Below are positions 1 through 64,000 of a stretch of 64,000 nt of DNA, piece after piece. Source of the stretch: Klebsiella phage ZCKP1. The stretch is taken from the sequence record MH252123.1; one strand, 5' to 3'. The notes under the pieces are model-generated. The model ran no database searches. It had not been told where the DNA came from and was given only the letters and a program-made list of their open reading frames with translations. A program made the position numbers and the translations under genes. Every line of letters begins with the position of its first letter. Within the stretch, counting starts at the first letter, position 1.

Positions 1-16
1 TAATCCAGGAGAAAAT

Positions 17-235
17 ATGACTAAAATGTATGCAGCCGTTGATAAGCTGGATGGGTCTGATTCTGTTTTTATTTTGAATAAAATGGGTGTCTTAGTTTAT
101 GCCCGAACTTCTCAAAACATAGAACACCAAGTGGAAGCAGCACAAATTTTAGAGCAAATAACCCCTCCATACCTATACTCAAATGTTGAGCGTTTTAACG
201 ATGCACTTGGTTTGACGTTAATAGCGGAATGGTAA
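17..235 (+). CDS. hypothetical protein (72 aa)
   Basis: ATG ORF after a purine-rich RBS (aggagaaaat ATG); no recognisable motifs. Confidence 0.45.
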   Translation: MTKMYAAVDKLDGSDSVFILNKMGVLVYARTSQNIEHQVEAAQILEQITPPYLYSNVERFNDALGLTLIAEW

Positions 236-435
236 TAATGGCGAAAATGTTGGAAATTGATAATGTCGTAACAATCACTACGTCCATACCTTGTCCTCCT
301 ATGCCTTGCCCCTATTGTGGTGGTGCAGGATATGTTATGGCGGATGTAGGTCAAATTTACGAGTGCAACCCATGCAAAACCACAGGTTATATCCAAATAG
401 AATCAGAGGAGAAACACTATGAGCCAAAACGCTAA
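229..435 (+). CDS. small zinc-ribbon protein (CPYCGG...CNPC)
   Basis: two Cys pairs; start overlaps previous stop (TAATAATGG). Confidence 0.45.
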   Translation: MVIMAKMLEIDNVVTITTSIPCPPMPCPYCGGAGYVMADVGQIYECNPCKTTGYIQIESEEKHYEPKR

Positions 436-868
436 AGAAAAAGAAGTAATCACGGTAATCCGTCAGATGGAAGGTGCCGAAAACAATGCTTTTGTTACTA
501 AGATTCTTCTTAATATCTTTGAAGATGTTATTTTAAACAACCCTGGTCATAAAGATTATCAGTATGATGTTATGATGGGTGCTTTGCTTGAGATTAACAA
601 AAACACTTTTGCTGAATATGAGCAACACATGCTTTTACCAGAGGAAGATCAGGATTATTTGTTATCTGGTGCTTTAAGTGCACAAGAAAATTTCTACCAC
701 GTTCTTAATATGGCTTATGCAGATGAACTTGCTGTTTCCCTTGAAGAGCGGATTCAAATGGTTCGTGACGTAATGAATGAACAAATCCGAGAAGTTGAAG
801 ATCTGGTAGCAGAGCCTTTAGCAGAAATTCGTGCAGCTATTGAAAAACAAAAAGGAACTCAATCATGA
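419..868 (+). CDS. hypothetical protein (149 aa)
   Basis: ORF with an RBS; overlaps neighbouring genes, consistent with translational coupling. Confidence 0.5.
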   Translation: MSQNAKEKEVITVIRQMEGAENNAFVTKILLNIFEDVILNNPGHKDYQYDVMMGALLEINKNTFAEYEQHMLLPEEDQDYLLSGALSAQENFYHVLNMAYADELAVSLEERIQMVRDVMNEQIREVEDLVAEPLAEIRAAIEKQKGTQS

Positions 869-1032
869 TGCAAGTAGGTGATGTGGTTTGTCTTAAAGGT
901 GCAAACAAACAAATGACAGTAATAGAAAGTTATGGTGAATCTTGTAAAGTAACTTGGTTTGATGAAAACGGGGAGTTGCAACACGCTATATTCGATCAAA
1001 AAGCTTTGAGGAAGGTTGAAGAAAAAGAATGA
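865..1032 (+). CDS. small hypothetical protein (55 aa, below ORF-track cutoff)
   Basis: ATGATG start overlapping the upstream stop (TCATGATG); ends at TGA 1030-1032, overlapping the next ATG. Confidence 0.35.
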   Translation: MMQVGDVVCLKGANKQMTVIESYGESCKVTWFDENGELQHAIFDQKALRKVEEKE

Positions 1033-1292
1033 GCCATCCGTCAATATTTTTCTGTTTTGTAGATCTTGAAAACGAGTCTTTAATCGTTGATAGTGAGGGT
1101 TACTTCACTTATTGGGAATCCGAGCACGAAACTATAAGTGTAGTGAAAGAAATTATGCAAACCAATCCAAACCTACCAGCACATAAGTACGGTATTGCAA
1201 AAGTGTTTGTTACTAAAACAGAGTACACAAAAGAGCGAAGCACTTTGTACCATAATATTGAAGTGATTCACTATTTCAAAGATGTTATTTAG
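1029..1292 (+). CDS. hypothetical protein (87 aa)
   Basis: ORF in a translationally coupled series. Confidence 0.45.
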   Translation: MSHPSIFFCFVDLENESLIVDSEGYFTYWESEHETISVVKEIMQTNPNLPAHKYGIAKVFVTKTEYTKERSTLYHNIEVIHYFKDVI

Positions 1293-1300
1293 GAGGTTAT

Positions 1301-1909
1301 ATGGAAGAGAAGATTTGGGATGGTAAAGATCCTTTAGAAGTTGGACACGTAGCGCGTGTCAAAAAATCTACTACAGGTCCTGGTTTTTCTGGTTTGTATC
1401 ATATACCAGAAGAAGGTCAGCACGTTACAATTTTGGCTCGTGACAAACAAAACGGAGCAACGCCTGTGTGGATTGTTCGTTGGTATGACAAAGATCTTAA
1501 CATTTGCTTGTCACCTATTATGGCTCATTTGCTGGAAGCCCCTTGCTCTGAAGAAGCTCTAATTTTTGTTTCGGCTTTTCAGAAAGCCACAGGTTTAACA
1601 TTAGATGCAAAAGATGTGCAAAAAGCATTTGACATTATTCAGGAAGACAACGATACTACATCTAACGACGAACTGGTTGAAGTTACAATCTTATCTTCAG
1701 CAGATATTCGAGAGATTGATAATTGTGATTTTCCAATCACATTTAAAATGTCACAGAAAGACGTGCAGTCATCTGGAAGTTGTTTTGGTATACCTCGTTG
1801 GTTTTTTGATTCTATCAAAAATTCTACTACAGAGGGATCAGACTATGATCAAGATGACATGCTTTGGTTCTTAAAAAACCGAGAGATTGTTCTCTCACCA
1901 CTTAAGTAA
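1301..1909 (+). CDS. hypothetical protein (202 aa)
   Basis: RBS aggaggttat ATG; no motif recognised. Confidence 0.5.
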   Translation: MEEKIWDGKDPLEVGHVARVKKSTTGPGFSGLYHIPEEGQHVTILARDKQNGATPVWIVRWYDKDLNICLSPIMAHLLEAPCSEEALIFVSAFQKATGLTLDAKDVQKAFDIIQEDNDTTSNDELVEVTILSSADIREIDNCDFPITFKMSQKDVQSSGSCFGIPRWFFDSIKNSTTEGSDYDQDDMLWFLKNREIVLSPLK

Positions 1910-2072
1910 GGAGAAATAATGGTTTCATTTATTGTAGGTGTAGTTGTAGGCTATCTTATTAACAAATATCAAGACGTTATCACGGCAAAAGTAAAAGACA
2001 TTTTAGACTCATCTAAATAATCTATCAAAGCTGCATCTTCAATAGGTGCAGCCTTTTAAAAGGAGATATGGC

Positions 2073-2246
2073 ATGACTAAACGCACTGATTTTAAATGTA
2101 TGCATTGTGGGAAATCTTTTGGGGATCATCAAGCTCGCACATTCAACTGTCCACGTAAAGGTCGCGGAAATTTTAAAGGTTTTAATCCCGCACATGTTTA
2201 TTCTCCAGATTACGATAAGCCAGAAGAAGAAAAATTTGTTATTTAA
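2073..2246 (+). CDS. small zinc-finger protein (CMHCGK...CPRKGRG)
   Basis: RBS aaaaggagatatggc ATG at 2073; internal start chosen over the track start at 2046. Confidence 0.45.
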   Translation: MTKRTDFKCMHCGKSFGDHQARTFNCPRKGRGNFKGFNPAHVYSPDYDKPEEEKFVI

Positions 2247-2258
2247 TAAGGAGGTCAT

Positions 2259-2540
2259 ATGGAACTCGTTCAAGAACTGTATAATGCTTTAGGAGCAAAA
2301 GGAAAAGATTGGCCCGAACATGCGCTTATCGCTATAAGAGACTCCGATGGTGAGATTAAGTTCTCTAGTGTAAGTAAAGAACACATCGTAGAAACAAAGT
2401 TTGGTATTTACATGCGTGGAACTTATTGCTTATTCAACACCAGAATGGTAGAAGCCCCTGTTATCGAGTGTGGAACAAAAGGTTGCCCCACAATCGTAAC
2501 AAAATCTGAATATGAGAAGTTTTTCTACGCTAAAGCTTGA
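2259..2540 (+). CDS. hypothetical protein (93 aa)
   Basis: RBS taaggaggtcat ATG. Confidence 0.5.
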   Translation: MELVQELYNALGAKGKDWPEHALIAIRDSDGEIKFSSVSKEHIVETKFGIYMRGTYCLFNTRMVEAPVIECGTKGCPTIVTKSEYEKFFYAKA

Positions 2541-2583
2541 CACAGAAACAATACTGTAGGATAGTGATCCTATCGTAGCAATA

Positions 2584-2607
2584 GAACCCGCTTCGGCGGG
2601 TTTTTTC
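2584..2607 (+). terminator. rho-independent terminator (AACCCGCTTCGGCGGGTTTTTT)
   Basis: GC hairpin with CTTCGG loop followed by a T6 run. Confidence 0.6.
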
Positions 2608-2631
2608 ATATCTGTAGCAATAGGAGGTCGT

Positions 2632-2862
2632 GTGTTAAATAAAATCGAAGAAGGTTGTATGGCATTTTTGGTAGATAACCCGTTTCCGTTTATGGTTAAG
2701 ATCCACGTAGGAGAGTATTTAGGTAATGACGAATGGGATTGTAGTATCAATAGTGAAATGCACCACTACCAACCAACAATCCTTAAGATGGATCAAATGG
2801 CGCGTATTACAGTAGAGGATGAATTGATTATTGAGTTATACGAGAGAGCACTACACAAGTAA
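2632..2862 (+). CDS. hypothetical protein (76 aa, GTG start)
   Basis: RBS taggaggtc then GTG. Confidence 0.4.
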   Translation: MLNKIEEGCMAFLVDNPFPFMVKIHVGEYLGNDEWDCSINSEMHHYQPTILKMDQMARITVEDELIIELYERALHK

Positions 2863-2895
2863 GCTAGAACCCACCTAAATCAAACAGAGACGCTC

Positions 2896-2927
2896 TAAAA
2901 TAGAAAAGGCACCCAAGTGGGTGCCTT
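2896..2927. terminator. bidirectional terminator hairpin (GGCACCCAAGTGGGTGCC) between convergent units
   Basis: perfect 8-bp stem flanked by A run on one side and T run on the other. Confidence 0.55.
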
Positions 2928-2931
2928 TATT

Positions 2932-3204
2932 TTATTCTTCGTTAGATTGCGTTTCAGACGCGTTAAATTCGGTTTCAGTACAACTTGCTAGGTAACTTAT
3001 GTTTTGCATCACTACAACTACAGGTGTTTGAAGTTTATCTTCTAGCCCAGCAGCCACTTGAGCCAAGGCATTATCAATATTTGATTTCCTAACACCTGTT
3101 CCATGCCCTGTTGCCAAGTAAAGATTACCTTCCCCTTTTTGTGTAGCATTAGCAAAGTAGTAAACGTAATGTGCAAGGTAGTAATCACGGATTTCTTCAG
3201 TCAT
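2932..3204 (-). CDS. hypothetical protein (90 aa)
   Basis: RBS aggagaataaa ATG; last gene of the minus-strand unit. Confidence 0.45.
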   Translation of the reverse strand: MTEEIRDYYLAHYVYYFANATQKGEGNLYLATGHGTGVRKSNIDNALAQVAAGLEDKLQTPVVVVMQNISYLASCTETEFNASETQSNEE

Positions 3205-3215
3205 TTTATTCTCCT

Positions 3216-3243
3216 AATAAGAAAGGGGCCGAAGCCCCCTTGA
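3216..3243 (-). terminator. terminator hairpin GGGGCCGAAGCCCC + T-rich tail (minus sense)
   Basis: stem-loop with the same GGGGCCGAAGCCCC core as the hairpins at 15306 and 19912. Confidence 0.55.
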
Positions 3244-3248
3244 GTGGT

Positions 3249-4049
3249 TTATTTGTTTAAATGGTCTTCAACCATTTTGATAAAGCCTTCATCACTGAAG
3301 ACTGTTCCTGCTTTCTCTCGGTAGACAAGCACTCCACGTTCTTCGTAGAGAGTTTGTTCTACAAAATTCAAACCTGGGTTAACTACAACCATCTTAACCC
3401 CAATATTCAGGGCAGGGAAGAGTTCCCAGTTGAAGTTGATTACTTGGTTAGAGCAGCCTACAACGATAACCATATCTTGTGATGTTAGTTGATCTAGTTT
3501 GTGATACATGTCTGTGTAGAGTGGTGCATTCTCACCAAAAAACACCACATTAGGCTTCACATATTTGTAATCGTCTACATCAATAGCTGCGTAACCCACA
3601 TCTTTGATAATTTTGTTATCAACAACAACTTCTGGCAAGAAACCATGAACGTGCAATATTTCTTCTCTATCGATTCCAGCGCGCTCTAATAGATCGTCAA
3701 CGTTAGTAGTGATGTTAATAATCCTTTCTGCACCGTATTTTTCGAACCATTCTCCAATCTGAAGATGTGCTGGATTCGGGTCAACTTTCTCTAATTCCAC
3801 ACGACGTTTATTGTAGAAGTCGTGAGTTTTACGGTAGAGGTTATATCCTTCCACATCTAAACCACCCATAGCATCAGGAATACCCTGTTCTTGCTGATAA
3901 CCGTCACGGAAGTTGAAAATGTCACAGACTTCTGTTAAATCGTATTCATCCCATAATGCCTTTCCAGAATCTGTTTCTGTGCGAAATGTTTGGATTCCGC
4001 TGTCAGCACTTAGTCCCGCACCACTAATAAAATATACACGTCTTGGCAT
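3249..4049 (-). CDS. cobB: Sir2-family NAD-dependent deacylase/ADP-ribosyltransferase (CobB-like sirtuin without Zn-binding Cys module)
   Basis: FISGAGLSADSGIQTFR, TNVDDLLERAG, HVHGFL, VVFFGE and VVGCSNQV align with bacterial CobB sirtuin motifs; no CxxC pairs. Confidence 0.8.
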   Translation of the reverse strand: MPRRVYFISGAGLSADSGIQTFRTETDSGKALWDEYDLTEVCDIFNFRDGYQQEQGIPDAMGGLDVEGYNLYRKTHDFYNKRRVELEKVDPNPAHLQIGEWFEKYGAERIINITTNVDDLLERAGIDREEILHVHGFLPEVVVDNKIIKDVGYAAIDVDDYKYVKPNVVFFGENAPLYTDMYHKLDQLTSQDMVIVVGCSNQVINFNWELFPALNIGVKMVVVNPGLNFVEQTLYEERGVLVYREKAGTVFSDEGFIKMVEDHLNK

Positions 4050-4522
4050 TATTCGTCCTCCTCAAATGGATCATAAGAATCATATTCGTAAGTATCATCT
4101 TCTGAAAATTCTACTTCGAAATAAATATCAAACTCTGCAAACAGACGTAGGATGTTAGACATGCTGTAATAATTATCGTAGGCAGATTCAGCTTCATAGT
4201 AAACATAAAGCAAATGGTTAGCCTTATCATCTTCCAAATATTTCCCGTCTGCATACGCATAGTCTGCATATGCTTTACCTGCATCTTCCACAAGAGAACG
4301 ATCAAGCAGAGTAGGAAATGGTTTCTCTTTTTCTTTTAGTTTGCTCACCAACCAATGTGCAATATCATTCCATTCTGCATCCATACCACTAAAGCAACTT
4401 GCTTCTTCTCCAAAAGAAGCTTCTCCTAAATCGCCACTAATACGAACAACATTAGATGAACTATAGCCACACGTTTCACAATCAGAGTAACTATTATGCA
4501 CATTAACATTTACTTGAAACAT
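4049..4522 (-). CDS. highly acidic hypothetical protein (157 aa, D/E/Y-rich)
   Basis: ORF coupled to the sirtuin gene by a TAATG overlap. Confidence 0.45.
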   Translation of the reverse strand: MFQVNVNVHNSYSDCETCGYSSSNVVRISGDLGEASFGEEASCFSGMDAEWNDIAHWLVSKLKEKEKPFPTLLDRSLVEDAGKAYADYAYADGKYLEDDKANHLLYVYYEAESAYDNYYSMSNILRLFAEFDIYFEVEFSEDDTYEYDSYDPFEEDE

Positions 4523-4580
4523 ATTCCCTCCTATAAAAGAAAAGCCCCCTGAAACAGGAGGCTTTGTTCAGATATCGGCA

Positions 4581-5234
4581 CTATACCAGACTTTGAAGGT
4601 ATTTGTCAAGGGCTTCTTGATCACCTTGACAAACATAGCAACGGAAGTCTTGAGCCGAAGGTTGTTTATTTTCATCCCAGTCCCAATAAACATTACCCTT
4701 ATAACGTGAACCAGGAAACTCAAAAGAGGCTGTATGTGTAATGTATCCTGGGCCACCAGTGAAATCACAGAATGAGAATTGGGGGTATGCCGCCTTTACT
4801 GCCTCAATAAACCAAGCTTTACGATCTAAGGCTTCATTGATGCTATACGCATGTCTCTCCATTTCTTCCCAAGTCTTCCAGACACTTCTCTCATCAGGAG
4901 AAAAGACAAGCCATTCTGGAAGGTAGAGAGTGTCATAGTAATCATCATATTCGATCTCGGAGGCGCACGAAGCTGACTCCTCCAGTTTTGAGTAATCAAA
5001 AGCAGAATATACCCACCAACCATCTTCCAGTAAGGCTTTGATAGGGACGAAGCCTTTATCAGCATATTGATCGAATTGTTTGACACGGTGGCTTGTGCAG
5101 TCTTCAAACTCACATTCTAAACGATATGCACCTTTTCGACGAGCCTCAAGACCGTGTGTACTGAAAATAACAACACTTCCTTCACCATCATTACGATCTA
5201 CTTGATAAGCAACCACTGGTTTTGAATTTGACAT
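4581..5234 (-). CDS. hypothetical protein (217 aa)
   Basis: ORF in the same operon; no motif recognised. Confidence 0.5.
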   Translation of the reverse strand: MSNSKPVVAYQVDRNDGEGSVVIFSTHGLEARRKGAYRLECEFEDCTSHRVKQFDQYADKGFVPIKALLEDGWWVYSAFDYSKLEESASCASEIEYDDYYDTLYLPEWLVFSPDERSVWKTWEEMERHAYSINEALDRKAWFIEAVKAAYPQFSFCDFTGGPGYITHTASFEFPGSRYKGNVYWDWDENKQPSAQDFRCYVCQGDQEALDKYLQSLV

Positions 5235-5917
5235 TATTTCTCCTTATCTAGAAGATTGTTAGACAAAAACACTGCACGAGCAAAACCACGTGCGGTTAGT
5301 GATCTAAGTTGTTTTGTTTTTGCACTAGCTCCACCTAAGCTTTTCCAACCCCAGAAGCAGCCTATATGATCTACTGGTTTCTTCACTGGTTGAACAAAAC
5401 CATTGCCGTGCCAAATACAAGTTTTCTTTGTATACCCATCACGGGTAGGCATTTTAGGATGAAAGCTTCCTTCCTCTTCAAACAAATACCCACCATACTC
5501 ATAAGGATCAAAGTAAAAATCGGGTTTACGCCATAAGGTTGAAAGTTTACCTACTGGGTTCTCAATCATCCAAGGAACATTATATTTGTTACCCAAAGCT
5601 TCCACTACACGAATATTAGCTAAAGCTTCATCTAGTTCCTCTGTGCTACGTTCGTGTTTGCTACCACTACCTGCTAACATAGTGCAAGGTGGAAATCCAA
5701 AAATAATATCGGGTTTAGGTATCCCATGATCTTCAGGGTTGAATGTAGAATCTATCCAGGCATTCACATAGGTTATGTTTGGGTGCTCCATCCTAACCTC
5801 GTATTTACCGTGATCCCCTTCATCAGCGTTTACACAAAAACACTTGTGACCTGCTTCGGCATAACGTAACACCATGATCCCAGATCCGTCAAACATAGAC
5901 AAAACTGTTTTACTCAT
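5234..5917 (-). CDS. C5-cytosine methyltransferase-like protein (motifs I FDGSG, IV PPC, VI ENP) lacking an obvious target-recognition domain
   Basis: LSMFDGSG, GFPPCTMLAGSG and MIENPVG; start moved to internal ATG at 5917 (ATGA overlap with upstream stop, RBS GGAGGGG). Confidence 0.55.
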   Translation of the reverse strand: MSKTVLSMFDGSGIMVLRYAEAGHKCFCVNADEGDHGKYEVRMEHPNITYVNAWIDSTFNPEDHGIPKPDIIFGFPPCTMLAGSGSKHERSTEELDEALANIRVVEALGNKYNVPWMIENPVGKLSTLWRKPDFYFDPYEYGGYLFEEEGSFHPKMPTRDGYTKKTCIWHGNGFVQPVKKPVDHIGCFWGWKSLGGASAKTKQLRSLTARGFARAVFLSNNLLDKEK

Positions 5918-6323
5918 TACCCCTCCATTCAAGACAAGCCATAACTTTACGCCAATCACTTTCTGTAAGAAAAATCTCGTTTGCTTTCTTCCACAAATCT
6001 AAATCGTGAAGGGTTGGAATACGATATGTTAGTTCACAGAATCTATGCTCTTCTTCTGTAATATAACCAAAATGCAGAGCCACATCGTGAAACCAACACC
6101 AACCATGCATCTCTCGAACAACATGGTCATGTTGAGACATTATTTTATGCCGTAAACCTAACCAACAAGGAACAGATACTTTAGTAGTCTTTAATCTGTG
6201 ATCAACAGTATTAGAGTATTCAATAATAGCTGTCAGTTTCAATCGTGCTTTTTCTAAATCCTCATGCGTCACTTTGAAATAACTTTCTGAAAGATATCCA
6301 CACATATTAATAACCTCCTTCAA
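5910..6323 (-). CDS. hypothetical protein (137 aa, His/Trp-rich HDHVVREMHGWCWFHD)
   Basis: ORF overlapping both neighbours. Confidence 0.45.
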   Translation of the reverse strand: MKEVINMCGYLSESYFKVTHEDLEKARLKLTAIIEYSNTVDHRLKTTKVSVPCWLGLRHKIMSQHDHVVREMHGWCWFHDVALHFGYITEEEHRFCELTYRIPTLHDLDLWKKANEIFLTESDWRKVMACLEWRGNE

Positions 6324-7248
6324 AAGGCTTTACTACATGTTGATTAGCTTTAAAACGTTCAACATAGTCGTTTTCGCCCATGTTTTCATATAGCTTAGTA
6401 ACAACATAAAAGTTTTCCCAAGCATATTCCCTAAACCAACCACTAGTGATGGATGTGCAGACTTTAGATAAAGCCATTATAAAACTTTGCTTAGGGGTTG
6501 GACCTCCGATCTCTCCACCGAAAGGAATTTGTGAACGTTCCAAAGCCAAAACACACGCTTCTTCATAAACACCTAACAGGCGCACATGTTTTGGTTGAGC
6601 AAAAAACTTTTCTTTGCTGGTCATAACTTCACTTCCATCTTTCATATAAGATTTATATGCCGGAGCATCCATTACCGCGATTGCTTCATGGATAGAATCA
6701 TGATCATAAACATACGGAACCTCATCACCTTTAAAAAAGTCTTTACTTTTTACGTTTAAGTTCGGATGAGAGTAAGTGTATGTTTCTTTCTCACGCAACT
6801 CATAAATACTCTTAAGATTTTCTGGGATCTTTGCGCCCAGTGACCGCATGAAATGAATATCTTTCATAGTTTTAAAGAAGTGAGGACTATCCTTTTTAAA
6901 ACGATGACTCATTTTAAGAAGGTAGAGCACATCTAAAGGAGCAACAACATGTCCAGCGTAAGTTCGACGAACATCATCAGAATCTTCACAGTAACTAATC
7001 AAAGCTTCTGTGCTATCTCCTTGAGAAGCAATATCGTATTCCAAATGTGCACCAGCTATCATTTTGACATGGCCTTTGTTTCCTTTACGTTCTACAAGTT
7101 CAACAAACTCATCTTGAGAGAACATTTTTGATAATTCTTCCCACTCTTGTTCTGTACACAGGTAATCTAAATCTACACAAGGGCGATACAAGTCTTTTCC
7201 CATGTCCATAGCATGAATTTGTAATGCACGGCTACCAATTAACACCAT
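6307..7248 (-). CDS. nucleotidyltransferase-fold (pol-beta superfamily) protein
   Basis: N-terminal LIGSRALQIHAMDMGKDLYRPCVDLDYL matches the G[SG]-x(9-13)-DxD minimal NTase motif; RBS gaggagaaatatt ATG. Confidence 0.45.
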   Translation of the reverse strand: MVLIGSRALQIHAMDMGKDLYRPCVDLDYLCTEQEWEELSKMFSQDEFVELVERKGNKGHVKMIAGAHLEYDIASQGDSTEALISYCEDSDDVRRTYAGHVVAPLDVLYLLKMSHRFKKDSPHFFKTMKDIHFMRSLGAKIPENLKSIYELREKETYTYSHPNLNVKSKDFFKGDEVPYVYDHDSIHEAIAVMDAPAYKSYMKDGSEVMTSKEKFFAQPKHVRLLGVYEEACVLALERSQIPFGGEIGGPTPKQSFIMALSKVCTSITSGWFREYAWENFYVVTKLYENMGENDYVERFKANQHVVKPFEGGY

Positions 7249-7278
7249 AATATTTCTCCTCTATTGGTTGATAGGTTA

Positions 7279-7308
7279 AGTTTATCAAGCTTCCAGATTC
7301 CTGTCAAT
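7279..7308 (-). promoter_or_regulatory. sigma70-like promoter (TTGACA-18-TAAACT) driving the NTase-to-Sir2 operon
   Basis: on the minus strand, TTGACAGgaatctggaagcttgaTAAACT immediately follows the terminator T-run. Confidence 0.4.
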
Positions 7309-7334
7309 AAAAAACCCGCCGAAGCGGGTTATTA
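7309..7334 (-). terminator. terminator hairpin AACCCGCTTCGGCGGGTTTTTT (minus sense)
   Basis: GC stem, CTTCGG loop and T-run when read on the minus strand. Confidence 0.6.
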
Positions 7335-7338
7335 TTTA

Positions 7339-7611
7339 CTAACACATTGAGGAAGAAGAGATCCAAACACCTCTTGTGGTTAAACCATTTTCATCCAACT
7401 CTACACCATAATCTTCACAAATGAAATCAATATAGTGATCTGCGGCTGGCGTTCCTGTAGGGTAATAAGTTTCTCCGTTACCGTAGTCACCTATCCAAGC
7501 TTGTTCCTGAAACTGTTCACAAAGTTCTTCAATCTCCTTACGAAACTTTCTTTGTGCTTGTTCCATCTCTTTAACTTTCTTTTTTATCAGCAGTTCGCCT
7601 TCAGACTCCAC
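7339..7611 (-). CDS. small acidic protein, C-terminal GVWISSSSMC
   Basis: GTG start after AAGGAG; member of the W-x-S-S-S-C tail family. Confidence 0.5.
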   Translation of the reverse strand: MESEGELLIKKKVKEMEQAQRKFRKEIEELCEQFQEQAWIGDYGNGETYYPTGTPAADHYIDFICEDYGVELDENGLTTRGVWISSSSMC

Positions 7612-7620
7612 AATCTCTCC

Positions 7621-7839
7621 TTAACAGCTACTACTGTGCCAAACGCCTTGAGAATTAACGACGAAACCATCATCACCTTCACCATAACAAGAAGAGGATT
7701 GCCAATCTTCAAAACAGATTGCGTCATTTTCTAAACTAAGACCAAAACCAGCATCTTCAGCTTCTTTTGTAAGTTCGTCCACTAAAGCCATAATAGCTTG
7801 GGCTTTTTCAGTTAATTCTTCAACATTACGATCACTCAT
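7621..7839 (-). CDS. small acidic protein with two copies of W-[QH]-S-S-S-C (internal DWQSSSC, terminal GVWHSSSC)
   Basis: internal ATG at 7839 preceded by AGAGGAGAAATACTA; paralogue of 7339 and 8120. Confidence 0.5.
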   Translation of the reverse strand: MSDRNVEELTEKAQAIMALVDELTKEAEDAGFGLSLENDAICFEDWQSSSCYGEGDDGFVVNSQGVWHSSSC

Positions 7840-8147
7840 TAGTATTTCTCCTCTGGTTGGAAAACTGAACGACAAGCCCACATAGAAGCTTCTTTCAACT
7901 TAGTCTTTGCTATTGAAATTTGGTCAAGGCGGGTGGATATATTGGTAGACTCTTCCAAATCTTCACAATCATCCAGTTCAGCCCACAATTCAGACATTAG
8001 AGCATCAAAGATTAATCCTAATCGAACTTCAGCATCTTTAATAGCATTCACTTTACCAATTTTGTCATCGGTATGCGGTTTATAACCTTTGATATCTTCG
8101 ATTCCCACTTTACCTCCTATTAACAACTTAAAGAAGATGGATGCCAA
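7839..8147 (-). CDS. hypothetical protein (102 aa)
   Basis: ORF in a coupled array. Confidence 0.4.
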   Translation of the reverse strand: MASIFFKLLIGGKVGIEDIKGYKPHTDDKIGKVNAIKDAEVRLGLIFDALMSELWAELDDCEDLEESTNISTRLDQISIAKTKLKEASMWACRSVFQPEEKY

Positions 8148-8317
8148 TTTGTTCCAGTATTCTCATTTTCATCTTCTGGATCATAATAACCACCCATCCC
8201 ATATTCAGGGGAGAAACTGAAACCTTCACCAGTCTCGTCTGCTAACTGTTCTGCTTCCGCTAAAGCCTCATAAGCTGCTTTTACGGCTTCTTCTACTGTT
8301 TTAAACTTGGTCGTCAT
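8120..8317 (-). CDS. small acidic protein, C-terminal NWHPSSLSC
   Basis: RBS ggagaggagaaatttt ATG; same C-terminal Trp/Ser/Cys motif. Confidence 0.5.
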   Translation of the reverse strand: MTTKFKTVEEAVKAAYEALAEAEQLADETGEGFSFSPEYGMGGYYDPEDENENTGTNWHPSSLSC

Positions 8318-8591
8318 AAAATTTCTCCTCTCCTAAAGACATGTTGACATGAAATGCGCGGTATGTAAATTCGTTGTCCGTTGTGTTAGAATAAAACTCA
8401 AATTGAACAACACCGTCTTGAGAAGACAGATACATGCCAATTTGAACTGTTCCTTCTGGTACCAGGTAAGCATACTCTGGACGTAGTGTTACATTGTAAA
8501 AATAAAGTTCCCCAACACCCATTTCATCCCAAGCTTCCCAAGCGGTAACGAAGTTACTTTCAAAACTTGTTACTGATCCGAACTCTGCCAT
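8301..8591 (-). CDS. hypothetical protein (96 aa)
   Basis: start overlaps the upstream stop. Confidence 0.45.
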   Translation of the reverse strand: MAEFGSVTSFESNFVTAWEAWDEMGVGELYFYNVTLRPEYAYLVPEGTVQIGMYLSSQDGVVQFEFYSNTTDNEFTYRAFHVNMSLGEEKFYDDQV

Positions 8592-9082
8592 AAAACCTCC
8601 TCAATCTTGTAGTTTGACTCCATCTCCAACACATTTCCACGAACGTCTCTCCGAAGAAAGGCATAAGCTTTATTAGGTATTGTAGACTCATATTTAACCA
8701 TGTCTGGCACAGCAAAAGATACTACTACTCCTGCTGGGCTTCTGTCAAGAGCCTTATTAATATTTCTAAGGATATCGTTAGCCAAGATTTCTGCCAATTC
8801 TCCAAGAACAGTTTCGGTTATATCTTTATATCCCATTAAATATTTGTTGATATCTTTCATCTCTGCATTGTTCAGAGTATAGTCTAAAGGATAAAAATTC
8901 AAAGCGGAGTCACTTTTATGTGTCCACATGAAATGCACCCGATCCGAGCAGAATCGTAACCCTCTACGAAGAATATCTTCTACAACAGGGAGAATTTCTT
9001 TTGTCACATCGTTAACCATGTTGTAATCTAAGATTTCTGCCAAGTTTGTTCTTTGTTCACCACGTTTACGTCTAGGAATCAC
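8570..9082 (-). CDS. hypothetical protein (170 aa) ending ...VLWQSSDQ
   Basis: ORF; C-terminus shares the W-Q-S-S motif with the small-protein family. Confidence 0.5.
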   Translation of the reverse strand: MIPRRKRGEQRTNLAEILDYNMVNDVTKEILPVVEDILRRGLRFCSDRVHFMWTHKSDSALNFYPLDYTLNNAEMKDINKYLMGYKDITETVLGELAEILANDILRNINKALDRSPAGVVVSFAVPDMVKYESTIPNKAYAFLRRDVRGNVLEMESNYKIEEVLWQSSDQ

Positions 9083-9653
9083 TTGTTATCGCCCTCATTA
9101 CCAAAGGTCGTAGAAAATCGTAAATCTCTTGTTTTGTTTTCCCACGAATGTTTAAACAAGGAACATTATTGGCTTTAGCTATCTTCCAAGCCGTAGCTGT
9201 TCCACCTTTTGCATCTCCATGTTTATCAGTATTAGCACAAGCCAACAAGAAACATGATGGAGCAGGATTCTCCAAATCTCTGCCTAACACTTGATGCACA
9301 TTACGTTGGTGCAATTTTCTAGCACCCTGCTTAAGCTTTTCATAAGCTGGGTGAACATCTTTGATCCATTGCACAGAGATAGCATAGTTCATTGTATCTG
9401 GTTTTGCAAGAACAATAACATCACCTGGAATCTGATTACCTTTGAAATTTTCCCAAGGAACATAAATTTCCTTGTTAGTAGGATTTTCAGACTCTTGGAC
9501 ACCTGTTTCAAAAGCAGAATCACTACCCTCTGCCTTACCAGACCGTAATTTAAACCCAAGGTTTGAAAGCCATTTCCCTATGCCTACCATCAAAGCCCAC
9601 TCTTCTTCAGATATGTCCCTACTTCCAACTCCCGTATAGAACAGTTCTGCCAT
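9072..9653 (-). CDS. SLOG/DprA-like Rossmann-fold protein
   Basis: FYTGVGSRDIS, RSGKAEGSDSAFETG and GGTATAWKIAKANNVP resemble the DprA/Smf-LOG family; internal start at 9653 after GAGGTGA. Confidence 0.45.
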   Translation of the reverse strand: MAELFYTGVGSRDISEEEWALMVGIGKWLSNLGFKLRSGKAEGSDSAFETGVQESENPTNKEIYVPWENFKGNQIPGDVIVLAKPDTMNYAISVQWIKDVHPAYEKLKQGARKLHQRNVHQVLGRDLENPAPSCFLLACANTDKHGDAKGGTATAWKIAKANNVPCLNIRGKTKQEIYDFLRPLVMRAITSDS

Positions 9654-9660
9654 AATCACC

Positions 9661-9969
9661 TCAACAAGTAATTTCAAAAGGTGTATAGGGTTCCGTATTT
9701 CTCATGATCCAAGGACTGCTAGGATTGCTCGGATCATAAGGACCAAAAGGTTTTATGGTAGGTTGTGTTTCTTTCTTCTGAATCTCTTCAAAAATACGAC
9801 GAAGTTCAGAATATTCTTGATCCACCATAAGATTCGGTGCATCTGATTCTACAGCTTGCAGGTTATCTTCCTTAAGAACAATCTCACGAACAAGATTAAC
9901 ATCTTCTGTTTCTAAGATAACTTCTTTACGGATATTACCTACACTTTGAATAATTGTAATCTTATACAT
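9661..9969 (-). CDS. hypothetical protein (102 aa)
   Basis: ORF. Confidence 0.45.
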   Translation of the reverse strand: MYKITIIQSVGNIRKEVILETEDVNLVREIVLKEDNLQAVESDAPNLMVDQEYSELRRIFEEIQKKETQPTIKPFGPYDPSNPSSPWIMRNTEPYTPFEITC

Positions 9970-10712
9970 TAATCCTCCTCAAGAGTTGAATAAAATTGAA
10001 GACCACCGTCCATATCGAAATAAGCAAATGTTAAGTTATTATTGAACACAGATCCAGTATCCATATAAACACGATTCGCATTGATAATAGGTGTTTTTAC
10101 ATAAGAGTGTCCATGAAACACATAATCCACACCCATCACAACAGGAAGTTTCATTCCCTCTTTAGCACAGTCTACCATATCTCTGTCCCACATAAGTGCT
10201 TCAGCAAAACGGTTTTCCTGTGTTTTTGTCATCTTCGAAATGTATTCTGGAATATCTGTTACAGGGAGATATTCCAAAGAAGATGGATACCCACCATGAA
10301 TAAACGCAAGTTTCATGCCTCTGTAGTTAACAATGAGAACAACAGGTAAATCTTCTGTCATCATTGCTAAGGCTGTAGCTCCTTCTTCACCACATTCTTC
10401 AAAGACCGTATATCCTCCATTTTGATACCAACACTCGTAGTAGCTACGATCTCCTTCCAGCATACCTTTAATCATCATGTCTTCATGATTGCCACGAATA
10501 GCGTAGCGATTGTGTTTACGAGTAAATTCTAAAACACAACGAAAGTTTTGCTTTCCACGGTCAGTAAGATCTCCTAGAGATACAACCACATCTGTATCTC
10601 GGATACCTAACTTTGCCTTTCCTTTTTCATACAAATTATAACAACCGTGTAGATCTCCAATTATAAAAAGATCTTGATCGCTTTTAACAGTAATTTCTCT
10701 GTGTATGATCAC
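9969..10712 (-). CDS. Ser/Thr protein phosphatase (PPP/lambda-phosphatase/ApaH family metallophosphoesterase)
   Basis: GDLHGC, GDLTDRG and RGNHE signature motifs. Confidence 0.8.
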   Translation of the reverse strand: MIIHREITVKSDQDLFIIGDLHGCYNLYEKGKAKLGIRDTDVVVSLGDLTDRGKQNFRCVLEFTRKHNRYAIRGNHEDMMIKGMLEGDRSYYECWYQNGGYTVFEECGEEGATALAMMTEDLPVVLIVNYRGMKLAFIHGGYPSSLEYLPVTDIPEYISKMTKTQENRFAEALMWDRDMVDCAKEGMKLPVVMGVDYVFHGHSYVKTPIINANRVYMDTGSVFNNNLTFAYFDMDGGLQFYSTLEED

Positions 10713-11038
10713 TTATCCTCCTCAAAATCTAAGAAAATAAAAATATTCACCTTTCCTTCAATCTCTTGTTCTAAAACAAGATCGGCAAATTCTGCATATG
10801 CTTTCTCTTCAACTTTTTCAATATGTTCTGCGGCATCTTTAAAAGGCGTATCCCCATCCACCTTTACTAATAAGAAAAGAGATCGCATTTCGACGCTTTT
10901 ACTGTTACGAGGAAGGAAATCTACAGCTTCAACAATTCTCCAACCCAAATAGCCAGGGGTTTTATGAATCTCCCCTAAATACTTTTCTAAGATTTTACGA
11001 CCCTCGTCGATAAGGGCTTGTTCTGTAGTAATTTCCAT
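10709..11038 (-). CDS. hypothetical protein (109 aa)
   Basis: ORF. Confidence 0.45.
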   Translation of the reverse strand: MEITTEQALIDEGRKILEKYLGEIHKTPGYLGWRIVEAVDFLPRNSKSVEMRSLFLLVKVDGDTPFKDAAEHIEKVEEKAYAEFADLVLEQEIEGKVNIFIFLDFEEDK

Positions 11039-11048
11039 TCCTTCCTCC

Positions 11049-11639
11049 TCAAATTATTAACGAAACCGCATGACTAAATCTTGGTTCAGATATAACCTCT
11101 GCTACAGTCACATATGTATCGTGCAGCCAAAAAGATTCTACTCTACAAACACAAATACCGTTGATAATGAAATCTACACAGGCTTTATTATTTTCGCACA
11201 CTTGTTGACTATAAACAACCCCTAAAGAGTCATAAAGTGATCTCACTGTTGCTACCATTTCATCTGTCTCGTCTTCCTGTGAAACAAAGAAAACGAATAC
11301 AGACAAGTTGTTAGCGAAAGTACTGCTATTCTCTACTTCAACCGACTTACAAGGTAAAAAGGAGTAATATTTACCGTTAGGTATCAATTTCGCCTCAACC
11401 TGGTTAAGTATGCTTTGAGATGGTTTTGTTACATAAAAAAGATTTTCTGTTGGGTTTTCAACATTACTCCTTACTATGCAACGAGTGGGGTTCGAAGGAT
11501 CAAAAACATGATCAAAATCGACACACACAGGTAGGTTAACAACTTTAAACTTTTTGCTAAGAATGCTTACTGCTGTAAAAATCAAACCAGCATTTATTTT
11601 GCCAGTGAAAGTTGAACGCATAACTACTCCTCGGATCAT
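11049..11639 (-). CDS. hypothetical protein (196 aa)
   Basis: ORF. Confidence 0.45.
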   Translation of the reverse strand: MIRGVVMRSTFTGKINAGLIFTAVSILSKKFKVVNLPVCVDFDHVFDPSNPTRCIVRSNVENPTENLFYVTKPSQSILNQVEAKLIPNGKYYSFLPCKSVEVENSSTFANNLSVFVFFVSQEDETDEMVATVRSLYDSLGVVYSQQVCENNKACVDFIINGICVCRVESFWLHDTYVTVAEVISEPRFSHAVSLII

Positions 11640-11830
11640 TCTACCAAAGAGAATTCCGCCTCTTCCAGGTAGATTACAGACCTTGTTGCATGATATTTAA
11701 CGCTCCAGAAATTACCTTCGCGCCGTAAAAGTATCTCATTCACATCAAGATTGCTTAGAAAAACCATATAACTTAAAGCTTGTTGACGCGTTGAGAATTG
11801 TTTCTCTAAAAGTTCTTCTCCGCTCTGCAT
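11636..11830 (-). CDS. hypothetical protein (64 aa)
   Basis: RBS taaggagggatt ATG. Confidence 0.4.
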   Translation of the reverse strand: MQSGEELLEKQFSTRQQALSYMVFLSNLDVNEILLRREGNFWSVKYHATRSVIYLEEAEFSLVE

Positions 11831-11842
11831 AATCCCTCCTTA

Positions 11843-11871
11843 AAAATACTCCCTCCGAGAAGGGAGTATAA
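11843..11871 (-). terminator. stem-loop ACTCCCTCCGAGAAGGGAGT (probable terminator/processing site)
   Basis: inverted repeat between genes. Confidence 0.35.
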
Positions 11872-11876
11872 ATATA

Positions 11877-12080
11877 TCACGTAGTTGTTATGTTGCCTTC
11901 TTGGATACTAGAATCCACTTCTGCAAACATATCTTCTGCACTATAATTATTTCCAGTCCAGCGTGATAAAAGGATAGCACCAATCTCTTTTGCATGAGAT
12001 TCAGACTCCGCATAAACGTTAGTCCCAGTGTCACCTTTCTTCTTTTCATGTGCATAAATGCAGTAATAATTGTAAGCCAT
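11877..12080 (-). CDS. hypothetical protein (67 aa)
   Basis: ORF. Confidence 0.4.
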   Translation of the reverse strand: MAYNYYCIYAHEKKKGDTGTNVYAESESHAKEIGAILLSRWTGNNYSAEDMFAEVDSSIQEGNITTT

Positions 12081-12316
12081 TAGTCTTCCCAGTCATTGTC
12101 CTCGGTAGAGTGAACCAAAGCTCGCACAATACCGCCGTAATCTACTGCCTGATTTGCAGCATGTTCGGCATAAACTTCAATGGCTTTTTTGAAGAAAAGA
12201 GCAGTAGCTGCTTCAATATTATCCATTTCACCCTCTACATCAGTAGAAAGTGAAAGGTTGAGGCTTTCATCTACTTCATCAAAATCAATAGCCACTGTCA
12301 TAATTAGTTTACCCAT
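12080..12316 (-). CDS. hypothetical acidic protein (78 aa)
   Basis: RBS aaggagtgtgaact ATG. Confidence 0.45.
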   Translation of the reverse strand: MGKLIMTVAIDFDEVDESLNLSLSTDVEGEMDNIEAATALFFKKAIEVYAEHAANQAVDYGGIVRALVHSTEDNDWED

Positions 12317-12328
12317 AGTTCACACTCC

Positions 12329-12838
12329 TTAAACAAAATAAAATGGTTGAGAGAGGCCCAAACGATTCTTTGGGTCGTATACATACCAAGCGTATGCTGT
12401 CTTATCTGTTCCACCTGCAACAAACGAAGGCCGTTCTGAAAGGACTATAAGGTTTGTTGGTGGATTCTTTTGATGGAACTCTCGTCGTTTCTTTGACTCC
12501 AAGAAGCCCAACCGAAGAAGATAAATACAAACATCCGCCTCTTTTAAGCTCTTTTCCAAGAACTCCATTGCTAACTTAAATGGAGGATTTGTGATTATAA
12601 TGTCGGGACGATTTTCCCATTCATGACTAAAATAATCTTTACCTTCTTCAAGTTCGCAATATTCTGAACCTTCAGGAAAATGGCGATAAATCGCTTCAGC
12701 TTCACCTCTGCAAGGTTCTGCAAAAACCCAACCTTCTTCCTTTAGATTTTTGAAATCTATAACACTAAACAAACTATTGATTGCTTTTTGCGGTGTCGGA
12801 TAATAATCGCTCGTTGGGCGATCATAATCTAATGCCAT
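12329..12838 (-). CDS. small N6-adenine (or N4-C) DNA methyltransferase-like protein (gamma-type motif order)
   Basis: DYYPTP, then FAEPCRGEA (FxGxG-like), then DIIITNPPF. Confidence 0.55.
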   Translation of the reverse strand: MALDYDRPTSDYYPTPQKAINSLFSVIDFKNLKEEGWVFAEPCRGEAEAIYRHFPEGSEYCELEEGKDYFSHEWENRPDIIITNPPFKLAMEFLEKSLKEADVCIYLLRLGFLESKKRREFHQKNPPTNLIVLSERPSFVAGGTDKTAYAWYVYDPKNRLGLSQPFYFV

Positions 12839-13256
12839 CTAAAATCTCCTCTTTTGTAATATTATCCAACTCTTTAAAGGATGAAATCTCGTTTAATAAT
12901 CCTATTTGATCAGCCTCTAGAGGATAAGTGTTTTTATCTGTTTTTCTAGACAGAATATCTTCAACAAACTTATCAATAGCCAAAGAAGAATCATAAAATT
13001 TTAAAAGTTGGTAATCCATAGGAGATATTTTGTCATCTCTTAGAAATATTTCTAACATGTTTTCAGGAGTATCGTGGTTTAGTTTATGTTCACCAAAAAT
13101 ATTAACTTCGTAAACATCTTTGCCAAACCAACGTTTCTTCTTTTCAACAGTATAGGTTTTTACCACCAGACCATCTAAACAGTTTCTTGCCCTCTTACAT
13201 GTTTGACGGTAAGAGTGGATAGCGCCTTCAACAAACTTAGCAGGAACTTGTAACAT
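12822..13256 (-). CDS. hypothetical protein (144 aa)
   Basis: ORF. Confidence 0.45.
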   Translation of the reverse strand: MLQVPAKFVEGAIHSYRQTCKRARNCLDGLVVKTYTVEKKKRWFGKDVYEVNIFGEHKLNHDTPENMLEIFLRDDKISPMDYQLLKFYDSSLAIDKFVEDILSRKTDKNTYPLEADQIGLLNEISSFKELDNITKEEILDGIRL

Positions 13257-13282
13257 TATTAATCTCCTATGTTTAAGAAATG

Positions 13283-13306
13283 CCCCCGAAGGGGCAGTTT
13301 GTTAAA
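13283..13306 (-). terminator. hairpin GCCCCCGAAGGGGC (terminator-like)
   Basis: GC stem with CGAAG loop. Confidence 0.4.
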
Positions 13307-13994
13307 TAGCGGTTCCTTCGAAATCCGCCACATTTACGAGATTAATATTTTCAGATTTAGAAGTCAAGTTGTTTTCTGCAACAGATTTTTCTTCAGTATC
13401 TGCCTCGTTACCTGCCACGTTACGAGGTTCTTCTTCACCGTAGGGATTACCGAATTTCAAAAGATTGATCAATTCTTCTTTGGAGAAGTTTTCTAAATCA
13501 TCGTCTGTTAATTCAATAATCTCGTCTTGTTCTTCAATAAATGTTTCACCACCAGAAAAAGCATCTCGCTTTTTAGCTACTTCCATAGCCTGTTCTGGTG
13601 TTGCCCCTGCATCAAGAGCAGCTAAAGCAAAGTCTGACCCACTTCCTACCGCATAATATTCTTCATCAATCGGATATGCACGTGTTGGGTTGTTACCTTC
13701 GTGCAGGAAAATACGTCCGTCTGGATGAACAACAAGTGCAATAAACTCTTCATCTTCTTTATCTGGATCAGAGTGAATCATCAAACCAGGGACAGCATCA
13801 CGTGCTGCTTCGCACTGTAGATTTTGTTCAAACCATTGAAAGAAAGAAAGCACGGAGGTCAGACGACCAGCACCACCTACAAGGTAATCTCCAATTTTTC
13901 GGACCTTTTTGAAATTAATAGAATCTACACGTCCACCAAAAGTTACCTTACCGTCACTCAAAATCTTATTTTTGGTTGCAATAATTGTCGTCAC
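13302..13994 (-). CDS. hslV: HslV (ClpQ)-like N-terminal-threonine peptidase with ~60-aa acidic C-terminal extension
   Basis: MTTIIATKN start with Thr nucleophile; KKVRKIGD, LVGGAGRLTSVLSFFQWFE and AVGSGSDFALAALDAG align with HslV. Confidence 0.75.
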   Translation of the reverse strand: MTTIIATKNKILSDGKVTFGGRVDSINFKKVRKIGDYLVGGAGRLTSVLSFFQWFEQNLQCEAARDAVPGLMIHSDPDKEDEEFIALVVHPDGRIFLHEGNNPTRAYPIDEEYYAVGSGSDFALAALDAGATPEQAMEVAKKRDAFSGGETFIEEQDEIIELTDDDLENFSKEELINLLKFGNPYGEEEPRNVAGNEADTEEKSVAENNLTSKSENINLVNVADFEGTAI

Positions 13995-14497
13995 TATTCT
14001 TCCTCCTCTGTTAATGTTTTAAGAACCGCTTTCCCACCATTCACATATTTGCAGATGTATTCTATCGCACGTAGTGTCTCTTTGTCAACAAAAATTTGAT
14101 CAGACGTTGCGAGCGGGTTATTAAGAAGATCACTGCAATCACGAACAAGCAGTGCTTTCTTATTAAACAAATTACTTAAGAACAGTAACTTCGCCTCTTC
14201 TTCTGTTATGTGCAGAAGGCTAGGATCGGAGCCAGCTATTCCTATTATACAATCAAACAAGCTTTCTTTACTATCAGAAAGTTCTTGAAAATGGTTTAAA
14301 AGCCAATCTTCTCCTAGACACCAACATTTAAACATTTCCAGTTTATCTCGGAGGGTCATATTCTCTAAAGTAAGAGCAATCTCTTTTTCAATATGGTTTA
14401 CACAAATTTGACGAAATTCGTTAGGTTTTACGAGTCCCGTTTGATAGCACTCATCTATACCGCTTCTTCCGATAGCTATTGTTGCTACACCCATCAA
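13994..14497 (-). CDS. hypothetical protein (167 aa)
   Basis: start overlaps the hslV-like stop. Confidence 0.45.
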   Translation of the reverse strand: MMGVATIAIGRSGIDECYQTGLVKPNEFRQICVNHIEKEIALTLENMTLRDKLEMFKCWCLGEDWLLNHFQELSDSKESLFDCIIGIAGSDPSLLHITEEEAKLLFLSNLFNKKALLVRDCSDLLNNPLATSDQIFVDKETLRAIEYICKYVNGGKAVLKTLTEEEE

Positions 14498-14530
14498 TCC
14501 TCCTTATAAAATGGCTTCCCTGCCACGTTA

Positions 14531-15290
14531 TTAAATAAACACTTCAGTAATCAGTTTAGACAAACGTCCACGTTTATTATCGTCCGTTGTCAGTTCAACA
14601 TATCCAATAAAATCTACAATTGGCTCACGAACACCTTCTTCATTTTCTGGATATAAAAGTTCCAAAATTTGATGCAGACCGTTGCTACGTTTTTTAATTG
14701 CATATGTCTGGCGAACATCGCCTAATACAATAACATGCGTATTAATACCTGCACGTTCAATAAGAAGTTTAAGTGTTTCTGTTGACATAAGTTGTGCTTC
14801 GTCAATAATGACAATTGTATTATCCAGGGTAGCTCCCAACAAATAGTTAGGAATATTCAATTCGATCTTACCTGATCCAATATCGTTTTCCAATTTGTTG
14901 GCTGTCATGAATTGCTGGAAAATACGTTTTGTAGATTCATAGTGTGCTGCTAGTTTATCTGTTTTATCCCCAGACAAGAAACCAATCTGATCATCTCCGA
15001 CTTCAGTAGGGTTCTTGATAAAAAGTAGTTTACGGAAGTCTCCTGAACGAAGCATCTGCAAAGCTTTCCATAAAGCAACAGAGGTTTTACCAGTCCCTGC
15101 CGGAGCATTTACAACAGTCAGATCATTCCAAATCATGCTTTGAACAATCTTATTTTGGTCCCCTTCAGGCATAAATTCATCTAAACGGTAATCGTCATTA
15201 CCTACCGCTTTTGCTGCATAACGGCTTTCAATCTTTGCTGAATTAGCCAGTTTCTGCCGTTGTGTTTTAGCTGCGGTTTTATTTCCCATA
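14531..15290 (-). CDS. phoH: PhoH-like ATPase
   Basis: Walker A NAPAGTGKTSVALW, IIDEAQ and GDxxQ-type motifs; start set at ATG 15290 (RBS aaaaggagtgctact) downstream of the hairpin. Confidence 0.8.
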
Positions 15291-15305
15291 GTAGCACTCC
15301 TTTTA

Positions 15306-15326
15306 GAAGGGGCCGAAGCCCCTTTA
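15306..15326 (-). terminator. terminator hairpin GGGGCTTCGGCCCC (minus sense) after lysozyme gene
   Basis: same GGGGCCGAAGCCCC core as at 3216 and 19912. Confidence 0.55.
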
Positions 15327-15827
15327 TTAGTTGTAAGCATCTAAAGTTCCAGAAGTCAGAACTTTAATTACTCGTTCAGCACGGTTTGGCGTCTGGCTAT
15401 ACCATCGGCTTTTACGCATGTTTTTACCTGCTTGAGTATAATATGCATTGCTGATTAAAGTCAAGCTATTTTTAAACCCTTCAGCACCTTTTAACCCCAA
15501 CTGGAAAACCATGTTGATTATTCCCAATTTACGAGTATCACTCACCTTATCATAGATTGGTGATAAGATAGTACTGTTTTTTATGTCTCTCTTCACTTTT
15601 GCAACATCGTCAGCAAAGATTTGACGGGCTTCTTTTTCTGTGATAACTCCATTAGTCTTACGACCAAGAAGATTATCTAAGATTTGAATAGCCTTTGCTT
15701 TATCTTTTATTTTAGTCAGAAGGTGTCCTATGCCGACTGTCCAATAACCAAGATGGTCTTGATAAACAGTAAGCTTCAGTCCTTCATCGACTCGTAGCAT
15801 ATCAAACTCATCTACTACTTTAGCCAT
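15327..15827 (-). CDS. e: T4-type lysozyme (endolysin, gene e homolog)
   Basis: MLRVDEGLKLTVYQD, GYWTVGIGHLLTK and INMVFQLG align with T4 lysozyme. Confidence 0.9.
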   Translation of the reverse strand: MAKVVDEFDMLRVDEGLKLTVYQDHLGYWTVGIGHLLTKIKDKAKAIQILDNLLGRKTNGVITEKEARQIFADDVAKVKRDIKNSTILSPIYDKVSDTRKLGIINMVFQLGLKGAEGFKNSLTLISNAYYTQAGKNMRKSRWYSQTPNRAERVIKVLTSGTLDAYN

Positions 15828-15989
15828 TTACTTCCTATTCGTCGTCTCCTACTCCGTGATCCAACTCGTTAAACAACAGATGTTCTGGAGAAGTTTCACG
15901 TTTTGGTTTCGTTTTCTTTATGTTGGACTTCAGCTCATTTGCCAAAGCACGAGAAAAGATCTTACGTTTCTGTTTACTTTTCATAATTG

Positions 15990-16250
15990 TTACTCCGCAA
16001 TTTGAGCCATGAGATCACGCAGTTCGGTAAAACCGCCTACGTATGTTACCTCCCCGTTCACTTCAGACAGAATTTGTGGAAATGTGCGTGGAGGAACTCC
16101 GGTAAGATCAACAACTGTTTTAGTCATTGATTCTAAATCGTAGTCTTGGTCAAGACTTAAATATTCAAACTGTTTATTGCGCATGGTTAATAGTTGTTTT
16201 GACATTTCGCAAAATTGACAGTTAGGTTTACCAAAAATTACAAATTCCAT
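15990..16250 (-). CDS. glutaredoxin/NrdH-like redoxin
   Basis: GKPNCQFCE CxxC active site; ~85 aa; lies near the RNR genes. Confidence 0.75.
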   Translation of the reverse strand: MEFVIFGKPNCQFCEMSKQLLTMRNKQFEYLSLDQDYDLESMTKTVVDLTGVPPRTFPQILSEVNGEVTYVGGFTELRDLMAQIAE

Positions 16251-17092
16251 TACCTCTCCTTATTAAGTAATACTGCTAAAGATTGTTCAATACCTTTATT
16301 TAAATCTGATTTTGTAAGATAGTGACTGGTTACTAGTTGTGACTTCACCGGACGTGCTGCTGGAGCATTATAGGTTGAAGCTGATACCGCCGATATCTTA
16401 ACAGGTTCTGGCATCTGTGTCAAGATCTTTTCCGCAAACTCCGCCCAAGAAATAAGATGGCTTCCTGCAAAATGGTAAGTCTTAACAGACCTTGACCAAC
16501 CTGTTTTTAATACTTCAAAAATAGCTTCTGCTAAATCTGGAGCATATGTTGGACAAGAGAACTGATCAGCAACAATAATAAAATCACGTTGTCCATCATT
16601 ATAGCGAGACAACATGGTTTTTAGAAAGTTATTTCCAAATTCGCTATATACCGAGGCTGTTCGAATAATATATGCATTTGGGTTAACTCCTCGCACCATT
16701 TTTTCACCAAGTTCTTTCGTATACCCATAATTGTTTATTGGGTTAGGTGCAGTATCTTCAAAAATAGGATGAGAATAATTAAAAATATAGTCTGTAGAAA
16801 TATGCACAAAATCAATTTTAAGTTTGTTGCACACTGCCGCAATATTTGCAGGTCCATATGCATTAACAGCCAAAGCAGTAGCAAAATCATGTTCTGCTTT
16901 ATCTACAGCCGTATAAGCAGCGCAGTTAATAACACCGTCTACATAATCTTCAACAATAGCGTTTCGCACAGCTTCAAAATTTGTAATATCTACACGTTCT
17001 TTAGGATAAATTAAAGATACATTTGAAGGAACCACTTTACGTAAAGCTTGTCCCAGTTGTCCATTACCACCCAATACCAGATATGTTAGCAT
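16250..17092 (-). CDS. rmlD: dTDP-4-dehydrorhamnose reductase
   Basis: LVLGGNGQLG, AAYTAVDKAE, STDYIF, YGYTKELGE, RTASVY and NNFLKTML match RfbD/RmlD throughout. Confidence 0.9.
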   Translation of the reverse strand: MLTYLVLGGNGQLGQALRKVVPSNVSLIYPKERVDITNFEAVRNAIVEDYVDGVINCAAYTAVDKAEHDFATALAVNAYGPANIAAVCNKLKIDFVHISTDYIFNYSHPIFEDTAPNPINNYGYTKELGEKMVRGVNPNAYIIRTASVYSEFGNNFLKTMLSRYNDGQRDFIIVADQFSCPTYAPDLAEAIFEVLKTGWSRSVKTYHFAGSHLISWAEFAEKILTQMPEPVKISAVSASTYNAPAARPVKSQLVTSHYLTKSDLNKGIEQSLAVLLNKER

Positions 17093-17652
17093 ACACCCTC
17101 ACTACGCAACTGTTGAAAAGATTTAGCCATTGCATCTTTTGTTGATAAGATAGGTTTAAAACCTTCGTCAAAAATCATATCGAAGCCCCAATCGATCCCT
17201 ATGTCAGGATCATCCCAACGTAAACTTTGTTCGCTAGAAGGGTCGTATGGAGTTGTGCATTTGTATTCAAAGATAGCGTCCATACTCAAAACTATAAAAC
17301 CATGTGCCAAACCAGGGGGAAGCCAAAACTGCATATGGTGTCGTGCACGAAGAACAACACCGTCCCAAGCACCGTAAGTTGGACTATCTTTACGTAAATC
17401 TACAGCGAAATCCAATACTTCTCCACTTACACAACGAACAAGCTTACCTTGCGGGTTATTTGTTTGAAAGTGCATTCCTCGCAAAACACCGAAGTTTGAT
17501 TTAGACATATTATCTTGAACGAAAGTTTGTTTACCAATGATATCTTCGTATTTTTGTTCATTGTATGTTTCTAAAAAGAAACCACGATTATCTTTATAAA
17601 CGTCTGGTTTGATAATTACCGCACCTTCAATTTTTGTTTTTTCTACTTTCAT
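17086..17652 (-). CDS. rmlC: dTDP-4-dehydrorhamnose 3,5-epimerase
   Basis: DNRGFFLETYN, GVLRGMHFQ, GKLVRCVSGEVLDFAVDLR and PPGLAHGF match RmlC. Confidence 0.9.
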   Translation of the reverse strand: MKVEKTKIEGAVIIKPDVYKDNRGFFLETYNEQKYEDIIGKQTFVQDNMSKSNFGVLRGMHFQTNNPQGKLVRCVSGEVLDFAVDLRKDSPTYGAWDGVVLRARHHMQFWLPPGLAHGFIVLSMDAIFEYKCTTPYDPSSEQSLRWDDPDIGIDWGFDMIFDEGFKPILSTKDAMAKSFQQLRSEGVC

Positions 17653-17661
17653 TTTCTCTCC

Positions 17662-17988
17662 TTACCAGACATGTTGAGAAATAATAGTTTCCGTTTTAAT
17701 GTTATATTTTTCAAGTAGCTCTGCATAGGCTTCTTTTGCATTCTCATTTACTTGCTCAAGATCTACAGCTACGCTTCCTTCTCCGCCTTCTAAATAAATA
17801 CCATATATGCAATAAGACTCATCAGCATCGTAGAAAGGAGAGATGCGACTTAAGTCAAGACCTTCTTGTAAGAACCAGTTAAAATCTCCATCAAATTCTT
17901 CTTCAATTCTAGGGTCTTCTCCTACAGCCTCTTCCCATTTATTAAAAGGTGCACCCTGTAACATACGCCATTCGATATCAATACCCAT
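17662..17988 (-). CDS. hypothetical protein (108 aa)
   Basis: ORF. Confidence 0.45.
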   Translation of the reverse strand: MGIDIEWRMLQGAPFNKWEEAVGEDPRIEEEFDGDFNWFLQEGLDLSRISPFYDADESYCIYGIYLEGGEGSVAVDLEQVNENAKEAYAELLEKYNIKTETIISQHVW

Positions 17989-18277
17989 TTTTCATCTCCT
18001 CCTCTTCTTGAGCAGCTTTAATAATTGCTTCATAAATATCGTAAGCAATGCCTCCACAACATCTAGCTTCGAAAGCTATTGCTTCTGCAATGTGATCTGT
18101 TAATTCTCGTGGAATACGGACATACTCTTTTTCATTCTCCATCTTCCACCTCTTCTTTTTCAAAGACTACTACTCGTCCCTCACCATGACAATTCAGGCA
18201 AGGAAATGTTACCATAATTTCCACTTCCATCTGTCCAGTCCCACCGCACACAGGACAAAAAATAAGTTTTTCAGCCA

Positions 18278-18487
18278 TTATTCCTCCTTAATTATTTCAA
18301 ACTTGGCAACACCATTTACAATAATATGACCACAAGACATAACTCCTAACCAAGGATCGCCGTTTTTCTTCAGGCGTTTACCGAATACATCACAAAAACC
18401 ATTCTTCATTTCGGAGGCTTCATAAGAAGCCCCTTTGTCAAAAACGTCTTTGAATGTGTCGATTATACCAACACATCTCAAAATCAT
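18278..18487 (-). CDS. hypothetical protein (69 aa)
   Basis: ORF. Confidence 0.4.
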   Translation of the reverse strand: MILRCVGIIDTFKDVFDKGASYEASEMKNGFCDVFGKRLKKNGDPWLGVMSCGHIIVNGVAKFEIIKEE

Positions 18488-19572
18488 TAGAAGTCAAGCT
18501 CCTCATCATCAGAGAGATCTTTGTTAGCTGAATTCAATTTGTAATTAGTTAACTGAATCTCTTGGGCTGCTGACTGAATCAAATCAGGATTCAACCATTT
18601 TTCCATCCAAGCTAAAGGACTATGTTTAGGTGCTTTAAACTTGGCTTTCATTTTCAATCGACGATAAATAGGAGCAGCATTGAAATAAACCCACTGTTTA
18701 GACAATTCGGCGTTAAGACCTACAATAAAACGACCTTCACTAAACAGGTAGTCACACCACTGTTCCTCTTGTTCAACAACAGTGTCGAGGATCAAAGTCA
18801 ACTCTTCAATATTGTCTTCGTAAATTTTACGCCAAATTGGGTCATGCATCAATGCATCAATTACAGCATAATCCATCTTAACATGCAAGATTTCATCTAG
18901 CATAATTTTCTGGATCAGTTTACAAGCCCCAACAAACAGTTGTTGTTCTGCCATAGCAAAAGTAGCAGAGAAGGAAGATATAAACTGAATACCTTCTAAT
19001 CCAATCAGGGCTACCATCCCTTTAAGAATCAGCAATCGAAGTTCATCGTTAGCTTCAATCAATCCTAGAGCATACTTATGACCAGCTTCTTCCAACTGAC
19101 CCATGATATCAGCAATGATACCCATACGATTGAAAATTTTATCATTAATCATAATCTGATTGATGACTTCAATTGGATCTGGAGTACATTGACGGATTAT
19201 TTCAGAATACGTTAACGCATGGAGAACTTCCATTTCACTCTGCTTCATCATCATAGCACAGGCTTCATTGTTACTCAAGAATGGAGAGAACAAAGTGATG
19301 ATTGATTTTGCAAGAGAATCATTTTCCCATTGGAACGATAAGTTTTTAATCATAACATCATAGTTGTTTTTAGAACAAGCTACGAAATCTTTACGTGTCT
19401 GATCCAGATTAACTTCGTTTTCATCCCAATCTTGTGCTTTTTGAAGTTTGTAGAGTTTGTGCATTTCTGGATAAGTTACGTTAACAGAATCAAAGATCCC
19501 TAATTGCTCCCCCAAAAATACTGGATATTTTCCTGTTTTGTAAACTTCATTGTGTAAATTAATTGCTGCCAT
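18487..19572 (-). CDS. nrdB: ribonucleotide reductase class I beta subunit
   Basis: 361 aa; di-iron/tyrosyl-radical R2-like sequence; lies downstream of nrdA. Confidence 0.85.
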   Translation of the reverse strand: MAAINLHNEVYKTGKYPVFLGEQLGIFDSVNVTYPEMHKLYKLQKAQDWDENEVNLDQTRKDFVACSKNNYDVMIKNLSFQWENDSLAKSIITLFSPFLSNNEACAMMMKQSEMEVLHALTYSEIIRQCTPDPIEVINQIMINDKIFNRMGIIADIMGQLEEAGHKYALGLIEANDELRLLILKGMVALIGLEGIQFISSFSATFAMAEQQLFVGACKLIQKIMLDEILHVKMDYAVIDALMHDPIWRKIYEDNIEELTLILDTVVEQEEQWCDYLFSEGRFIVGLNAELSKQWVYFNAAPIYRRLKMKAKFKAPKHSPLAWMEKWLNPDLIQSAAQEIQLTNYKLNSANKDLSDDEELDF

Positions 19573-19903
19573 TTAAATCCTCCACTATTTCGCAAAAACC
19601 TCTTAAGTTTAAAATATCATGTTCCTCAACACCGTTAGTCCGGTAGAAACCTTCTAATGCTTGCCATACGCTTCTGCCAAGTATAACAGTCACTGTTTCT
19701 TCACTTCTTGCTCTTGTTATTGCGTAAGCCGTAGCTTCTGGATAAAAAGATTCCCAAATCTGCATGTTAGCTATTTCAAGTCCACCAAGATAATGGTGAC
19801 ACCAGGTAGGGGTAAAATCTTCAGGGCGAATCAACAGAGGCTTAAACCCAGGTCGGTAGATTGGGGTTACTCCAGGTAAAACTATAAGTGTGCTCATAAT
19901 CAC
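19559..19903 (-). CDS. hypothetical protein (114 aa) between nrdA and nrdB
   Basis: RBS gaggagtgatt ATG. Confidence 0.5.
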   Translation of the reverse strand: MIMSTLIVLPGVTPIYRPGFKPLLIRPEDFTPTWCHHYLGGLEIANMQIWESFYPEATAYAITRARSEETVTVILGRSVWQALEGFYRTNGVEEHDILNLRGFCEIVEDLNGSN

Positions 19904-19911
19904 TCCTCAAT

Positions 19912-19937
19912 AAAAAGGGGCCGAAGCCCCTGTATTG
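19912..19937 (-). terminator. terminator hairpin GGGGCTTCGGCCCC + TTTTTATT (minus sense) after nrdA
   Basis: third copy of the GGGGCCGAAGCCCC hairpin. Confidence 0.55.
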
Positions 19938-20105
19938 TTAGCCTCGGAATACTGTTTTTGTTTCTGCCAGATTGTAATAGAAATCCGACTTGTTTACAAG
20001 TGTTTTGTAAACATCCTTACAAAAATGATCTTCCTGTTTGTAACGTTCCGCTGTCTCTTTGGAGGACGGTAACTTTACGTTTACCCTTCTTCATCTGTTC
20101 TCCTA

Positions 20106-22349
20106 CTACATTTTACAGGCACTACACCCTTCGTCTTCAGAATCTTCTTGTGCTAAAGAATCTGCTGATTTCGTTCTACTATTAAGATAATACAACGACT
20201 TGCCACCCAATCTAGCAAAATTCAGAATAAACTGCATCTCGGCTTTCACTGATAAACGTCCACCTACCAATTTAGAATAATCTAGCCAAGAATCACAAGA
20301 AATTCCTTGGTCCGTAAACTTGGTAAAGATACCATACATTTCTGCAAGATCTTTAGCCGGAGTATCCCAGGCGGATTGGTAGAACATTTTCAGTTTTTCG
20401 TAGTCTGGAACAATAAATAATACACTACCTTTCTGACTTTGTTTATACATAATAGTATCACGAACAGGGTACAGAGAGTTAGTAGTATTGCTTACCAAAC
20501 TGCTGGACTCATTAGGTGCAATAGCAGCCAAGACACTGTTACGGATACCACCTTGTTCAATGATTTCAGCACGTAAGCCTTCCCAGTCCATTTTAAGATC
20601 AAAATTACCGATACTATCTACTGTTTTAGCATAAGTGTCAATTGGTAGCCAACCTTGAGGCCATTTGGTCTTATCGATCCATTCCGCATTACCTTTTTCC
20701 TTAGCCAGACGCAGAGAGGCTTTTGCCAACCAGAAGTAATGACGTTCTGCAAGTTCATGCATTAATTTTTTAGCATAAGCATCTGAATAATTTACAAAAT
20801 TACTTGCCAAGTAATGCGCTAAGTTTGTAATGCCTACACCAATAGATCTACGTGCTTTAGCAGTTATTTCGTTATGTTTAAATGGATAATCCATTGTTTC
20901 AATAACGTTGTCAATTGTCAATACGGTGTAGTATGCAACATCCTCATATTCTTCAGGTAAGACACGACCAGCAACAATAGAAGATAAGAAGCATAAAGCC
21001 AATTCTTGATCTTCTGTATTCTCACCAGTAAAGAGATCCGGCATACTGTGGAAAGCTTTAGTTGGTAAGAAGATCTCTTGACACAGGTTTGATTGATACA
21101 CCGTATCCAGGAAAGGTGTATGGTTGTTAACGTTGTCAGCAAAGAACATGTAAATACGTCCTGTTTCTGCACGTTGAACAATAATCTCTGTCAGAAGATC
21201 ACGAGCCTTAACAAATTTTTTCTTAATGCGTCGTCTGCTTACTTTGTCATAAACTGCATCAAACTCTTCTTCACTTTTATATAAAGCTTCATAAAGTTCA
21301 GGAGCATCATCACAACTAACTAACATCCAGTCTTCGTTTTTTGCTGCTCGACGCAAGAACGAACGGTTAACAACAATAGAATAATCTAGTTTGTCCACTC
21401 GTTTATCTATAGGTGTTGTTGGATTCTTCAGTCGAATCAGATCGTCGAAGTCTGGTTCAAGTATGGTAAAGGTAACTGTAGCACTACCTCCACGGCTTGC
21501 TTGCTTTGAAGCTCCAACGCTATCTTCCATCCATTTCAGATACGGAAGAAGACCACCGTGAATAATACGATTATTCTTAACACCTTGACCTGTGGCACGA
21601 GTTTGAAGATTAACACCAATACCTGCGTTATTCAACGTATACTCATGAGCTAAGTAATTAGCAATGGCTAAAGACTCTGCCGTATCGTCTGCACGGAATA
21701 AACAACAAGACGCACTTCCTTTGATTGGAGTTCGTAGAGTTGTCAGATATGGCGATGGCAGATTAATCTTAAGATCGCTAACATAAGTATAAAGTTTTTT
21801 AATATCTTCTATACGGCGTTCTTTTGGTTGGATCTCCATAACCTTCATTGCGATACCAATGAAAAGAAACTGTGGAGACTCATGCACCACATCGTTTACT
21901 GCATCTCGAATAAGATATTTATCTACCATCTGACGTAAAACAGAATAACCATAAGTTAGATTTTTATTATGCTTTACAATCTTACCGATTTCTTTGATCT
22001 CTTCATCAGTATAATCCATTTTAGCCCAATGTCCACGTTCTACCATATCATGATAAAAGGTATTCAGTGAAGGGATACTGTGGTATCCCCCATGAGCCTG
22101 TTTGTAAATCATACCCAGAAGAAGTCTTCCTGCCATATCACTGTAAGCTTGTGTTTTCTTGTCAATACACGCTGCAATCATTGCTTTATGCAGATCACGT
22201 GTAGACACACCGTCATAACACCGCTTCACAGCTTCTAATTCAATTTCGGACCAGTTTAGTTTACCTGCTGCAAATTCAGACCACTTGCGAAGTTTTTCTG
22301 GATTAAACTCCTCTGTCTTACCGTTAGATTTAGTTACAAAACGAATCAA
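20106..22349 (-). CDS. nrdA: ribonucleotide reductase class I alpha subunit
   Basis: 747 aa; N-terminal ATP-cone (VTKSNGKTEEFNPEKL); C-terminal CSAC redox pair. Confidence 0.85.
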   Translation of the reverse strand: MIRFVTKSNGKTEEFNPEKLRKWSEFAAGKLNWSEIELEAVKRCYDGVSTRDLHKAMIAACIDKKTQAYSDMAGRLLLGMIYKQAHGGYHSIPSLNTFYHDMVERGHWAKMDYTDEEIKEIGKIVKHNKNLTYGYSVLRQMVDKYLIRDAVNDVVHESPQFLFIGIAMKVMEIQPKERRIEDIKKLYTYVSDLKINLPSPYLTTLRTPIKGSASCCLFRADDTAESLAIANYLAHEYTLNNAGIGVNLQTRATGQGVKNNRIIHGGLLPYLKWMEDSVGASKQASRGGSATVTFTILEPDFDDLIRLKNPTTPIDKRVDKLDYSIVVNRSFLRRAAKNEDWMLVSCDDAPELYEALYKSEEEFDAVYDKVSRRRIKKKFVKARDLLTEIIVQRAETGRIYMFFADNVNNHTPFLDTVYQSNLCQEIFLPTKAFHSMPDLFTGENTEDQELALCFLSSIVAGRVLPEEYEDVAYYTVLTIDNVIETMDYPFKHNEITAKARRSIGVGITNLAHYLASNFVNYSDAYAKKLMHELAERHYFWLAKASLRLAKEKGNAEWIDKTKWPQGWLPIDTYAKTVDSIGNFDLKMDWEGLRAEIIEQGGIRNSVLAAIAPNESSSLVSNTTNSLYPVRDTIMYKQSQKGSVLFIVPDYEKLKMFYQSAWDTPAKDLAEMYGIFTKFTDQGISCDSWLDYSKLVGGRLSVKAEMQFILNFARLGGKSLYYLNSRTKSADSLAQEDSEDEGCSACKM

Positions 22350-22365
22350 CTTTTCCTCCCTATTA

Positions 22366-22608
22366 TTAATGCATATTCAAAACATCTACATCATAACCGA
22401 ACTTCATTTCATTAAAAAGTCCATTAGCATATAGAAAACCTTCAAAATGAGTTATGTCATCAAACCCTTTTGCTTTTGCTCGACGGTCTGCTTCTTGTCT
22501 TTTAGGAGATAAACGTTTTGAAGTGTCTAGAATTACAGTTACATTACAACCAACAGTTTCATCAAAATAGACTTCGATTTCACAGCCTTCATATTTATTA
22601 TCAGTCAT
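22366..22608 (-). CDS. hypothetical protein (~80 aa)
   Basis: ORF; internal ATG chosen. Confidence 0.4.
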   Translation of the reverse strand: MTDNKYEGCEIEVYFDETVGCNVTVILDTSKRLSPKRQEADRRAKAKGFDDITHFEGFLYANGLFNEMKFGYDVDVLNMH

Positions 22609-22616
22609 TGTCCCTC

Positions 22617-23030
22617 TCATTGATTAGTATCATCTGCTTTCGCAGGATCATAAGAGTTACCGAAATCATCCATCTTAATATGTGACGCACCCCAACCTGT
22701 AAATTCTTCATCACCAAAATGAAAAATATCATTTTCTTGGTAGATTCGTTTAAAACCACAATTAGGTGAAACAGGGAAAGTGAAAAGCGTTGTATTTGCA
22801 AACACTACTCGCTTATCGTTATTGCTTCGGATATTCACATTACGCTCAACAGAATAGTGTGAATCTTCAGCCATACCCAGCATTACAAGCGACGCTCTAA
22901 TAACAGCATTTTGTTTCTCGTGTGGGATATCGCCATTGTGTTTATTTGATTCTAGTTTCCAGATAGGGGTAGACATTACAGTAGACATGCTTACGGTAGC
23001 CCAAGTTGTAGTATTTACTAATGACATATT
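22617..23030 (-). CDS. hypothetical protein (~137 aa)
   Basis: start at ATG 23030 after gaaggagaaaat, downstream of hairpin 23049-23068. Confidence 0.45.
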   Translation of the reverse strand, partial: NMSLVNTTTWATVSMSTVMSTPIWKLESNKHNGDIPHEKQNAVIRASLVMLGMAEDSHYSVERNVNIRSNNDKRVVFANTTLFTFPVSPNCGFKRIYQENDIFHFGDEEFTGWGASHIKMDDFGNSYDPAKADDTNQ

Positions 23031-23125
23031 TTCTCCTTCATTTTGAATGGGAGGACTCACCTCCTCCCAGTATTGTGCTATATTATACTAAAACTAATAC
23101 TAAAGTCAATAACTATTTAAACAGA

Positions 23126-24124
23126 TCACCATTTAGTATGATTTGTTAAAAGTTGACGATGTTGAATCCAGCCTTTGAAATTGCCAGACCAAAACTTACC
23201 ATTACGATCTACATGGGTAATACCTGGTTCCCAAGAGTTAAAATCCCAAGGAGCATTGATAAACAAATCTTCAAAACAGTTCTCTCCATATTGTTCGCAT
23301 GTTTCTTGCATTGGAGTAGCTTGATGTTCAAACGGAGAAGCATGAACCTTACGCCCAGTCAGCAAACGACCATAGATATCTAAAGCTTTATCTTTAGTTG
23401 CATTTAAACGACGATAGCTAACCTGTGCACAACACGAAGCTGAAATAGCTTTGGCTTCTTCCAAAGTAAGCACAACAACTTCTCCAGATTCATCTTGAAC
23501 GTAGTATCCACCAAAAACAAAATGATCGTCACCTTCTGTGCCAATATTATCGTAGAAATGGTCTACATAAGGTGTGTGCCATTGCCCTGGTTTCAGCACT
23601 TCTGGTGTAGATCCTTCATACTCTTTGTGCATCTCTTTAGCCAAAGCTTCGATAGTAGGATCAGCTTCTTTGTCATCACGTAGCCACCAGAAATTTTCAT
23701 ATTCTGTTGCTGTCAGAACTGTTTTAATTCGTTGGAAAGGTTCCAGAAGACGGTTTGCAACTTGTTTGTGGTACCCTGCCAAAGAGAATTCTTCTGCAAA
23801 ACGTGCTGCACTAAGCGCGGCAAGATCCCACCACTCTTGAGCAGTATAACCTGCATCAATAAGAGCGTCATGATCAACACCTTTATCCTGCATACCAGGT
23901 TGGTTAGCCCCAAAACGATAAGGACGAGCAGGTTGATTTCGCACCATTTCAATCAGTGTTTTAACAGGTATAGCACGGCTAGAAGCAGCATTACGACTGA
24001 ACAGGCGGTGAGTCATTAATTCTGAATGAATAATACGTGGATATTCTAGTTCAAAAGTTACAATCTCTTTTCCGTCTTCAGTGATGGAATGCGCAATAAT
24101 ACTAGCCGAAATCTGTTTTGTCAT
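23126..24124 (-). CDS. thyX: flavin-dependent thymidylate synthase ThyX
   Basis: ThyX signature THRLFSRNAASSRAIP (RHRxxxxxxxS); 332 aa. Confidence 0.8.
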   Translation of the reverse strand: MTKQISASIIAHSITEDGKEIVTFELEYPRIIHSELMTHRLFSRNAASSRAIPVKTLIEMVRNQPARPYRFGANQPGMQDKGVDHDALIDAGYTAQEWWDLAALSAARFAEEFSLAGYHKQVANRLLEPFQRIKTVLTATEYENFWWLRDDKEADPTIEALAKEMHKEYEGSTPEVLKPGQWHTPYVDHFYDNIGTEGDDHFVFGGYYVQDESGEVVVLTLEEAKAISASCCAQVSYRRLNATKDKALDIYGRLLTGRKVHASPFEHQATPMQETCEQYGENCFEDLFINAPWDFNSWEPGITHVDRNGKFWSGNFKGWIQHRQLLTNHTKW

Positions 24125-24133
24125 TTTTTCTCC

Positions 24134-24742
24134 TTAGTTTTTAAAATTGTTCAAAGTGTTAAAAACATCCAAACATGTTAGCCACTGATCTTTTAAACCT
24201 GTGATCACAACATTTGGTTTTTTCTTTAGTTCTTCTAGATGGTTATCTTTATAAGGCGTATTAAAATATATTTTAACCACTTCGTCTGGAAAATATAGTA
24301 GGTTATCAGCCCTGTCATCTATTGCTATATCACAAGGCAATAAGTATTTTTCTTTCGTAGCAAAAAAGCCGTTACCAGATCCTTTGCTAAAATCAATCGT
24401 ATCTAACGTTCTTAAAACATGCTTATGTTTAGAACTTAAGTGACCACCTTTTGTCACACTTGCGATCAAAAGATTGCTACCTTTCCTTGAAACATACTTT
24501 AAGAAATCTGGCATACCTGGAACAAAACCCATTGTATCATAGAGATGAGGATTATCCAGAAATCCGTAAGGATCTATATTGAACTCCTCCCTGAAACCAG
24601 GAAAGTAGTTGGTAAGATCATAGTCTGCATTTTTTGTGAATGTGTCTATCTTAACACCAAGTCCACTAATCTTATTCAACCATTCTAACCAAGCAACATC
24701 TAATGGAGCCACAACTAAATCCCAATCACATACTATCTGCAT
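24134..24742 (-). CDS. HAD-superfamily 5'(3')-deoxyribonucleotidase-like hydrolase
   Basis: N-terminal CDWDLVV (DxDxV) and IAIDDRADN motifs. Confidence 0.45.
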   Translation of the reverse strand: MQIVCDWDLVVAPLDVAWLEWLNKISGLGVKIDTFTKNADYDLTNYFPGFREEFNIDPYGFLDNPHLYDTMGFVPGMPDFLKYVSRKGSNLLIASVTKGGHLSSKHKHVLRTLDTIDFSKGSGNGFFATKEKYLLPCDIAIDDRADNLLYFPDEVVKIYFNTPYKDNHLEELKKKPNVVITGLKDQWLTCLDVFNTLNNFKN

Positions 24743-24778
24743 AAAACCTCCTCTCTCTTTTAGTATAGTTATCTTATA

Positions 24779-25333
24779 CTAACTTTCAATTTCCTGCAAT
24801 AGGATTTTGACTATTTGTTTACGGCGTTTTGCTACTGTGCTTTCAGGTTCTATTTTACGCTTCTTCAGCCACGCTTTATCTTTCTTAGCTCTACACAAAG
24901 CTATCGCTTCTTTTTCAGCTTTTGCTTCTTCAAAAGATATGCCTTGCTTGTCTGCATAAGCAAGAATAGAGTTGCACAATTTACAAACCATTCGCAAATC
25001 TTCTTCTTTCACATAGATCAAACGGAAAACAAAAAGGGGAATATCCTCAAAACATTGAAGTTGTTTTGCTGCGTGAATATGATCCACTTGGAAGTCTTTC
25101 ATTCCTCCTCTGTGTCCACATATTTCGCACTCACAATTCCAAACTTGTTTTGGTTTTCCAGTTTTCTTGTCTATCATCACATTGCCGTCTTTATCTACAC
25201 GATCAACTTTAAAACGCCTTGCATTGATAACCTTAATTTTATTAGGGTGTCTCATCCATGCTTTTCTAAAACATCCCCTAAGATAAGTATAAAATTCAGC
25301 TTGTGTTTTCCAGGGTGTTCCTTCACCCCACAT
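24779..25333 (-). CDS. HNH-family homing endonuclease-like protein
   Basis: CECEICG...DHIHA...CKLCN Cys/His cluster; free-standing gene between metabolic genes. Confidence 0.5.
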   Translation of the reverse strand: MWGEGTPWKTQAEFYTYLRGCFRKAWMRHPNKIKVINARRFKVDRVDKDGNVMIDKKTGKPKQVWNCECEICGHRGGMKDFQVDHIHAAKQLQCFEDIPLFVFRLIYVKEEDLRMVCKLCNSILAYADKQGISFEEAKAEKEAIALCRAKKDKAWLKKRKIEPESTVAKRRKQIVKILLQEIES

Positions 25334-25416
25334 TATTTTTGGTTCACCTGCCAATATTGCTCACCTTTTTAGCTGTATATTCCCCTGGTGGGATATTGTG
25401 TTTAAAAAACAAAAGG

Positions 25417-25445
25417 CGGTCTAACCCCGCCTTGCACATTGTTTC
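25417..25445 (-). terminator. terminator AAGGCGGGGTTAGACCGCCTT + TTTTGTTTTTT (minus sense)
   Basis: hairpin plus T-run. Confidence 0.55.
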
Positions 25446-25521
25446 TGGAATAGTCAAAGTTAGTAAAAGTTTATCACCTTTTCGGTTGAATATTTTATAA
25501 ACTTCTCCTGCTCCATATTGT

Positions 25522-25923
25522 TTAGTATTGCTCGCCACTAATACGTTCCTTAAGTTGTTTAATAGCTTCGATTGCATCTACATAAGAAGAGTTATACATG
25601 TGTTTCAGTGCCACTCGTATTAAAGGATCTTTTGTGAAGAAATCAATAAGAAGCATAGCTTGATCATGTTTAGCTGCATTTGTCATAGATGGATAATTTT
25701 CACGAACCATATACGTGTTATTTTGCATAAGGGTTCTTTCTAGTTCAATACAATGGATAGCTTTATCTAGGTTAATCTGACGTTCACCTTTAATACGTGT
25801 TGCGTATTTTGCCAATTTGCAAAAACAAGGTGTGCCACCAACCAAATAAGCTAGTTCAATAGGTTGCATTGCCATTTTTGTGTAGTGATCACCGTCAACC
25901 TGATTATCAAAAGCATTAGACAT
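25522..25923 (-). CDS. DUF3310-like phage protein
   Basis: DGDHYT...KYATRIKGE...DKAIHCIELE pattern typical of DUF3310 proteins near phage nucleotide genes. Confidence 0.4.
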   Translation of the reverse strand: MSNAFDNQVDGDHYTKMAMQPIELAYLVGGTPCFCKLAKYATRIKGERQINLDKAIHCIELERTLMQNNTYMVRENYPSMTNAAKHDQAMLLIDFFTKDPLIRVALKHMYNSSYVDAIEAIKQLKERISGEQY

Positions 25924-26179
25924 AATTTTCCTCCTGAATTCCTACTGCGCCTTCTTCTGGGTAGTCTGTATAATAAGCTACTCTACCTTGATAGATAACA
26001 TCACCATCGTCATTGTAGATTGCTGTATCTTCTTGAATTGTTATTTCAACGTCAAGTAAATCTGGGTCTTTCTCGATGGTATAGTTCAAACCTAACATTT
26101 CAAACAGTTCGAAAATTTCGTTACCTGTTAATGTAATGCTCATATTTCCTCCTTTTATTGTGGTTAGCAGAGTATACAC
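25916..26179 (-). CDS. hypothetical protein (87 aa)
   Basis: ORF. Confidence 0.45.
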   Translation of the reverse strand: MYTLLTTIKGGNMSITLTGNEIFELFEMLGLNYTIEKDPDLLDVEITIQEDTAIYNDDGDVIYQGRVAYYTDYPEEGAVGIQEENYV

Positions 26180-26229
26180 TAATATAAAATTTTTGTCAAT
26201 AAAAAAGGGAGCAATAAGCTCCCTGATTA

Positions 26230-27189
26230 TTAGATTCCAATGATAGTTGCTGCTCGTTTATCCTTGGATCTGGTGTTTGCTCTACTACGTGACAAACCTC
26301 CGCAAGATTCACAACGAATGATATCGAAAGAACTTACCGCAGTGTGGTATTGTTTACCAGTAACAACGTGAACGTGATCACTGCCACAACGAGAACAACG
26401 GACCTTCTCATCTGGGTAATAAGCGGATAAGTTAGGATGCTGTGGAATCCACGGAAGGATTTTCATATACAAATCACGGAGTGAAACAACATCGCCATCA
26501 TTGTAAATCTGCATACGTTCAAAAGCATCACGATCACCTTCACAACATGCTTTCCATAAAGGGAACCCCTCGTTATCCAGTTTTTCACTTTCTGTTTCGA
26601 AATATGCTCCCATTTCTTTAAGGGAGTTGGAAGGAAGTGCAAATTGTTTCTTAGCTGCCTTCAATGTATCAACAACTACATAATTAGAAGGAGGAGCCAT
26701 ATCGTGATATGCAAATCGTTGGTTAATGTATGCACGGTCAAACTTATATCCGTTGTGTGCCACAACTACATCTGCCTCATTCAGAAGGTTCCAAAGATCT
26801 TGGCAAAGCTCCCAATCATCTGTATGATCAATATCAAAAAGAGGATAAGAAGACAAGTTCTTACCTTCCACTTCACCAGTATACAGGTCAGCAGAAGAGT
26901 AAGATAACAAATAACCTCTGCGAATTACCTGGTCTGGAGAAATAAAGGCTTTGAATCGACGGAAAGTATATGCAATCTCTGGTGCAGTTTCAACATCAAT
27001 AATTTTAATAACTGGTTGTTTCTTTTTAACGGGTTCTTGTTTACTTCCACTGAAACGTGCAAGGAAATCATTTACTGTGCTTTTTCTTGTTGGGCTACCT
27101 AAAACAATTGCTGCAATATTTCGAGAAGACATACCCTCTGCACTCATACTAAGGATATCTGCTTTCTGCTCTTCTGTTAATCTGCTCAC
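26230..27189 (-). CDS. DEDDh 3'-5' exonuclease-domain protein with N-terminal HTH and C-terminal Cys4 ribbon
   Basis: IIDVETAP (Exo I) and HNGYKFDRAYI (Exo III, DEDDh); CSRCG...CESCGG. Confidence 0.6.
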   Translation of the reverse strand: MSRLTEEQKADILSMSAEGMSSRNIAAIVLGSPTRKSTVNDFLARFSGSKQEPVKKKQPVIKIIDVETAPEIAYTFRRFKAFISPDQVIRRGYLLSYSSADLYTGEVEGKNLSSYPLFDIDHTDDWELCQDLWNLLNEADVVVAHNGYKFDRAYINQRFAYHDMAPPSNYVVVDTLKAAKKQFALPSNSLKEMGAYFETESEKLDNEGFPLWKACCEGDRDAFERMQIYNDGDVVSLRDLYMKILPWIPQHPNLSAYYPDEKVRCSRCGSDHVHVVTGKQYHTAVSSFDIIRCESCGGLSRSRANTRSKDKRAATIIGI

Positions 27190-28304
27190 TCTGCCTCCTG
27201 TTGCGAGATGTATGACTGAAGCATACTCTCAAATGTTGTATCGTCATTATCCCAGCGTTTCATGTATACCAACTGGAAAATTGTTTCTATCCATTCATCT
27301 GTTGTCATATGGACTTCTTCTCCATCCCAAGAAGTAAAATTAACACCATCTGGGAACCATGAGTAGTAAGTATCTTTAACTGTTTGGAAAAGTTCTGCTT
27401 GAGTTTTACAAGCTGAAAGAAGATTAAAACAAGTAATATCTCCGAACTTAATATCAAAATCTTGATAAGGTCGGATACTATCTGTTTTATCTCCCATTAG
27501 CATCTGATATGCTAACCAGTAACTGCCCCAACCTTTAACTTCTTTCTTTTTACCTTTATCTACGATCCATATATCGCCAATAGACTCGTCAATAAGAATT
27601 ATATCTGGATTTTTAAATACTCCATCCTCTTTGTAGAAATTAAAAAGGATACTAGGAGTATGTAAACTATCTTTATCTATAGATACAACGATATAAGAAA
27701 ATTTACCCGTCCTTTTATAATCTTTATAACCTTGGAAACCATACTTCTCTAACTCATCATCAGCTTCTATTACAGTAACAACATCACCATTGTGGAACTC
27801 CACAAGATAATCTTTGGTTTCTGAAAGCTGAAGTGGTTTGATATCTAATCGTTCAGATTTATATTCTACAGGCATTTTGAAGGCGTGTCTGAAAGTTTTT
27901 CCTACGCCAATAACTCCGCAATATTTTTCTAAACGTAGATGTTTTAGAATACCTAAGACTTTTGTTTTAGCTGCTTGGAAGGTGTGTCCGATATCTTCTG
28001 GCGGGTATTGCTTATCAATGATTTCGAACTCTTCCTTTGTGAAGGGACGTTTGTTTTTGGAGGCTCTTTCTGCATTTGTATCTCCTAGCCAACCTCCAAT
28101 TTTAGTCTTGCTTTTACCCCAAAACTCTGTCTTATTTTTAAATTCCTTTTGAGCACCTGAAGGTATGTGCTTCGCAATGATTGTTCTTTTCTCTAATGCA
28201 GACGCTGCTTGGAAAGCGATCTGATCATAATCAATTGCAGCTATTGTTTCTTCGTTGACATATAAATGAAGATCTTCAGGTTTAATTAAAATATAACCGC
28301 TAAT
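27186..28304 (-). CDS. rnh: 5'-3' exonuclease / flap endonuclease (T4 RNase H-like); non-canonical start inferred
   Basis: ETIAAIDYDQIAFQAAS ~ T4 GICLIDFSQIALSTAL; VVSIDKD, ILIDESIGDIWIV and YQMLMGDKTDSIRPY match FEN motifs; no ATG/GTG/TTG in the upstream 143 in-frame codons; SD AGGGGGA followed by ATT at 28302-28304. Confidence 0.6.
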   Translation of the reverse strand: MSGYILIKPEDLHLYVNEETIAAIDYDQIAFQAASALEKRTIIAKHIPSGAQKEFKNKTEFWGKSKTKIGGWLGDTNAERASKNKRPFTKEEFEIIDKQYPPEDIGHTFQAAKTKVLGILKHLRLEKYCGVIGVGKTFRHAFKMPVEYKSERLDIKPLQLSETKDYLVEFHNGDVVTVIEADDELEKYGFQGYKDYKRTGKFSYIVVSIDKDSLHTPSILFNFYKEDGVFKNPDIILIDESIGDIWIVDKGKKKEVKGWGSYWLAYQMLMGDKTDSIRPYQDFDIKFGDITCFNLLSACKTQAELFQTVKDTYYSWFPDGVNFTSWDGEEVHMTTDEWIETIFQLVYMKRWDNDDTTFESMLQSYISQQEAE

Positions 28305-28316
28305 ATTTCCCCCTAA

Positions 28317-28526
28317 TTATTCATCGTCATCCTCTGTTGAGAATGTTTTAGTATACGGACATTGACGACTTTTCGGGATTGCTATAACTTCATCTTGGTT
28401 AGCGTTAGAATAGTAGCAATATTTTGTATTGCCATTAACTTCAGAATCAGACAAGATTAAAGTAATTTGACCTGCTGCTACTGTGAAACTAAAAGCTAAA
28501 AGAATGACTGTCAGAATCTTTTTCAT
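28317..28526 (-). CDS. small secreted protein (signal peptide, 69 aa)
   Basis: RBS TTAGGAGGCGTT ATG; hydrophobic N-terminus KKILTVILLAFSFTVAAG. Confidence 0.55.
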   Translation of the reverse strand: MKKILTVILLAFSFTVAAGQITLILSDSEVNGNTKYCYYSNANQDEVIAIPKSRQCPYTKTFSTEDDDE

Positions 28527-28598
28527 AACGCCTCCTAAAAAGCCTACCTCATTAAGTAGGTAGGCATAATATCATAACTAATCCCGCAAGTCAAGAAC

Positions 28599-29477
28599 TT
28601 ATTTAAGGATTGTTGCTTTGGTTAAATCTTCCATCAGACCTCGAATCTCATTGAAGCACAGAAGGACTGAAGCTTCAATACTGCCTTCTTCGTCTGCAAA
28701 ATATTTCGGAAAACGTAGTTTAGAAAGTTTAAACTCTTTATCCACTACAAAATCTACAACACCGTCATATTCAAGACCGATTGCAACAACATCTTTACCA
28801 TCTTCTTTTAGTTCGACAGCTTTAGACTCGTATAGGGATTCTTTACTCCAAACAACAACGCCCTCGCTATCCTCCATTTTGATATAATTTCCGAGAGTAA
28901 TACGATCTGCTTCGTGATTCTCCAGCAATTCACCAAAACCTTTTACAATAGCTTCTTCATGCACACTAAAACCTACCGAAGGGAAAGTCCCCAGAACGGA
29001 ACGGAGGAAAGAAGTAATCTCTTCTGCAACCTTTTTACTTCCATTAAGAACATAAAGAAGATTCGTAGTTTTATCCAAGACAACATAGTTAAAGAAATCT
29101 TCAGGTTCTGTTTCAGGCAATAGTGCAAATTCAATATCTTCCTTCATTGCTTTGACTACTTCTTTATCGACATAAAACTCTTTACCTTCGCTCTCCATGT
29201 CCTGACGCATTTCTTCTAGACGTTCATTCAAAATACGTTTAACTTTCTTTTTATCTACCTTCTTCACAGATTGACCTACATTAAGCAGTTCAAGATCTGA
29301 AAACTCTTTTACAAATTTAGAGTCATCTTCGAAACGAACAAGACCGATAGTGTGTGACTGGGAGCCTTCTGCTGTTACAAATTCCAGAGGAATATCTGTA
29401 ATGCTGTTAATGGATGCTACAGAAGCATTGTCACCAACAACCATAGGCAGAGCGGATTTAAAAGATTTTACAAACAT
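28599..29477 (-). CDS. rdgC: RdgC-like recombination-associated protein
   Basis: ALLPETEPEDFFNYVVLDKTTNLLYVLNGSKKVAEEITSFLRSVLGTFP parallels E. coli RdgC LLPRAF...[30 protein letters not shown]. Confidence 0.5.
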   Translation of the reverse strand: MFVKSFKSALPMVVGDNASVASINSITDIPLEFVTAEGSQSHTIGLVRFEDDSKFVKEFSDLELLNVGQSVKKVDKKKVKRILNERLEEMRQDMESEGKEFYVDKEVVKAMKEDIEFALLPETEPEDFFNYVVLDKTTNLLYVLNGSKKVAEEITSFLRSVLGTFPSVGFSVHEEAIVKGFGELLENHEADRITLGNYIKMEDSEGVVVWSKESLYESKAVELKEDGKDVVAIGLEYDGVVDFVVDKEFKLSKLRFPKYFADEEGSIEASVLLCFNEIRGLMEDLTKATILK

Positions 29478-29533
29478 GTTTCCTCCTATTTAATACATCT
29501 CACATTACCGCCCGTAAAGGGCGGCTTACAACA

Positions 29534-30259
29534 TTACTTGTTAATAATACCTGCAATATTAGGTTTAATGAAACCTGACCACTTCATGATCTTACCTTTA
29601 TCATCAAAGAACACATACACTTTCTGTTTTTCATTATAAACCGCATGAACACCAGTGTATGCCCCTTCTGGACGATTGGCATTTCGTTCTTCAATTGCAG
29701 CGCATTCTTGTGCAATGGCTGAATCAATATCTGAAGTTTTCCAAGTTTTCAGCAACTGTTGTTTAGTTGGATACTTGGAATCATTACTTTTTAATACCTC
29801 TTTAATAACTTTCTTTTCTGGATATTTTGAACGGATTAGAGTGTCACGAGACATACGCATAATACCAGCAGCCATTAGTGCCATTTGAACTGGCTCTGTA
29901 AATGTTTGTTCCAAAGCATCAAAATCAGTATACACAGTTGGAGTAAAAACATCGCCTACAGCATAGTCCAAGAAATTCATCGTATGTTCTTCACCAAAGA
30001 ACATGTAAGTCAGATAACTTGATACTACAAAAATATCCGCTGCTGCATCCAAGAGTTCTACATGATCGTTTACTTTCGCGGCTGTTTCATACTCTTTAAG
30101 CTCTTCACGAACGAAGCCGATTTGGGACATAAATAGCTCTTGAGTGAATTCCGGTTGTTCACCACCTCGTGCTTTGGCATTCCAATCAATCACGTGCTTT
30201 GCTGCATTTTTGAAAAATTCAGTATCGAATTTAATATCTTTAAAAAAATTCTCGATCAT
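29534..30259 (-). CDS. MazG-like all-alpha NTP pyrophosphohydrolase
   Basis: REELKEYETAAKVNDHVELLDAAADIFVV matches the ExxE...ExxD MazG motif. Confidence 0.5.
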   Translation of the reverse strand: MIENFFKDIKFDTEFFKNAAKHVIDWNAKARGGEQPEFTQELFMSQIGFVREELKEYETAAKVNDHVELLDAAADIFVVSSYLTYMFFGEEHTMNFLDYAVGDVFTPTVYTDFDALEQTFTEPVQMALMAAGIMRMSRDTLIRSKYPEKKVIKEVLKSNDSKYPTKQQLLKTWKTSDIDSAIAQECAAIEERNANRPEGAYTGVHAVYNEKQKVYVFFDDKGKIMKWSGFIKPNIAGIINK

Positions 30260-30268
30260 TATAACTCC

Positions 30269-30523
30269 TTATTTAAAATAGCTTTCTAGAAAGTTGCTAA
30301 TATTTGCTACAGACTCACCCATGTAAATCCCTGCGAAACCGAAAACAAGCATACGTGGAATATTGAAATACCATTTATCCGCCGGAAAAGATGCCAGAAT
30401 TATAATAGCAATTGCTATCAACATCATAATAATTGTTGCTAAAATTATCATAAAAATGCCTCCAGGTATTTTGCACAATGATAAGCTAAGAACATTTTTC
30501 CTCCTTATTCTGCTGGTTCCCAA
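30269..30523 (-). CDS. small membrane protein (2 TM segments)
   Basis: IILATIIMMLIAIAIIILA hydrophobic span. Confidence 0.45.
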   Translation of the reverse strand: MGTSRIRRKNVLSLSLCKIPGGIFMIILATIIMMLIAIAIIILASFPADKWYFNIPRMLVFGFAGIYMGESVANISNFLESYFK

Positions 30524-31632
30524 GTGCCTGGGATCATTTCTCGAATACGAACACCAACAGGTTTTGTTGGAATACCTTCATCTGAAAATTCTTCATACTC
30601 TATTTCAACGAACTGATTAATCAAGGTAGAAGCATTCTCTGCTTTACGATAATTGATAGTCTCATGAGCATCTTTACGCATTAAGAATTCGACTACTTTA
30701 CCATTTTCCATCTCACCTGTCAACACTCCATCGCCATTTTTATCACTTTTTGAATTTATTACTTTAACTTCAAGCGTATGACGAGGCTTACGTTTAATAA
30801 CGTCATAAGAACGTTTATCAAATTCGTAAACTCCGTGAGCATTACGATATACTACACCTTCAGCTTTCTCAAGTAAAGCTTTTTCATAGAAAGCATCAAA
30901 CTGTTCTTGGTTTTCAATATACTCTGTATGAACTACGCAAATAAGCTCGTCAAGACCATAATCTTCAACTACTGCCTTAAGAGTAGCAAGAACATCAACA
31001 CGTTTTTCAAACGGTAGATCTGGAACTGGAATATCATATACGTAATAATTCAGCAAAGGTGTATTTGCATTATGCTTCTTCCAGGCACTGTTAATTTGTT
31101 GCAGACTAAGGACACCTAACCCAGCAAACACTTCACCATCAAGAGGATGACCAACAACTTCACTAATAAAGTTTGGAATACCTTTCCAATGAGGTGGCAG
31201 GTTATACACTTCCCCAGCTTTTGATAAACACTCCCCTTTCATGTTAATCATAGAACGTAACCCGTTCAGTTTGTATTGTGCATAACCAGGGAACACAACC
31301 CTTTCAGGATAATCTTTATAATCCTGGCATTTCATTGGTGTAGAAGGAACATGGTTTTCAGCTTCTTCTTTTGTTTTATAATAGCCATTCTTTAACTGTT
31401 TTGTCCATTTGGCAAAAGCTTCAAGTTCAGCTTGTTCTTCTGGTGTTGTTTCATTGGAACGACCGATGTTTTTTGCTTCTGCTGTATAAGATTTTTCTGT
31501 GATTTTTCCACCTACCCTTCCATGAGCTACAGTAACAACTGCACCATCTGTATACACTGTCCACTGTTTAAGTTTTCCTTTTGAATCTTTACCATACAGC
31601 GTTTGATTTGTTTGTTGCATTAGTCCTCCCAT
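30505..31632 (-). CDS. ATP-dependent DNA ligase (T4 gp30-like) with Asn in motif I (KLNGLR)
   Basis: FPGYAQYKLNGLRSMI ~ T4 FPAFAQLKADGARCFA; EGVVYRNAHG (motif IV); VIKRK (motif V). Confidence 0.7.
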   Translation of the reverse strand: MGGLMQQTNQTLYGKDSKGKLKQWTVYTDGAVVTVAHGRVGGKITEKSYTAEAKNIGRSNETTPEEQAELEAFAKWTKQLKNGYYKTKEEAENHVPSTPMKCQDYKDYPERVVFPGYAQYKLNGLRSMINMKGECLSKAGEVYNLPPHWKGIPNFISEVVGHPLDGEVFAGLGVLSLQQINSAWKKHNANTPLLNYYVYDIPVPDLPFEKRVDVLATLKAVVEDYGLDELICVVHTEYIENQEQFDAFYEKALLEKAEGVVYRNAHGVYEFDKRSYDVIKRKPRHTLEVKVINSKSDKNGDGVLTGEMENGKVVEFLMRKDAHETINYRKAENASTLINQFVEIEYEEFSDEGIPTKPVGVRIREMIPGTWEPAE

Positions 31633-31841
31633 TTAAAAACTGAAATTTTCAATCTGTTACACACTTCATCCAAATCTGCGTCGAGTAACGTTGTAGATGT
31701 TGCCAACATATAATCAATGCTTGTGAAACCTTGCCCTTTGGCATAGTCAAGCATATCTTCATACATATCTTCAAGATCACCGTCATCAAAAGTAGCTAGA
31801 AAATCCTCGTCCCCGCTACGAACATAAAATGCAGTACTCAT
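31620..31841 (-). CDS. hypothetical acidic protein (73 aa)
   Basis: ORF. Confidence 0.4.
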   Translation of the reverse strand: MSTAFYVRSGDEDFLATFDDGDLEDMYEDMLDYAKGQGFTSIDYMLATSTTLLDADLDEVCNRLKISVFKWED

Positions 31842-32029
31842 TCATCTTCATCCCAAGATTCAAAAACGCAGCAATCGTCGGTTTCTATAATACCAACACG
31901 TCCGCAGGTATTGCAAGTGATTTTATCACCGTAGAATAAATAATTTTTATCACCCTCTGTGTTTACAGTTATGTCATTACTACCACAAGGGCAAGTCAGC
32001 CAACCAACAACAACGATATCTTTTTTCAT
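31838..32029 (-). CDS. small zinc-ribbon protein (CPCG...CNTCG)
   Basis: two Cys pairs. Confidence 0.45.
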   Translation of the reverse strand: MKKDIVVVGWLTCPCGSNDITVNTEGDKNYLFYGDKITCNTCGRVGIIETDDCCVFESWDEDE

Positions 32030-32038
32030 AATCCCTCC

Positions 32039-32365
32039 TTAAGCGTTCAGTTCGTTGTTGAGTTCGTAAATCTCTTCTTGAAGAGCATCAATCTCTTCCT
32101 CCAAACGGGAGATCTCTTCTTTTAGATATACCATTTCTGATTCTTTCTCTTCTAATTCATTTTCAAATTTTACTTTATTCGCCTCATTTTCATAATGCAG
32201 TTCAGCGTAATCCTCACGCATTTGTTCAATAAGATGAATCAGAGATAAGATATAGTTATCCCCAGTTTCATCTCGCCACTCTTCCCCGTGGCGCAAGATT
32301 GTGATTCGTCCAGTGTTTTCATCTAAAATTGTCTCATATTTACGATCATCTGTATAAATCTGCAT
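32039..32365 (-). CDS. coiled-coil hypothetical protein (108 aa)
   Basis: heptad-rich EEI/LQEE segment. Confidence 0.45.
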   Translation of the reverse strand: MQIYTDDRKYETILDENTGRITILRHGEEWRDETGDNYILSLIHLIEQMREDYAELHYENEANKVKFENELEEKESEMVYLKEEISRLEEEIDALQEEIYELNNELNA

Positions 32366-32374
32366 TATTACTCC

Positions 32375-32779
32375 TTATTGAAGTTTAAGTGAACCACGAA
32401 GACGTTTCTCTTGCTGATCACGAATATATTGTGGAACCTCGTGAATTGAATCATTACCGTGCCTATTTTCAACAACTAAAGAGATAACTTGATAACCAAA
32501 CTCTTCAGCAAGAGTTAGATAAGGTTTAAGTTCTTTCTCTGTGGTTGAAGTGTTAGAAACAATAATCTTGTTAAGATTAGATGCCATAGCATCACGAACA
32601 ATACTCTGACACCATGCGTGTGCTTTACCTACATTTTCTGGCTTCCAATCGTAAACACCACTTTCTGTGTAATGATATTGATCTGCCTCACAGATAGGCC
32701 AATAACCTTCAGAAATAATTTCTGCTACCGTAGATTTACCAGCACCTGAAACGCCACGTAAAATGATAAGTTGTTTCAT
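32375..32779 (-). CDS. pnk: polynucleotide 5'-kinase domain protein (T4 Pnk kinase-domain homolog)
   Basis: IILRGVSGAGKST P-loop; IIVSNTSTTEKELKPYLTLAEEFGYQVI ~ T4 Pnk [27 protein letters not shown]. Confidence 0.7.
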   Translation of the reverse strand: MKQLIILRGVSGAGKSTVAEIISEGYWPICEADQYHYTESGVYDWKPENVGKAHAWCQSIVRDAMASNLNKIIVSNTSTTEKELKPYLTLAEEFGYQVISLVVENRHGNDSIHEVPQYIRDQQEKRLRGSLKLQ

Positions 32780-33712
32780 TTATCCTCCAAAGAAGTTTTC
32801 GATTTTTTCACGTCGCTCCTGCTGATTTAAAGCAGCCCATTGAGTCTTCGTAAAATTATTTCGAATCCATTCTAACAAAGCGTAATATTCTTCGTCAACA
32901 ATTTGTTTGGCATTTTTTGGATTATCCCAAATCAGATCCCACTTTTTATCTCCACCACGCATAAGAAACTTCTTAGTAAGATAGTGTGGTGATTTAATTT
33001 TTAAAAGTAAGTTGAACGGATAGTTTGTTTCACGAACTACAAACCCTTCGTGTTTACAATGTTTAGACATTTCAACAACATCTGAAAACTTAACCATTGG
33101 ATGAACTTCAGGACGCTTAAATTTGGTGACAGAAGCAATTCCATCAAGAGCACTTTCAGGTAACATAAAACTTGTCCCATCAGGATTTTGAATTCTGGCA
33201 CCAATTAAGTATGCACCTGGTTCTTCTTCGACAATATGCGGATCAGAAGGATCACAGATTTCAAACAGGAAAGTTGCTTTTGCACTCTCTGCCCATTTGA
33301 TGAAATGTTCTATGTCATCGCACTCTGAAACAATACGATTCTTTGCAATACTTGCAAAATCTGATTCAAGGCTTCCTGTTGTCGATACAATAAGTTGACC
33401 TTTATATACACCTACAGAGGCCATAAAACCATTTACTTTACGAACCACATCTACAAGTTCATCCGCTGGTAGATCTGTGTCATTCTCAAAACGATTAAAA
33501 ATCTTAGTGAAAGGCCAAATAACAACATTGTCATCAGCATCAACAACGATTCCGCGACATTCTAGAAGACGAGAATCAATGTTCCATAGGTTATCCCAGA
33601 AAACTTTGTTCTTATACTTAAGAACAGATAGACCAGAATACTCTCCTTCTTTATATGTTTTCTTATGAACTAAACCTTTTTCAACCAAATCGTCGCAATT
33701 AAATTTAGTCAC
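32780..33712 (-). CDS. rnlA: RNA ligase 1 (T4 RnlA-like) with KVNGFM motif I
   Basis: LLECRGIVVDADDNVV ~ T4 Rnl1 ALECRGIMFEMDGEKPV; motif I KVNGFM, motif IV HEGFVV, motif V LLKIK. Confidence 0.8.
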   Translation of the reverse strand: MTKFNCDDLVEKGLVHKKTYKEGEYSGLSVLKYKNKVFWDNLWNIDSRLLECRGIVVDADDNVVIWPFTKIFNRFENDTDLPADELVDVVRKVNGFMASVGVYKGQLIVSTTGSLESDFASIAKNRIVSECDDIEHFIKWAESAKATFLFEICDPSDPHIVEEEPGAYLIGARIQNPDGTSFMLPESALDGIASVTKFKRPEVHPMVKFSDVVEMSKHCKHEGFVVRETNYPFNLLLKIKSPHYLTKKFLMRGGDKKWDLIWDNPKNAKQIVDEEYYALLEWIRNNFTKTQWAALNQQERREKIENFFGG

Positions 33713-33713
33713 A

Positions 33714-34265
33714 TTACTCTCCTTTGATTATTTTGTGATGGTCTACAGTTACGATATCTCGTTTACTCATCATAGAAATTATCTCATCAAAATGTAAGAT
33801 TTTTCCGTGTGCATCCCAACCCACATCTAACATTTTACCATAAGCTTCATCAGGGAAAGATCCGTGGGAATGCCCGTGTAGCATGATTGATCCACGACCT
33901 TGTTTATTCCAGGAGGCAATAGGGTAATGGCTTAAGACGAAGAACAGCTTCTGGTATTTCACTTCGTCATAATACACCACTTCGCCATACTCTGCAAGCA
34001 CTTCTCGGTGCTTGCTGTAATCATGGTTCCCAACAAGATAAGTGATATCTCCTTGCAGACGGGAAGCAATCTTACGGGTATCTTCTTCAGTCCCGAAACA
34101 GAAGTCGCCCAAATGCCACATCTTAACACCAGGAGTAGTAGCGCATTTATTCCATGCTTCGATCAGTGCTTCTGTCATGTGGTCCATATCTTCCCACGGT
34201 CGATATTCAGGAGCAAACTCTCGTATACGTTTGTGCATAAAATGCAAATCACTTGTAATAAACAT
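33714..34265 (-). CDS. calcineurin-like metallophosphoesterase (candidate RNA 3'-phosphatase of the repair cassette)
   Basis: SDLHF, HLGDF and GNHD metallophosphatase motifs. Confidence 0.7.
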   Translation of the reverse strand: MFITSDLHFMHKRIREFAPEYRPWEDMDHMTEALIEAWNKCATTPGVKMWHLGDFCFGTEEDTRKIASRLQGDITYLVGNHDYSKHREVLAEYGEVVYYDEVKYQKLFFVLSHYPIASWNKQGRGSIMLHGHSHGSFPDEAYGKMLDVGWDAHGKILHFDEIISMMSKRDIVTVDHHKIIKGE

Positions 34266-34621
34266 TAGTATAATCCCTCGCTAAATAGGTCACGATCATG
34301 ACCATTACGTTCGTAGTCAATCTGGTCTGCGTGTTTTGCAATAATGTATGCATCTTCACGACTCCACCAATTGTAGTATTGATCAATAAAACCTTGATTG
34401 TTTGGAAGACAATGCACTTTATCAAGCACACCTGCTTCTTTCAATACATTCAATTGTGCAGATAATACAGGATTTGCATGTCGAACACAAGGAATAATTA
34501 ACTCTTCACCATTATTCAAAATATACTTATTCGCAGCACAGACGATAACACGTTGCGCATAATGGCCCTCACCAATCCAGGTAAGAGGTTGGTAACAAAT
34601 GTTCTGATCAATACTACTCAT
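34265..34621 (-). CDS. hypothetical protein (118 aa)
   Basis: ORF coupled to the phosphoesterase gene. Confidence 0.45.
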   Translation of the reverse strand: MSSIDQNICYQPLTWIGEGHYAQRVIVCAANKYILNNGEELIIPCVRHANPVLSAQLNVLKEAGVLDKVHCLPNNQGFIDQYYNWWSREDAYIIAKHADQIDYERNGHDRDLFSEGLY

Positions 34622-34632
34622 TAAGTTTCTCC

Positions 34633-34989
34633 TTAATAGTGCACACGAATCATTTTAATACCATAACGCAGCATGGATTCTTTTGCAAGCATGAATTTAT
34701 CCCCAGCGGCGGGATTAGAAGTATGCACGAAAATGGTAGGTGAACCAAAGCAAGGTTTACCAAACGCCAGAAGTTCTTCCAGGCACAGGAAAACATCATA
34801 CCCATCTTGGTCAGAATCTTCACCCAAATCGTTGTCAAAATGCCACTCATCTACAAAACGATAACCCTTCTGCACCTCATTCATGTAGCGAGAGGCAAGA
34901 AGTTCCTGTGATGTTTTAAACCAGATTGCATCTGGACAACCATAATCTTTTGGATCACGTAAATCGTCAAGCCAAATAATAGTACCCAT
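34633..34989 (-). CDS. hypothetical protein (118 aa)
   Basis: ORF. Confidence 0.45.
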   Translation of the reverse strand: MGTIIWLDDLRDPKDYGCPDAIWFKTSQELLASRYMNEVQKGYRFVDEWHFDNDLGEDSDQDGYDVFLCLEELLAFGKPCFGSPTIFVHTSNPAAGDKFMLAKESMLRYGIKMIRVHY

Positions 34990-34999
34990 ATAACCTCCT

Positions 35000-35470
35000 C
35001 TAAGCTGGCATGATTAAAAAAGAACTCTCCACTTCAAAATGCCAATCATCTACAAGCCCTGATTCCCAATCCTTCTCTTCATGGAAAGAGCAAATCCAAC
35101 GGTACATACCTGGCGGTGTATTCTCAACATCTTCTGGCAACCCGTAATCCAAAGCTGTCAAACCGTTCTCTGTAAAACTAGGATGGAGATTAGGAGCTTT
35201 CAATACAGAAACCCTGCCTCCAACATCTACAGCCACAATCCACTCTGTCATGTATGGGCTGTCATATTGAGGTTCATCAGAACCTACCTCAACAGCCTCT
35301 GTGCGTAAGATGATAATAGCCTGCTCTGTGATTGGGGCTTTGACAATATACCCGTGATCCTCAAAAAGATCGATAACCTCAAACTCATCGCCGTTTTCGA
35401 CACCATAACTCTTATTCAAAGAGATAAACTTCGGGTTATCGTCGTAAGCTTTAGTTACTTTAATTCTCAT
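35000..35470 (-). CDS. hypothetical protein (156 aa)
   Basis: ORF. Confidence 0.45.
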   Translation of the reverse strand: MRIKVTKAYDDNPKFISLNKSYGVENGDEFEVIDLFEDHGYIVKAPITEQAIIILRTEAVEVGSDEPQYDSPYMTEWIVAVDVGGRVSVLKAPNLHPSFTENGLTALDYGLPEDVENTPPGMYRWICSFHEEKDWESGLVDDWHFEVESSFLIMPA

Positions 35471-35691
35471 TTTTCCTCCTTCACTTTAACCTCAAATTCT
35501 ACAGGCTTACCCTCAATGTAAAAACAATGATACTCTGCCTTATCATCCTCATAACGAGGCCAAGTTACCAAGGAGTTATAGCAATCTTCTGGTGCTTTGA
35601 AGATGGTTTTAGTCTCCACAGTAACATTCCCATTAAGTGTTGCCAATACCACCCACCCAGCTACAGTGATCATAGTGCCTCCACTTTCCAA
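35467..35691 (-). CDS. hypothetical protein (74 aa)
   Basis: ORF. Confidence 0.4.
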   Translation of the reverse strand: MESGGTMITVAGWVVLATLNGNVTVETKTIFKAPEDCYNSLVTWPRYEDDKAEYHCFYIEGKPVEFEVKVKEEK

Positions 35692-35848
35692 GTTTTACCA
35701 TTATCAACCAAGGTCTTTGCTACAGCATACTCCTTCCCATTAACAAGGAAACAATAAACGATAAAAGATTTCCCTATTGTTACTGTCCTAGTAACCTCTA
35801 CGCGTTTAACACCTTGCATGTATTTTGCCTTACCGGAATAGAGTAAAA

Positions 35849-36130
35849 TCATTTTGCATTCCTCTTGTTGTTGATAACATCCATAGCAGTATATGGTTTA
35901 TTAGTGCCATGATACTCCAGAATCATTGGAGAGCCTTCTTGCACTACTTCAAAGATACCATAAACAGAACTTTCAGCAAATACCATTTGCTTCGTGCCTT
36001 CATCGTTTACAACGAGAGAAAACTTCTTGCCTGTCCCGTTGAGGATCTCGTATTTCTTGCCAGCAGTGAATAATCCAGAGTACCACTCATTATCTGTTGC
36101 TTTTACACACTTCAGGAAAGTCTTGATCAT
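35849..36130 (-). CDS. hypothetical protein (93 aa)
   Basis: ORF. Confidence 0.4.
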   Translation of the reverse strand: MIKTFLKCVKATDNEWYSGLFTAGKKYEILNGTGKKFSLVVNDEGTKQMVFAESSVYGIFEVVQEGSPMILEYHGTNKPYTAMDVINNKRNAK

Positions 36131-36480
36131 TTCTTTTTGCTCCTCTTTTTAGATTTCTCATACAAACCTAACACAGCCGCTTCTTTTGCACAAGTAGGAA
36201 CTGAAGTCATTCCTCTTCTTTTTGCTTCTGGAAGATTGAGTGTCCACCATCCGAACCAATAAATTTGGTCTGCCGTGAGTGGTTCAGCCATTGGATCTGC
36301 CTCCTGCTCCTCAAGACGTTGCAACGCTTCTTCAATCTTCTCGATTGGTGTGTCAAAGACGAATGCCTCCGTATCAAATTTATCTTTCTTAGGAACTGAT
36401 TTGGCTACTTTGAGAACCTCGTTTTTCGGTTTCTTAGTAACGTTCTTTGGCTTTGATAACTTCTTCGGTGTTTTCGCCAC
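36127..36480 (-). CDS. lysine-rich (histone-like termini) protein, probable nucleic-acid binder
   Basis: AKTPKKLSKPKNVTKKPK N-terminus and KKRSKKK C-terminus. Confidence 0.45.
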   Translation of the reverse strand: MAKTPKKLSKPKNVTKKPKNEVLKVAKSVPKKDKFDTEAFVFDTPIEKIEEALQRLEEQEADPMAEPLTADQIYWFGWWTLNLPEAKRRGMTSVPTCAKEAAVLGLYEKSKKRSKKK

Positions 36481-36673
36481 TTACTACCTCCATACGATCT
36501 AAAAAGTCATTCACAAATCTCCAGTAACGTTGACCTGTTCTAAGATCTTCATAGATAACTACAGGATCAAACACTTTAGATATTCCGGCAGGTTTTGGAA
36601 ATTCCACTACCGTATATAAACCACCTTTTGCTACACAAGAATAGGTTACGCCTGTAATTGGATAGTTGCTCAT
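36434..36673 (-). CDS. hypothetical protein (79 aa)
   Basis: ORF. Confidence 0.4.
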   Translation of the reverse strand: MSNYPITGVTYSCVAKGGLYTVVEFPKPAGISKVFDPVVIYEDLRTGQRYWRFVNDFLDRMEVVSGENTEEVIKAKERY

Positions 36674-36864
36674 TTCTTTACGTACTCCATGATTGGGGTA
36701 TGGTCGCCAGTAAGCGTAACACGGCTGTAGGACACATCTTGTGTCTTCAGTGTATCAATCCACTCTAAGAAGTGTTCTTTCGCTTCTGTGTAGTTCTGTG
36801 TGCCTTTAACAACGTGTATACCATCTAGAGTTACACGGAATACCATTTGAATAACGTCTTTCAT
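36670..36864 (-). CDS. hypothetical protein (64 aa)
   Basis: ORF. Confidence 0.4.
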   Translation of the reverse strand: MKDVIQMVFRVTLDGIHVVKGTQNYTEAKEHFLEWIDTLKTQDVSYSRVTLTGDHTPIMEYVKK

Positions 36865-36960
36865 TTCTTACCTCCTTTGTTGTCAAAATAACTTACCAGA
36901 ACATCATGAACCACACACATGGCAAAAATCAGAACAATTGTTGTCAGGACTGGATTCTCA

Positions 36961-37284
36961 CTAATTAGTGCTATCATCTTTAACCACCTCCAATTGCCTT
37001 TCGAGTTTGACTTTGTTTGAGAACTGATAATGACACAACTTACATTGCATGTCAACAATCTGATCGTGATTTAACCCTACAATTTTAACTTCCTTTGCAC
37101 CATCCCATTCCAAATACTCAAAGCCATCCAAATGATTACTCTTGTCCAACAAGAATGCTATCTGCTGCCATTCAATCTGAATGTCATTTAAATGATATGC
37201 TGCACAGAAGATATCCTCGTAGTAAAAGACGATCATTGTCATTGCTTCGTCCAGCACAACTACCTCTTGTCTTGTAAATCTCAT
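36961..37284 (-). CDS. hypothetical protein (107 aa), first gene of the leftward early unit
   Basis: RBS taggaggctaga ATG. Confidence 0.5.
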   Translation of the reverse strand: MRFTRQEVVVLDEAMTMIVFYYEDIFCAAYHLNDIQIEWQQIAFLLDKSNHLDGFEYLEWDGAKEVKIVGLNHDQIVDMQCKLCHYQFSNKVKLERQLEVVKDDSTN

Positions 37285-37538
37285 TCTAGCCTCCTAAACG
37301 CGTCTCTGACGCACTTTTTATATATAAGATGATAAATCACCTTACCTAGTAAGTGAACTTGCTCTACGAGCCTCTTATGAAGCTTATGTTATAGGCTATA
37401 CTATTGCTACCTGTTTAAGCAAGGTTTTTGCACACAGAAAATAATTTTAATAAAACTCTTGACTTTTGTGTTCGAAGTATGCTACCCTAGAAATCTATTA
37501 ACGAGCGCAGCGAGTTAAGGTTTTAGGTTGTTGATGTA

Positions 37539-37736
37539 GTACTCTGTACTCAAGTACTGTACTCCGTACTAGATTAATAATTATTAAATATTAATAATAA
37601 ATAATTATTAGATCTAACAAACAGGTACAGTGTATCAGAACTGGTACGTACAGATCAACTTCTATCAATCAAAAATAAAATAATAAATTATTATAAATAA
37701 TACTTGATCTATAGATCAGTATGAAGTACAGTACGG
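37539..37736. repeat. GTACT direct repeats (x5), perfect palindromes TTAATAATTATTAA, GTACGTAC and TGATCTATAGATCA, and inverted arms GTACTGTACT / AGTACAGTAC in divergent intergenic region
   Basis: read directly from the sequence; AT-rich core flanked by GTAC arrays. Confidence 0.7.
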
Positions 37737-37764
37737 AACATCTTAACAAGAATGGAGGTGTGCA

Positions 37765-37950
37765 ATGATTAGTGAGAATCCGTGCAAATGGCATCATGTG
37801 CCTATTAAAGATTGTATGTCTTGTAATCCACGTTCTATTTATAACATTGCATCTTATGATGATGACAATGTGTTAGACGATGATGAAGGATGGGAGGATT
37901 TAGATTGGACTGGTTATGAAACCAAAAAGGATAAAATTATTCCTAGTTGA
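37765..37950 (+). CDS. hypothetical Cys-containing acidic protein (61 aa)
   Basis: RBS aatggaggtgtgca ATG. Confidence 0.45.
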   Translation: MISENPCKWHHVPIKDCMSCNPRSIYNIASYDDDNVLDDDEGWEDLDWTGYETKKDKIIPS

Positions 37951-37987
37951 CTTAAGATATCCTTCGTGCTAAACTAGAAGTGAGGAG

Positions 37988-38239
37988 ATGCCGATCACTC
38001 CCCATTTGGGGTTCGAAGGATATATGCAAAATAGCTTTTATTTTAGGTGCCGTGCTTGTAATAGGCATTTGACAAACCACTCCAGACGTGATAAAAATGG
38101 AGTCATCAAGGAATCAGACCTCTGTTCTATTTGCACAGGTTTGGCTTTTGATGATAGTCCCGAAAGGGTTTATCAGCATCAATGTATAACAGACGTTCTC
38201 GTGTCAAACTTGGTAGAGGACGAACAACTAACAGACTAG
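37988..38239 (+). CDS. small zinc-finger protein (CRACNRH...CSICTG)
   Basis: RBS GTGAGGAG ATG. Confidence 0.45.
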   Translation: MPITPHLGFEGYMQNSFYFRCRACNRHLTNHSRRDKNGVIKESDLCSICTGLAFDDSPERVYQHQCITDVLVSNLVEDEQLTD

Positions 38240-38248
38240 GAGGAACAA

Positions 38249-38496
38249 TGTCTCTATTAGAAAAACACGTGTTTGAAGATGGTAACGGCAATGCAGTTTT
38301 TCTTTTCCATCCAGAAAAATACACATCTGAAAACAATGGTACAACTTCTATTGTAATCACTAAAGATGTTAAAGTTATTGATTTCTTGGCTCTGATGCGA
38401 GAGATGGATCTTGAAATTAACACTTTTAACGCAGAAGCTTTGGTTGTTGCTCTTCTGGAAAAGAAAGATAGTGAAGAAGTAGCAGAATATGCTTAA
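38249..38496 (+). CDS. hypothetical protein (82 aa)
   Basis: RBS ctaggaggaaca ATG. Confidence 0.45.
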
Positions 38497-38503
38497 ATAA
38501 CTA

Positions 38504-38533
38504 TTGACAAACGTATCCTTCATATGTTAGGAT
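38504..38533 (+). promoter_or_regulatory. sigma70 promoter (ctaTTGACAa-18-TAGGAT) ahead of the first tRNA block
   Basis: shares the extended ctaTTGACAa -35 context with the promoters at 39091, 40772 and 46741. Confidence 0.45.
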
Positions 38534-38742
38534 ACGTTCATCAAGTGTGGTAACAGGGTCGTTGACTTTTGTTAAGAGGGGCTTGCACTGCGGTAGTGTT
38601 AGAGACTACTTCTTCAGAGGTTAGCTACCAAAGAGGAAAAGGAACAGTCTCGGCTCAAGAACTTTTACGCTGAAAGTTGGGCTTGGTCTTAGAGAATGTA
38701 GCGGTTCTCTACAATCGTCAGCGTCTCTGTTACCACATTTAT

Positions 38743-38817
38743 GGCCCTGTAGCTCAATGGGAGAGCTGTCGGCTCATAACCGATAGGTAGCTGGATCGAA
38801 ACCAGCCAGGGCCACCA
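38743..38817 (+). tRNA. tRNA-Met/Ile2 (anticodon CAT), CCA encoded
   Basis: cloverleaf folded by eye: acceptor GGCCCTG/CAGGGCC, anticodon loop CTCATAA, T-loop GGATCGAAACC. Confidence 0.75.
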
Positions 38818-38819
38818 AC

Positions 38820-38894
38820 GTCTTTATGGTGTAATGGATAGCACAGGAGTCTTCTAAACTCTTAGTCAAGGTTCGATTCCTTGTAAAGACACCA
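38820..38894 (+). tRNA. tRNA-Arg (anticodon TCT), CCA encoded
   Basis: acceptor GTCTTTA/TAAAGAC, loop CTTCTAA, T-arm CAAGGTTCGATTCCTTG. Confidence 0.7.
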
Positions 38895-39090
38895 GAACAT
38901 TTTAACATGAATTAGCTCAAGTGATTTGAACACACTACTGATCATGGTGGTAGAGAATGAGGCAAGTATGTCAGACATTATAAACAAAGGCCACGGTTAT
39001 ATTAGAAGACATAAATGCTCGAAGAGCACCGTTCGTGGAGAACGGGGGTTGGTGGAGTCACCATTCATGGTAAAATGTTTTAAAAAACTA

Positions 39091-39120
39091 TTGACAACTA
39101 ACATTATTTTATGTTAGATT
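39091..39120 (+). promoter_or_regulatory. sigma70 promoter (ctaTTGACAa-18-TAGATT) ahead of the second tRNA block
   Basis: consensus -35 with the extended upstream context. Confidence 0.45.
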
Positions 39121-39128
39121 ATAAGTAT

Positions 39129-39219
39129 GGAAGGGCAAATCGACGTGGCGACGAAAACGGTCTTGAAAACCGCCGAGCTTGAAAGAGCCTTGGGAGTTCG
39201 ACTCTCCCTCCTTCCGCCA
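39129..39219 (+). tRNA. tRNA-Ser (anticodon TGA), long variable arm, CCA encoded
   Basis: acceptor GGAAGGG/TCCTTCC, loop CTTGAAA, variable-arm hairpin, T-arm GGGAGTTCGACTCTCCC. Confidence 0.7.
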
Positions 39220-39223
39220 GATT

Positions 39224-39309
39224 GGTAGATTGGTGAAATGGTAGCCACGACAGTTTGCTAAACTGTAGTCGGAAACGGCGTGTAGGTTCGAGTCCTACAT
39301 CTACCGCCA
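39224..39309 (+). tRNA. tRNA-Ser (anticodon GCT), long variable arm, CCA encoded
   Basis: acceptor GGTAGAT/ATCTACC, stem ACAGT/ACTGT, loop TTGCTAA, T-arm GTAGGTTCGAGTCCTAC. Confidence 0.75.
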
Positions 39310-39439
39310 AGTTCTTTTTAATATAGCTTACTTTAGCAGAGTAAATCTTCGGCAAGTGGCGGTAACCACTTTACCGATAACTCATAGTTAGTGGTGTGAA
39401 CACTGGCTATTTTAAAAAGAATTTAAATATTAGTATTTA

Positions 39440-39527
39440 GGTGAGTTAATTCCGTAGGGGTAGCGGGGCAGACTGTAAATCTGTTATCATTGCGATTCGG
39501 GTGGTTCGACTCCATCACTCACCACCA
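39440..39527 (+). tRNA. tRNA-Tyr (anticodon GTA), long variable arm, CCA encoded
   Basis: GCAGACTGTAAATCTGT anticodon arm identical in type to bacterial tRNA-Tyr; acceptor GGTGAGT/ACTCACC. Confidence 0.7.
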
Positions 39528-39533
39528 AATTAA

Positions 39534-39619
39534 GATGAGTTGGCTGAATGGTTTAAGCGGCGGACTGTTAATCCGTGTTCGAAAGAACGATATAGGTTCA
39601 AATCCTATACTCATCGCCA
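39534..39619 (+). tRNA. atypical tRNA with Asn anticodon arm (GTT) plus 15-nt variable-arm hairpin, CCA encoded
   Basis: anticodon arm GCGGACTGTTAATCCGT equals the E. coli tRNA-Asn arm; variable region GTTCGAAAGAACGAT forms GTTC/GAAC hairpin; discriminator G. Confidence 0.55.
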
Positions 39620-39626
39620 GAATTAT

Positions 39627-39704
39627 GGACTTGTAGAGTTAAGGTAAACCCCCCAGTCGCCAAGAGGCTTCTGAAATTGCAGGTATCGAATCCTGCCGAG
39701 TCCC
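39627..39704 (+). ncRNA. degenerate tRNA-like element (good acceptor and T-arm, no canonical anticodon arm)
   Basis: acceptor GGACTTG/CGAGTCC and GCAGG-TATCGAAT-CCTGC T-arm with 8-nt loop; middle region forms CAGtcGCCaagaGGCttCTG hairpin instead of an anticodon arm; no CCA. Confidence 0.35.
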
Positions 39705-39710
39705 AGCTTT

Positions 39711-39785
39711 GCTCCTATAGTATAATGGCTATTACAACGGTTTTGTAATCCGTGGATCTCTGTTCGATTCAGAGTGGGAGCACCA
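39711..39785 (+). tRNA. tRNA-Thr (anticodon TGT), CCA encoded
   Basis: acceptor GCTCCTA/TGGGAGC, loop TTTGTAA, T-arm CTCTGTTCGATTCAGAG. Confidence 0.65.
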
Positions 39786-39964
39786 ACACAACATTAAGGG
39801 CACTGTGATTGATCGTCGTATCCTGTGCACAAGGTCTGTTCGAAAGACAGTGTTCTTAGTATTGTGTTGATCACAAAAAGAGTCACCTGAAACTTGACCG
39901 GAGTAGGGTTGGATGGGGCAAAAGAAGAAGCGGCTCTCCCATCGACAGCAACGAAGAATAATAT

Positions 39965-39993
39965 TTGACTTTGGTTTTGTATTATTTTAAGTT
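39965..39993 (+). promoter_or_regulatory. sigma70 promoter (TTGACT-17-TAAGTT) upstream of higA-like gene
   Basis: good -35/-10 hexamers with 17-nt spacer. Confidence 0.4.
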
Positions 39994-40140
39994 AGCTTAC
40001 CGAACGTAGGGCTAGTCACCCAACGGGATACTCGTCACTGTCCCACTCAAAGAAAAGAAGAACCAAACTGTTAACGTTAAGAAAAAATTACCCTTAACTA
40101 ATCCATTTTATCACAAATGGATTTCATATGTCAATATGTT

Positions 40141-40160
40141 TGCGCGTTGCACAGCGCGCA
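40141..40160 (+). promoter_or_regulatory. palindromic operator-like site TGCGCG-ttgcacag-CGCGCA immediately upstream of higA RBS
   Basis: perfect 6-bp inverted repeat 25 nt before the start codon. Confidence 0.45.
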
Positions 40161-40184
40161 AAATCAGAGTATTTAGGAGGTTAC

Positions 40185-40526
40185 ATGGTCACATTGCACA
40201 AACCTATGCACCCCGGCGAGTTTATCCGCGAAGTATATTTAGAGCCGTTAGAGCTTCAAATAGGAACGTTTGCAGAAAAGCTTGGTGTTGATACATCAAC
40301 CGTTAGCCGGTTAGTAAACCAAAAAGCTGACCTTTCTTATGAAATGGCATTACGCCTATCAAAAGCCTTAGGGCGTTCTGCTGACTCTTGGATGAAAATG
40401 CAAATAGCATATGGTTTATATCGTGCTCAAGATAAAGTAAATCTTGAAGAAGTTGAGGTGGTTTACTGCCCACGGAACTTGGATGCTCCTGAAAAACAGG
40501 TCCATGAATTTTATGAAAATATCTAA
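40185..40526 (+). CDS. higA: HigA-family antitoxin-like XRE helix-turn-helix protein (no cognate toxin ORF found)
   Basis: MHPGEFIREVYLEPL...TFAEKLGVDTSTVSRLVNQKADLSYEMALRLSKALGRSADSWMKMQ matches the HigA/VapI antidote family; RBS AGGAGG-5nt-ATG. Confidence 0.7.
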   Translation: MVTLHKPMHPGEFIREVYLEPLELQIGTFAEKLGVDTSTVSRLVNQKADLSYEMALRLSKALGRSADSWMKMQIAYGLYRAQDKVNLEEVEVVYCPRNLDAPEKQVHEFYENI

Positions 40527-40702
40527 AAACGATATTTCATTTAGGTAAAGAAAAGCTACTAACCATAGGGGCTTTTTGTCTCTACACCTGTGTATTTATG
40601 TGAAGACCTAAGGCAGCATCGTTATTCCTGAAGATGCTTAAACAGCGGTCTTGTACACCCTGTTACCACGGTTCAGAAGTTCCCCAACTTACTGAACATT
40701 CG

Positions 40703-40733
40703 AAAAACCACCCCCCAGGTGGTTTTTCGTTTC
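40703..40733 (+). terminator. rho-independent terminator AAAAACCACCCCCCAGGTGGTTTTTCGTTT
   Basis: CCACC/GGTGG stem followed by a T-run. Confidence 0.65.
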
Positions 40734-40771
40734 AGGATTAAAGATACTCTGCGTCCCACTCAATAAAACTA

Positions 40772-40801
40772 TTGACAACCAATAGTAAAATGTAGTATAG
40801 T
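40772..40801 (+). promoter_or_regulatory. sigma70 promoter (ctaTTGACAa-18-TATAGT) ahead of the third tRNA block
   Basis: consensus -35 with the extended upstream context. Confidence 0.5.
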
Positions 40802-40812
40802 AAAGATATAGG

Positions 40813-40886
40813 GCGTTCTTGGTGTAGCGGTAGCATTCCGTCCTTCCAAGTCGGCGGCACGAGTTCGATCCTCGTAGAACGCTCCA
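40813..40886 (+). tRNA. tRNA-Gly (anticodon TCC), CCA encoded
   Basis: acceptor GCGTTCT/AGAACGC, loop CTTCCAA, T-arm ACGAGTTCGATCCTCGT. Confidence 0.65.
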
Positions 40887-40984
40887 AATTATTTAATAAA
40901 GGGTTGCCAGAAAACTTTCTCTTTTACTCATGGTTTTCTCCTTCTCTCACACCTCTTCTGGTTGCCCTTCATTAAATGATTTAT

Positions 40985-41060
40985 TGGTTTGTAGTGTAGT
41001 CAGGTAGCACACGACACTTTGACTGTCGTAGGTTTGGTTCAAATCCAGACAGACCAGCCA
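40985..41060 (+). tRNA. tRNA-Gln (anticodon TTG), CCA encoded
   Basis: acceptor TGGTTTG/CAGACCA, stem CGACA/TGTCG, loop CTTTGAC, T-arm TTTGGTTCAAATCCAGA. Confidence 0.7.
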
Positions 41061-41153
41061 TATAACAAAGGTGAGTCACTACCTCAAGTGTGAAGTTAAA
41101 AAACGAGGAGCCGCCGAACACTTTCTTTTGCGGTGTACCTTTAGAATGTTATG

Positions 41154-41230
41154 ACGGAATTTAGCTCAGTTTGGTAGAGTGTACGCTTTGGGAGCGTATT
41201 GTCGCAGGTTCGAATCCTGCAATTCCGACC
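41154..41230 (+). tRNA. tRNA-Pro (anticodon TGG), CCA encoded
   Basis: acceptor CGGAATT/AATTCCG, D-arm GCTCAGTTTGGTAGAGT, loop TTTGGGA, T-arm GCAGGTTCGAATCCTGC. Confidence 0.75.
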
Positions 41231-41236
41231 AATTAA

Positions 41237-41310
41237 ATGTTTCGTAGTTCAATGGTAGAACCCACGACTGATAATCGTGAGATACAAGTTCGATTCTTGT
41301 CGAAACAACC
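41237..41310 (+). tRNA. tRNA-Ile (anticodon GAT), CCA encoded
   Basis: acceptor TGTTTCG/CGAAACA, stem CACGA/TCGTG, loop CTGATAA, T-arm ACAAGTTCGATTCTTGT. Confidence 0.75.
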
Positions 41311-41312
41311 AG

Positions 41313-41385
41313 TTTCCCGTTAGACTTACAGGATAAGAGTTCCACAGCTTATTGTGATGCTGGTTCGAATCCAGCACGGGATACC
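41313..41385 (+). ncRNA. tRNA-like element / possible tRNA pseudogene (canonical T-arm GCTGGTTCGAATCCAGC and acceptor, body does not fold canonically)
   Basis: acceptor TTCCCGT/ACGGGAT with a T-T first pair; no acceptable 5-bp anticodon stem found by eye; ends CCT. Confidence 0.3.
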
Positions 41386-41388
41386 TAA

Positions 41389-41467
41389 TAGCGGGATAGA
41401 GGAGTCTGGTCGTCCTCGCCAGTTTCATATGCTGGAGATCATCGGTTCAAATCCGATTCCCGCCTCC
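41389..41467 (+). tRNA. tRNA-Met (anticodon CAT) with A1-C72 mismatch (initiator-like feature), CCA encoded
   Basis: acceptor AGCGGGA/TCCCGCC with A-C at 1:72, stem CCAGT/GCTGG, loop TTCATAT, T-arm ATCGGTTCAAATCCGAT. Confidence 0.6.
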
Positions 41468-41582
41468 AAATATCGCTTGCCAGCGGTATCTTTGAAGACC
41501 TTGCCTGGTTCCTTCTAAGATGGAGGGGTGCGACTCCTTAACGCACAATTATAATAAAGCATTTCAACTTAACAGTATTTAT

Positions 41583-41607
41583 TAGCCTCCTTATTGGAGG
41601 CTTTTTG
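41583..41607 (+). terminator. rho-independent terminator TAGCCTCCTTATTGGAGGCTTTTT
   Basis: 7-bp stem plus T5 run. Confidence 0.65.
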
Positions 41608-41625
41608 CTATCTATTGAATAAAAC

Positions 41626-41654
41626 TTGACTTATTATTTTTTATATGTTAAGAT
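41626..41654 (+). promoter_or_regulatory. sigma70 promoter (TTGACT-17-TAAGAT) for late/packaging module
   Basis: hexamers with 17-nt AT-rich spacer. Confidence 0.45.
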
Positions 41655-41675
41655 AAAGTTTAGGAGGATTTTATT

Positions 41676-41972
41676 ATGCCTAAACTAAAACGTGGTCGTG
41701 GAAGACCAACAGCCGAAATGCAACAGATTTACGCAATGGATGCGGCGCAAGCAAGTGTAAAAGAATTATTTGCAGAGCATTATTTAGAAGCTATGCGGTA
41801 TATTGTTGAACTTGTTAATGATAAGGATGCAGCAAAACCTCTCCGCTTCCAAGCAGCTAAAGCTATTAAAGAGCAAGTAGAAGAATGGTTAGAAGAACAT
41901 TATGAAGCTATGGAAGAAGAAACCCCTGCCGTGCAGAATACAGATGACGTTCCTAAAAAGATCGTAATCTAA
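41676..41972 (+). CDS. small basic/acidic protein with N-terminal KRGRGRP (AT-hook-like); candidate DNA-binding/small terminase-like
   Basis: RBS tttaggagg; position ahead of the large terminase. Confidence 0.35.
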   Translation: MPKLKRGRGRPTAEMQQIYAMDAAQASVKELFAEHYLEAMRYIVELVNDKDAAKPLRFQAAKAIKEQVEEWLEEHYEAMEEETPAVQNTDDVPKKIVI

Positions 41973-42332
41973 TCCCTCTCCTCTCTTGGGGCTTTGCCCC
42001 TCCTCCTTGTTATTTTTAACACCCCTCTCCGAAAGGTTAGGGGTTTTTTATTTTTAATACTTGCAATTGTATATACTTTTGTGATAAGATCAGATATGAG
42101 GAGGATAAAATATGCGCAATTTTGTAGTTAAAAATGATTTTAACCGTTCTTCTTATCATAAAGATAAAAAGAATGATTACACACGGGCTTGGAACTTGGA
42201 GGAAGAACTTTATGATGACAGAGAAGACGTGGGAAGAGATCCTAGCGGAGGCTCAACCGATGGAAGTGAAGAAGATAGTTAATAATGCCCCTTCTCTTCC
42301 TAAAATAAAATTTTACGAGGAAGTAGAAGATA

Positions 42333-42725
42333 ATGAATCTAAAGACTAAAACTGTATTAGGTTTTGTTTTAATTGTTGTTCTTATTCTTGCCGGAATGTT
42401 TGCTTATAACAAGATACATGAGTCTGGCTACAAAGATGGTGTTGCCTATCAAACGCAATTATATCAAGCAGCCCAAGCAAAAGCAAAACAGGATTTTGAT
42501 GTTCTTCAAAAAAGAGCAGATGAAGAAAGAGCATTATTAAATACCCAAATAAACAACTTGTCTAAAAACAATGCACAATTAAAAGCAGATTTAGAGAAGA
42601 AGAAACAAACGATCAATGAGGATACAACGAATTATGCAAAAACTAATTCTGGCAGTATGTCTTGCTTTGCCCCTAATGATGACGGGTTGTTCATCATCAA
42701 CAAAAGCTTCCCCAGTTCTTATTGA
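42333..42725 (+). CDS. i-spanin (Rz-like; N-terminal TMD + coiled coil)
   Basis: TVLGFVLIVVLILAGMFAY TMD followed by a Q/A/K-rich helix. Confidence 0.55.
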   Translation: MNLKTKTVLGFVLIVVLILAGMFAYNKIHESGYKDGVAYQTQLYQAAQAKAKQDFDVLQKRADEERALLNTQINNLSKNNAQLKADLEKKKQTINEDTTNYAKTNSGSMSCFAPNDDGLFIINKSFPSSY

Positions 42726-42960
42726 TGAGTGTAAGGTTGTAGCCATAGAAAAGGTTAAAGGTCCAGATTCGGATTTGATGGATAAAGTATCGACACCTGT
42801 GCCATACACTAAAAATCAAATTGCAAAAGGGGTTAGTAGATCTGAAGTTGTTAACAACCAAACTCAAAACAACGCTCTTTGGGAGCAAGATAGACGAAAG
42901 GTTTTAGGTTTACAAACATATATTAAAACACTGCAAGAAAAAGGTATTATTGCTGAATAA
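42634..42960 (+). CDS. o-spanin (Rz1-like lipoprotein) overlapping i-spanin in +1 frame
   Basis: signal peptide with lipobox LMMTGC; embedded/overlapped gene architecture. Confidence 0.55.
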   Translation: MQKLILAVCLALPLMMTGCSSSTKASPVLIDECKVVAIEKVKGPDSDLMDKVSTPVPYTKNQIAKGVSRSEVVNNQTQNNALWEQDRRKVLGLQTYIKTLQEKGIIAE

Positions 42961-42969
42961 GGAGGGAAT

Positions 42970-45045
42970 GTGGCAAAGAAAAAGGCAGCAGGTAGTTTAG
43001 CTGGAGTAGATATTGAAGTAAAGGCTCAACCAGGTAAACAGACTCTTGCAATGGATTTAATGCCAGAAGTTATGATTTATGGTGGTGCCGCTGGATGTGT
43101 TTCTGCTGAAACGGAATATCTTACAAAAGATGGTTGGAAACAGATTAGTGAATATTCGGGAGAGGATATTTACCAATACAACCCTAAGAATAAGCGTTTA
43201 GAATTGGTAACACCTTACTTTGTAGAATACGATTTAAATGGAGATAATCTATACAGAATAACAAATGGTGTAGGATTGTTCCAAGAACTTAGTATGGAAC
43301 ACCGTTTTGTATTCTATAAGAAAAAGAAATCAAAGAAACATTTCGAGATTCTTGTAGGAGATCTTATTGCATTACAGCAAATAGGAAAACCCCTGCAAGG
43401 TTATGTAGAAAATCCATTCGGTAAACGTGTTCCTTTTAACATACCTGGTAAAAAGAGCACTTACTTAAAAATACACGAGGTTATTTCAACAGATGATAAG
43501 AAATATTGTTTTGAGACTCCAAGCAGCTATATTGTCTTTAGACGTGGCGATCACTGCTTCGTTACTGGGAATAGCGGCAAGTCTCGTCTGCTATTGCTGA
43601 AAGCTTTAAAATACGCCTACAAAGACCCTTTGTTTGGTGGAATACTTTTCCGTAAGAACACCACTGCTCACCGTAAACCAGGTGGTCTGTTTACAGAAGC
43701 AAAACGTTTGTATCTTCCTTTACAACCGCACGTAAAAGAAAGTACAATGGATATCATTTTTGAAGCCACTGGTGGTGGAACCCTCAAATTTGACCATTTG
43801 GAAAATGATAACGTAACAGCAGAAACAAACCATCAGGGTACACAGTATTCAATGGTAGGTTTTGATGAGTTAACCCACTTCACGCAATATGAAATGCTCT
43901 ATCTTCTGGGACGTATGCGTTCAGAATCAGAAACAAGCTTCATGTTGTGCACATGTAACCCCGATGCAGATAGTTGGGTTTTGAATTGGGTATTACCTTA
44001 TCTCGATGAGGGCGGTTATCCTAGAGAAGATATGTGTGGTAAACAAAAATATTTCATCATTGTTAACGATGAACCTGTTTTTGCTGACACACCTGAAGAA
44101 CTGAAAGAAAAATATCCAGAAAACTGTTTCATGGAAAACCCTAATACAGGGGAGACAGTTGTTATTGAACCACAAACTTTCGTATTTATCGGTGGGACAA
44201 TATTTGATAACCCAGAATTGATTAGGCTTAACCCTAATTATTTAGCACAGCTTAAATCACAAACAGCAATCAAAAGAGCACAACTCTTGGACGGCTGTTG
44301 GTTTGCACGTATACAGAAAGAGTCTTTCTTCCAACGTGAATGGTTGCATAAGATATCTTATAAAGATGTTCCTAATAATCTTAAACTAATGCGAGCATGG
44401 GATAAAGCTGTTTCAGTTCCTACAGAAACTTATCGTTATCCAGACTATACAACATCTGTCAAAATGGGTAAAGACCAAGATGGTAATATCTACATCTTTG
44501 GTGACTATGATTATGATGCTGTGGATGAGAAAAGTAAAATTTTCGGAAGGTTTCGAAGATTACCTGGGGAAAGGGATAACCTGATTCTAAATCAATGTAA
44601 GATTGATGGACCAGAAGTTACAGTAGTGCTTCCTAAAGACCCATCTGGTGCTGGGACAATAGAATATACAGAATCTGCAAAGAAACTTATTCTAGAGGGT
44701 TTTGTTGTTAAACCAGATGCTATGCCAGGTAACAAGAAAAAGCTTCAGCGTTTTATGCCTTTTAGTAGTGCGTGTCAAAACGGTTTTGTTTATATTGTTG
44801 AAGATTCTTTCCCTAATGTGGAAACTCTAACCCACTTTTATAAAGAATTGGAATCTTTCAATGGTGAAAGATCTACAGCCACTATTAAAGATGACATTCC
44901 CGATGCTGCTGCTTCTTGTTTTAATACTCTGTCAAAAGAGAATACTTTCAAGGCAGTAGCTATCCCTACAACAACAAATGCTCCTACAGGATACAGTAGA
45001 ATGAACAGCGGATTTCACCAACCGTATAGTGTCCGTAAAAGATAA
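42970..45045 (+). CDS. terL: terminase large subunit, Walker A interrupted by mini-intein
   Basis: GTG start after GGAGGG; 691 aa; position before portal; after intein removal the P-loop reads YGGAAG-SGKS. Confidence 0.8.
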   Translation: MAKKKAAGSLAGVDIEVKAQPGKQTLAMDLMPEVMIYGGAAGCVSAETEYLTKDGWKQISEYSGEDIYQYNPKNKRLELVTPYFVEYDLNGDNLYRITNGVGLFQELSMEHRFVFYKKKKSKKHFEILVGDLIALQQIGKPLQGYVENPFGKRVPFNIPGKKSTYLKIHEVISTDDKKYCFETPSSYIVFRRGDHCFVTGNSGKSRLLLLKALKYAYKDPLFGGILFRKNTTAHRKPGGLFTEAKRLYLPLQPHVKESTMDIIFEATGGGTLKFDHLENDNVTAETNHQGTQYSMVGFDELTHFTQYEMLYLLGRMRSESETSFMLCTCNPDADSWVLNWVLPYLDEGGYPREDMCGKQKYFIIVNDEPVFADTPEELKEKYPENCFMENPNTGETVVIEPQTFVFIGGTIFDNPELIRLNPNYLAQLKSQTAIKRAQLLDGCWFARIQKESFFQREWLHKISYKDVPNNLKLMRAWDKAVSVPTETYRYPDYTTSVKMGKDQDGNIYIFGDYDYDAVDEKSKIFGRFRRLPGERDNLILNQCKIDGPEVTVVLPKDPSGAGTIEYTESAKKLILEGFVVKPDAMPGNKKKLQRFMPFSSACQNGFVYIVEDSFPNVETLTHFYKELESFNGERSTATIKDDIPDAAASCFNTLSKENTFKAVAIPTTTNAPTGYSRMNSGFHQPYSVRKR
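43096..43572 (+). mobile_element. mini-intein (159 aa, no endonuclease domain) in terL P-loop
   Basis: starts Cys (CVSAETEYLTKDGW, block A-like), internal SMEH (block B-like), ends ...HCFVTGN followed by Ser. Confidence 0.65.
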
Positions 45046-45048
45046 TTG

Positions 45049-45077
45049 TTGACAAAAGTCACTTTAAAGTGTATTAT
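45049..45077 (+). promoter_or_regulatory. sigma70 promoter (TTGACA-17-TATTAT) before portal gene
   Basis: consensus hexamers. Confidence 0.45.
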
Positions 45078-45146
45078 AACTAGATAGGTGAGGTTGTATA
45101 TAATACAGCCTTGCCTTAACGATTTTATACCTGACTGGAGGAACAA

Positions 45147-46712
45147 GTGTCAACAGGAAAAAGAACGTACACTAAAAAGTCAGAATACTGGGACAAAGGT
45201 GCTGCAAATAAAGCTGCTCTCTCTCCAACAAAAGAGGCAGAGAAAGAGAAAACGTTACTCCTGTCACCTGAAATAGGAACGATCGGATTAAACTCAATCA
45301 AAGCATTTACGAATTTCATGCAACCTTATGAGACTCGTTTCCCAGAATGTATTCGCACTTTTAAAGAGATGGGTGAAGACCCTGATGTAGCTACTGCTCT
45401 TGACGCTACATATATCTTTGTAGATAGAGCATTCTTTGATTTCAAGATAAAATATAATGTAAACTCGGCAAAGTCAAGAAAAGCTGCTAAGTTTATTGAT
45501 TACATGTTACGCAATATGCAAGCCCCTCTACGTCAATATGTTAGATCACTTTTGACATATAAGCAATATGGTTTTGCATTTGCAGAGAAAGTTTATGAGT
45601 TGGATGAAGATCCTAAAAGTCCTTATTTTGGGTATTGGCGATTAACCAAACTGGCTTTTAGACCACAAGACACTCTTCACATGGCTCAACCTTTTACATA
45701 TTCGGCAGACGGACGTTCTATTCTATCTGTTAACCAGAATATCACCAATACAATGTTAGCTCCAGGCAATACAACTTTAGAAACTGGTATTAAAGAAATT
45801 CCTTTCAGTAAAGTTTTATTTGTTGGTAGCAACATTACAGAGAATAACCCACTAGGAGTTAGTCCGCTTTTAGCTGTATATCGTAGCTGGCGTGAAAAAT
45901 CTCTTATTCAGGAATTTGAGGTTATTGGGGTATCTAAAGATTTAGGTGGTATGCCAGTTCTTAAGGTTCCAAGTGACATTCTAAACAGGGCATCTTTAGA
46001 TCCTGCTGGGGATGAAGCACAATCTCTTCGAGTTCTCCAAGCCAACATCGCTAACCTGCACTCTGGTGAGCAAGCCTACATGGTATTGCCTTCAGACGTT
46101 TATGAAGGCACAGTGATGCGTCAATACGATCTTGTATTCCAAGGTGTTGATGGCACGGGTAAACAGTTTGACACTCAAGCACTAATCAAACAACGCAAGC
46201 TGGATATTTATAACCGCTTTGGTGCGGGTGTGTTGATTATGGGTGATGGTGATGCAGGAAGTTTTGCGCTTTCTGACAACAAACAAACACTATTGTCTCA
46301 TTTTATTGAGCGAGATGTAGATATTGTTGTAGAAGCTATAAACTCTCAACTGATCCCTCAAACACTACGACTAAACAATATCTTCCTTTCTGATGAAGAT
46401 ATGCCTAAGTTTGTCAGTGGTGAAATGGGTGATCCTGATATTGAAGTAAATGCTAAAGCTATTCAGCAGTTGGTAGCCTCTGGTGCAATACCTTTAACCC
46501 CAGAAGTTATTAACGAGTTCCTTGAAAAAATTGGTTTTGAATATCGCATCCCTGACGATATTGTTGCCAATAAAGAGAAATTCTTTGAATTCATGGATAA
46601 CTATATGCCTGACAAAACTTCACGATCAGGAGATGGTTTAGCTACAGCGGGAACTGGAACATCTGATACTGTTTCTGCTTTAGATCCTTCAGCACAAAAC
46701 CTGTCGAATTAA
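45147..46712 (+). CDS. portal protein
   Basis: 521 aa ORF immediately after terL; GTG start after GGAGGAACAA. Confidence 0.65.
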   Translation: MSTGKRTYTKKSEYWDKGAANKAALSPTKEAEKEKTLLLSPEIGTIGLNSIKAFTNFMQPYETRFPECIRTFKEMGEDPDVATALDATYIFVDRAFFDFKIKYNVNSAKSRKAAKFIDYMLRNMQAPLRQYVRSLLTYKQYGFAFAEKVYELDEDPKSPYFGYWRLTKLAFRPQDTLHMAQPFTYSADGRSILSVNQNITNTMLAPGNTTLETGIKEIPFSKVLFVGSNITENNPLGVSPLLAVYRSWREKSLIQEFEVIGVSKDLGGMPVLKVPSDILNRASLDPAGDEAQSLRVLQANIANLHSGEQAYMVLPSDVYEGTVMRQYDLVFQGVDGTGKQFDTQALIKQRKLDIYNRFGAGVLIMGDGDAGSFALSDNKQTLLSHFIERDVDIVVEAINSQLIPQTLRLNNIFLSDEDMPKFVSGEMGDPDIEVNAKAIQQLVASGAIPLTPEVINEFLEKIGFEYRIPDDIVANKEKFFEFMDNYMPDKTSRSGDGLATAGTGTSDTVSALDPSAQNLSN

Positions 46713-46740
46713 AAATATTTAATATTTTTTAATTTTTCTA

Positions 46741-46769
46741 TTGACAAAACAACAAATATCCTGTAGACT
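46741..46769 (+). promoter_or_regulatory. sigma70 promoter (ctaTTGACAa-17-TAGACT)
   Basis: same extended motif as the tRNA-block promoters. Confidence 0.45.
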
Positions 46770-46805
46770 AAGATTTATGGGATATCTGTTTTTAAGAGGT
46801 TTCAA

Positions 46806-47285
46806 ATGGAACTCAATAAAGATACACTGTGGGAACTCTTCAAAACCTTCGCTGGTTTTAAAGAGAATTCTGAATCCCAACAAGATTCTATACCATCTCA
46901 AAAACCTGAAACTCTAGTCAAACAAAATAAATTTGATGAAGAAAAGATGCAGGTTATTGAGGTCTTGTATTGTCCACCTGAAGAAGACGATCTCCACGGA
47001 GAGCGCATGTCTGATTTGGAAATCAGGAAGATGGTTGACAACTTCAATGAGAATATTACCAATATTAGTGGTAATCTTGGTCACATGAAGAACACCGATA
47101 AGTTTTCTCCAATTAAAGCTTGGGTAAATGAAGTCGATTGTTACATTGGTGACGAACTCGTTGTGGAAGGAACTCCCCTCGTTAAAATCCAATTCAACGA
47201 CCCTGAATTATATCAAGCTCGTAAAGACGGCGTTCTTAAAGGTTTGAGTATAGGCGCAATGGGCGTTAAAGTCAAGAAGGACTAA
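46806..47285 (+). CDS. head morphogenesis protein (possible prohead protease-like)
   Basis: 159 aa between portal and scaffold. Confidence 0.35.
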   Translation: MELNKDTLWELFKTFAGFKENSESQQDSIPSQKPETLVKQNKFDEEKMQVIEVLYCPPEEDDLHGERMSDLEIRKMVDNFNENITNISGNLGHMKNTDKFSPIKAWVNEVDCYIGDELVVEGTPLVKIQFNDPELYQARKDGVLKGLSIGAMGVKVKKD

Positions 47286-47287
47286 TC

Positions 47288-48403
47288 GTGGCAAATACAT
47301 ATTTAACTAACGTAGACTTTTCTGGAAAAGCTACGGAAGAGTCACTAGGTGCTCATATTGCTTACACTTTTGATTTTCAAGGTGGAGCGGCATCTGGTTA
47401 TAATACCCCCCTTTTATTTAAGTCAGACGGATCTCCAGACATAACTTTTGAAAAGTTAGAAGCTCTCACTAAGATGGGAGAAGATGTTACAGAGTTACGT
47501 AAAAGCTATATTCAACAAGTAATGGATCGCATTTCTGAAAAAGTGCGTGAAAAATTTGAAGCTGGTTGGGATTGGGTTTACGTTATTGATGCTGACTTCG
47601 ATGCGAACGTTGCAATTTTCTGTTCAGATAACGGTATGTTCTCTGTTGGCTTTAAAGTTGACGGACTGAATGTTGAAGTTGAAGAGGTTGCTAAACCTGT
47701 TGTTCGTGTTACTGATTATCAAGTTGTTGATGGTGATGTAATGATCTCCATTGATTTCTTTGAGGACGTTTTAGACGATGCTTTGAGTAATCTCGTTAAG
47801 AGTTCCTTGAAACAAAGTCAAGTTAAAGATTATTTAGTGAAAGCTCACGCTAAAGCTAATACAAACTCTGTGGATGCAGAGGCTAACCCCGCAGGTGATA
47901 AATCTGCAAACACAACTGGAATCAATAAAGGAGAAACCCCTTTGGAAAATATCAACAAAGAAGAATTCCTGAAATCTGCTGAATTCCAAGAACTGATGAA
48001 AGCACAGATCGCTGAAGCTGTAGAAAAAGCAGCCGCAGATGCACGTGCAGCCGCAGAACTTGAAGCACAGGAAAAAATCGCTAAGGCAGAACAGGAAGCA
48101 GAAGAACTTCGTAAAGCTGAACAAGCTCGTATCGAAGAAGAATATACAACTGTTGTTAAATCCTATTCTTTCGTAGAAGAAGACAAAGTTGAAGCTCTCG
48201 TTAAATATCTGGTAGACAATAAAGATATCGCTGAAACTATCGTCAAAGCATTCGAAAAAGCACGTGCAGAAGTGGACGCAGTTAAGAAAGAATTTGGAAC
48301 AGAACGTGGTGTTGATGTGATCAATACTCAACCTGTAGCTAAATCTTCTTCTGAACTGATTAGTCAGAAAGCTGCTGAACTTAAAAAAGCCCAGAAACAA
48401 TAA
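47288..48403 (+). CDS. scaffolding protein
   Basis: 371 aa with long Ala/Glu/Lys coiled-coil C-terminus (AEAVEKAAADARAAAELEAQEKIAKAEQEAEELRKAEQARIEEE). Confidence 0.6.
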   Translation: MANTYLTNVDFSGKATEESLGAHIAYTFDFQGGAASGYNTPLLFKSDGSPDITFEKLEALTKMGEDVTELRKSYIQQVMDRISEKVREKFEAGWDWVYVIDADFDANVAIFCSDNGMFSVGFKVDGLNVEVEEVAKPVVRVTDYQVVDGDVMISIDFFEDVLDDALSNLVKSSLKQSQVKDYLVKAHAKANTNSVDAEANPAGDKSANTTGINKGETPLENINKEEFLKSAEFQELMKAQIAEAVEKAAADARAAAELEAQEKIAKAEQEAEELRKAEQARIEEEYTTVVKSYSFVEEDKVEALVKYLVDNKDIAETIVKAFEKARAEVDAVKKEFGTERGVDVINTQPVAKSSSELISQKAAELKKAQKQ

Positions 48404-48422
48404 TCTTAGGAGATTAAATTAA

Positions 48423-48821
48423 ATGGCTAAAGGAATTACTTTATCTAACTCTCGCCAGGAATTCGGACACCTGGTTCTGGGTGGAGTGTTTAGCTCTGAC
48501 CTTGGACACTGTGTACGTGAAGTTAACCTGGTTAAAACAGCAACCATGAAAATTGGTTCTATCCTGAAAGCTGACAACACTGAAGCTGCTAAAGCTGAAG
48601 CTGCCGATGCTGCTAAAGTTCTGATTTGGACTGATGCTCTGTTCGGTATTGACGATGTAGCAGTAGGTGACACTTTCACCGCAGTTGTTGGCGTACGTGA
48701 TCTTACTCTGAACCGCTTTGCAGTATACTACAAAGATGGCTCCCTGGTAGATGACGCTGGCGTAGCAGCACTGGAAACACATGATCTGAAACTGACCGAA
48801 AAAGTCGTTTTCACTTCTTAA
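48423..48821 (+). CDS. head decoration-like protein
   Basis: 132 aa; highly expressed-type codon usage; immediately before the major capsid gene. Confidence 0.45.
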   Translation: MAKGITLSNSRQEFGHLVLGGVFSSDLGHCVREVNLVKTATMKIGSILKADNTEAAKAEAADAAKVLIWTDALFGIDDVAVGDTFTAVVGVRDLTLNRFAVYYKDGSLVDDAGVAALETHDLKLTEKVVFTS

Positions 48822-48842
48822 TTTTAATAGGAGATTAATATA

Positions 48843-49844
48843 ATGCCAGCAGTAATTTTAGATCAGGTTGTAGATTTCAGCCCTATGATCGAACTTCAGG
48901 ATTCCCCTGATACACTGATTGCCAGCCTGAATCTGTTCAGTGTTGACTATCATTCAACTACCGCTATTGAAATCGGTAAAGAAAAAGCTGAAGATGCTCT
49001 GATCTCCGCTCGTGAGCGTGGTGGTGAGCGTAACTTCCTGACCATGAAAAATCCAGAACTGAAAGCGTTCCGCATTCCGTTCTTCCCTCTGGATAAAAAC
49101 ATCAAAGCTCAAGATATTCAATCTTTCCGTAGCTTTGCAATGGCAGGAATCAATGACTCTCTGCGCACAGACGCTGAAGTTGTTAACCGCTATATGTCCC
49201 AGATTCTGCGTGACGTAGCAAAAACCAAAGAGAAAATCTTTGCAGAAGCAGTTATGGGTCGTGCCTATAACGGCGTAGGTGGTGCAGCTAACTCTGCATA
49301 TAACTGGTATACCGAATGGGGTGCTACCCAGAAATCTGTTGCTGTAGACTTTGCTTCTACCACTGTTTCTCCAGCAGCCACTATCGAACAAGAAGCTCGT
49401 GCTTACATCATCGATACTAAACAAGATGGCTCTACCGCTACCCGTATCGTAGCTCTGTGTTCTCGTGAATTTTTCGCATCTCTGGTTAACTCTCCATTTG
49501 TTCGCCAGGCGTATCAGTATTTCCAGGGAACTCCTAACCTTCTGCGTGACCGCCTTAGCGGTAACATGGATGTTCAGGTGTTCGAATGGAACGGTGTAAC
49601 TTACATTGAAGATATCCACGGTAACATCCCTGCTGGTGAAGCATATGTTCTGCCTATGGGTATCGAAGGTATGTTCCAGGCGCACTATGCTCCTGCGGAT
49701 ACTCCAGAACTGGCTAACACCCAGGCTCGTGAACTGTATACCTTCATGATCAGCCAGCACCGCACTATTCAGCTTCAATCTGAATTCTCGCTGCTCGCAG
49801 TTAACACCCGTCCAGAACTGGTAGTTAAACTGACTACGGCTTAA
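48843..49844 (+). CDS. major capsid protein
   Basis: 333 aa; strong RBS aggagattaatata ATG; host-optimised codons (ctg, cgt, ggt); followed by a terminator. Confidence 0.7.
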   Translation: MPAVILDQVVDFSPMIELQDSPDTLIASLNLFSVDYHSTTAIEIGKEKAEDALISARERGGERNFLTMKNPELKAFRIPFFPLDKNIKAQDIQSFRSFAMAGINDSLRTDAEVVNRYMSQILRDVAKTKEKIFAEAVMGRAYNGVGGAANSAYNWYTEWGATQKSVAVDFASTTVSPAATIEQEARAYIIDTKQDGSTATRIVALCSREFFASLVNSPFVRQAYQYFQGTPNLLRDRLSGNMDVQVFEWNGVTYIEDIHGNIPAGEAYVLPMGIEGMFQAHYAPADTPELANTQARELYTFMISQHRTIQLQSEFSLLAVNTRPELVVKLTTA

Positions 49845-49863
49845 TAGAACTCTGTTAAGATTA

Positions 49864-49892
49864 GAGGCTCGTCCGTGATGGGCGAGCCTTTT
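49864..49892 (+). terminator. terminator GGCTCGTCCGTGATGGGCGAGCC + TTTT
   Basis: hairpin plus T-run after the capsid gene. Confidence 0.6.
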
Positions 49893-49928
49893 CTGTTTAC
49901 AATAAGAGTTTACAACGAGGAGATTGAT

Positions 49929-50273
49929 ATGTCAAACCCAGAATTGAAACGTTACTTTAGTTATCACGAAATGATTCGTGATTTCGAATCGCTTTCACCA
50001 CTGATCGATGCTGATAAAACATTAGTATCTGCGCCACCAATGTCTTTCTATCTGAAAGATGGTCGTATTGCATTAGGTGGAAACTTCATTCACTTCCTCA
50101 CGCGTTTGAGAGAAGAAACAGGTATTCTTGTGCATCCTTTTGCAAGTGAAGAACACATGGGTTACTATCTTGTAAGTTATGAAGACTATGCACCTGTAAA
50201 AATCAAAGAAGAAGTTTTAAAAGTAGAAGCGGTAGACACTCCAGCTAAAAAACGTTCCCTTCGTAAAAAATAA
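49929..50273 (+). CDS. hypothetical structural protein (114 aa)
   Basis: ATG after acgaggagattgat; the track's upstream start lies inside the terminator. Confidence 0.45.
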   Translation: MSNPELKRYFSYHEMIRDFESLSPLIDADKTLVSAPPMSFYLKDGRIALGGNFIHFLTRLREETGILVHPFASEEHMGYYLVSYEDYAPVKIKEEVLKVEAVDTPAKKRSLRKK

Positions 50274-50282
50274 GGTGGGCTT

Positions 50283-50831
50283 ATGCTGAATGCGGTAGAG
50301 TTGGCACCACTGATCCGAATTCTTGTTTATAACCCTTCTCAAGAAGTATTGCCAGATGCAATGCTGATTCAGATCATCCAAACTTGGATTGATATTATAG
50401 GGAATGAAGATAAGGATAAGTGTGCAGTATTGTGGAACAGCTTGATTTCTGTTTTAGAGTATCTATGGAACAACGATGTTCTTAACAACAGTACTCAAAC
50501 AGGAGGAGCTATGTCCCGCAGAGAAAAGATGGGTGAAGTCGAAGTTGAAGTTAAATTTAACAACGGTCAAGTAACTTATAAGTCTCCGTGGGAAGATATC
50601 TATCATAACTATTTAAATGGTCTTATGGTCATTCCTGGATGCACGGCAGGACGAGGAGCAACCAGTAAAGTTCTTATTGGCGGTGTGGATGCTCGTGAAA
50701 TTGATCGAGTAAACAGCGATCCTAACTCTGTGAATGGTCTTGGTAATGTTGCAAGTGTTGATCGTAATACCCGCAACGTTAATTATTTGCGAAATTACGG
50801 ACCTGTTTCTTTTTATCGTAGGGACAAATAA
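50283..50831 (+). CDS. head-tail connector/adaptor-like protein (182 aa)
   Basis: position in the late module. Confidence 0.4.
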   Translation: MLNAVELAPLIRILVYNPSQEVLPDAMLIQIIQTWIDIIGNEDKDKCAVLWNSLISVLEYLWNNDVLNNSTQTGGAMSRREKMGEVEVEVKFNNGQVTYKSPWEDIYHNYLNGLMVIPGCTAGRGATSKVLIGGVDAREIDRVNSDPNSVNGLGNVASVDRNTRNVNYLRNYGPVSFYRRDK

Positions 50832-51319
50832 TGGAAAGTGAGATCTTACCAGGTGACGATACAGATTGGGAAACCATTATCAAAAAGATGATGGACCTTG
50901 AACAAGTTCAAATCGAAGCTGGTTTTTTAACAAACAAAAGGCATCCTGAATCAGATCTCACTATTCCTGCAATAGCAGCTATTCAACAATATGGTAATGA
51001 AACAAACAACATACCTGCTCGCCCTTTTATAACAGATGGTGCTGTTATCTCACAGAACAATATCGCTAAAAAGATGAAGCAGGTTTTTGCAAATTACCTA
51101 ATGAACAATGTTGGGTTGGCTGTTTTTGAGCCTATAGCGAGAGCCTCTAGAGAAGGAATAGCTCAAGCGATTGCAATGCAACGTTATCGTCCTTTATCTC
51201 CTGTGACAATTAAGATACGACAAGATAAAGGCAACTATTCTAATCATATCTTAATAGATACGGCATATATGATAAATGCAATCGAAACAAAAATCACAAA
51301 AAGCAAGTCTAAAAAATAA
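50831..51319 (+). CDS. head-tail joining protein (162 aa)
   Basis: coupled ATGA overlap. Confidence 0.4.
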   Translation: MESEILPGDDTDWETIIKKMMDLEQVQIEAGFLTNKRHPESDLTIPAIAAIQQYGNETNNIPARPFITDGAVISQNNIAKKMKQVFANYLMNNVGLAVFEPIARASREGIAQAIAMQRYRPLSPVTIKIRQDKGNYSNHILIDTAYMINAIETKITKSKSKK

Positions 51320-51320
51320 C

Positions 51321-51349
51321 TTGCATAAACTTTGTTTTTGATGTATACT
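51321..51349 (+). promoter_or_regulatory. sigma70 promoter (TTGCAT-17-TATACT)
   Basis: hexamers with 17-nt spacer. Confidence 0.4.
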
Positions 51350-51364
51350 AAAAAGGAGATACAA

Positions 51365-51781
51365 GTGTTACTAGATCAATTTACTCTCCTTGATCTAACT
51401 GAATACCAAGGTCGTAGACGAGTCTACAAAGAGGCAGTTGGTTCAGTTATTGCTAACTTAGAAAGTAGTGTAGAATATGAACCATTTACTATTGAAGCGG
51501 CAAGCTTACAACCGATATCTGGTAAAACACTGAATGCACTACCTGAAGGTTACAGATCTAAGGCTCAATATAGTTTCTGGACTAAAACAGAAATGAAGGG
51601 GTTACAACAAGGAACAGAACAGTTATCAGATCAGATATTGATAGATGGTAAATGGTATTCTGTTTATTCCCTTAAAGATTGGACCAGAACATCTTTCTTA
51701 GTCCATCATCACTGTGTTGCAATATTAGACGATCAAAACAACTCCTGGTCTTATGGAACAGAAGGAGGAAATTTTGGCTAA
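51365..51781 (+). CDS. tail completion-like protein (GTG start)
   Basis: AAGGAGATACAA GTG. Confidence 0.4.
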   Translation: MLLDQFTLLDLTEYQGRRRVYKEAVGSVIANLESSVEYEPFTIEAASLQPISGKTLNALPEGYRSKAQYSFWTKTEMKGLQQGTEQLSDQILIDGKWYSVYSLKDWTRTSFLVHHHCVAILDDQNNSWSYGTEGGNFG

Positions 51782-52412
51782 TATTTACCAACAAATAGAA
51801 GCATACGAAAATGCCATCTACTTAAATATAGGTGGCTTCCTTCAAGAATTAGTGGGGTTGCCAGTCTATGTTATGGATAAGCCATTCATTAAACCGGATA
51901 CTCCTTACCTAGCACTACGTATTATCACTTCCAGCGATTCTGGAGGTTGGTCTTACCGAAGCTCTATTCAAAATGATATGTATTCCTACGAGATGGATAA
52001 TACCTACGAGATTGAACTTGTAGCCTATCGTGGAAGACCTACCACTTTGATGAGCTATGTTCTGGCTGCTCTCCGTGGTGCAGAGGAATTAAAATACAAA
52101 CATCTCTATTCTAAAGGTCTTGGTTTTTTAGGAGCCTCCAATATAGCTCAAGCCAATACAATTGTAGACGGAGATAAGACTGAATTAAGAGCGCGTATGG
52201 TTATGACGTTCAACACTCGTATGAGTATTGAAGATATTGCTACTACACCAATAGAAGCAATCAACATGCACATCCGTTCATTCAGAGATAGTTACAATGA
52301 TCCTATCCCTTTAGATTTAATTCTAAACAGGGTTTATGCAATTACTTTGGTTCCAGGCGAATACTCGTCAGTCAATCAAAATGGATCATTATTTAACAAC
52401 CCTACCGAATAA
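51753..52412 (+). CDS. hypothetical structural protein (219 aa)
   Basis: ORF. Confidence 0.4.
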   Translation: MEQKEEILANIYQQIEAYENAIYLNIGGFLQELVGLPVYVMDKPFIKPDTPYLALRIITSSDSGGWSYRSSIQNDMYSYEMDNTYEIELVAYRGRPTTLMSYVLAALRGAEELKYKHLYSKGLGFLGASNIAQANTIVDGDKTELRARMVMTFNTRMSIEDIATTPIEAINMHIRSFRDSYNDPIPLDLILNRVYAITLVPGEYSSVNQNGSLFNNPTE

Positions 52413-52446
52413 ACTCATTGGAATTAAGTTTCTAACAGGAGCATAA

Positions 52447-53820
52447 ATGGCAACTTTTCGTGAAAAGGTAGCAACCGTAACTTTACTGTATGGTGCTACA
52501 TCAATTCGTGAAACCCAGTTCGATATTCCCCTGATCCTTACAGGTCAGAACGTAACTGGCGAAGCGATTCAATATTACTCTTCTTCCGATGCACTTTTGG
52601 AAGCAGGTTATGGATTAAATGATCCAGCGTATATTATGGCAGTCAAACTGTTTAACGGTTTGTTCCCACCAGATCAAGTCATGGTTGGTAAGCGTGAAGT
52701 TACAAACTTTACTCTAACTCCAATCGTAGAAGATAGTGCAACTTACACAATTACCATCAAAAATGGTACCAAGAAAAAAGAATTTAAATTCATTGCTGAT
52801 GACACTGCAACTGCACAAGAGATTGTAGTTGGTCTGACTGAAATGATCAATGCAGATCTTGTTTATGGCCCACTGTTTACAGTAGCTAACAACGGCGCTG
52901 CAATGACTTTCACTCCAGTAGAAGGTAAGTTTGGTTCTATTGACAGCACAGGTTTCACTCAAGAAACTGTCTATGCTAATGCTATTACGGAAGATATTGC
53001 TGCTCTGCATGATATTGATAGTAGCTGGTTCTGGACCCTTTCAGATTCCCATGAAACAGAAGATGTTCTAGCTTTGGCTGCATGGGTAGAAGAGAACGAT
53101 AAAGTTTACTTCTTCTCTAGCTCTGAACCTGGAATTAAAACGAAAGCAGAAGACAACGTTCTGGAACGACTGAATGACCTCGGTTATAATAACACTTGCT
53201 TTGCTTTGTGGATGACCGATGCAGATTCTGTATTCCCAGAAGCAGCAGTTGTTGGTGCAATCTGTTCTCGTCAACCTGGTTTAACTACCCTTCACGGTAA
53301 AACACTGGTAGGAGTAGAGATCGAGAAACTGGATCAGACTTCGGAAAACAATATTGTTCAACAGAACGGTAACATCTATCGTAAAGAGCATGGAACTCTG
53401 TTCTATCGTGATGGATTGATGGTTAGCGGTTTCTTTGTTGACTATGTTGTTCATGCTTTGTGGTTTAAAGCTCGCACAGAAGAATCACTGTTTACACTGT
53501 TTAAACAACAGTCTATGTTGGGTGGTGGTGTTCGTGCTACTTCAAACGGTCTGGCTTTGATTCGACAAGCTGTTCTGGCTAACCCGATCCAAGTAGGTAT
53601 CCTCAACGGTTCCATCGCTAATGAAGTTGTTACTTCTGAAGAGACTGGTTTGCGTGTCGATCTGAAACCTATTGTTTATATTCCTTCTCGTGCCGATATG
53701 ACCGATGCGCAAATCAATGCTCGTCTGGTTGATGGGATGAAGATTGAATATGTTTACGCTGGCTTCTTCCATTACGTTAAAGTTCAGGTCAACGTCCTGA
53801 CTAACCGTACTGCAAACTAA
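52447..53820 (+). CDS. tail sheath protein
   Basis: 457 aa immediately upstream of the tube gene; codon-optimised. Confidence 0.6.
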   Translation: MATFREKVATVTLLYGATSIRETQFDIPLILTGQNVTGEAIQYYSSSDALLEAGYGLNDPAYIMAVKLFNGLFPPDQVMVGKREVTNFTLTPIVEDSATYTITIKNGTKKKEFKFIADDTATAQEIVVGLTEMINADLVYGPLFTVANNGAAMTFTPVEGKFGSIDSTGFTQETVYANAITEDIAALHDIDSSWFWTLSDSHETEDVLALAAWVEENDKVYFFSSSEPGIKTKAEDNVLERLNDLGYNNTCFALWMTDADSVFPEAAVVGAICSRQPGLTTLHGKTLVGVEIEKLDQTSENNIVQQNGNIYRKEHGTLFYRDGLMVSGFFVDYVVHALWFKARTEESLFTLFKQQSMLGGGVRATSNGLALIRQAVLANPIQVGILNGSIANEVVTSEETGLRVDLKPIVYIPSRADMTDAQINARLVDGMKIEYVYAGFFHYVKVQVNVLTNRTAN

Positions 53821-53866
53821 TACGGCGGGGGTTAAGCCCCCGTTATCAAAATAAAGAGGATCTATA

Positions 53867-54346
53867 ATGGATAAAATGCTTACTGGCGTAATGGCCTACG
53901 ACCCATCTCAAGTTATCCTTTCATTAGGTGGTTGGGAACCGTGGGGTTTTGCGGCTGATACTAAAATCGTTATTGCTAAATCTAACGATATTATCAACCC
54001 TTATTCAGGGACTGATGGGGATGTTTCATTAGCTTTGAGTCGTAACCGTTTGGGAACACTCACAATGTCTTTGCAACGCACATCTCCAGCTAACGAAGTA
54101 CTTGCAACATATGCACAAACAATGTATTCTACTCGTCAAGTAGCATTCAGTGTTTACTTGGAAGACCCACGTGGCTATTACATTAGCACGATTGGATGGA
54201 TTCAAAGTCAGCCTGAAGATACTATTGGCGAAATGATTACAGAGAACCAATGGGTTATTGGTCTTAAAGATGCAAGCCTTCTGCGTAATGAAGTTGGTGT
54301 AGGTTTGAGCACCCTTAACTCAATCTCTGCTCTGACAATTCAATAA
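53867..54346 (+). CDS. tail tube protein
   Basis: 159 aa between the sheath and the chaperone pair. Confidence 0.6.
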   Translation: MDKMLTGVMAYDPSQVILSLGGWEPWGFAADTKIVIAKSNDIINPYSGTDGDVSLALSRNRLGTLTMSLQRTSPANEVLATYAQTMYSTRQVAFSVYLEDPRGYYISTIGWIQSQPEDTIGEMITENQWVIGLKDASLLRNEVGVGLSTLNSISALTIQ

Positions 54347-54348
54347 TA

Positions 54349-54373
54349 AATAAAGGGCAGAAATGCCCTTTTT
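54349..54373 (+). terminator. terminator AAAGGGCAGAAATGCCCTTTTTATC
   Basis: hairpin plus T-run. Confidence 0.6.
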
Positions 54374-54391
54374 ATCATTAGAGAGGAAAAT

Positions 54392-54874
54392 ATGTCACAA
54401 GAACAAGATAACACAATTCAAAAATATGCTCGACCAGAAGAAGTAGTTGAGATTCCGTTAGATGGAAACAGATCTGTTACTTTCCGTATTATGAAGTGGA
54501 GTCCATCTAAAGTGTTTGACAGGATTCCAGAATTGGGTAGTGTTCTGGTTGTTCCTATGACTATGTACAGCACAGCAACAATGTCCGCAGACGAAGACCT
54601 TGAGTCACGTATTGCTATGGCACTGATCCAACTTTTTGCAGGTTTGGAAGAAAAGAATTTAACTGTCTTTTTGCGTAAAATTTTAGATGAGGTTTATACT
54701 CAAGACGGTTATAACGTTGCAGAAAATTTTGATGAATTATTTATGGCTCACCCAGAACTAGTGTTAGATCTTACTGCTAAAGTTCTGGAGGTAAACTACG
54801 GCCCTTTTTTCAAACGAGGTTTCGGAAAACTGTTCACACAGCTTCAGGCGATGACGAGTTTAGCAGCAAATTAA
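54392..54874 (+). CDS. tail assembly chaperone (G-like)
   Basis: 160 aa directly upstream of the tape measure; carries a slippery heptamer near its 3' end. Confidence 0.6.
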   Translation: MSQEQDNTIQKYARPEEVVEIPLDGNRSVTFRIMKWSPSKVFDRIPELGSVLVVPMTMYSTATMSADEDLESRIAMALIQLFAGLEEKNLTVFLRKILDEVYTQDGYNVAENFDELFMAHPELVLDLTAKVLEVNYGPFFKRGFGKLFTQLQAMTSLAAN

Positions 54875-55140
54875 CACCTGCGATTGAACATGCTATCGAC
54901 ACAGCAACGAAAACCCTTACTTTGAAGTGGTATGAGGTTATTCTTTGCAAAGTCGTTAAAGATACCTCGGAAACACTGAAAACATTGGATAACTACGGTG
55001 TAGATTATCTTTTAAAACTATATGAGTATTTAACATACGAAGAGTATGTTGAAGCCATGTATGTTAAAGACACTTCAATAAAGAGAAAACATCAAAACCA
55101 GACAAATAAAATGTCAGATTTGTTTAAGAAACTTGTTTAA
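54392..55140 (+). other. predicted -1 frameshift fusion product (GT-like chaperone); slip at T_TTT_TTC 54805-54811 joins downstream ORF 54922..55140
   Basis: the -1 frame after the heptamer is open and in phase with ORF 54922..55140. Confidence 0.55.
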
Positions 55141-55160
55141 TCCAACACGAGGAACATACT

Positions 55161-57149
55161 TTGTTAGAAATTAACGCCTCCAAAATTAGTAACGTGGTTA
55201 CGTTTAAGGTGGACAAGAACAGTCTCAAGGAAGCAAAAGATGCCGTGTTGAGTGTTCAGAAGTTTGCAAATAAAATGCAACCCACTATGAACATGACCAA
55301 GTTTAGACAACAAATGAAAGAGATTGAGCGTGAACTTAAGAAAGCTCAAACTCAAAGTCAAAAACCTATGCGAGCACCTACTCCCGCTGGAGCGGGTGCT
55401 CCTGTAGGTGGATCTGGCAGACCTAGAACTCCTAAAACCCCGCAAGGAAGAGAAGAAGAAAAAGCTCGTAAAGCGGCTGAACGCGAAGCTAAAGCAGCAG
55501 CACGTAGGGAAGATTTAGGTAATCTTCGTTTGCAGAACTTTAACTACAGAGCAAAAGCATTTAGTAAAGCCAGTCCTGGTGCTATGCAAGAAGCTAGAGA
55601 CGTTATGGGTAAAGCTGTAGAGCAATACAAAAAGGGTGAAATAACTCTTCAACGTATGAACCAAGCTCTTGCTCACCAGTTGGATGCTTTACGCAGATCT
55701 CATCGTGAAAAGAATGCTGAAATAGAAGACGAGGTTCGCGGTCGTCGCCGTATTCGTAGAGAGCTAGAAGCAGAAGCTAAAATGCGTATACGTATGCGAA
55801 ATCGTGAACTTAGAGATATAGAACGCAATCGTAAGCGTGAATTAGCTCAACAAAGACGTGACCGTGATCGTCGATATGGACAATTAAAAGAAGGTGCGGC
55901 AGGTCTTAATCCACGCATGATTGCATCCTCTCTGATTGGTGCTGGGCTGTTTGCAGGTGGTTCTGTAGTTGGTAACACGTTGATGAATACTAACGAAAGA
56001 ATTAAAATGGTTAGTCGCGGTGCTGAAAACGTCCAAACGAATGCTAACTCTATTTTAACAATGACCGCATGGGGTGAACAAAACGGTGTAGACTCGGCAA
56101 ATATTATTAAAGCAATAGATAACATTAAAGACGTTCGTGAACGTCTAGGTAATACCATGATGAACACCAAGTGGAACGCAAAAGAAGGGAAATGGAAAGG
56201 TGGTGATAACGGTATTACTGATATTATGAATGCTTTTGGTTGGAACCCCGATCAAATAAAACATTTGCAAAATGACCCGTTAGCTTTTATCCAAGCCACT
56301 GTTAATGAAGGTGAACGTCGAGGTATGAACTCTGCTCAAATCGGGCGACTTCTTGAAAACCTTGGTGATGACCTTATGCACTACCAACGCATGTTTAGTA
56401 AAAATGGCGAAGGCTACAATGAAACATTGAAAATGCTTCAAAGAACAGGTGCAACATTAACTCAAGAACAAATAGATGCTTCTAAGGAGTTTACTCGTTT
56501 TGCTGCAACAGTTCAGCTTGTAGGTCAAGGTATGCAGAACCATTTCTTAGAGGGTTTTGTGAAAGCCTTACCTAAAGATGATTCTTGGTTGGATAACGTT
56601 AAAGTGCTAGATCAGTTTGCCAAAGATTTAGGTGAAGAACTTGGTAAAACAACAGTTCAACTTGGTGGTTTTGCTAAAGAATTGGGGGATGGTTTCGGAT
56701 CTTTTACCAATTGGCTTAAAGAAACATTCCCAGATACCTTCGGAGACAACACAGATCCTAATAAATCTATGGCACAAAAAGCATACGAGGCAACGCAAAG
56801 TGGAGACAGCAATCCTGTAGCAGATTGGTTGTACAATTTAACAGGTATTGATACACAAGATATTGGTCGTATGTGGAGAGGAGAGCAAACAAGGACACGT
56901 GCTTTTGGATTTGGTAATCCTCTTGAAGATTTACGTGAATCAGCCTATACACCTAACGTAAGTTTGGCTCGTAATCAACCTGTTGTTGAGAATACGGTAG
57001 CAATACCAAGTGATCTTATCAAAGTTACGATCAGCCCTTCTTCCGAGTTTGGAAATATTCTTGATGCAAGAATTCAAAATAGCGGAAATAGCATTTTCCA
57101 ACGTTTATCTCTTTCAACTCTAAGTGGACAATCTAACACTGGTGGTTAA
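55161..57149 (+). CDS. tail tape measure protein (TTG start)
   Basis: 662 aa; coiled-coil/RR-rich N-terminal half; glycine-rich C-terminal half; follows the chaperones. Confidence 0.65.
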   Translation: MLEINASKISNVVTFKVDKNSLKEAKDAVLSVQKFANKMQPTMNMTKFRQQMKEIERELKKAQTQSQKPMRAPTPAGAGAPVGGSGRPRTPKTPQGREEEKARKAAEREAKAAARREDLGNLRLQNFNYRAKAFSKASPGAMQEARDVMGKAVEQYKKGEITLQRMNQALAHQLDALRRSHREKNAEIEDEVRGRRRIRRELEAEAKMRIRMRNRELRDIERNRKRELAQQRRDRDRRYGQLKEGAAGLNPRMIASSLIGAGLFAGGSVVGNTLMNTNERIKMVSRGAENVQTNANSILTMTAWGEQNGVDSANIIKAIDNIKDVRERLGNTMMNTKWNAKEGKWKGGDNGITDIMNAFGWNPDQIKHLQNDPLAFIQATVNEGERRGMNSAQIGRLLENLGDDLMHYQRMFSKNGEGYNETLKMLQRTGATLTQEQIDASKEFTRFAATVQLVGQGMQNHFLEGFVKALPKDDSWLDNVKVLDQFAKDLGEELGKTTVQLGGFAKELGDGFGSFTNWLKETFPDTFGDNTDPNKSMAQKAYEATQSGDSNPVADWLYNLTGIDTQDIGRMWRGEQTRTRAFGFGNPLEDLRESAYTPNVSLARNQPVVENTVAIPSDLIKVTISPSSEFGNILDARIQNSGNSIFQRLSLSTLSGQSNTGG

Positions 57150-57152
57150 TAA

Positions 57153-57178
57153 AATACCTCGCTTCGGCGGGGTTTTTT
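57153..57178 (+). terminator. terminator ACCTCGCTTCGGCGGGGTTTTTT
   Basis: hairpin plus T-run. Confidence 0.6.
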
Positions 57179-57186
57179 CGTTTCCC

Positions 57187-57216
57187 TTGACACGAAGTTT
57201 CTATATGTGTTACAAT
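57187..57216 (+). promoter_or_regulatory. sigma70 promoter (TTGACA-18-TACAAT)
   Basis: consensus hexamers after the terminator. Confidence 0.45.
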
Positions 57217-57275
57217 AATCAATATGGGAAGATCTTGCATCTTCCTTTTGGCATTATCATTACTACGAGGTTATC

Positions 57276-57983
57276 ATGGCAGCAATGACTCCACAACAGT
57301 CGGTGAGAGCCGTCTATAAGGCAGAACAGGAAATCAACTCTACCGAGAATAAAAATACCTCGGCATCTACCGTAAAGGGTGATAATGGTTTCTGTATTTT
57401 AGCAAGTGTTTATAATAGTTCAAGCGATCAATACATTCAAAACTTTAAAGCAATTACTTTCGATTCAGTCCCTGAAATAGGTGTAACTCGTGAAGCAGAT
57501 GTTACAAGTTTTCCTGTGGAATCAGGATCGGATGTAAGTGACCACGTTCAAATAAAAAACAACAGATTTAAACTTTCAGGTATAATTACCGAAACACCAA
57601 TTCGGCTTATGCGAGATCAATTATACAGTGCAGGTGTAAATGGGGCAAGGATTTCTCAAGCAATAGAATATCTAGATCAAATATTTGAGTCAAGACAACC
57701 AATAGTTCTTTTGACAGAACACAGAACTTTTGAAAATGTTATTCTCAAAGGTTATTCGTATGATTATAAATCTGAATTTGCTATGCAATTTGATTTAGAG
57801 TTTGAACAAATCCGTCTCGTTTCTAAGGCCACTACTAACGCTATTGCTGTAAAAACAGCACCAAATAAGTCAACTGGTGGTGATGTGAAAGGTCAAGTTC
57901 CATCTGGCGGTCCTAAAGTGGATAACCCAATTACAAAAAACACTGCTTCATCCACTGGAACACCAACTAATACGGGGAATTAA
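57276..57983 (+). CDS. tail/baseplate protein (235 aa)
   Basis: ORF in the tail module. Confidence 0.4.
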   Translation: MAAMTPQQSVRAVYKAEQEINSTENKNTSASTVKGDNGFCILASVYNSSSDQYIQNFKAITFDSVPEIGVTREADVTSFPVESGSDVSDHVQIKNNRFKLSGIITETPIRLMRDQLYSAGVNGARISQAIEYLDQIFESRQPIVLLTEHRTFENVILKGYSYDYKSEFAMQFDLEFEQIRLVSKATTNAIAVKTAPNKSTGGDVKGQVPSGGPKVDNPITKNTASSTGTPTNTGN

Positions 57984-57985
57984 TA

Positions 57986-58399
57986 ATGGCGACATATTCT
58001 AAGACAACCCGATCTACAAGCAATTCTGGTTATAGTGCAGTATATTTAGAAGATCATTCAACATACTTTGCGTGGTATTTGAAAACAGATGAATATCCAG
58101 ATCAAACTTATACGGTAACTTTAGATGGAGTTGATTATGACATTCGTTTAAGGTGGAACACTAGGGACGAGTCTTGGCAATGTCAAATAGGGCTATCTGG
58201 AGACGATCCAAGTATTACTTTTAAAGTTACAAATGGTTTAGATCTTCTTAAACCTTATAAATATCTTGAAAGTGTGCCAGATGGTCAATTGTATATAGTA
58301 GACACAGTTAAGATTAATGGTCGTCCTGGGTATACAACTACAGGTCGAGATAAACGTTTTGTATTGGTTTATATTGATAATAAACCTAATCAGGCGTAA
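57986..58399 (+). CDS. tail/baseplate protein (137 aa)
   Basis: ORF. Confidence 0.4.
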   Translation: MATYSKTTRSTSNSGYSAVYLEDHSTYFAWYLKTDEYPDQTYTVTLDGVDYDIRLRWNTRDESWQCQIGLSGDDPSITFKVTNGLDLLKPYKYLESVPDGQLYIVDTVKINGRPGYTTTGRDKRFVLVYIDNKPNQA

Positions 58400-58408
58400 G
58401 GAGATAAT

Positions 58409-59419
58409 ATGGCAGAAAGAGAGTATACAAAAGCTCCTGCCCCTAATTTAAACAGGGCATACAAATTATTAATTGGTTCTGCCACAAATACAATACAGAA
58501 GAGAACTAAGAACTCGGCATTTAAATCTACAGTAGATTTGGATACCAAGTTAGGGACAACAGAAAAATCCTCTTCTAATTTGTATTTGTTGCAAGACCAT
58601 CAAATAACCTTCAGTATTAAGAAAGATAATAACAAAGATCCTAACCAAGCAGAGATTGTAGTTTATAACCTTTCGGATGATACTGTTAACTATATAAACC
58701 GTGGTATCCGAAATAACTTGGCTGTTGCTTTAGCGGTAGGATACGAAGGTGAAGAGTTGGTTATGATCTTCAAAGGAACTATCCAGTGGGTTAGTGATAC
58801 CTTTGACTCTGTAGACAGGAAAACTACTTTACACTGTTTGGATGGTGGTATTAACATTGCAGAAGCAAGAACAAGCCGCAGTTATCCAAAAGGAACTAAA
58901 ATCAAACGTGTTGTGACAGATTTGGTAAAGGATTTAGGGACTACAGAAGGTAATATACATGTAGACAATGACCAAACCCTGTCTTCAGCAACAGCTATGT
59001 GTGGGAACACTTCACATTACCTAGAACATATTTGTAAGAGTATTGATCACAATGTGTCAATACAAGACGGATCTGTTTATGTTACTCCACGTTCCCAAAT
59101 GTCTAGTGCACGTAGCGCCTACATTAGTCCTGAAACTGGTTTAATAGGAAGCCCAGAACCATTCCACAATGATATTAAACCTACTACAAAAGTTACCAAA
59201 TCCTCTAAGAAGGCAAAGAAACCTACAGATGGTGTTAAATTCAAATGCCAAATGAATGGTGCAATATTACCAGAAAAAACAATCTGGTTAAAAAGCCGAG
59301 ATTATGATGGTCCATTTAAAGTTGTTTCTGTTTCTCACAATGGTGATAAAGAGGGTAAAGAGTGGGTTACTGAAGTGGAGTGTGTATCCGTGTCTGAAAT
59401 AATGACTAAGGAGAAATAA
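58409..59419 (+). CDS. baseplate hub-like protein (336 aa)
   Basis: size and position. Confidence 0.4.
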   Translation: MAEREYTKAPAPNLNRAYKLLIGSATNTIQKRTKNSAFKSTVDLDTKLGTTEKSSSNLYLLQDHQITFSIKKDNNKDPNQAEIVVYNLSDDTVNYINRGIRNNLAVALAVGYEGEELVMIFKGTIQWVSDTFDSVDRKTTLHCLDGGINIAEARTSRSYPKGTKIKRVVTDLVKDLGTTEGNIHVDNDQTLSSATAMCGNTSHYLEHICKSIDHNVSIQDGSVYVTPRSQMSSARSAYISPETGLIGSPEPFHNDIKPTTKVTKSSKKAKKPTDGVKFKCQMNGAILPEKTIWLKSRDYDGPFKVVSVSHNGDKEGKEWVTEVECVSVSEIMTKEK

Positions 59420-60153
59420 TGGATGCATTAAATTTTGTCACAGCAATGCGTGGCTTAATGACAGAACAATTAGCAGAAGTCCATACAGCCCTGCCAGTCC
59501 GTGTGACTGGCGTTAATTATGGTGCTAAAACTGTCACTTTAGAATCTATTGTTAAAAACACACGATCTAGTGAAGATGAAATAGATTACCCTACTTTTGA
59601 AGATGTTCCTTTTATGGTTAATGGGGGTGGGACAGGAAGAATCTCATTCCCTATTAAAGCTGGCGATTTAGGAACTGTTATATTTTCTGAAAGAGATCCT
59701 TCTAATGCACTGCAAACTAGTGGAGAAACCTCTTCATCATCCACTTTTATGCAGCCTTGTGGATTATACCCTATTTGTTTTATTCCCAAAATAGCTACAG
59801 GAACAGATTCAACAGAAGCTGTAGATTCTGAAAAGGTAGTTATTTCTAATAACAAAAACACGTACGCTTCTTTCGACCCTACAGGTAATATCTCAATATG
59901 GAATAGTCAAGGGATGAAAATAGATATTACTACCTCCGGTATTACTATTACAGATGGCACAGGGACTTTGGATCTAAAAGGTGGTAATTTAACTTTCAAA
60001 GGCGGCGTGGCAGATATCAATGGTCTTAAAATAGATCAGAACGGTTTGATGACAGATGGTAATGGCATCGGATTCCATACTCACACGCACACGGTTCGTA
60101 ACATTCAGAGCGGTAGCTCAAGTGCCGAGTCCTTAAAACCAACAGGAGCCTAA
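59419..60153 (+). CDS. baseplate spike/central-hub protein (gpV-like)
   Basis: 244 aa; GIGFHTHTHTV segment. Confidence 0.4.
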   Translation: MDALNFVTAMRGLMTEQLAEVHTALPVRVTGVNYGAKTVTLESIVKNTRSSEDEIDYPTFEDVPFMVNGGGTGRISFPIKAGDLGTVIFSERDPSNALQTSGETSSSSTFMQPCGLYPICFIPKIATGTDSTEAVDSEKVVISNNKNTYASFDPTGNISIWNSQGMKIDITTSGITITDGTGTLDLKGGNLTFKGGVADINGLKIDQNGLMTDGNGIGFHTHTHTVRNIQSGSSSAESLKPTGA

Positions 60154-60154
60154 C

Positions 60155-60781
60155 ATGGGAATCCCTTTTGACTTAAAACTTGGGCCAAACAACGACCTCA
60201 TCATGGATGATGGGGATTTGGTCCTCACTACAACCAGAACAGAAATTGCAGCACAAACTCTTGGGATAACTCTGAACACGTATCGTGGGGAGTGGTTTTT
60301 AAATACTAACTTCGGTGTTCCTTACTTACAAGAGATTATTGGTGTTGCTAGAAAGAAAGATATTGTAGACAGAATATTTTTAGCAGAGATTGCCAAAAAC
60401 GTTTACATAGATACAATAAACAGTTATAAATCTGCTTATGACATGGACCAACGTTATTACTCAATGACAATTATGGTGACAGTTGGAGCAGATACAGTAA
60501 CATCTATATTCAATACTCAACCTTCTGAAGAGTTTATTTACCCTGAAGCTGGTGAAGACAATGCAGCGATCATTTGTGAAGCTTACAGTATTGTTGAGAA
60601 TTCGAATAGACTTTATCGCTTTATCAACTTTGTTGGTTTGCCACGTGATACCTACTCTACTTGGTGGAATGAATGGTCTACAGAGTCAGCAGTGGAAAGA
60701 ATCATGGTTAACGAAAAAGGTGATGCATTAGCTACAAACAATGACTTCGGTATAACAGCTATGACAGGAGTAGAAGAGTAA
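60155..60781 (+). CDS. baseplate wedge-like protein (208 aa)
   Basis: N-terminus MGIPFDLKLGPNNDLIMDDGDLVLTT reminiscent of gp25/DUF2634-type proteins. Confidence 0.4.
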   Translation: MGIPFDLKLGPNNDLIMDDGDLVLTTTRTEIAAQTLGITLNTYRGEWFLNTNFGVPYLQEIIGVARKKDIVDRIFLAEIAKNVYIDTINSYKSAYDMDQRYYSMTIMVTVGADTVTSIFNTQPSEEFIYPEAGEDNAAIICEAYSIVENSNRLYRFINFVGLPRDTYSTWWNEWSTESAVERIMVNEKGDALATNNDFGITAMTGVEE

Positions 60782-61254
60782 TGGCAGATTTAACTACGAT
60801 CAAAATTTCTGATCTTACACAAACAACCTCTGTATCTGATACAGATTTCTTTGTAACAGATCAGGCTGGAATAACAAAGAAAACTTCTTTGAAAGTACTG
60901 TTGAGTGGTGCAGGGGTAACTAGAAACCGTCTGAATGCACGGGGAACAGTAACTAGCACATTGGCATTAGACATTAGTTCAGCAGAATATTTTTCAGCAA
61001 CTTTATCTTCTGCAACGTGCACAATTAGTTTTACTAATATTCCAGTAGCAACAAATGCAGTTTTAAACTTTACTTTAGCTTTGCGTCAAGGAAGTGGTGC
61101 AAATAAAGTCGTATGGCCTTCTTCTGTAAAATGGAGTTTTGGTCGTTCCCCAGTTTTGAGTTATCGTCAAGGTGCAACAGACACTTTTGAGTTTATCAGT
61201 TATGATAATGGTGCAACTTGGACAGGTAGCTTAGTTTTAGCAGGAGTTATTTAA
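60781..61254 (+). CDS. tail fiber-associated small protein (157 aa)
   Basis: ATGA coupling. Confidence 0.4.
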   Translation: MADLTTIKISDLTQTTSVSDTDFFVTDQAGITKKTSLKVLLSGAGVTRNRLNARGTVTSTLALDISSAEYFSATLSSATCTISFTNIPVATNAVLNFTLALRQGSGANKVVWPSSVKWSFGRSPVLSYRQGATDTFEFISYDNGATWTGSLVLAGVI

Positions 61255-64000
61255 TGTCAAGAGTTAAGCACAATATTGACAACACGTTTCAGTTGATTGA
61301 AGGGTTGGTTCAGTTTTTGGAAAGAAATACTGGGCTTACCATAGATCCTACGGTTCAGCATTACATTATCAACCCACAAAACGTATTGGCGAACAACAGA
61401 CACTTTATTAACTGGACAGCGCAGGAAGGGCAACCAAACGGTGACGCTACTACCGAAGGTCAATCTGTGCTTATCACTGGTTTTGCTTATGCATATTTGG
61501 CTACAGGGGATAAAAAATATCTTGAATCTGCCGAGAAGTATTGGCAAGCCTATATAGATCACTTCTTCGGGGGCCAACCTATTCCTGATCCTCCGGCTAA
61601 ATATCGTCCCAACTGGATCATCAATGGTAAAGAACCACGTTTAGCACATTACCCTCTCACAGATGATGGGTATCCTACGCACGGTGGGTTCAAAGGTAGC
61701 ATGATGACTTGGATTAACGGAAGGACTGTTATTCCTAAAGGTGCACCACATTGGGGGGAATACTTAGATAAAGCTTGGTTTGCTTTCAATGGTAATCTTG
61801 GTTGGAACTCCGTTAACGCAACAGTTTATGCAATTAACCCAGACGGTTCAACCAACTGGAAAGAATATGGAGATCAGTGGGACGTTGAATGGATTATAGA
61901 TCGTCTAGGACGTAAAGTTGATTGGGATGGTAACATTTTATCTACAGGTCACAGCTTTGCAGAATATGGAACAGTGCAACTTAAAAATGCTTCTGTGAAC
62001 GGGGATTATAAATTCAACTATGCTACATGCAACCCTGTAGAACACGGTGGGTATCTACTTAAGCGTAATGAGATGTGGCATAACCGTCCTGTAAACGTTC
62101 CGGTAGAGTTAGGTTATCAAGATAATGCTTCCGATGCTGAAACGTGGTGGTGTGATGCAAACTACTTGATGTATCAGATTACAGGAGAGAGAAAATACTG
62201 GCTTTGCTGGCAATCTTCTTTATTGTTGTGTCAAGACTACTCAAACATCGATATGTTTGATAAATTCTTCCGTAGATCTACGTCAGCAATAATTCCTTTT
62301 ACAGATGGTATCTCTTATGATTACTCATACCCATCTACAGCAATACCTAAATATTCTCGTGACGAATTAGGATACACAGTAATTCGCCAAGATGTTTCAG
62401 CACAAACAACTCTAGAACAACAGGCAGTTTGGTTCAGAGTGGATCAGAATTCAAAACTGCGTATCGAGTTTCAAGGTGTAGATGATGCAGGGGAAGGTGT
62501 TCTTTTCCGTCCAGAGTTAGAATTAAGCAAGACTAAGAGTGAAACAGACACAGTGACATATCGTTGTGGCTTACCTCTTGGTGCAGCTAATATGACTAAG
62601 ATGGATATACCTTTATCTAGTTTTATGCGCACCGAACCTCCTGGAGGTGGTGTATATATTATTGCTGAACCTAGAATTATTGTTGACTGGGGAAGCAATA
62701 CTGTGATACAATATAAATATGCAACTGGTATTGCTGGGACAAATAGTGATCAGATAGTTTCTGCTAATATGGATTCAGATGGTGGTTTTACTGTTGGGTT
62801 TTGGTTAACACCGACTAAAACAGCCAATTTAAAATCTATTACGTATCGTTCATACGCAGATGATTTTAACATCACTATTACGGATTCCGCAGGTTGGAGA
62901 TGGTGGGCCATGTTAGAAAAAACAAATTCTGCATGGGTTACTAAAGCTTTAAGTCCTGCCGATTTCAAATTAAGCACTTGGCAACCTAATCACAATGACA
63001 CAGAGGCAAAACCTTCGTCAATAAACCTGACTGCTATTGATCAGATCAATATTGCATTGGATTCTGAACCTGCAAATGGCTTGACAGGGGCAATCGACTT
63101 TTATTGCGTTAACGATATCCCATCTTTGTATTCTTCAGCCACTGGTGATGATTACACAATGTATTTCAGGGTTACAGTTTCATCTGAAAATCCTTATACA
63201 GCAAAACTTGGAGATTGTACAATACTGGACTACAAACTTAACAGTTTGAATTATACTCCAGGAATCATTCCATTTTCCAATATCAGTGATCCTAACACAG
63301 CCTTATATGACGGTTGGCGTGGTATTCCTTACCCAGGTTATCAATACCCATCCTTATATTGTTTTAAAGGGAGAGATATTGATTGGGTTCGTATGAACAA
63401 CAGTATAGACTTTTTATATGATTCACAAATGTGGTTTTATAATAAGTTTGCCCCTGTAATGCCTGGGCCAATGGCACAAGCTTATGTTTGGGATCGTTGG
63501 GATGCTCATAAATATGGAAACAAAAATGAGTTCACAATGTATCATTGGAACGATAAAGCTTGGGATGGTTATGAAGCACGAGCATTCTTCTGTGCGTGTC
63601 ATACGGTATACGAACTAAAGCGACGAGGAGCCGAAGTTCCTGAAAAACTTTTAACAGTTTGTAAAAACTGGATCAACTACCTGAAGTGGTTCCAAGATAA
63701 CAACGAAGGAAGAACACCAACAATATTTTATCCCAACGGAGAAGTGGCTGCGCCTGTAGATGACTTTACAAGTCACATGTCTGCGCTCTTTATGGCGGGA
63801 TGTGCTATAATGGGGATGGCTGGATATGATTCAGAAATTCCTAACATTAAAATAGTAGCAGACCGCTGTTTTGAACTTATTCAGGAAAACTATATTGTTC
63901 TTGGTCCTAATCACGTTATGAATGGTTGTTGGAGTGCTGCCCCTAGACCAGACAGTGATAACGGAGTCTTCTTTGGCTTCCACGCCGGAGAGTTGTTACG
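61254..64000 (+). CDS. very large tail fiber/tailspike-like protein, partial (runs off window end); Trp/Gly/aromatic-rich segments suggest a glycosidase-like domain
   Basis: open frame traced by eye from ATG 61254 (TAATG overlap) to 64000 without a stop; absent from the ORF track because incomplete. Confidence 0.55.
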   Translation, partial: MSRVKHNIDNTFQLIEGLVQFLERNTGLTIDPTVQHYIINPQNVLANNRHFINWTAQEGQPNGDATTEGQSVLITGFAYAYLATGDKKYLESAEKYWQAYIDHFFGGQPIPDPPAKYRPNWIINGKEPRLAHYPLTDDGYPTHGGFKGSMMTWINGRTVIPKGAPHWGEYLDKAWFAFNGNLGWNSVNATVYAINPDGSTNWKEYGDQWDVEWIIDRLGRKVDWDGNILSTGHSFAEYGTVQLKNASVNGDYKFNYATCNPVEHGGYLLKRNEMWHNRPVNVPVELGYQDNASDAETWWCDANYLMYQITGERKYWLCWQSSLLLCQDYSNIDMFDKFFRRSTSAIIPFTDGISYDYSYPSTAIPKYSRDELGYTVIRQDVSAQTTLEQQAVWFRVDQNSKLRIEFQGVDDAGEGVLFRPELELSKTKSETDTVTYRCGLPLGAANMTKMDIPLSSFMRTEPPGGGVYIIAEPRIIVDWGSNTVIQYKYATGIAGTNSDQIVSANMDSDGGFTVGFWLTPTKTANLKSITYRSYADDFNITITDSAGWRWWAMLEKTNSAWVTKALSPADFKLSTWQPNHNDTEAKPSSINLTAIDQINIALDSEPANGLTGAIDFYCVNDIPSLYSSATGDDYTMYFRVTVSSENPYTAKLGDCTILDYKLNSLNYTPGIIPFSNISDPNTALYDGWRGIPYPGYQYPSLYCFKGRDIDWVRMNNSIDFLYDSQMWFYNKFAPVMPGPMAQAYVWDRWDAHKYGNKNEFTMYHWNDKAWDGYEARAFFCACHTVYELKRRGAEVPEKLLTVCKNWINYLKWFQDNNEGRTPTIFYPNGEVAAPVDDFTSHMSALFMAGCAIMGMAGYDSEIPNIKIVADRCFELIQENYIVLGPNHVMNGCWSAAPRPDSDNGVFFGFHAGELL

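Follow-up and report, generated by a model that had tools for sequence, protein, structure and literature searches.

The DNA analysed here is a 64,000-nt stretch of Klebsiella phage ZCKP1 (MH252123.1), referred to as the window. The window is 99.2% identical to MirsaeidiM_Esher1 and ~99% identical to sequenced phages, and its source is a Phapecoctavirus, a phAPEC8-like coliphage/myovirus. The genome type that carries the gene array described below is a 150-kb myovirus. An earlier note on this DNA described an array of six ORFs on the minus strand, and all six are found there, at 7248-6307, 6323/6305-5910, 5917-5234, 5234-4581, 4522-4049 and 4049-3249. Listed in the direction of transcription, the features are as follows.

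7313..7330, minus strand: intrinsic terminator of the preceding gene, AACCCGCTTCGGCGGGTT followed by a T-run; −14.8 kcal/mol, z −4.0
7279..7307, minus strand: promoter P1, predicted driver of unit A; TTGACA-17-TAAACT with extended TG, 10/12
6307..7248, minus strand: gene 1, nucleotidyltransferase (NTase), 313 aa; Pfam DUF7277 + DUF7275, MenT-like fold
5910..6305, minus strand: gene 2, 131 aa (137 aa from TTG 6323); sole match phrog_16551
5234..5917, minus strand: gene 3, orphan Dcm-like C5-cytosine DNA methyltransferase, 227 aa; phrog_757 at 7e-85
4581..5234, minus strand: gene 4, acidic protein, 217 aa, pI 4.6; phrog_8514
4580..4609, minus strand: predicted internal promoter P2; TTGACA-18-TATAGT with TG, 11/12
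4541..4565, minus strand: internal hairpin terminator; 11-bp stem with 6 G-C pairs, then TTTTCTTTTAT
4049..4522, minus strand: gene 5, very acidic protein, 157 aa; invariant CxxC and a third Cys, coupled to the sirtuin gene
3249..4049, minus strand: gene 6, CobB-class sirtuin (Sir2) without zinc ribbon, 266 aa; PF02146 at 74.5 bits (cutoff 24)
3223..3241, minus strand: terminator closing unit B, AAGGGGGCTTCGGCCCCTT followed by a T-run; fold z-score only −1.3

How are these genes organized for expression? The outer boundaries are where the earlier note placed them. P1 begins 5 nt past the upstream hairpin terminator (7330-7313), and the array ends at AAGGGGGCTTCGGCCCCTT and its T-run (3241-3223). 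The upstream hairpin is marked as a terminator in the ASO2A annotation and occupies the same position in L006, KP2025 and phi92, with P1 kept directly after it in all three (9938-9966, 2417-2445 and 4921-4893, respectively); the final terminator is kept in these phages and in JohannJBalmer. The description of the array as tightly overlapped holds for genes 1–4 and for genes 5–6: genes 1 and 2 are 1 nt apart, genes 2 and 3 overlap by 8 nt, and the gene 3/4 and gene 5/6 junctions each overlap by 1 nt. It fails between genes 4 and 5, which are separated by a 58-nt gap.

The proposal of a single six-gene operon fails at the same place, since the array is cut there by P2 and a conserved terminator (4565-4541). 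P2 is the top promoter match within the first 12 kb and overlaps the final codons and stop of gene 4; its counterparts score 11/12 in L006 and KP2025 and 12/12 in phi92 and JohannJBalmer. The hairpin lies inside the 58-nt gap (−16.4 kcal/mol, z −3.96), is a terminator in the ASO2A annotation, and is 15 nt past the P2 −10 hexamer, with a spacing of 15–16 nt in the same four relatives. Both elements are kept although the relatives' proteins share just 31–67% identity. Promoter-like matches as a class barely exceed chance (41 found versus 33 in shuffles), so P1 and P2 are credible because they are conserved in relatives and not because of the pattern match. These signals predict two neighbouring transcription units, A (genes 1–4) and B (genes 5–6). 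P2 is upstream of the hairpin, and any RNA started there would include the terminator at about +9 to +33. Unit B expression may thus come partly from P2 and partly from read-through.

What do the six genes encode? The nucleotidyltransferase fold claimed for gene 1 is a true one: the metal-binding motif is invariant, and among solved structures the MenT tRNA-NTase toxins come closest. Sequence searches gave no hit to Pfam AbiEii at E ≤ 1 and none to PDB sequences. For gene 2, the most likely start is ATG 6305 rather than TTG 6323; a GAAGGAGG Shine-Dalgarno sequence lies 8 nt before the ATG, and ASO2A annotates the same start. The earlier description of a 137-aa His/Trp-rich protein is right in composition (10 His, 6 Trp), but the length is likelier 131 aa; among homologues, His, Trp and Cys are not conserved, two Trp excepted. 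Gene 4 has only 14 clusters in a set of 5.8 billion proteins. Its distant homologues, in a Vibrio Vhmlvirus and a Pseudomonas phage, are found in replication-gene neighbourhoods, next to genes for exonuclease, primase or ligase, and a methylase is absent there.

Gene 3 contains all three methylase motifs attributed to it (FDGSG, PPC and ENP), and the reported lack of a target-recognition domain corresponds to a very short stretch at that position of a C5-methylase-like protein. It scores 11.4 bits against PF00145, under the Pfam cutoff of 22, and is 50% identical over its full length to KarlJaspers bas06_0055 (E 1e-71), with C78, E119, K164 and K165 aligned to C82, E128, K175 and K176. Foldseek matches are to DNMT3B/3A (E 3e-7) and M.HaeIII (6e-6). 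K42 Dcm, of which bas06_0055 is the counterpart, demonstrably makes 5mC and triggers the retron Ec86; in E. coli the family shows activity by itself, and CCWGG specificity has been reported for K42 on msDNA. From the 50% identity to this tested family, we infer that gene 3 is a 5mC-making methylase. The window shows no avoidance of CCWGG (68 sites versus 64 expected).

In unit B, gene 5 is D/E/Y-rich as described (pI 4.05, 36 D+E, 16 Tyr), and C15, C18, C43 and a GDLG motif are invariant. Gene 6 is the CobB-like sirtuin without zinc-ribbon cysteines that the earlier note claimed: aligned to Sir2Af2 and CobB it keeps GAGxS, TxNxD, HG and FGE, and its zinc module has no Cys. Matches to NCBIfam deacylase models fall under their cutoffs. 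A suggested link to the Sir2 domains of anti-phage systems finds no counterpart in the defence-type models, as the PF13289 score is under the cutoff and no PADLOC model matches. Nor is the array an undescribed system throughout, given that 5mC activity has been published for the gene 3 family and gene 6 is a long-noted phage CobB-type sirtuin.

The distribution of the genes also bears on whether they act together. In tblastn searches of 50,697 phage records, homologues of genes 1–6 were found in 733, 111, 1486, 148, 127 and 979 records, respectively; those of gene 2 are all in Stephanstirmvirinae-like phages, and those of gene 6 include T5-like phages. These unrelated distributions speak against the common modification, NAD or anti-defence pathway that the earlier note had suggested. 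The NTase has none of the other five array genes within 10 kb at 73 of 80 loci; several are present at six loci, and the methylase homologue alone, 3 kb upstream, at one. No other array gene is near the methylase at 75 of 80 loci. All six genes occur together in Phapecoctavirus, L006, L007 and L008. The earlier note held that a lack of conserved synteny would count against its proposal, and the six-gene synteny is conserved only in Stephanstirmvirinae-like phages, with losses there: NTase, gene 2, gene 5 or all of unit A can be absent. Relatives with as little as about 50% protein identity (L010, L093) still have the gene order 1-(2)-3-4-(5)-6. Given this lasting order and the coupling of genes 1–4, there may be some functional linkage among array genes within the lineage.

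We consider it probable (roughly 70%) that the array consists of two adjacent transcription units of separately acting accessory genes rather than one system. Three other readings can be weighed against this one. First, unit B could be a two-protein module, in which gene 5 would partner or regulate the sirtuin, or act as its substrate-targeting subunit, and might contribute a metal-binding element in trans. The stop of gene 5 overlaps the sirtuin start in the window, L006, L007, phi92 and JohannJBalmer, and the pair is preceded by a conserved promoter and hairpin of its own. In JohannJBalmer, where only the 91 final codons of gene 4 survive from genes 1–4, this remnant is followed by P2 and the hairpin and then by the homologue of gene 5 and the sirtuin gene, such that the pair is kept together where unit A is deleted. 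Gene 5 also has three invariant Cys where the sirtuin zinc module has none. However, the sirtuin is present without gene 5 in KP2025 and L009–L011, the T5-like Sir2 (58% identity) stands alone with unrelated small genes upstream, and gene 5 is found in far fewer records than the sirtuin. A dedicated pair is therefore a tentative idea, and on balance an unlikely one.

Second, unit A could be a functional cassette, in which flanking proteins direct or extend the methylase, or in which the 131-aa protein restrains a toxin-like NTase. Its four genes are translationally coupled, and JohannJBalmer loses the unit by one deletion ending inside gene 4. In phi92, the methylase slot holds a methylase of another type, a 329-aa PF00145 protein (3e-44), yet it still has homologues of genes 2 and 4 on either side; phi92 has no NTase, which argues the other way. 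MenT-type NTases are usually paired with an antitoxin, but the MenA antitoxin gene is upstream of the toxin, not downstream (PMC7450476). The NTase lacks gene 2 at 77 of 80 loci, the methylase lacks genes 2 or 4 at 75 of 80, genes 1 and 3 are adjacent in L009 with gene 2 absent, and the distant homologues of gene 4 have no methylase beside them. Such a cassette is quite improbable. Third, the proposal that all six genes form one operon for a single new pathway (DNA/nucleotide modification, NAD/protein modification or anti-defence), in which NTase, methylase-like enzyme and Sir2 share one substrate, draws on the fact that they are contiguous and share a strand, flanked by two terminators and headed by a promoter, and on their co-occurrence within the lineage, yet it is largely refuted by the comparative data and very improbable, given the internal terminator and promoter, the lack of co-occurrence outside the lineage, the viable relatives without gene 1 (phi92), gene 5 (KP2025) or genes 1–4 (JohannJBalmer), the methylase family that works on its own and the solitary Sir2 of T5-like phages.

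Under the preferred reading of separately acting genes, the region would be an accessory arm transcribed by host RNA polymerase, presumably early. Unit A would span 7307 (P1) to 4541 (terminator), with four translationally coupled genes, and unit B 4609 (P2) to 3223 (terminator), with the acidic CxxC protein coupled to the sirtuin. The methylase would add 5mC to phage (and host) DNA, which could give narrow protection against methylation-sensitive restriction; as a side effect, methylation-sensing retrons could be triggered. Judging from its intact catalytic motifs, the sirtuin may be an NAD+-dependent deacylase or ADP-ribosyltransferase acting on proteins of the host or the phage. The fold and invariant metal-binding motif suggest that the NTase moves a nucleotide onto an RNA or small-molecule acceptor. 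The genes would be neighbours because of lineage history in a region where genes are shuffled, rather than through a common pathway.

Compared with known systems, the array is an ordinary accessory region of independently distributed genes. Its known parts are a small DNA cytosine methylase and a phage sirtuin; its uncharacterised parts are a MenT-like nucleotidyltransferase and three lineage-specific unknowns. Of these, the NTase family is of interest, and the gene 5–Sir2 pair may be as well. Gene 3 resembles the K42 Dcm/bas06_0055 type in size (227 versus 236 aa), in keeping motifs I (FDGSG), IV (PPC) and VI (ENP), in retaining four residues whose mutation inactivates K42 Dcm, in its DNMT3-like fold, and in being an orphan with the cognate nuclease absent. 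The host genomes differ, as the K42 Dcm type is found in a Drexlerviridae siphovirus and gene 3 in a 150-kb myovirus. Canonical C5-methyltransferases (PF00145; M.HaeIII, phi92 gp043) share the catalytic core and motif order, but gene 3 is 100 aa shorter, with the target-recognition domain almost absent, and its 25% identity to phi92 gp043 covers the N-terminal 128 aa only. Gene 6 is of the phrog_2162/PF02146 type found in T5-like, rV5-like and large Vibrio phages, is 48–67% identical to T5-like, Vequintavirinae and phi92 sirtuins, and is unrelated to defence-type Sir2 NADases. Like other phage CobB/Sir2 sirtuins, it has intact NAD-binding and catalytic motifs and is missing the zinc-ribbon cysteines; unlike in T5-like phages, its gene follows a coupled gene for an acidic CxxC protein. 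Phage Sir2/CobB proteins have been called enigmatic in their role, and the stability of their finger domain has been addressed (PMC5107563). For gene 1, only about 145–170 of its 313 residues align to MenT/AbiEii (DUF1814) toxins, and its C-terminal DUF7275 lobe is larger than theirs. Unlike those toxins, it has no upstream antitoxin gene and is of a type (1593 clusters at 50% identity) that occurs as a stand-alone gene of lytic phages.

The array is best read as two transcription units, A (genes 1-4) from promoter P1 and B (genes 5-6) from promoter P2, because an internal promoter and hairpin are conserved in relatives. An earlier note had proposed a single six-gene operon encoding one pathway. 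The features behind that proposal are real: all six minus-strand ORFs were found at the coordinates claimed, statements on protein composition hold on recount, a terminator and a promoter precede the array, a terminator ends it, and its junctions are tight, with an overlap of 8 nt between genes 2 and 3 and of 1 nt at both the 3/4 and the 5/6 junction. The system is not, as judged from gene distributions, internal signals, and natural deletions and replacements.

Features of the array
7330-7313, minus strand: upstream terminator hairpin
7307-7279, minus strand: promoter P1, 5 nt beyond that hairpin, TTGACA-17-TAAACT with an extended TG
6307-7248, minus strand: gene 1, nucleotidyltransferase (NTase), stop codon at 6309-6307
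5910-6305, minus strand: gene 2
5234-5917, minus strand: gene 3, small methylase
4581-5234, minus strand: gene 4, 217 aa
4609-4580, minus strand: promoter P2, TTGACA-18-TATAGT with a TG, 11/12 positions
4565-4541, minus strand: internal hairpin, 11-bp stem with 6 G-C pairs, T-run, -16.4 kcal/mol, z -4.0
4049-4522, minus strand: gene 5, 157 aa
3249-4049, minus strand: gene 6, Sir2 (sirtuin)
3241-3223, minus strand: final terminator, hairpin and T-run

Gene 2 had been given as 137 aa; it most likely encodes 131 aa, starting at ATG 6305 behind the Shine-Dalgarno sequence GAAGGAGG. The claim of an uninterrupted operon overlooked the 58 nt that separate gene 4 from gene 5 and carry the internal hairpin. 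P2, the strongest promoter match of the first 12 kb, lies across the final codons of gene 4. As a class, promoter-like matches are hardly above chance (41 versus 33 in shuffles), so conservation was used as the criterion. The terminator followed by P1 also occurs in the IMG/VR relative L006, Klebsiella phage KP2025, and phi92. P2 followed by the hairpin occurs in these three and in JohannJBalmer, with 11-12 of 12 promoter positions matching and a constant 15-16 nt from the -10 hexamer to the hairpin in all five sequences. In those relatives, the product of gene 4, the gene overlapped by P2, is just 51-67% identical. In phi92 and JohannJBalmer, the gene 4 stop codon is TAA rather than TAG, and the -10 hexamer is therefore a perfect TATAAT.

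Positions of P2 plus hairpin
ZCKP1 window: 4541-4609, minus strand
L006: 12652-12720
phi92 (L002): 2691-2757
KP2025 (L004): 5129-5193
JohannJBalmer (L171): 2373-2438

Since P2 precedes the hairpin, transcripts from P2 would carry a terminator at about +9 to +33. Possible roles for such an element are attenuation or stabilization of the 5' end; a conserved promoter-then-hairpin ahead of a sirtuin unit is an odd arrangement. An Rfam scan of window positions 1-12000 returned no RNA family. The depositors of the annotated relative ASO2A marked terminators at all three positions homologous to the upstream, internal, and final hairpins.

Several features flank the array. Just upstream lie three tandem small acidic ORFs (7339-7611, 7621-7881, and 8120-8317, all minus strand) that have in common a V-E-E...L helix at the N terminus and, at the C terminus, an invariant W-x-S-S-(x)-C, and therefore form a small paralogous family. 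Further upstream in the same minus-strand arm are genes for a DprA-like protein (9072-9677, minus strand) and a NinI-like Ser/Thr phosphatase (9969-10712, minus strand), names taken from the annotation of homologues in phi92, ASO2A, and JohannJBalmer. Downstream, plus- and minus-strand gene arms converge on a bidirectional terminator hairpin at 2905-2928 (AAAGGCACCCAAGTGGGTGCCTTT), and the sign of the GC skew switches near 3 kb.

Do the six genes occur together outside this lineage? Each was searched separately by tblastn against 50,697 phage genomes.

Phage records with a homologue of each gene
Gene 1 (NTase): 733 records; T4-like Dhakavirus, Aeromonas and Acinetobacter phages, Pseudomonas Otagovirus, jumbo phages, actinophages
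Gene 2: 111 records; Stephanstirmvirinae-like phages
Gene 3 (methylase): 1486 records; mostly Drexlerviridae and Webervirus, also Vequintavirinae, Krischvirus, temperate phages
Gene 4: 148 records; Stephanstirmvirinae-like phages and a few Vibrio, Pseudomonas, and Xanthomonas phages
Gene 5: 127 records; Stephanstirmvirinae-like phages
Gene 6 (Sir2): 979 records; T5-like, rV5-like, and Vibrio nt-1-like phages

Neighborhoods were then compared in IMG/VR loci, 10 kb to either side of an NTase or methylase homologue. Only 6 of 80 NTase loci have the methylase, gene 4, and Sir2 nearby, and these six are the closest relatives, all at least 53% identical; 73 of the 80 have none of the other five genes. 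For the methylase, only 5 of 80 loci contain any other array member. Neither co-occurrence beyond one lineage nor a single transcription unit, which together would define a multi-gene phage system, was found. By tblastn and in the IMG/VR loci, the six-gene synteny does not hold beyond this lineage, and it varies within it, an outcome that the earlier note itself had named as refuting its proposal.

Variation inside the lineage points the same way. phi92 lacks the NTase gene, KP2025 lacks gene 5, and the IMG/VR relative L009 lacks gene 2. Between its gene 2 and gene 4 homologues, in the exact slot of the 227-aa Dcm-like enzyme, phi92 has gp043 (L002 3464-4453), a canonical 329-aa PF00145 C5-methylase (E 3e-44); one methylase type has replaced the other in situ between phi92 and the phAPEC8-like phages. 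In JohannJBalmer, a BASEL isolate (MZ501084), gene 4 is reduced to its final 91 codons (bas62_0185, L171 2126-2401; 98% identity with residues 111-203 of phi92 gp041), beyond which P2 and the hairpin lead into the gene 5 homologue and Sir2. Given this remnant and the intact remainder, a natural deletion took unit A and spared unit B. The remnant also marks the loss of the block of gene 2, methylase, and gene 4 in a viable phage.

Over the 4.5 kb around the six genes, identity is 99.2% with Escherichia phage MirsaeidiM_Esher1 and 93%-98% with phAPEC8, ESCO13, nieznany, and ~60 further genomes of Phapecoctavirus (Stephanstirmvirinae), whose records annotate the six as hypothetical proteins, "Dcm/DNA methyltransferase", or "Sir2". 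The region is an accessory arm of the kind typical for large virulent phages, with independently acquired genes behind host-type promoters, and the combination of Sir2, NTase, and methylase is an accident of lineage history despite its look of defence or anti-defence. Among PADLOC models, nothing matched gene 1, none matched gene 6 at E ≤ 1, and gene 3 gave only weak matches to type II methylases, which argues against kinship with defence systems. A false lead is thereby removed. Both the methylase and the sirtuin come from previously described families, and discovery potential lies only in the family of gene 1 and perhaps in the pair of gene 5 and Sir2.

What are the individual proteins likely to be? 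Gene 3 had been described as methylase-like without a target-recognition domain. That description stands, in that the motifs are kept and the stretch between ENP and the C-terminal RSLT motif is short (about 85 aa); the family itself has been described. Across 33 homologues, D10, G11, S12, and G13 of motif I (FDGSG; F-x-G-x-G, AdoMet binding) are invariant, as are P76 and C78 of the catalytic Pro-Cys in motif IV and E119, N120, and P121 in motif VI. The C-terminal RSLT-RGFARAV motif is also invariant in the family, whose members stay above 60% identity even between highly dissimilar phages and prophages. Gene 3 scores 11.4 bits against PF00145 (cutoff 22), with the match confined to residues 18-106, and has almost no target-recognition domain between motifs VIII and IX; it is not a canonical member. 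A single-sequence phmmer search of the PDB gave only M.HaeIII (E 0.08), and a profile search of PDB sequences gave nothing usable. The top solved-structure matches of its AlphaFold model (pLDDT 86.7) are the catalytic domains of DNMT3B/3A (E 3e-7), then M.HaeIII.

A characterized enzyme of this type is encoded by dcm of Drexlerviridae phage K42 (711 bp) and has been shown to be active: it is reported to produce 5mC in Ec86 msDNA by LC-MS, with a CCWGG site, to be inactivated by C82A/E128A/K175A/K176A, to superpose on DNMT3A, and to trigger retron Ec86 (bioRxiv 10.1101/2023.08.16.553469). Another retron paper deals with an N6-adenine methylase and has no bearing on gene 3. Comparison with K42 was made through a stand-in, bas06_0055 of phage KarlJaspers, on the grounds that this gene is exactly 711 bp long, as is K42 dcm, and that KarlJaspers (Bas06) is the phage to which K42 is compared in its description (10.1101/2023.08.16.553469). 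Gene 3 is 50% identical to bas06_0055 over its full length (231 columns, E 1e-71), and through it the K42 residues C82, E128, K175, and K176 align to C78, E119, K164, and K165. Because of this identity and the alignment of the four mutated residues, gene 3 is, by its sequence, a member of a known family of small orphan Dcm enzymes with an active member. The family of T1-like phages, in which it is a retron Ec86 trigger, is thus present in phAPEC8-like myoviruses too, which are therefore predicted to be sensitive to methylation-sensing retrons. CCWGG is not depleted in the window (68 sites versus 64 expected), a count compatible with protection by methylation that proves nothing by itself. Any such protection would be narrow, since these phages, according to the BASEL paper, stay very sensitive to restriction systems (PMC8594841).

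Genes 2, 4, and 5 are largely lineage-bound. A metal-binding role for gene 2 was rejected because its His and Cys vary among homologues, as do most of its Trp. Gene 4 has few relatives, only 14 clusters in a wider search, and no function was gained from them; its distant homologues lie in replication-gene neighborhoods where the methylase is absent. Gene 5 encodes a strongly acidic protein (pI 4.05) that has an invariant CxxC, one further Cys, and a GDLG motif. Every phage with gene 5 has it coupled to Sir2, while Sir2 often occurs without it. As a secondary idea, the zinc-less phage sirtuin may have this CxxC protein as its obligate partner.

Gene 1 is placed by Pfam in DUF7277 plus DUF7275, and a literature search found no paper naming either family; NCBIfam models gave nothing for genes 1-5. 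The family is large (1593 clusters at 50% identity), and in other phages its members stand alone among unrelated small ORFs, typically in variable regions. Gene 1 has the NTase alpha/beta fold (confident model, pLDDT 90.6) and the hG[GS]...[DE]h[DE]h metal-binding motif of the pol-beta superfamily. Across 55 homologues at 38%-50% identity, G5 and D28 of this motif are invariant and S6 and D26 are at least 90% conserved; charged residues K112, H115, K126, H183, D184, H187, E229, E230, E237, R238, K262, and R273 of the helical lobe are invariant. This conservation fits an active enzyme. Structural matches include MenT1/3/4, ANT(2''), LnuA, and TM1012. An aminoglycoside NTase of the ANT(6)/KNTase type, suggested by the GSR...DxD pattern, was rejected, as ANT(2'') and LnuA match more weakly than the MenT toxins.

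The DUF7277/DUF7275 proteins may be a large MenT-like NTase family of lytic phages acting on tRNA 3' ends, a proposal to which we give a probability of roughly one in five. Two activities can be proposed: repair or masking of tRNAs attacked by host defence systems, or shut-off of host translation. Of 60 IMG/VR loci with a gene 1 homologue (L034-L078), 30 have a tRNA cluster on the same strand no more than 10 kb away, mostly on the upstream side, a count confounded by shared synteny because most of these loci are related T4-like genomes; the nearest clusters are at 0.44 kb (L057) and 0.6 kb (L038). This proximity is only a hint that gene 1 acts on tRNA. In the window, the tRNA cluster is 31 kb from gene 1; it comprises 10 tRNA genes (38743-41468, plus strand: Met, Arg, Ser, Asn, Thr, Gly, Gln, Pro, Ile, Met). 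If the proposal is true, the family is the viral counterpart of a bacterial toxin fold. In any case, this is an abundant phage NTase family with a MenT-like fold.

How do these proteins compare with known systems? First, gene 1 is not by sequence a member of the DUF1814 (AbiEii-MenT) toxins: it has no match to Pfam AbiEii at E ≤ 1, and a profile search of PDB sequences found no MenT and nothing usable. K112...R116 and D182-x-D184 may be the DUF1814 motifs III and IV. Those toxins have a cognate antitoxin gene upstream, whereas gene 1 has a terminator and a promoter. Second, gene 6 is a sirtuin (74.5 bits against PF02146, cutoff 24) that, aligned to Sir2Af2 and E. coli CobB, keeps GAGLS, TTNVDD, HVHG with the catalytic His, and FFGE. 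The earlier observation that it lacks zinc-ribbon cysteines was borne out: there are none in the segment matching CxxC...CxxC of 1ma3 and 1s5p, and only two Cys in the whole protein, so that it is a CobB-class sirtuin of PF02146 lacking the Cys4 zinc ribbon of the small domain. It also falls outside the defence-type Sir2 NADases (ThsA, DSR, SIR2-HerA), scoring 14.5 bits against SIR2_2 (PF13289), below the cutoff of 24.5. Phage Sir2/CobB proteins have been called enigmatic, with a modified finger domain (PMC5107563); a literature search on phAPEC8 and Sir2 found nothing. Gene 6 is predicted to be an NAD-dependent protein-modifying enzyme. Sirtuins are standard equipment in T5-like, rV5-like, and phi92-like phages, and theirs is the same protein as gene 6, at 48%-67% identity.

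Follow-up and report, generated by a model that had tools for sequence, protein, structure and literature searches.

Why should several small proteins encoded in one array of a phage genome share the same short C-terminal end, and what might that end do? The question is raised by Klebsiella phage ZCKP1, a phAPEC8-like myophage of which we analyzed a 64,000-nt stretch (record MH252123.1; hereafter "the window"). Three of its minus-strand genes (7339–7611, 7621–7839, and 8120–8317), each preceded by a strong Shine–Dalgarno sequence, encode small acidic proteins (pI 4.0–4.4) that all finish in W-x-S-S-S-(x-x)-Cys-stop.

By direct translation, the product of the first gene (90 aa, GTG start) ends in GVWISSSSMC, with the motif W-I-S-S-S-S-M-C at 7342–7365 and its Cys as the final codon before TAG. 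The second product (72 aa from the ATG at 7839, the same 7621–7839 span that is annotated in relatives) bears the motif twice, internally as DWQSSSC (W-Q-S-S-S-C, 7687–7704) and terminally as GVWHSSSC (W-H-S-S-S-C, 7624–7641, with AGT/AGC Ser codons), and the third (65 aa) reads EYGMGGYYDP...NWHPSSLSC-stop, with its tail at 8123–8146. Each ORF matches PHROG 899, an uncharacterized family of phage proteins, independently of the others (E = 5.1e-14, 6.7e-6, and 1.4e-13, respectively) and reaches the end of the profile (positions 218–221 of 221). Among six-frame ORFs of the whole window, W.[SAP]SS occurs five times, four of them inside the three tail genes; the recurrence of the tail motif is far above chance. 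As Ser codon classes differ by copy—TCT/TCC/TCA in one, AGT/AGC in another—conservation is at the protein level, and on this point the original prediction was correct. In the AF2 model of the first gene's product (pLDDT 94.8), an N-terminal helix (residues 4–34) is followed by a beta-hairpin with GDYGNGETYYP and by a C-terminal strand and turn (GVWISSSSMC) in which the tail is folded (pLDDT ~89).

The original prediction had placed these ORFs in a paralogous family of four, the small ones adjacent to each other. The family stands for the three small ORFs, and the fourth, a 170-aa ORF at 8570–9082 that ends in LWQSSDQ, drops out: it matches the family HMM at E = 3.8, belongs to PHROG 8569, and has orthologs in related phages without the W-x-S-S end. 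The three genes are also not strictly adjacent, as an Acb2/Tad1-like gene (7839–8108; PF24729, E = 1.9e-19), whose protein is distinct from the tail family, separates the 65-aa gene from the 72-aa gene. Counter-defense genes abound in the accessory early region around the array, with Sir2 and phosphoesterase genes nearby.

A motif search in related phages, set beforehand as the test able to refute the prediction, found the tail kept, including in homologs of the first gene; in T4-like, phAPEC8-like, Otagovirus-like, and jumbo phages alike, no other part of the family is as well conserved. A C-terminal Cys is present in 208 of 218 family proteins, and 201 end in W-x-[SAP..]-S-[ST]-x-x-C; within these 201, where Trp(-7) and Cys(0) are fixed by the selecting pattern itself, Ser(-4) is invariant, position -3 is Ser in 199, and the other positions drift. 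A looser spacing, W-x-[SAP]-S-S-(0–2 residues)-Cys-stop, describes 202 of the 218 relatives as well as the three tails in the window (WISSSSMC, WHSSSC, and WHPSSLSC), and 47 of the 218 carry two or three copies of W-x-[SAP]-S. Median pI is 4.4, and the 218 proteins have no conserved basic residue. The shared C-terminal unit combines a helix with a beta-strand or hairpin (often YGMGGTYYP) and closes with one more strand and a turn (G-x-W-x-S-S-S-x-x-Cys-COOH), while N-terminal parts vary widely; tails are still present on proteins whose bodies escape the family HMM, and distinct paralog types are maintained across distant phages. For long forms of 146–170 aa, hhalign against the core family gives 43% probability only, over the helix–strand unit, and their membership comes mainly from tail and synteny. 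Two long repeat proteins with multiple partial profile matches (P0093 and P0164, the latter resembling NHL-type repeats) were discarded as false positives. The family occurs in 438 of ~50,700 sequenced phage records (Escherichia 253, Aeromonas 42, Enterobacter 34, Klebsiella 32, Shigella 18). The three genes are thus true paralogs in a large phage-only family without prior study.

What the tail does was originally proposed in several forms. One was a degron that sends the proteins to a protease, e.g., the phage's HslV-like peptidase, which would suit a motif at the C-terminus and an HslV-family peptidase gene ~5.7 kb away (13302–13994). The distributions of the two differ, however: the peptidase occurs in 232 records (Escherichia 107, Vibrio 36, Caulobacter 28; its carriers include E. 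coli phages of the phAPEC8 group) against 438 for the tail family, and Enterobacter and Shigella, in whose phages the tail family is common, are not among its listed genera. Moreover, the tail is predicted to be folded, the motif is also internal in some proteins, and a degron would be unlikely to hold the same four residues fixed (in at least ~95% of members) in phages that infect many hosts. As no genomic link to a protease was found, a degron is without support; we rejected the HslV connection on phyletic distribution and consider a degron of any kind very improbable. The RiPP-like core and lipidation proposals were likewise unsupported, as a Pfam search of 18 neighboring ORFs found no maturation or lipidation enzyme nearby, including no LanB, LanM, LanKC, LanL, LanC, LanD-type, or other RiPP maturase gene.

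What does accompany the tail genes is a gene that the original prediction had overlooked. This DUF7277+DUF7275 gene (6307–7248, minus strand, 313 aa), which encodes a Pol-beta-type nucleotidyltransferase head and a conserved helical domain, starts 91 nt downstream of the 90-aa tail gene on the same strand. Around the enzyme gene in 80 IMG/VR loci (enzyme identity 41–78%; contigs from 8-kb fragments to 447-kb genomes), a strict tail regex matched 146 of the 2325 ORFs that lie upstream on the same strand, none of the 2057 downstream, and 4 of the 6260 on the opposite strand. At least one such ORF (maximum five) was present in 64 of the 80 loci and family HMM matches in 57, a looser tail pattern (without a control of its own) picked out ORFs in 14 further loci, and ~6–9 loci lacked a tail gene within 6 kb. 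Several tail genes lie 1–48 nt from the enzyme gene or overlap it. Starting instead from the small proteins, all six distant ones looked up adjoin a DUF7275 gene, and the genus counts of tail family and enzyme (the latter in 733 of the ~50,700 records) run in parallel: Escherichia 253 vs. 260, Enterobacter 34 vs. 36, Klebsiella 32 vs. 33, and Shigella 18 vs. 18. The other window genes are common to only 3–20 of the 80 loci, so the synteny, seen in phage genomes of T4-like, phAPEC8-like, Otagovirus-like, and jumbo type, is specific to the tail gene/enzyme pair. Where DUF7275 relatives are truncated, in Gordonia phages and KVP40, tail genes are absent, and the longer homologs inspected include no fusion of tail domain and enzyme. 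Linkage of the enzyme to tRNA genes was dismissed as a general feature, as the two are near each other mainly in T4-like-sized contigs (~165–175 kb) and 30 kb apart in the window. Overall, synteny is near-obligate, with one to five tandem tail genes and the enzyme normally immediately downstream. These patterns point to a conserved, phage-only two-component accessory module that joins small acidic tail proteins to a MenT/AbiEii/ANT-like nucleotidyltransferase.

The enzyme retains the catalytic G-S...D-x-D...E (G5 S6, D26-x-D28, and E70 are invariant) and, with its G[ST]...DxD and Lys motif, belongs to the MenT/AbiEii nucleotidyltransferase fold. Conserved residues of the helical domain are K112, H115, H123, H161, H183-D184, H187, E229-E230, and C264-TSITSG, of which H123, H161, and C264 are restricted to tail-associated enzymes. 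Its structural neighbors are MenT, which transfers NMP to the tRNA 3'-OH, and ANT(2'') and LnuA, which transfer NMP to antibiotic hydroxyls. The protein is itself acidic (pI 5.7) and therefore a poor fit with a broad nucleic-acid-binding surface. A Pfam scan of 30 family members (E <= 5) matched DUF7275 and DUF7277 only, plus scattered weak matches in a few members, and left DUF1814 (AbiEii) unmatched; among 185,579 species genomes, no bacterial counterparts were found beyond five MAG contigs.

How might enzyme and tail act together? We tentatively favor, with limited confidence, the reading that the invariant Trp/Ser-Ser/Cys end gives the tail proteins a common site at which the enzyme docks or which accepts the group it transfers. 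In this view a nucleotidyl (or phosphoryl) group would pass from the enzyme to the invariant Ser hydroxyls, while the Trp and the terminal Cys, with its thiol and carboxylate, would place the tail in an active site that contains metal; a number of different early effectors could thus get one same modification and, so modified, might serve host takeover or counter-defense, a role suggested by the early, accessory, anti-defense-rich context. Of the options first proposed for the tail, docking or modification becomes the most plausible because of the synteny with the nucleotidyltransferase, with the amendment that the partner is none of those named there. The acceptor or docking reading draws on the two-way, pair-specific synteny with its matching genus-by-genus counts; on the invariant tail residues, which are nucleophiles while all else drifts; on the multi-copy motifs (47 of 218) and the paralog types kept across distant phages; on the kept catalytic motif and on structural neighbors that move NMP to hydroxyls; and on the acidity of the enzyme, ill-suited to broad nucleic-acid binding. 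We also count in its favor that MenA3, of the same superfamily, phosphorylates Ser78 of MenT3 (PMC10435456). Several observations count against it. The AF2 tail is folded (strand and turn) and no flexible tag. In the window, a terminator-like GC hairpin and T run (7313–7330, minus strand), which ends the transcription unit of the tail genes, and a sigma-70-like promoter (TTGACA, 17 nt, TG-n-TAAACT; 7279–7307, minus strand, a consensus match only) stand between the tail genes and the enzyme gene. Tail genes are missing from the ~6–9 of 80 loci and from the Gordonia-phage and KVP40 relatives, and the order of small gene upstream and enzyme gene downstream is as typical of antitoxin–toxin pairs.

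That gene order belongs to a close rival, in which the small acidic proteins would bind and block the nucleotidyltransferase in the way that MenA1 acts on MenT1. Serving as a pseudo-substrate, the tail would occlude the active site, its thiol and carboxylate chelating the catalytic metals, and the enzyme would be a phage weapon, e.g., against host tRNA 3' ends, whose timing the inhibitors set. MenA1 is similarly small (68 aa) and consists of one long helix; its gene usually precedes menT1, and the protein obstructs the active sites (PMC10435456). The phage proteins are acidic, strictly upstream, and headed by a 31-residue N-terminal helix, and several of their genes overlap the enzyme gene or sit 1–48 nt from it. 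Like MenA1–MenT1 (MenAT1) and AbiEi–AbiEii, the phage module thus combines a Pol-beta catalytic motif with a small long-helix protein upstream on the same strand. The resemblance has limits, however. The helix of MenA1 is sufficient by itself, its C-terminus being disordered and dispensable (PMC10435456), whereas the conserved element here is Ser-Ser/Cys and not the helix. A single antitoxin would be enough, yet phages carry two to five divergent paralogs kept over long distances, and the partner as a whole, one to five paralogs with an invariant W-x-S-S-S-x-x-Cys end, has no counterpart of that end in MenA1. We found no sequence or fold similarity to MenA1 and no homology of the tail proteins to known antitoxins of the MenA1 or AbiEi/MenA3 type. 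The enzyme is not basic, is unmatched by Pfam AbiEii/DUF1814, and has an extra conserved C-terminal helical domain; unlike toxin–antitoxin systems, the module is found in phages, many of known lytic types, and not in bacteria apart from the five MAG contigs. Inhibition of the enzyme is, in our estimate, only a little less probable than an acceptor or docking site.

A further alternative detaches the two partners, such that the tail proteins would be stand-alone anti-defense or host-takeover proteins whose Trp/Ser/Cys end binds a host target or a metal ion, and the nucleotidyltransferase would share their pathway without contacting them, or be a mere co-traveler in a mobile cassette. Small acidic proteins are common among phage inhibitors, the array sits in the counter-defense-rich early region with the Acb2/Tad1-like gene nested in it and Sir2 and phosphoesterase genes nearby, and the terminator and promoter divide tail genes from enzyme in the window. 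Yet synteny outlasts the change of all other neighbors from T4-like to jumbo phages, its polarity is near-absolute, and the association holds both ways, which leaves such independence rather improbable. One specific version, that the tail proteins are cyclic-nucleotide sponges, would fit their likeness to Acb2, Tad1, Tad2, Sequestin, and Lockin as small early phage proteins of the same kind of accessory region. Known sponges have positively charged pockets (10.1101/2025.07.12.664507), whereas the tail family is acidic (pI ~4.4) and lacks a conserved basic residue; the three tail proteins have no Pfam match at E <= 0.1, including to the sponge families PF24729, PF11195, and PF21825 (Sequestin), and Lockin, a mostly beta-sheet protein, does not occur in the complete phage genomes of INPHARED. 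A sponge role was therefore rejected as unlikely.

If the tail is instead an acceptor, as we tentatively prefer, precedents exist among enzymes of the same fold. Protein-modifying Pol-beta-fold enzymes include MntA–HepT (poly-AMPylation of Tyr) and GlnD–PII (uridylylation of Tyr), and CitX/MdcG serve acyl carrier proteins—small, acidic, and largely helical—that bear a Ser-linked prosthetic group. The likeness is that of a nucleotidyltransferase-fold enzyme genetically paired with a small partner that bears an invariant hydroxyl residue, and the tail proteins are, as acyl carrier proteins are, small, acidic, and largely helical; the phage system differs in its unrelated sequence, in a putative acceptor Ser-Ser set in a C-terminal Trp/Cys motif, and in the several partners that one enzyme would serve. 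Lanthipeptide and aminovinyl-cysteine RiPP cores carry Ser/Thr a few residues before Cys, sometimes with an obligatory C-terminal Cys. With Ser at -5, -4, and -3 from its terminal Cys, the tail has the same ring spacing, which is necessary and not sufficient, and one enzyme could serve several precursors; the motif is, however, on a folded protein of 65–200 aa and not on a leader–core peptide, and the linked enzyme is a nucleotidyltransferase. More speculatively, and with a low probability in our estimate, the enzyme would install a new ribosomal-protein modification on the shared C-terminal tag that arms diverse early effectors. Either the Ser-Ser would be O-nucleotidylylated to yield protein–nucleotide conjugates or primers, or nucleotidylylation would activate Ser for elimination so that the terminal Cys closes a lanthionine-type ring; H123, H161, and C264 could grip the tail Cys via a metal ion.

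A near-invariant nucleophilic motif on divergent proteins, genetically tied to a MenT-like nucleotidyltransferase, is a concrete entry point to this module, whether it is a phage-borne toxin–inhibitor pair built on a defense-type enzyme or tags several early effectors through a new protein modification. Either outcome, if true, would add a new mechanism in phage host takeover or counter-defense and would tell what two Pfam domains of unknown function, as well as one large PHROG, do. Literature on DUF7275, DUF7277, the PHROG families, RB69 ORFs, phAPEC8 anti-defense, and phage MenT-like enzymes yielded nothing relevant. The module is common; among its carriers are the model phage RB69, many T4-like phages, phAPEC8-like phages of therapy studies, and jumbo phages, and the copies we saw are annotated as "hypothetical protein," except for a few labeled "putative nucleotidyltransferase."

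The window's three tail genes belong to a phage-only module in which small acidic proteins ending in W-x-S-S-S-(x-x)-Cys accompany a MenT/ANT-like nucleotidyltransferase (hereafter, the enzyme). As the original prediction held, they form a paralogous family: each matches the C-terminal end of one independent profile, PHROG 899 ("unknown function"). Translated directly, the listed ORFs give a 90-aa protein ending in GVWISSSSMC (7339-7611) and a 65-aa protein ending in NWHPSSLSC (8120-8317), while 7621-7839 encodes, from the ATG of annotated relatives, 72 aa with an internal DWQSSSC and the end GVWHSSSC; these, like all module genes discussed here, lie on the minus strand. Each is preceded by a strong Shine-Dalgarno sequence, and the products have pI values of 4.0–4.4. 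Because direct translation bears out the predicted difference in Ser codons (TCT/TCC/TCA in one copy, AGT/AGC in another), the tail is conserved at the protein level. The pattern W.[SAP]SS occurs five times in six-frame ORFs of the 64-kb window, four times inside tail genes. A confident AF2 model of the 90-aa protein (pLDDT 94.8) comprises a 31-residue helix, a hairpin, a short helix, a strand (82-85) and a terminal turn (86-89), the tail falling within the last two.

Two details of the prediction did not survive. The 170-aa ORF at 8570-9082 (LWQSSDQ), proposed as a fourth, larger member, is excluded by a family HMM E-value of 3.8, a different PHROG and orthologues without a W-x-S-S end; and the tail genes are not all adjacent, as an Acb2/Tad1-hairpin-domain gene (7839-8108, minus strand; PF24729, E = 1.9e-19; PHROG 717) interrupts the row. 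Its product is likely a cyclic-nucleotide sponge, and the gene is an independent insertion, because a homologue lies ~6 kb from the enzyme in contigs of T4-like size. Over 7000-9400 the window is 98–99% identical to phAPEC8-like E. coli myophages (Phapecoctavirus, Stephanstirmvirinae), in whose records every gene there is "hypothetical" except for one "DprA-like" name. By consensus match only, a terminator-like GC hairpin with a T run (7330-7313, minus strand) closes the tail-gene unit and a promoter-like site, TTGACA-17-TAAACT (7307-7279, minus strand), lies 5' of the enzyme gene. On the minus strand, the module is flanked by a Sir2-family gene (3249-4049), a DprA-like gene (PHROG 768; 9072-9677) and, further out, a calcineurin-like/NinI-type phosphoesterase gene (9969-10712) that also lies close to the enzyme in 15 of 80 loci.

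Across phages, the tail motif is real and stronger than first stated. Word-indexed searches returned 80 relatives, an exhaustive profile search 272 representatives (50% identity clustering, E <= 0.001), and tblastn placed the family in 438 phage records, including phAPEC8-like phages, Mosigvirus (among them RB69) and further T4-like phages of Escherichia, Aeromonas, Enterobacter and Klebsiella. Cys is the exact last residue in 208 of 218 inspected proteins, and 201 end in W-x-[SAP..]-S-[ST]-x-x-C. Within these 201, selected on Trp(-7) and Cys(0) by the pattern itself (positions counted back from Cys), Ser(-4) is invariant, 199 have Ser at -3, and all except one have S, A or P at -5. N-terminal bodies that differ greatly, from 65 to about 200 aa, share this tail; a second conserved element reads Y-G-x-G-G-T-Y-Y-P, median pI is 4.4, and no conserved basic residue was found in the family. 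The motif W-x-[SAP]-S is present two or three times in 47 of the 218 (e.g., WDSSTAIC...WNSSTMEC...WKSSSDDC in P0148). Two other search hits, P0093 and P0164, were rejected as long repeat proteins with 7–8 partial matches to profile positions 23-67 (the P0164 repeats, YGSxDGQFxxPxG, look NHL-type), and any future family HMM will need care to exclude their like.

The neighborhood identifies the likely partner. In the first two distant members looked up, a DUF7277+DUF7275 gene lies one or two genes downstream; in the window, such a gene (6307-7248; 313 aa) sits directly 3' of the 90-aa gene. RB69 has the same layout, with tail ends on ORF139c/138c, ORF137c and ORF136c and a DUF7275 homologue in ORF134c (E = 1e-76); there, ORF139c and ORF138c (L002, 4995-5301) are one tail-family gene (WVSSPALC) split by a frameshift, possibly a pseudogene, possibly an artefact of sequencing or annotation. 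With the enzyme as query, 80 IMG/VR loci were fetched (41–78% identity; 8 kb fragments to 447 kb genomes), of which 57 contain a family HMM match, 14 further loci have ORFs with a looser, separately uncontrolled tail pattern, and two more carry variant tails. The strict tail regex matched 146/2325 same-strand upstream ORFs, as against 0/2057 downstream and 4/6260 opposite-strand ORFs, with up to five per locus at a median of 800 nt from the enzyme gene; some HMM-detected tail genes overlap it or sit 1–48 nt away. Other window genes recur in only 3–20 of the 80 loci. Conversely, the enzyme gene adjoins 6/6 distant small proteins, and genus counts for tail family versus enzyme records agree closely (Escherichia 253 vs 260, Enterobacter 34 vs 36, Klebsiella 32 vs 33, Shigella 18 vs 18). 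In Acinetobacter phage Berthold and in Pseudomonas phage PN09, 2–5 tail ORFs lie 5' of the enzyme gene. In one enzyme clade (L010-L012 and L019; ~53% identity), no tail-bearing ORF lies within 6 kb, and these enzymes keep every catalytic and "tail-associated" residue. The enzyme is all but missing from 185,579 species genomes of bacteria and archaea, where only five MAG contigs match it.

The interpretation of the tail should shift away from a protease or degron and toward the adjacent nucleotidyltransferase. That the tail marks its proteins for the HslV-like peptidase (13302-13994), as originally suggested, is highly improbable, the peptidase being distributed differently from the tail family. 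In the enzyme (pI 5.7), G5-S6, D26-x-D28 and E70, invariant in 30 homologues, are by sequence the Pol-beta nucleotidyltransferase signature; K112, H115, H123, H161, H183-D184, H187, E229-E230, E237-R238 and K262-x-C264-TSITSG are also common to all 30. Its AF2 model (pLDDT 91.5) is nearest to MenT1 (11.9), followed by TglT/MenT3 (10.3), ANT(2'') (9.9), Megavirus poly(A) polymerase (9.5), MenT4 and LnuA (8.8 each). The best matches align over only about 110–146 residues and so leave a large part of the enzyme without a structural match, presumably a C-terminal helical domain. Truncated relatives in Gordonia phages and KVP40 lack H123, Y157/Y159/H161 and C264, and no tail genes were found near them, a suggestive association from two sequences.

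We tentatively favor a reading in which the invariant tail would serve the enzyme as an acceptor or docking site common to several proteins, a nucleotidyl or phosphoryl group perhaps being moved onto the tail Ser-Ser. We prefer it because the residues that do not vary are nucleophiles and not of the kind typical of interfaces, some proteins repeat the motif internally, very different bodies carry the same tail, several paralogue types persist across distant phages, the enzyme's structural neighbors modify hydroxyl groups, and the related antitoxin MenA3 phosphorylates a Ser of its partner (PMC10435456). A close rival, possible though rather doubtful, is an inhibitor like MenA1, a 68-aa protein of one long helix, usually encoded 5' of menT1, that blocks the active sites (PMC10435456); gene order and acidity fit, but multiple paralogues do not, and the conserved part is the tail, not the helix. 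Ranked third, and unlikely, the tail proteins would be independent effectors merely travelling with the enzyme.

MenAT1 and AbiE, likewise a nucleotidyltransferase with a small upstream partner, are the nearest known kind, but membership fails because the enzyme has no match to Pfam DUF1814 (AbiEii), the tail proteins no homology to a known antitoxin, and the module no bacterial distribution. By analogy it resembles protein-modifying nucleotidyltransferase pairs such as MntA-HepT, GlnD-PII and CitX-ACP. The spacing of Ser...Cys-COOH is reminiscent of lanthionine or AviCys cores, but no RiPP enzyme accompanies the module. A literature search for DUF7275, DUF7277 and the PHROG identifiers found no mention; a truly new protein modification system seems improbable.

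Elsewhere, one metagenomic lineage (L098, 1-5521) reverses the order, the enzyme preceding three tail genes, and continues with Cpn10, NMNAT-like+NUDIX, 2OG-Fe oxygenase and NAD synthase genes, which look like a NAD-salvage cluster. A distant phage contig (L003) has a Pfam Acb5 match (PF26761; 11235-11483) ~2.5 kb 3' of the enzyme gene, adding to the anti-defence character of module regions. In another lineage (L096/L097, 7259-8318), HAD_PNKP and T4-type RNA ligase 1 genes (tRNA repair) lie ~2 kb 3' of the enzyme, unlike the window, whose RNA ligase and phosphoesterase genes are ~25 kb away. The window also holds a cluster of 10 tRNA genes (38743-41468, plus strand): Met (two), Arg, Ser, Asn, Thr, Gly, Gln, Pro and Ile.

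Follow-up and report, generated by a model that had tools for sequence, protein, structure and literature searches.

A predicted early-transcription control region with a clade-specific cluster of GTAC sites at the junction of two genome arms in a phAPEC8-like phage

The first genes of phages T7 and T5 are driven by closely spaced promoters of the host type (A1-A3 in the case of T7), with an AT-rich block directly upstream of the -35 element and a layout that related genera share. In the T7 primary origin, as in oriF and oriG of T4, an AT-rich unwinding element lies downstream of a promoter. The origins of lambda (ori), of phage P1 (oriR) and of the iteron plasmids set short repeats, with units of 17-22 bp, beside an AT-rich stretch. 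At E. coli oriC, at the pac site of phage P1 and upstream of Mu mom (Dam/OxyR), a palindromic modification-target word, GATC, is concentrated many-fold and serves as a switch. Finally, the nut elements of lambda and the put elements of HK022, RNA structures of the leader that closely follow early promoters, act in antitermination. The locus described here was compared with each of these systems.

This locus is an intergenic region of 480 bp (37285-37764) in a window of 64 kb, the window being the whole stretch of DNA that was analyzed. The region 36900-38300 is 99.2% identical to ESCO13 and has matches in 66 phage records; on its sequence, the window is assigned to the genus Phapecoctavirus (Stephanstirmvirinae), that is to a phAPEC8-like E. 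coli myovirus of ~150 kb. The divergence of leftward and rightward genes described in an earlier note on this DNA was recovered, and the coordinates of the two genes and of the other features are collected in Table 1. Nucleotide metabolism is encoded on the leftward arm, and tRNAs and structural proteins on the rightward one; behind the first rightward gene stand, on the same arm, small genes, further strong promoters, ten tRNA genes, lysis genes, the terminase and the structural module. In the full related genome of Schickermooser, gene orientation diverges at two points, at ~55 kb (orthologous to the locus) and at ~130 kb, and converges at two others. The replication genes lie 40-90 kb from the locus. 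The ten flanking proteins all belong to PHROGs of unknown function and, apart from one cREC_REC match, gave no Pfam domain; no recognisable initiator or DNA-binding domain was found among them. A search of 36500-39000 against Rfam with E up to 1 returned tRNAs as the sole matches, and when 5,426 E. coli genomes and the PLSDB plasmids were searched for a mobile element shared with hosts, none of them matched 37495-37765. For this phage group, the searchable literature yielded neither transcriptome data nor any account of the locus, of an origin, of promoters or of a modification at GTAC.

Table 1. Features of the divergent intergenic region, its flanking genes and the methyltransferase-like gene (positions in the window).
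Feature	Position	Strand	Remarks
C5-cytosine-methyltransferase-like gene	5234-5917	-	227 aa; motifs FDGSG, FPPC, ENP; PHROG 757, E 7e-85
First gene of the leftward arm	36961-37284	-	107 aa; PHROG 14390, function unknown
Short GC hairpin GCGTCTCTGACGC	37300-37312	-	probably in the 5' leader of the leftward mRNA, immediately 5' of the Shine-Dalgarno sequence
Leftward promoter PL	37329-37357	-	TTCACT-N17-TATCAT; predicted from sequence
Rightward promoter P1	37459-37488	+	TTGACT, 18-nt spacer, extended -10 TGcTACCCT; predicted
P1 leader hairpin	37498-37518	+	stem TTAAC/GTTAA, invariant 11-nt loop GAGCGCAGCGA; covariation
Slippage-prone AAGGTTTT repeat	37517-37530		copy number varies in anhysbys and UP17
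GTACT x5 array	37539-37570	+	spacings 7, 8, 5, 7 nt
AT block 1	37571-37615		AGATTAATAA...TTAGATCT; contains palindrome TTAATAATTATTAA
Mid-segment	37611-37660		GATCTAACAAAC, GGTACAG, GGTACGTACAG, GATCAAC; three GTAC; ancestral
AT block 2	37669-37703		UP-element position, directly upstream of the P2 -35
Rightward promoter P2	37704-37732	+	TTGATC-N17-TACAGT; predicted; followed by Shine-Dalgarno sequence and ATG
First rightward gene	37765-37950	+	61 aa; Cys/His motif and acidic tail; PHROG 26411

Three promoters are predicted in the intergenic region, and the -35 and -10 hexamers of P1, P2 and PL stand at the 16-18 bp spacing expected of sigma-70 promoters. The -10 elements of P1 (TACCCT) and P2 (TACAGT) are weak matches to the consensus and were missed by a generic promoter scan. 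P2 lies ~25 nt ahead of the ribosome-binding site of the first rightward gene. Downstream of P1 and P2, a battery of extended -10 promoters is predicted on the rightward arm at 37947, 38504 and 39091. As an alternative to an origin, the earlier note had offered a binding array for a phage regulator controlling both divergent promoters. Divergent promoters are indeed predicted; the right-hand motifs, for their part, are read here as the core of P2, the palindrome TGATCTATAGATCA spanning its -35 element and spacer and the right arm AGTACAGTAC spanning its -10 element, which two GTAC copies overlap. On the other side, the short GC hairpin was flagged as terminator-like on the plus strand, but its position argues for a 5'-UTR hairpin.

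The 107-aa protein, with identities of 33-58% in other lineages and of 42-44% in phi92-like phages, served to locate the orthologous locus, and the loci of phiWec188, phi92, Klebsiella phage FKP3, Citrobacter phage Tr1 and IMG/VR contigs were compared. In all compared relatives P1 (TGCTACCCTA), a GAGCG-N-AGCGAG box, words of the GATCTAAC type, the AT block and P2 were kept in the same order. Orthologous P2 elements of the form TTGAC[TC]-N17/18-TA[CG]A[GC]T occupy the same place in phi92, phiWec188, FKP3 and L029, and the AT-rich block abuts the P2 -35 element in every genus examined. Of the PL core GGTGATTTATCAT, phiWec188 and Tr1 have a recognisable counterpart and phi92 a looser one. Across genera of the Stephanstirmvirinae, the promoter and leader elements are conserved where the flanking proteins share no more than 33-44% identity. 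As in T7 and T5, closely spaced promoters of the host type would drive the first genes, an AT-rich block is found directly upstream of a -35 element and the layout is shared by related genera. Words of the mid-segment, namely GATCTAACAGAC and those of the GATCAAC type, also recur in phi92, Tr1 and phiWec188. A homology between the GTACT array and the ATACT words of phi92 was considered and rejected, since MAFFT aligns these words with the mid-segment instead.

P1 and its leader box are present in three paralogous copies per genome, at least two of which head multi-gene units, while one copy is antisense to neighbouring genes. The leader hairpin was analyzed by covariation over 16 distinct copies: 77.5% of the cells were paired as compared with 63.6% after shuffling (0/500), 15 double-sided changes were counted as compared with 6.8 in shuffles, and the covariation score was 0.50 as compared with 0.14-0.23 for slid controls. 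A conserved hairpin with an invariant loop, located at most ~25 nt from the predicted start and found behind several promoters, recalls by analogy the nut and put antitermination elements, although the P1 leader does not resemble boxA, boxB or put in sequence. This conserved structured leader, in three copies per genome, also distinguishes the locus from the early promoters of T7 and T5.

The motifs listed in the earlier note were all found at the coordinates given there. Five GTACT copies start at 37539, 37546, 37554, 37559 and 37566, the AT-only palindrome TTAATAATTATTAA occupies 37574-37587, GTACGTAC lies at 37644 and TGATCTATAGATCA at 37705-37718. The inverted arms, GTACTGTACT and AGTACAGTAC, are exact reverse complements of each other; they lie at 37554 and 37725, respectively, and are separated by 161 bp. 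GATC sites are located at 37611, 37653, 37706 and 37714. Each long motif occurs once in the 64-kb window. The repeats are non-random, and the clustering of GTAC is far above chance. In the window, GTAC is the most depleted of the 256 tetramers (45 observed versus 179.9 expected under a Markov model), and 10 of these 45 copies fall within ~200 bp, at 37539-37734 (Poisson P 6e-17 against the window background). When the dinucleotide content of the region itself is taken as reference, the cluster still has a P of ~0.0005. The five forward GTACT copies are followed by five GTAC in contexts of inverse orientation (GGTACAG, GGTACGTACAG, AGTACAGTACGG). In Schickermooser as well (150 kb analyzed; 147 GTAC versus 457 expected), the densest GTAC cluster is this very locus. 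The statistical anomaly formed by the GTAC cluster is confirmed. The other motifs depart less from expectation: the window contains 6 perfect palindromes of at least 14 bp versus 5.5 by chance, two of the six lying inside the 480 bp (P ~0.0015), and GATC, which unlike GTAC is not depleted in the window, is mildly enriched with four sites in 121 bp (P ~0.002).

The GTACT x5 array was absent from all compared sister lineages (phiWec188, phi92, FKP3, Tr1 and the IMG/VR contigs), and in the MAFFT alignment it appears as an insertion relative to phiWec188, Tr1, phi92 and FKP3. By sequence comparison, the array together with AT block 1 is an insertion specific to the phAPEC8 clade; in UP17, AT block 1 is flanked by the direct repeat TAGATCTAA. 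Within this clade, two suspect assemblies being set aside, seven of the eight sequences examined and two metagenome contigs share one and the same array; phAPEC8 itself carries two array substitutions, one of them in a GTAC. The metagenome scan gave two identical copies of the array and no new diversity, and no phAPEC8-clade contig carrying this leader was found in IMG/VR. The clade is young, its genomes being all at least 95% identical, so that little can be made of an invariant array; the difference between 0 changes in the 10 array sites and 17% polymorphism at other GTAC was not significant (estimated P ~0.16).

An insertion of this kind could be neutral, the array and AT block 1 having arisen by slippage or duplication in a permissive leader and having persisted since the clade is young. 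Several observations are in agreement with this. The array is missing from sister lineages which keep every other element, the clade genomes are barely diverged, and AT block 1 partly duplicates AT block 2 (72% identity, 103-bp spacing). Slippage variants are found next to the array in the copy number of the AAGGTTTT repeat and in the length of the AT blocks, and the viable phage nieznany has lost ~67 bp, comprising most of the mid-segment and the left side of AT block 2, so that this part is dispensable. However, such an expansion would have created ten copies of the word that the clade has purged most, which would be costly if the depletion reflects restriction. Spacings of 7, 8, 5 and 7 nt are also unlike simple slippage, the five forward copies are followed by five in inverse context including an exact 10-bp inverted repeat, and, but for the single change of phAPEC8, every array site is kept in the metagenome contigs and the reliable assemblies. 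On balance a neutral origin is considered unlikely.

The two assemblies set aside above, KKP3954 and BI-EHEC, provide a different kind of information about GTAC. In the alignment, which covers the 10 GTAC sites of the locus, 7 are apparently changed in KKP3954 and 9 in BI-EHEC, and throughout the window ~60% of the GTAC sites differ in these two records. In an unbiased scan of all 4-mers, GTAC was an extreme outlier in both KKP3954 (28/43 sites differing, p 1.6e-20) and BI-EHEC (27/44 sites, p 2e-21), whereas in Schickermooser, used as a control of equal divergence, it was no outlier, with 7 differences among the 42 sites that have a readable homologue; most of these seven are identical in all three records and look like real polymorphisms. 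At GTAC positions the substitution rate in KKP3954 and BI-EHEC reaches 13-14%, against 1.8-2.2% overall, and with few exceptions G is replaced by A or C by T. Indels of 1-2 bp are also found exactly at GTAC inside genes (e.g. GTAC to GTATAC), and one of them falls where a gene of KKP3954 is split. Systematic errors limited to a single short palindrome are the known mark of a base modification that the basecalling model does not include. The BI-EHEC assembly was produced from nanopore reads only, with Guppy 4.0.11, Flye and Medaka (PMC8686590). An evolutionary loss of the array in KKP3954 and BI-EHEC was rejected on these grounds: GTAC is hypervariable throughout, the indels inside genes would shift reading frames, the control does not show the pattern and one of the two genomes is nanopore-only. 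Since GTAC-specific miscalls occur in two assemblies and are absent from the control of equal divergence, the virion DNA of the phAPEC8 clade is apparently modified at GTAC, and the modified base is probably the cytosine.

A candidate for the GTAC modifier is the C5-cytosine-methyltransferase-like gene of Table 1, whose product is 100% identical in BI-EHEC and may be linked to this word. A second methyltransferase-like protein, of the NPPF type, is also encoded. Neither of the two had a match in Pfam or PDB sequence searches, their annotation being based on PHROGs and on the reading of motifs, and the family occurs in 1,486 phage records, which is too widespread to tie it to GTAC. The observed/expected ratio of GTAC is 0.25-0.32 in the clade that bears the array, 0.56 in phiWec188 and ~0.8 in phi92, FKP3 and Tr1; among the genomes compared, strong depletion is thus confined to the array-carrying clade.

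Taken together, the sequence features suggest that the locus could be a compound early-transcription control region which joins the leftward and the rightward arms and in which the array modulates rightward early transcription; we give this proposal about an even chance of being right. The host sigma-70 RNA polymerase would start leftward at PL and rightward at the tandem promoters P1 and P2. AT block 2 would serve as a UP-like element upstream of P2, and the right palindrome and right inverted arm would form the P2 core. The GTACT array and AT block 1 would have been inserted in the leader between P1 and P2, and the array would act either through a protein binding GTAC(T) or through the modification state of the sites overlapping the P2 -10 element. 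A role in rightward transcription is proposed for the array because the insertion concentrates an avoided and apparently modified word, two copies of which overlap this -10 element. A clade-specific array of such a tetranucleotide between P1 and P2 is a further difference from the T7 and T5 early promoters. The alternative offered by the earlier note, in which the array would be the operator of both divergent promoters, fits poorly with its location ~45-75 nt past the inferred start of P1 and ~180 bp from PL. Moreover, the irregular spacing of 5-8 bp between GTACT copies is unusual for a double-stranded DNA operator array.

A more specific version of the modification-dependent mechanism would make the GTAC cluster an epigenetic timing device that distinguishes fully modified, injected DNA from under-modified, newly replicated DNA. 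The clade would modify GTAC with its own C5-methyltransferase-like enzyme and purge the word elsewhere, and the ten sites across the P1-P2 leader and the P2 -10 element would switch rightward transcription or license a transcription-primed origin. The local enrichment of ten GTAC and, to a lesser degree, of four GATC is as expected for a methylation-site cluster. As at oriC, phage P1 pac and Mu mom, a palindromic modification-target word is concentrated many-fold, and some of the sites overlap a promoter core, GATC in the -35 element and spacer of P2 and GTAC in its -10 element. The locus differs from these systems in that the word is GTAC, which is otherwise depleted in the genome, with a modification and an enzyme that we infer, and we know of no analogue of SeqA or OxyR for the GTAC cluster. 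Such a timing device is regarded as decidedly unlikely.

The array could also act as RNA. In the P1 transcript, the five GUACU (0-3 nt apart) might be bound by a TRAP-like protein or be paired with the downstream AGUACAGUAC, the resulting long-range helix then controlling read-through or translation of the first gene. The five copies indeed share a single orientation along the P1-transcribed strand, at ~+45 to +75, and the same transcript begins with the hairpin supported by covariation. As a single strand, the region folds better than shuffled sequences (z -2.9 as RNA and -4.1 as DNA) because inverted repeats are present, and a 10-bp helix closing 37554-37563 with 37725-37734 is predicted in the RNA fold. 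The partner of this helix, however, doubles as the P2 -10 element, which explains it independently; the array is invariant, so that there is no covariation signal to read, and no Rfam match was obtained. An RNA element of this type is very improbable.

The layout of the region had been called origin-like in the earlier note, with an AT-rich unwinding core, iterated short repeats and symmetric flanks. This reading was not sustained in its classical form, as there is no DnaA-box cluster, no iteron and no recognisable initiator gene nearby. A single DnaA box (TTATNCACA) with one mismatch was found in the region (37426), and the window as a whole contained 96 such matches versus 89 in shuffles. 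For the AT-rich 13-mers of oriC (GATCTnTTnTTTT type), GATCTAACAAACA is off consensus and the AT blocks contain no repeated 13-mer. Matches to LexA, IHF and oriC 13-mers were checked by eye and none fits. Between 37200 and 37900, no family of three or more repeats of iteron size (~17-22 bp) was found, the longest direct-repeat families having two copies. The locus resembles lambda and plasmid iteron origins in placing short repeats beside an AT-rich stretch, but its units, of 5 bp, are irregularly spaced, no initiator gene is adjacent, and a set of four palindromic repeats in another part of the genome, described below, is far more iteron-like.

A transcription-primed origin similar to those of T7 and T4 (oriF/oriG) is another matter, and the order of its parts, a promoter upstream of an AT-rich element, is present at the locus in the predicted P1 and AT block 1. 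The P1 transcript would invade AT block 1 and/or AT block 2 and prime the leading strand; the DNA would be unwound at the AT block, and an additional control by methylation would come from the GTAC and GATC sites. The analogy extends to an almost pure A+T stretch within ~100 nt of P1 (75-120 nt past the predicted promoter) and to the lack of iterons and DnaA boxes. Conservation of the promoter-plus-AT-block architecture across genera, the favourable folding of the single strand and a local minimum of cumulative GC skew at the locus could be cited in the same sense. However, the skew tracks gene orientation, with its global minimum in the full genome at ~130 kb, at the other divergent point, and since it follows transcription the local minimum is uninformative. 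A UP element alone would explain why the AT block abuts the P2 -35 element in every genus: in contrast to the T7 and T4 origins, the AT block is also found at the UP-element position of P2, and the promoters are predicted to be of the host sigma-70 type instead of depending on a phage polymerase or on MotA. AT block 1 and the array are confined to one clade, the viable nieznany lacks part of the region and the replication genes are remote. In addition, the AT-richest noncoding stretch of the genome lies outside the window, at 136.67-137.24 kb of NC_048196, and contains four palindromic repeats of 19-23 bp at an exact spacing of 29 bp together with direct repeats of 72 and 34 nt; judged on sequence, this array is more origin-like or operator-like than the GTACT locus. 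A primed origin at the locus is considered quite unlikely.

Clusters of methylatable words are also compatible with a packaging (pac) site as in phage P1, and here GTAC and GATC clusters flank an AT-rich core while the structural and terminase module is carried by the same arm. Yet the gene of the terminase large subunit (42970-45045) is ~5 kb away, beyond the tRNA cluster and the lysis genes, no record has its termini in the repeats (the record of nieznany ends inside the first rightward gene) and the array is restricted to one clade. A pac site is hardly credible.

Therapeutic candidates against pathogenic E. coli are widely isolated from among the Phapecoctaviruses, whose regulation is, to our knowledge, essentially unmapped. 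For the two genome arms, the locus offers a concrete and testable map of predicted early-transcription starts. The apparent modification at GTAC is a new proposal and is relevant to the quality of deposited genomes: if it is confirmed, several nanopore-only genomes in the databases are systematically wrong at this word and contain frameshifts there. Once confirmed, the modification would also matter for the limits of host range set by restriction, and may represent a new case of a cluster of methylation sites serving as a regulatory switch.

The intergenic region 37285-37764, with its five GTACT repeats, has undergone natural deletion and insertion in related phages. In phage nieznany, about 67 bp corresponding to positions ~37630-37696 of the window are deleted, with loss of both GTACGTAC and GATCAAC as well as the left part of the AT block adjoining the -35 box of the predicted rightward promoter P2. 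Since nieznany forms plaques, this segment is dispensable. In phiWec188 and phiWec179, an extra leftward gene of 70 aa with its own promoter-like sequence is inserted between the predicted leftward promoter PL and the rightward promoter P1 (2573-2785 in both compared loci, L003 and L004). The region can thus accommodate insertions the size of a gene.

The earlier note had proposed the intergenic region as an origin or a regulatory hub. Outside the window, at 136,670-137,240 of the related Schickermooser genome NC_048196 (36670-37240 of locus L019), lies the noncoding stretch with the highest AT content in the genome. It contains four palindromic, Fur-box-like repeats of 19-23 bp (AAATGAGAAnnnTTCTCATTT) with a spacing of exactly 29 bp, together with direct repeats of 72 nt and 34 nt; the same record has words resembling the palindromic repeats at 75-92 and at 254-271 too. 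This stretch is a stronger candidate for an iteron-type origin or operator than 37285-37764.

Coordinates of the features in the window and in NC_048196
Feature	Record	Position	Strand	Remark
Methyltransferase-like gene	window	5234-5917	-	PHROG match
Methyltransferase-like gene	window	12329-12838	-	PHROG match
Third methyltransferase-like gene	NC_048196	100304-101098		
GTAC sites, examples	window	7154, 48513, 63217		from comparison with KKP3954/BI-EHEC
118-aa protein	window	34633-34989	-	Pfam cREC_REC (cyclic-phosphate processing receiver domain), E 1.6e-13
Module copy at P1	window	37459-37518		
Module paralogue	NC_048196	~128,629	-	
Module paralogue	NC_048196	~15,088	-	
Extended -10 sigma-70 promoters, predicted	window	37947, 38504, 39091, 41626	+	near-consensus, TTGAC-N-TGnTAnnnT
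132-aa ORF	window	40128-40526	+	between tRNA-Thr and tRNA-Gly

When the whole window was compared with the records of KKP3954 (OR067838) and BI-EHEC (OL505078), roughly 60% of its GTAC sites were found to differ, through G>A or C>T substitutions and intragenic indels of 1-2 bp. Most likely, nanopore basecalling misread a modified motif here, and systematic errors are therefore probably present in both records. Among the genes of the phage, two or three small ones are methyltransferase-like; the C5-type motifs FDGSG/FPPC/ENP occur in one of them and NPPF in another. A Pfam search of these genes gave no match, although PHROG matches exist. The C5-like family was found in 1,486 phage records, among them Klebsiella siphoviruses and rV5-like phages.

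In the Schickermooser genome, the GTAC cluster that ranks second in density, six sites in 250 bp, lies at 34,566-34,764 of NC_048196, within the dTDP-glucose dehydratase (rmlB-like) gene, whereas the homologous gene of the window (18487-19572) contains just one GTAC, suggesting that the allele was exchanged recently and that GTAC is still to be purged from it.

In relatives, the neighbours of the cREC_REC gene are annotated as metallophosphatase and RNA ligase, and together these genes may form an RNA-repair module. The extended -10 promoter series runs through the initial 4 kb of the rightward arm, among small genes and the tRNA cluster. The HNH endonuclease gene of relatives is located in the same cluster at another position than the 132-aa ORF, which may, at a guess, encode a homing endonuclease.

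The predicted promoter and leader at P1 belong to a module present in three copies per genome throughout the Stephanstirmvirinae (loci L023-L035). In each copy, TTGAC-N-TG[CG]TACCCTA is followed by a small hairpin and by a second hairpin with the invariant loop GAGCG-N-AGCGA, whose stem shows covariation. One copy is oriented antisense to the adjoining genes. The module may act as a nut/put-like or mRNA-stabilising element.
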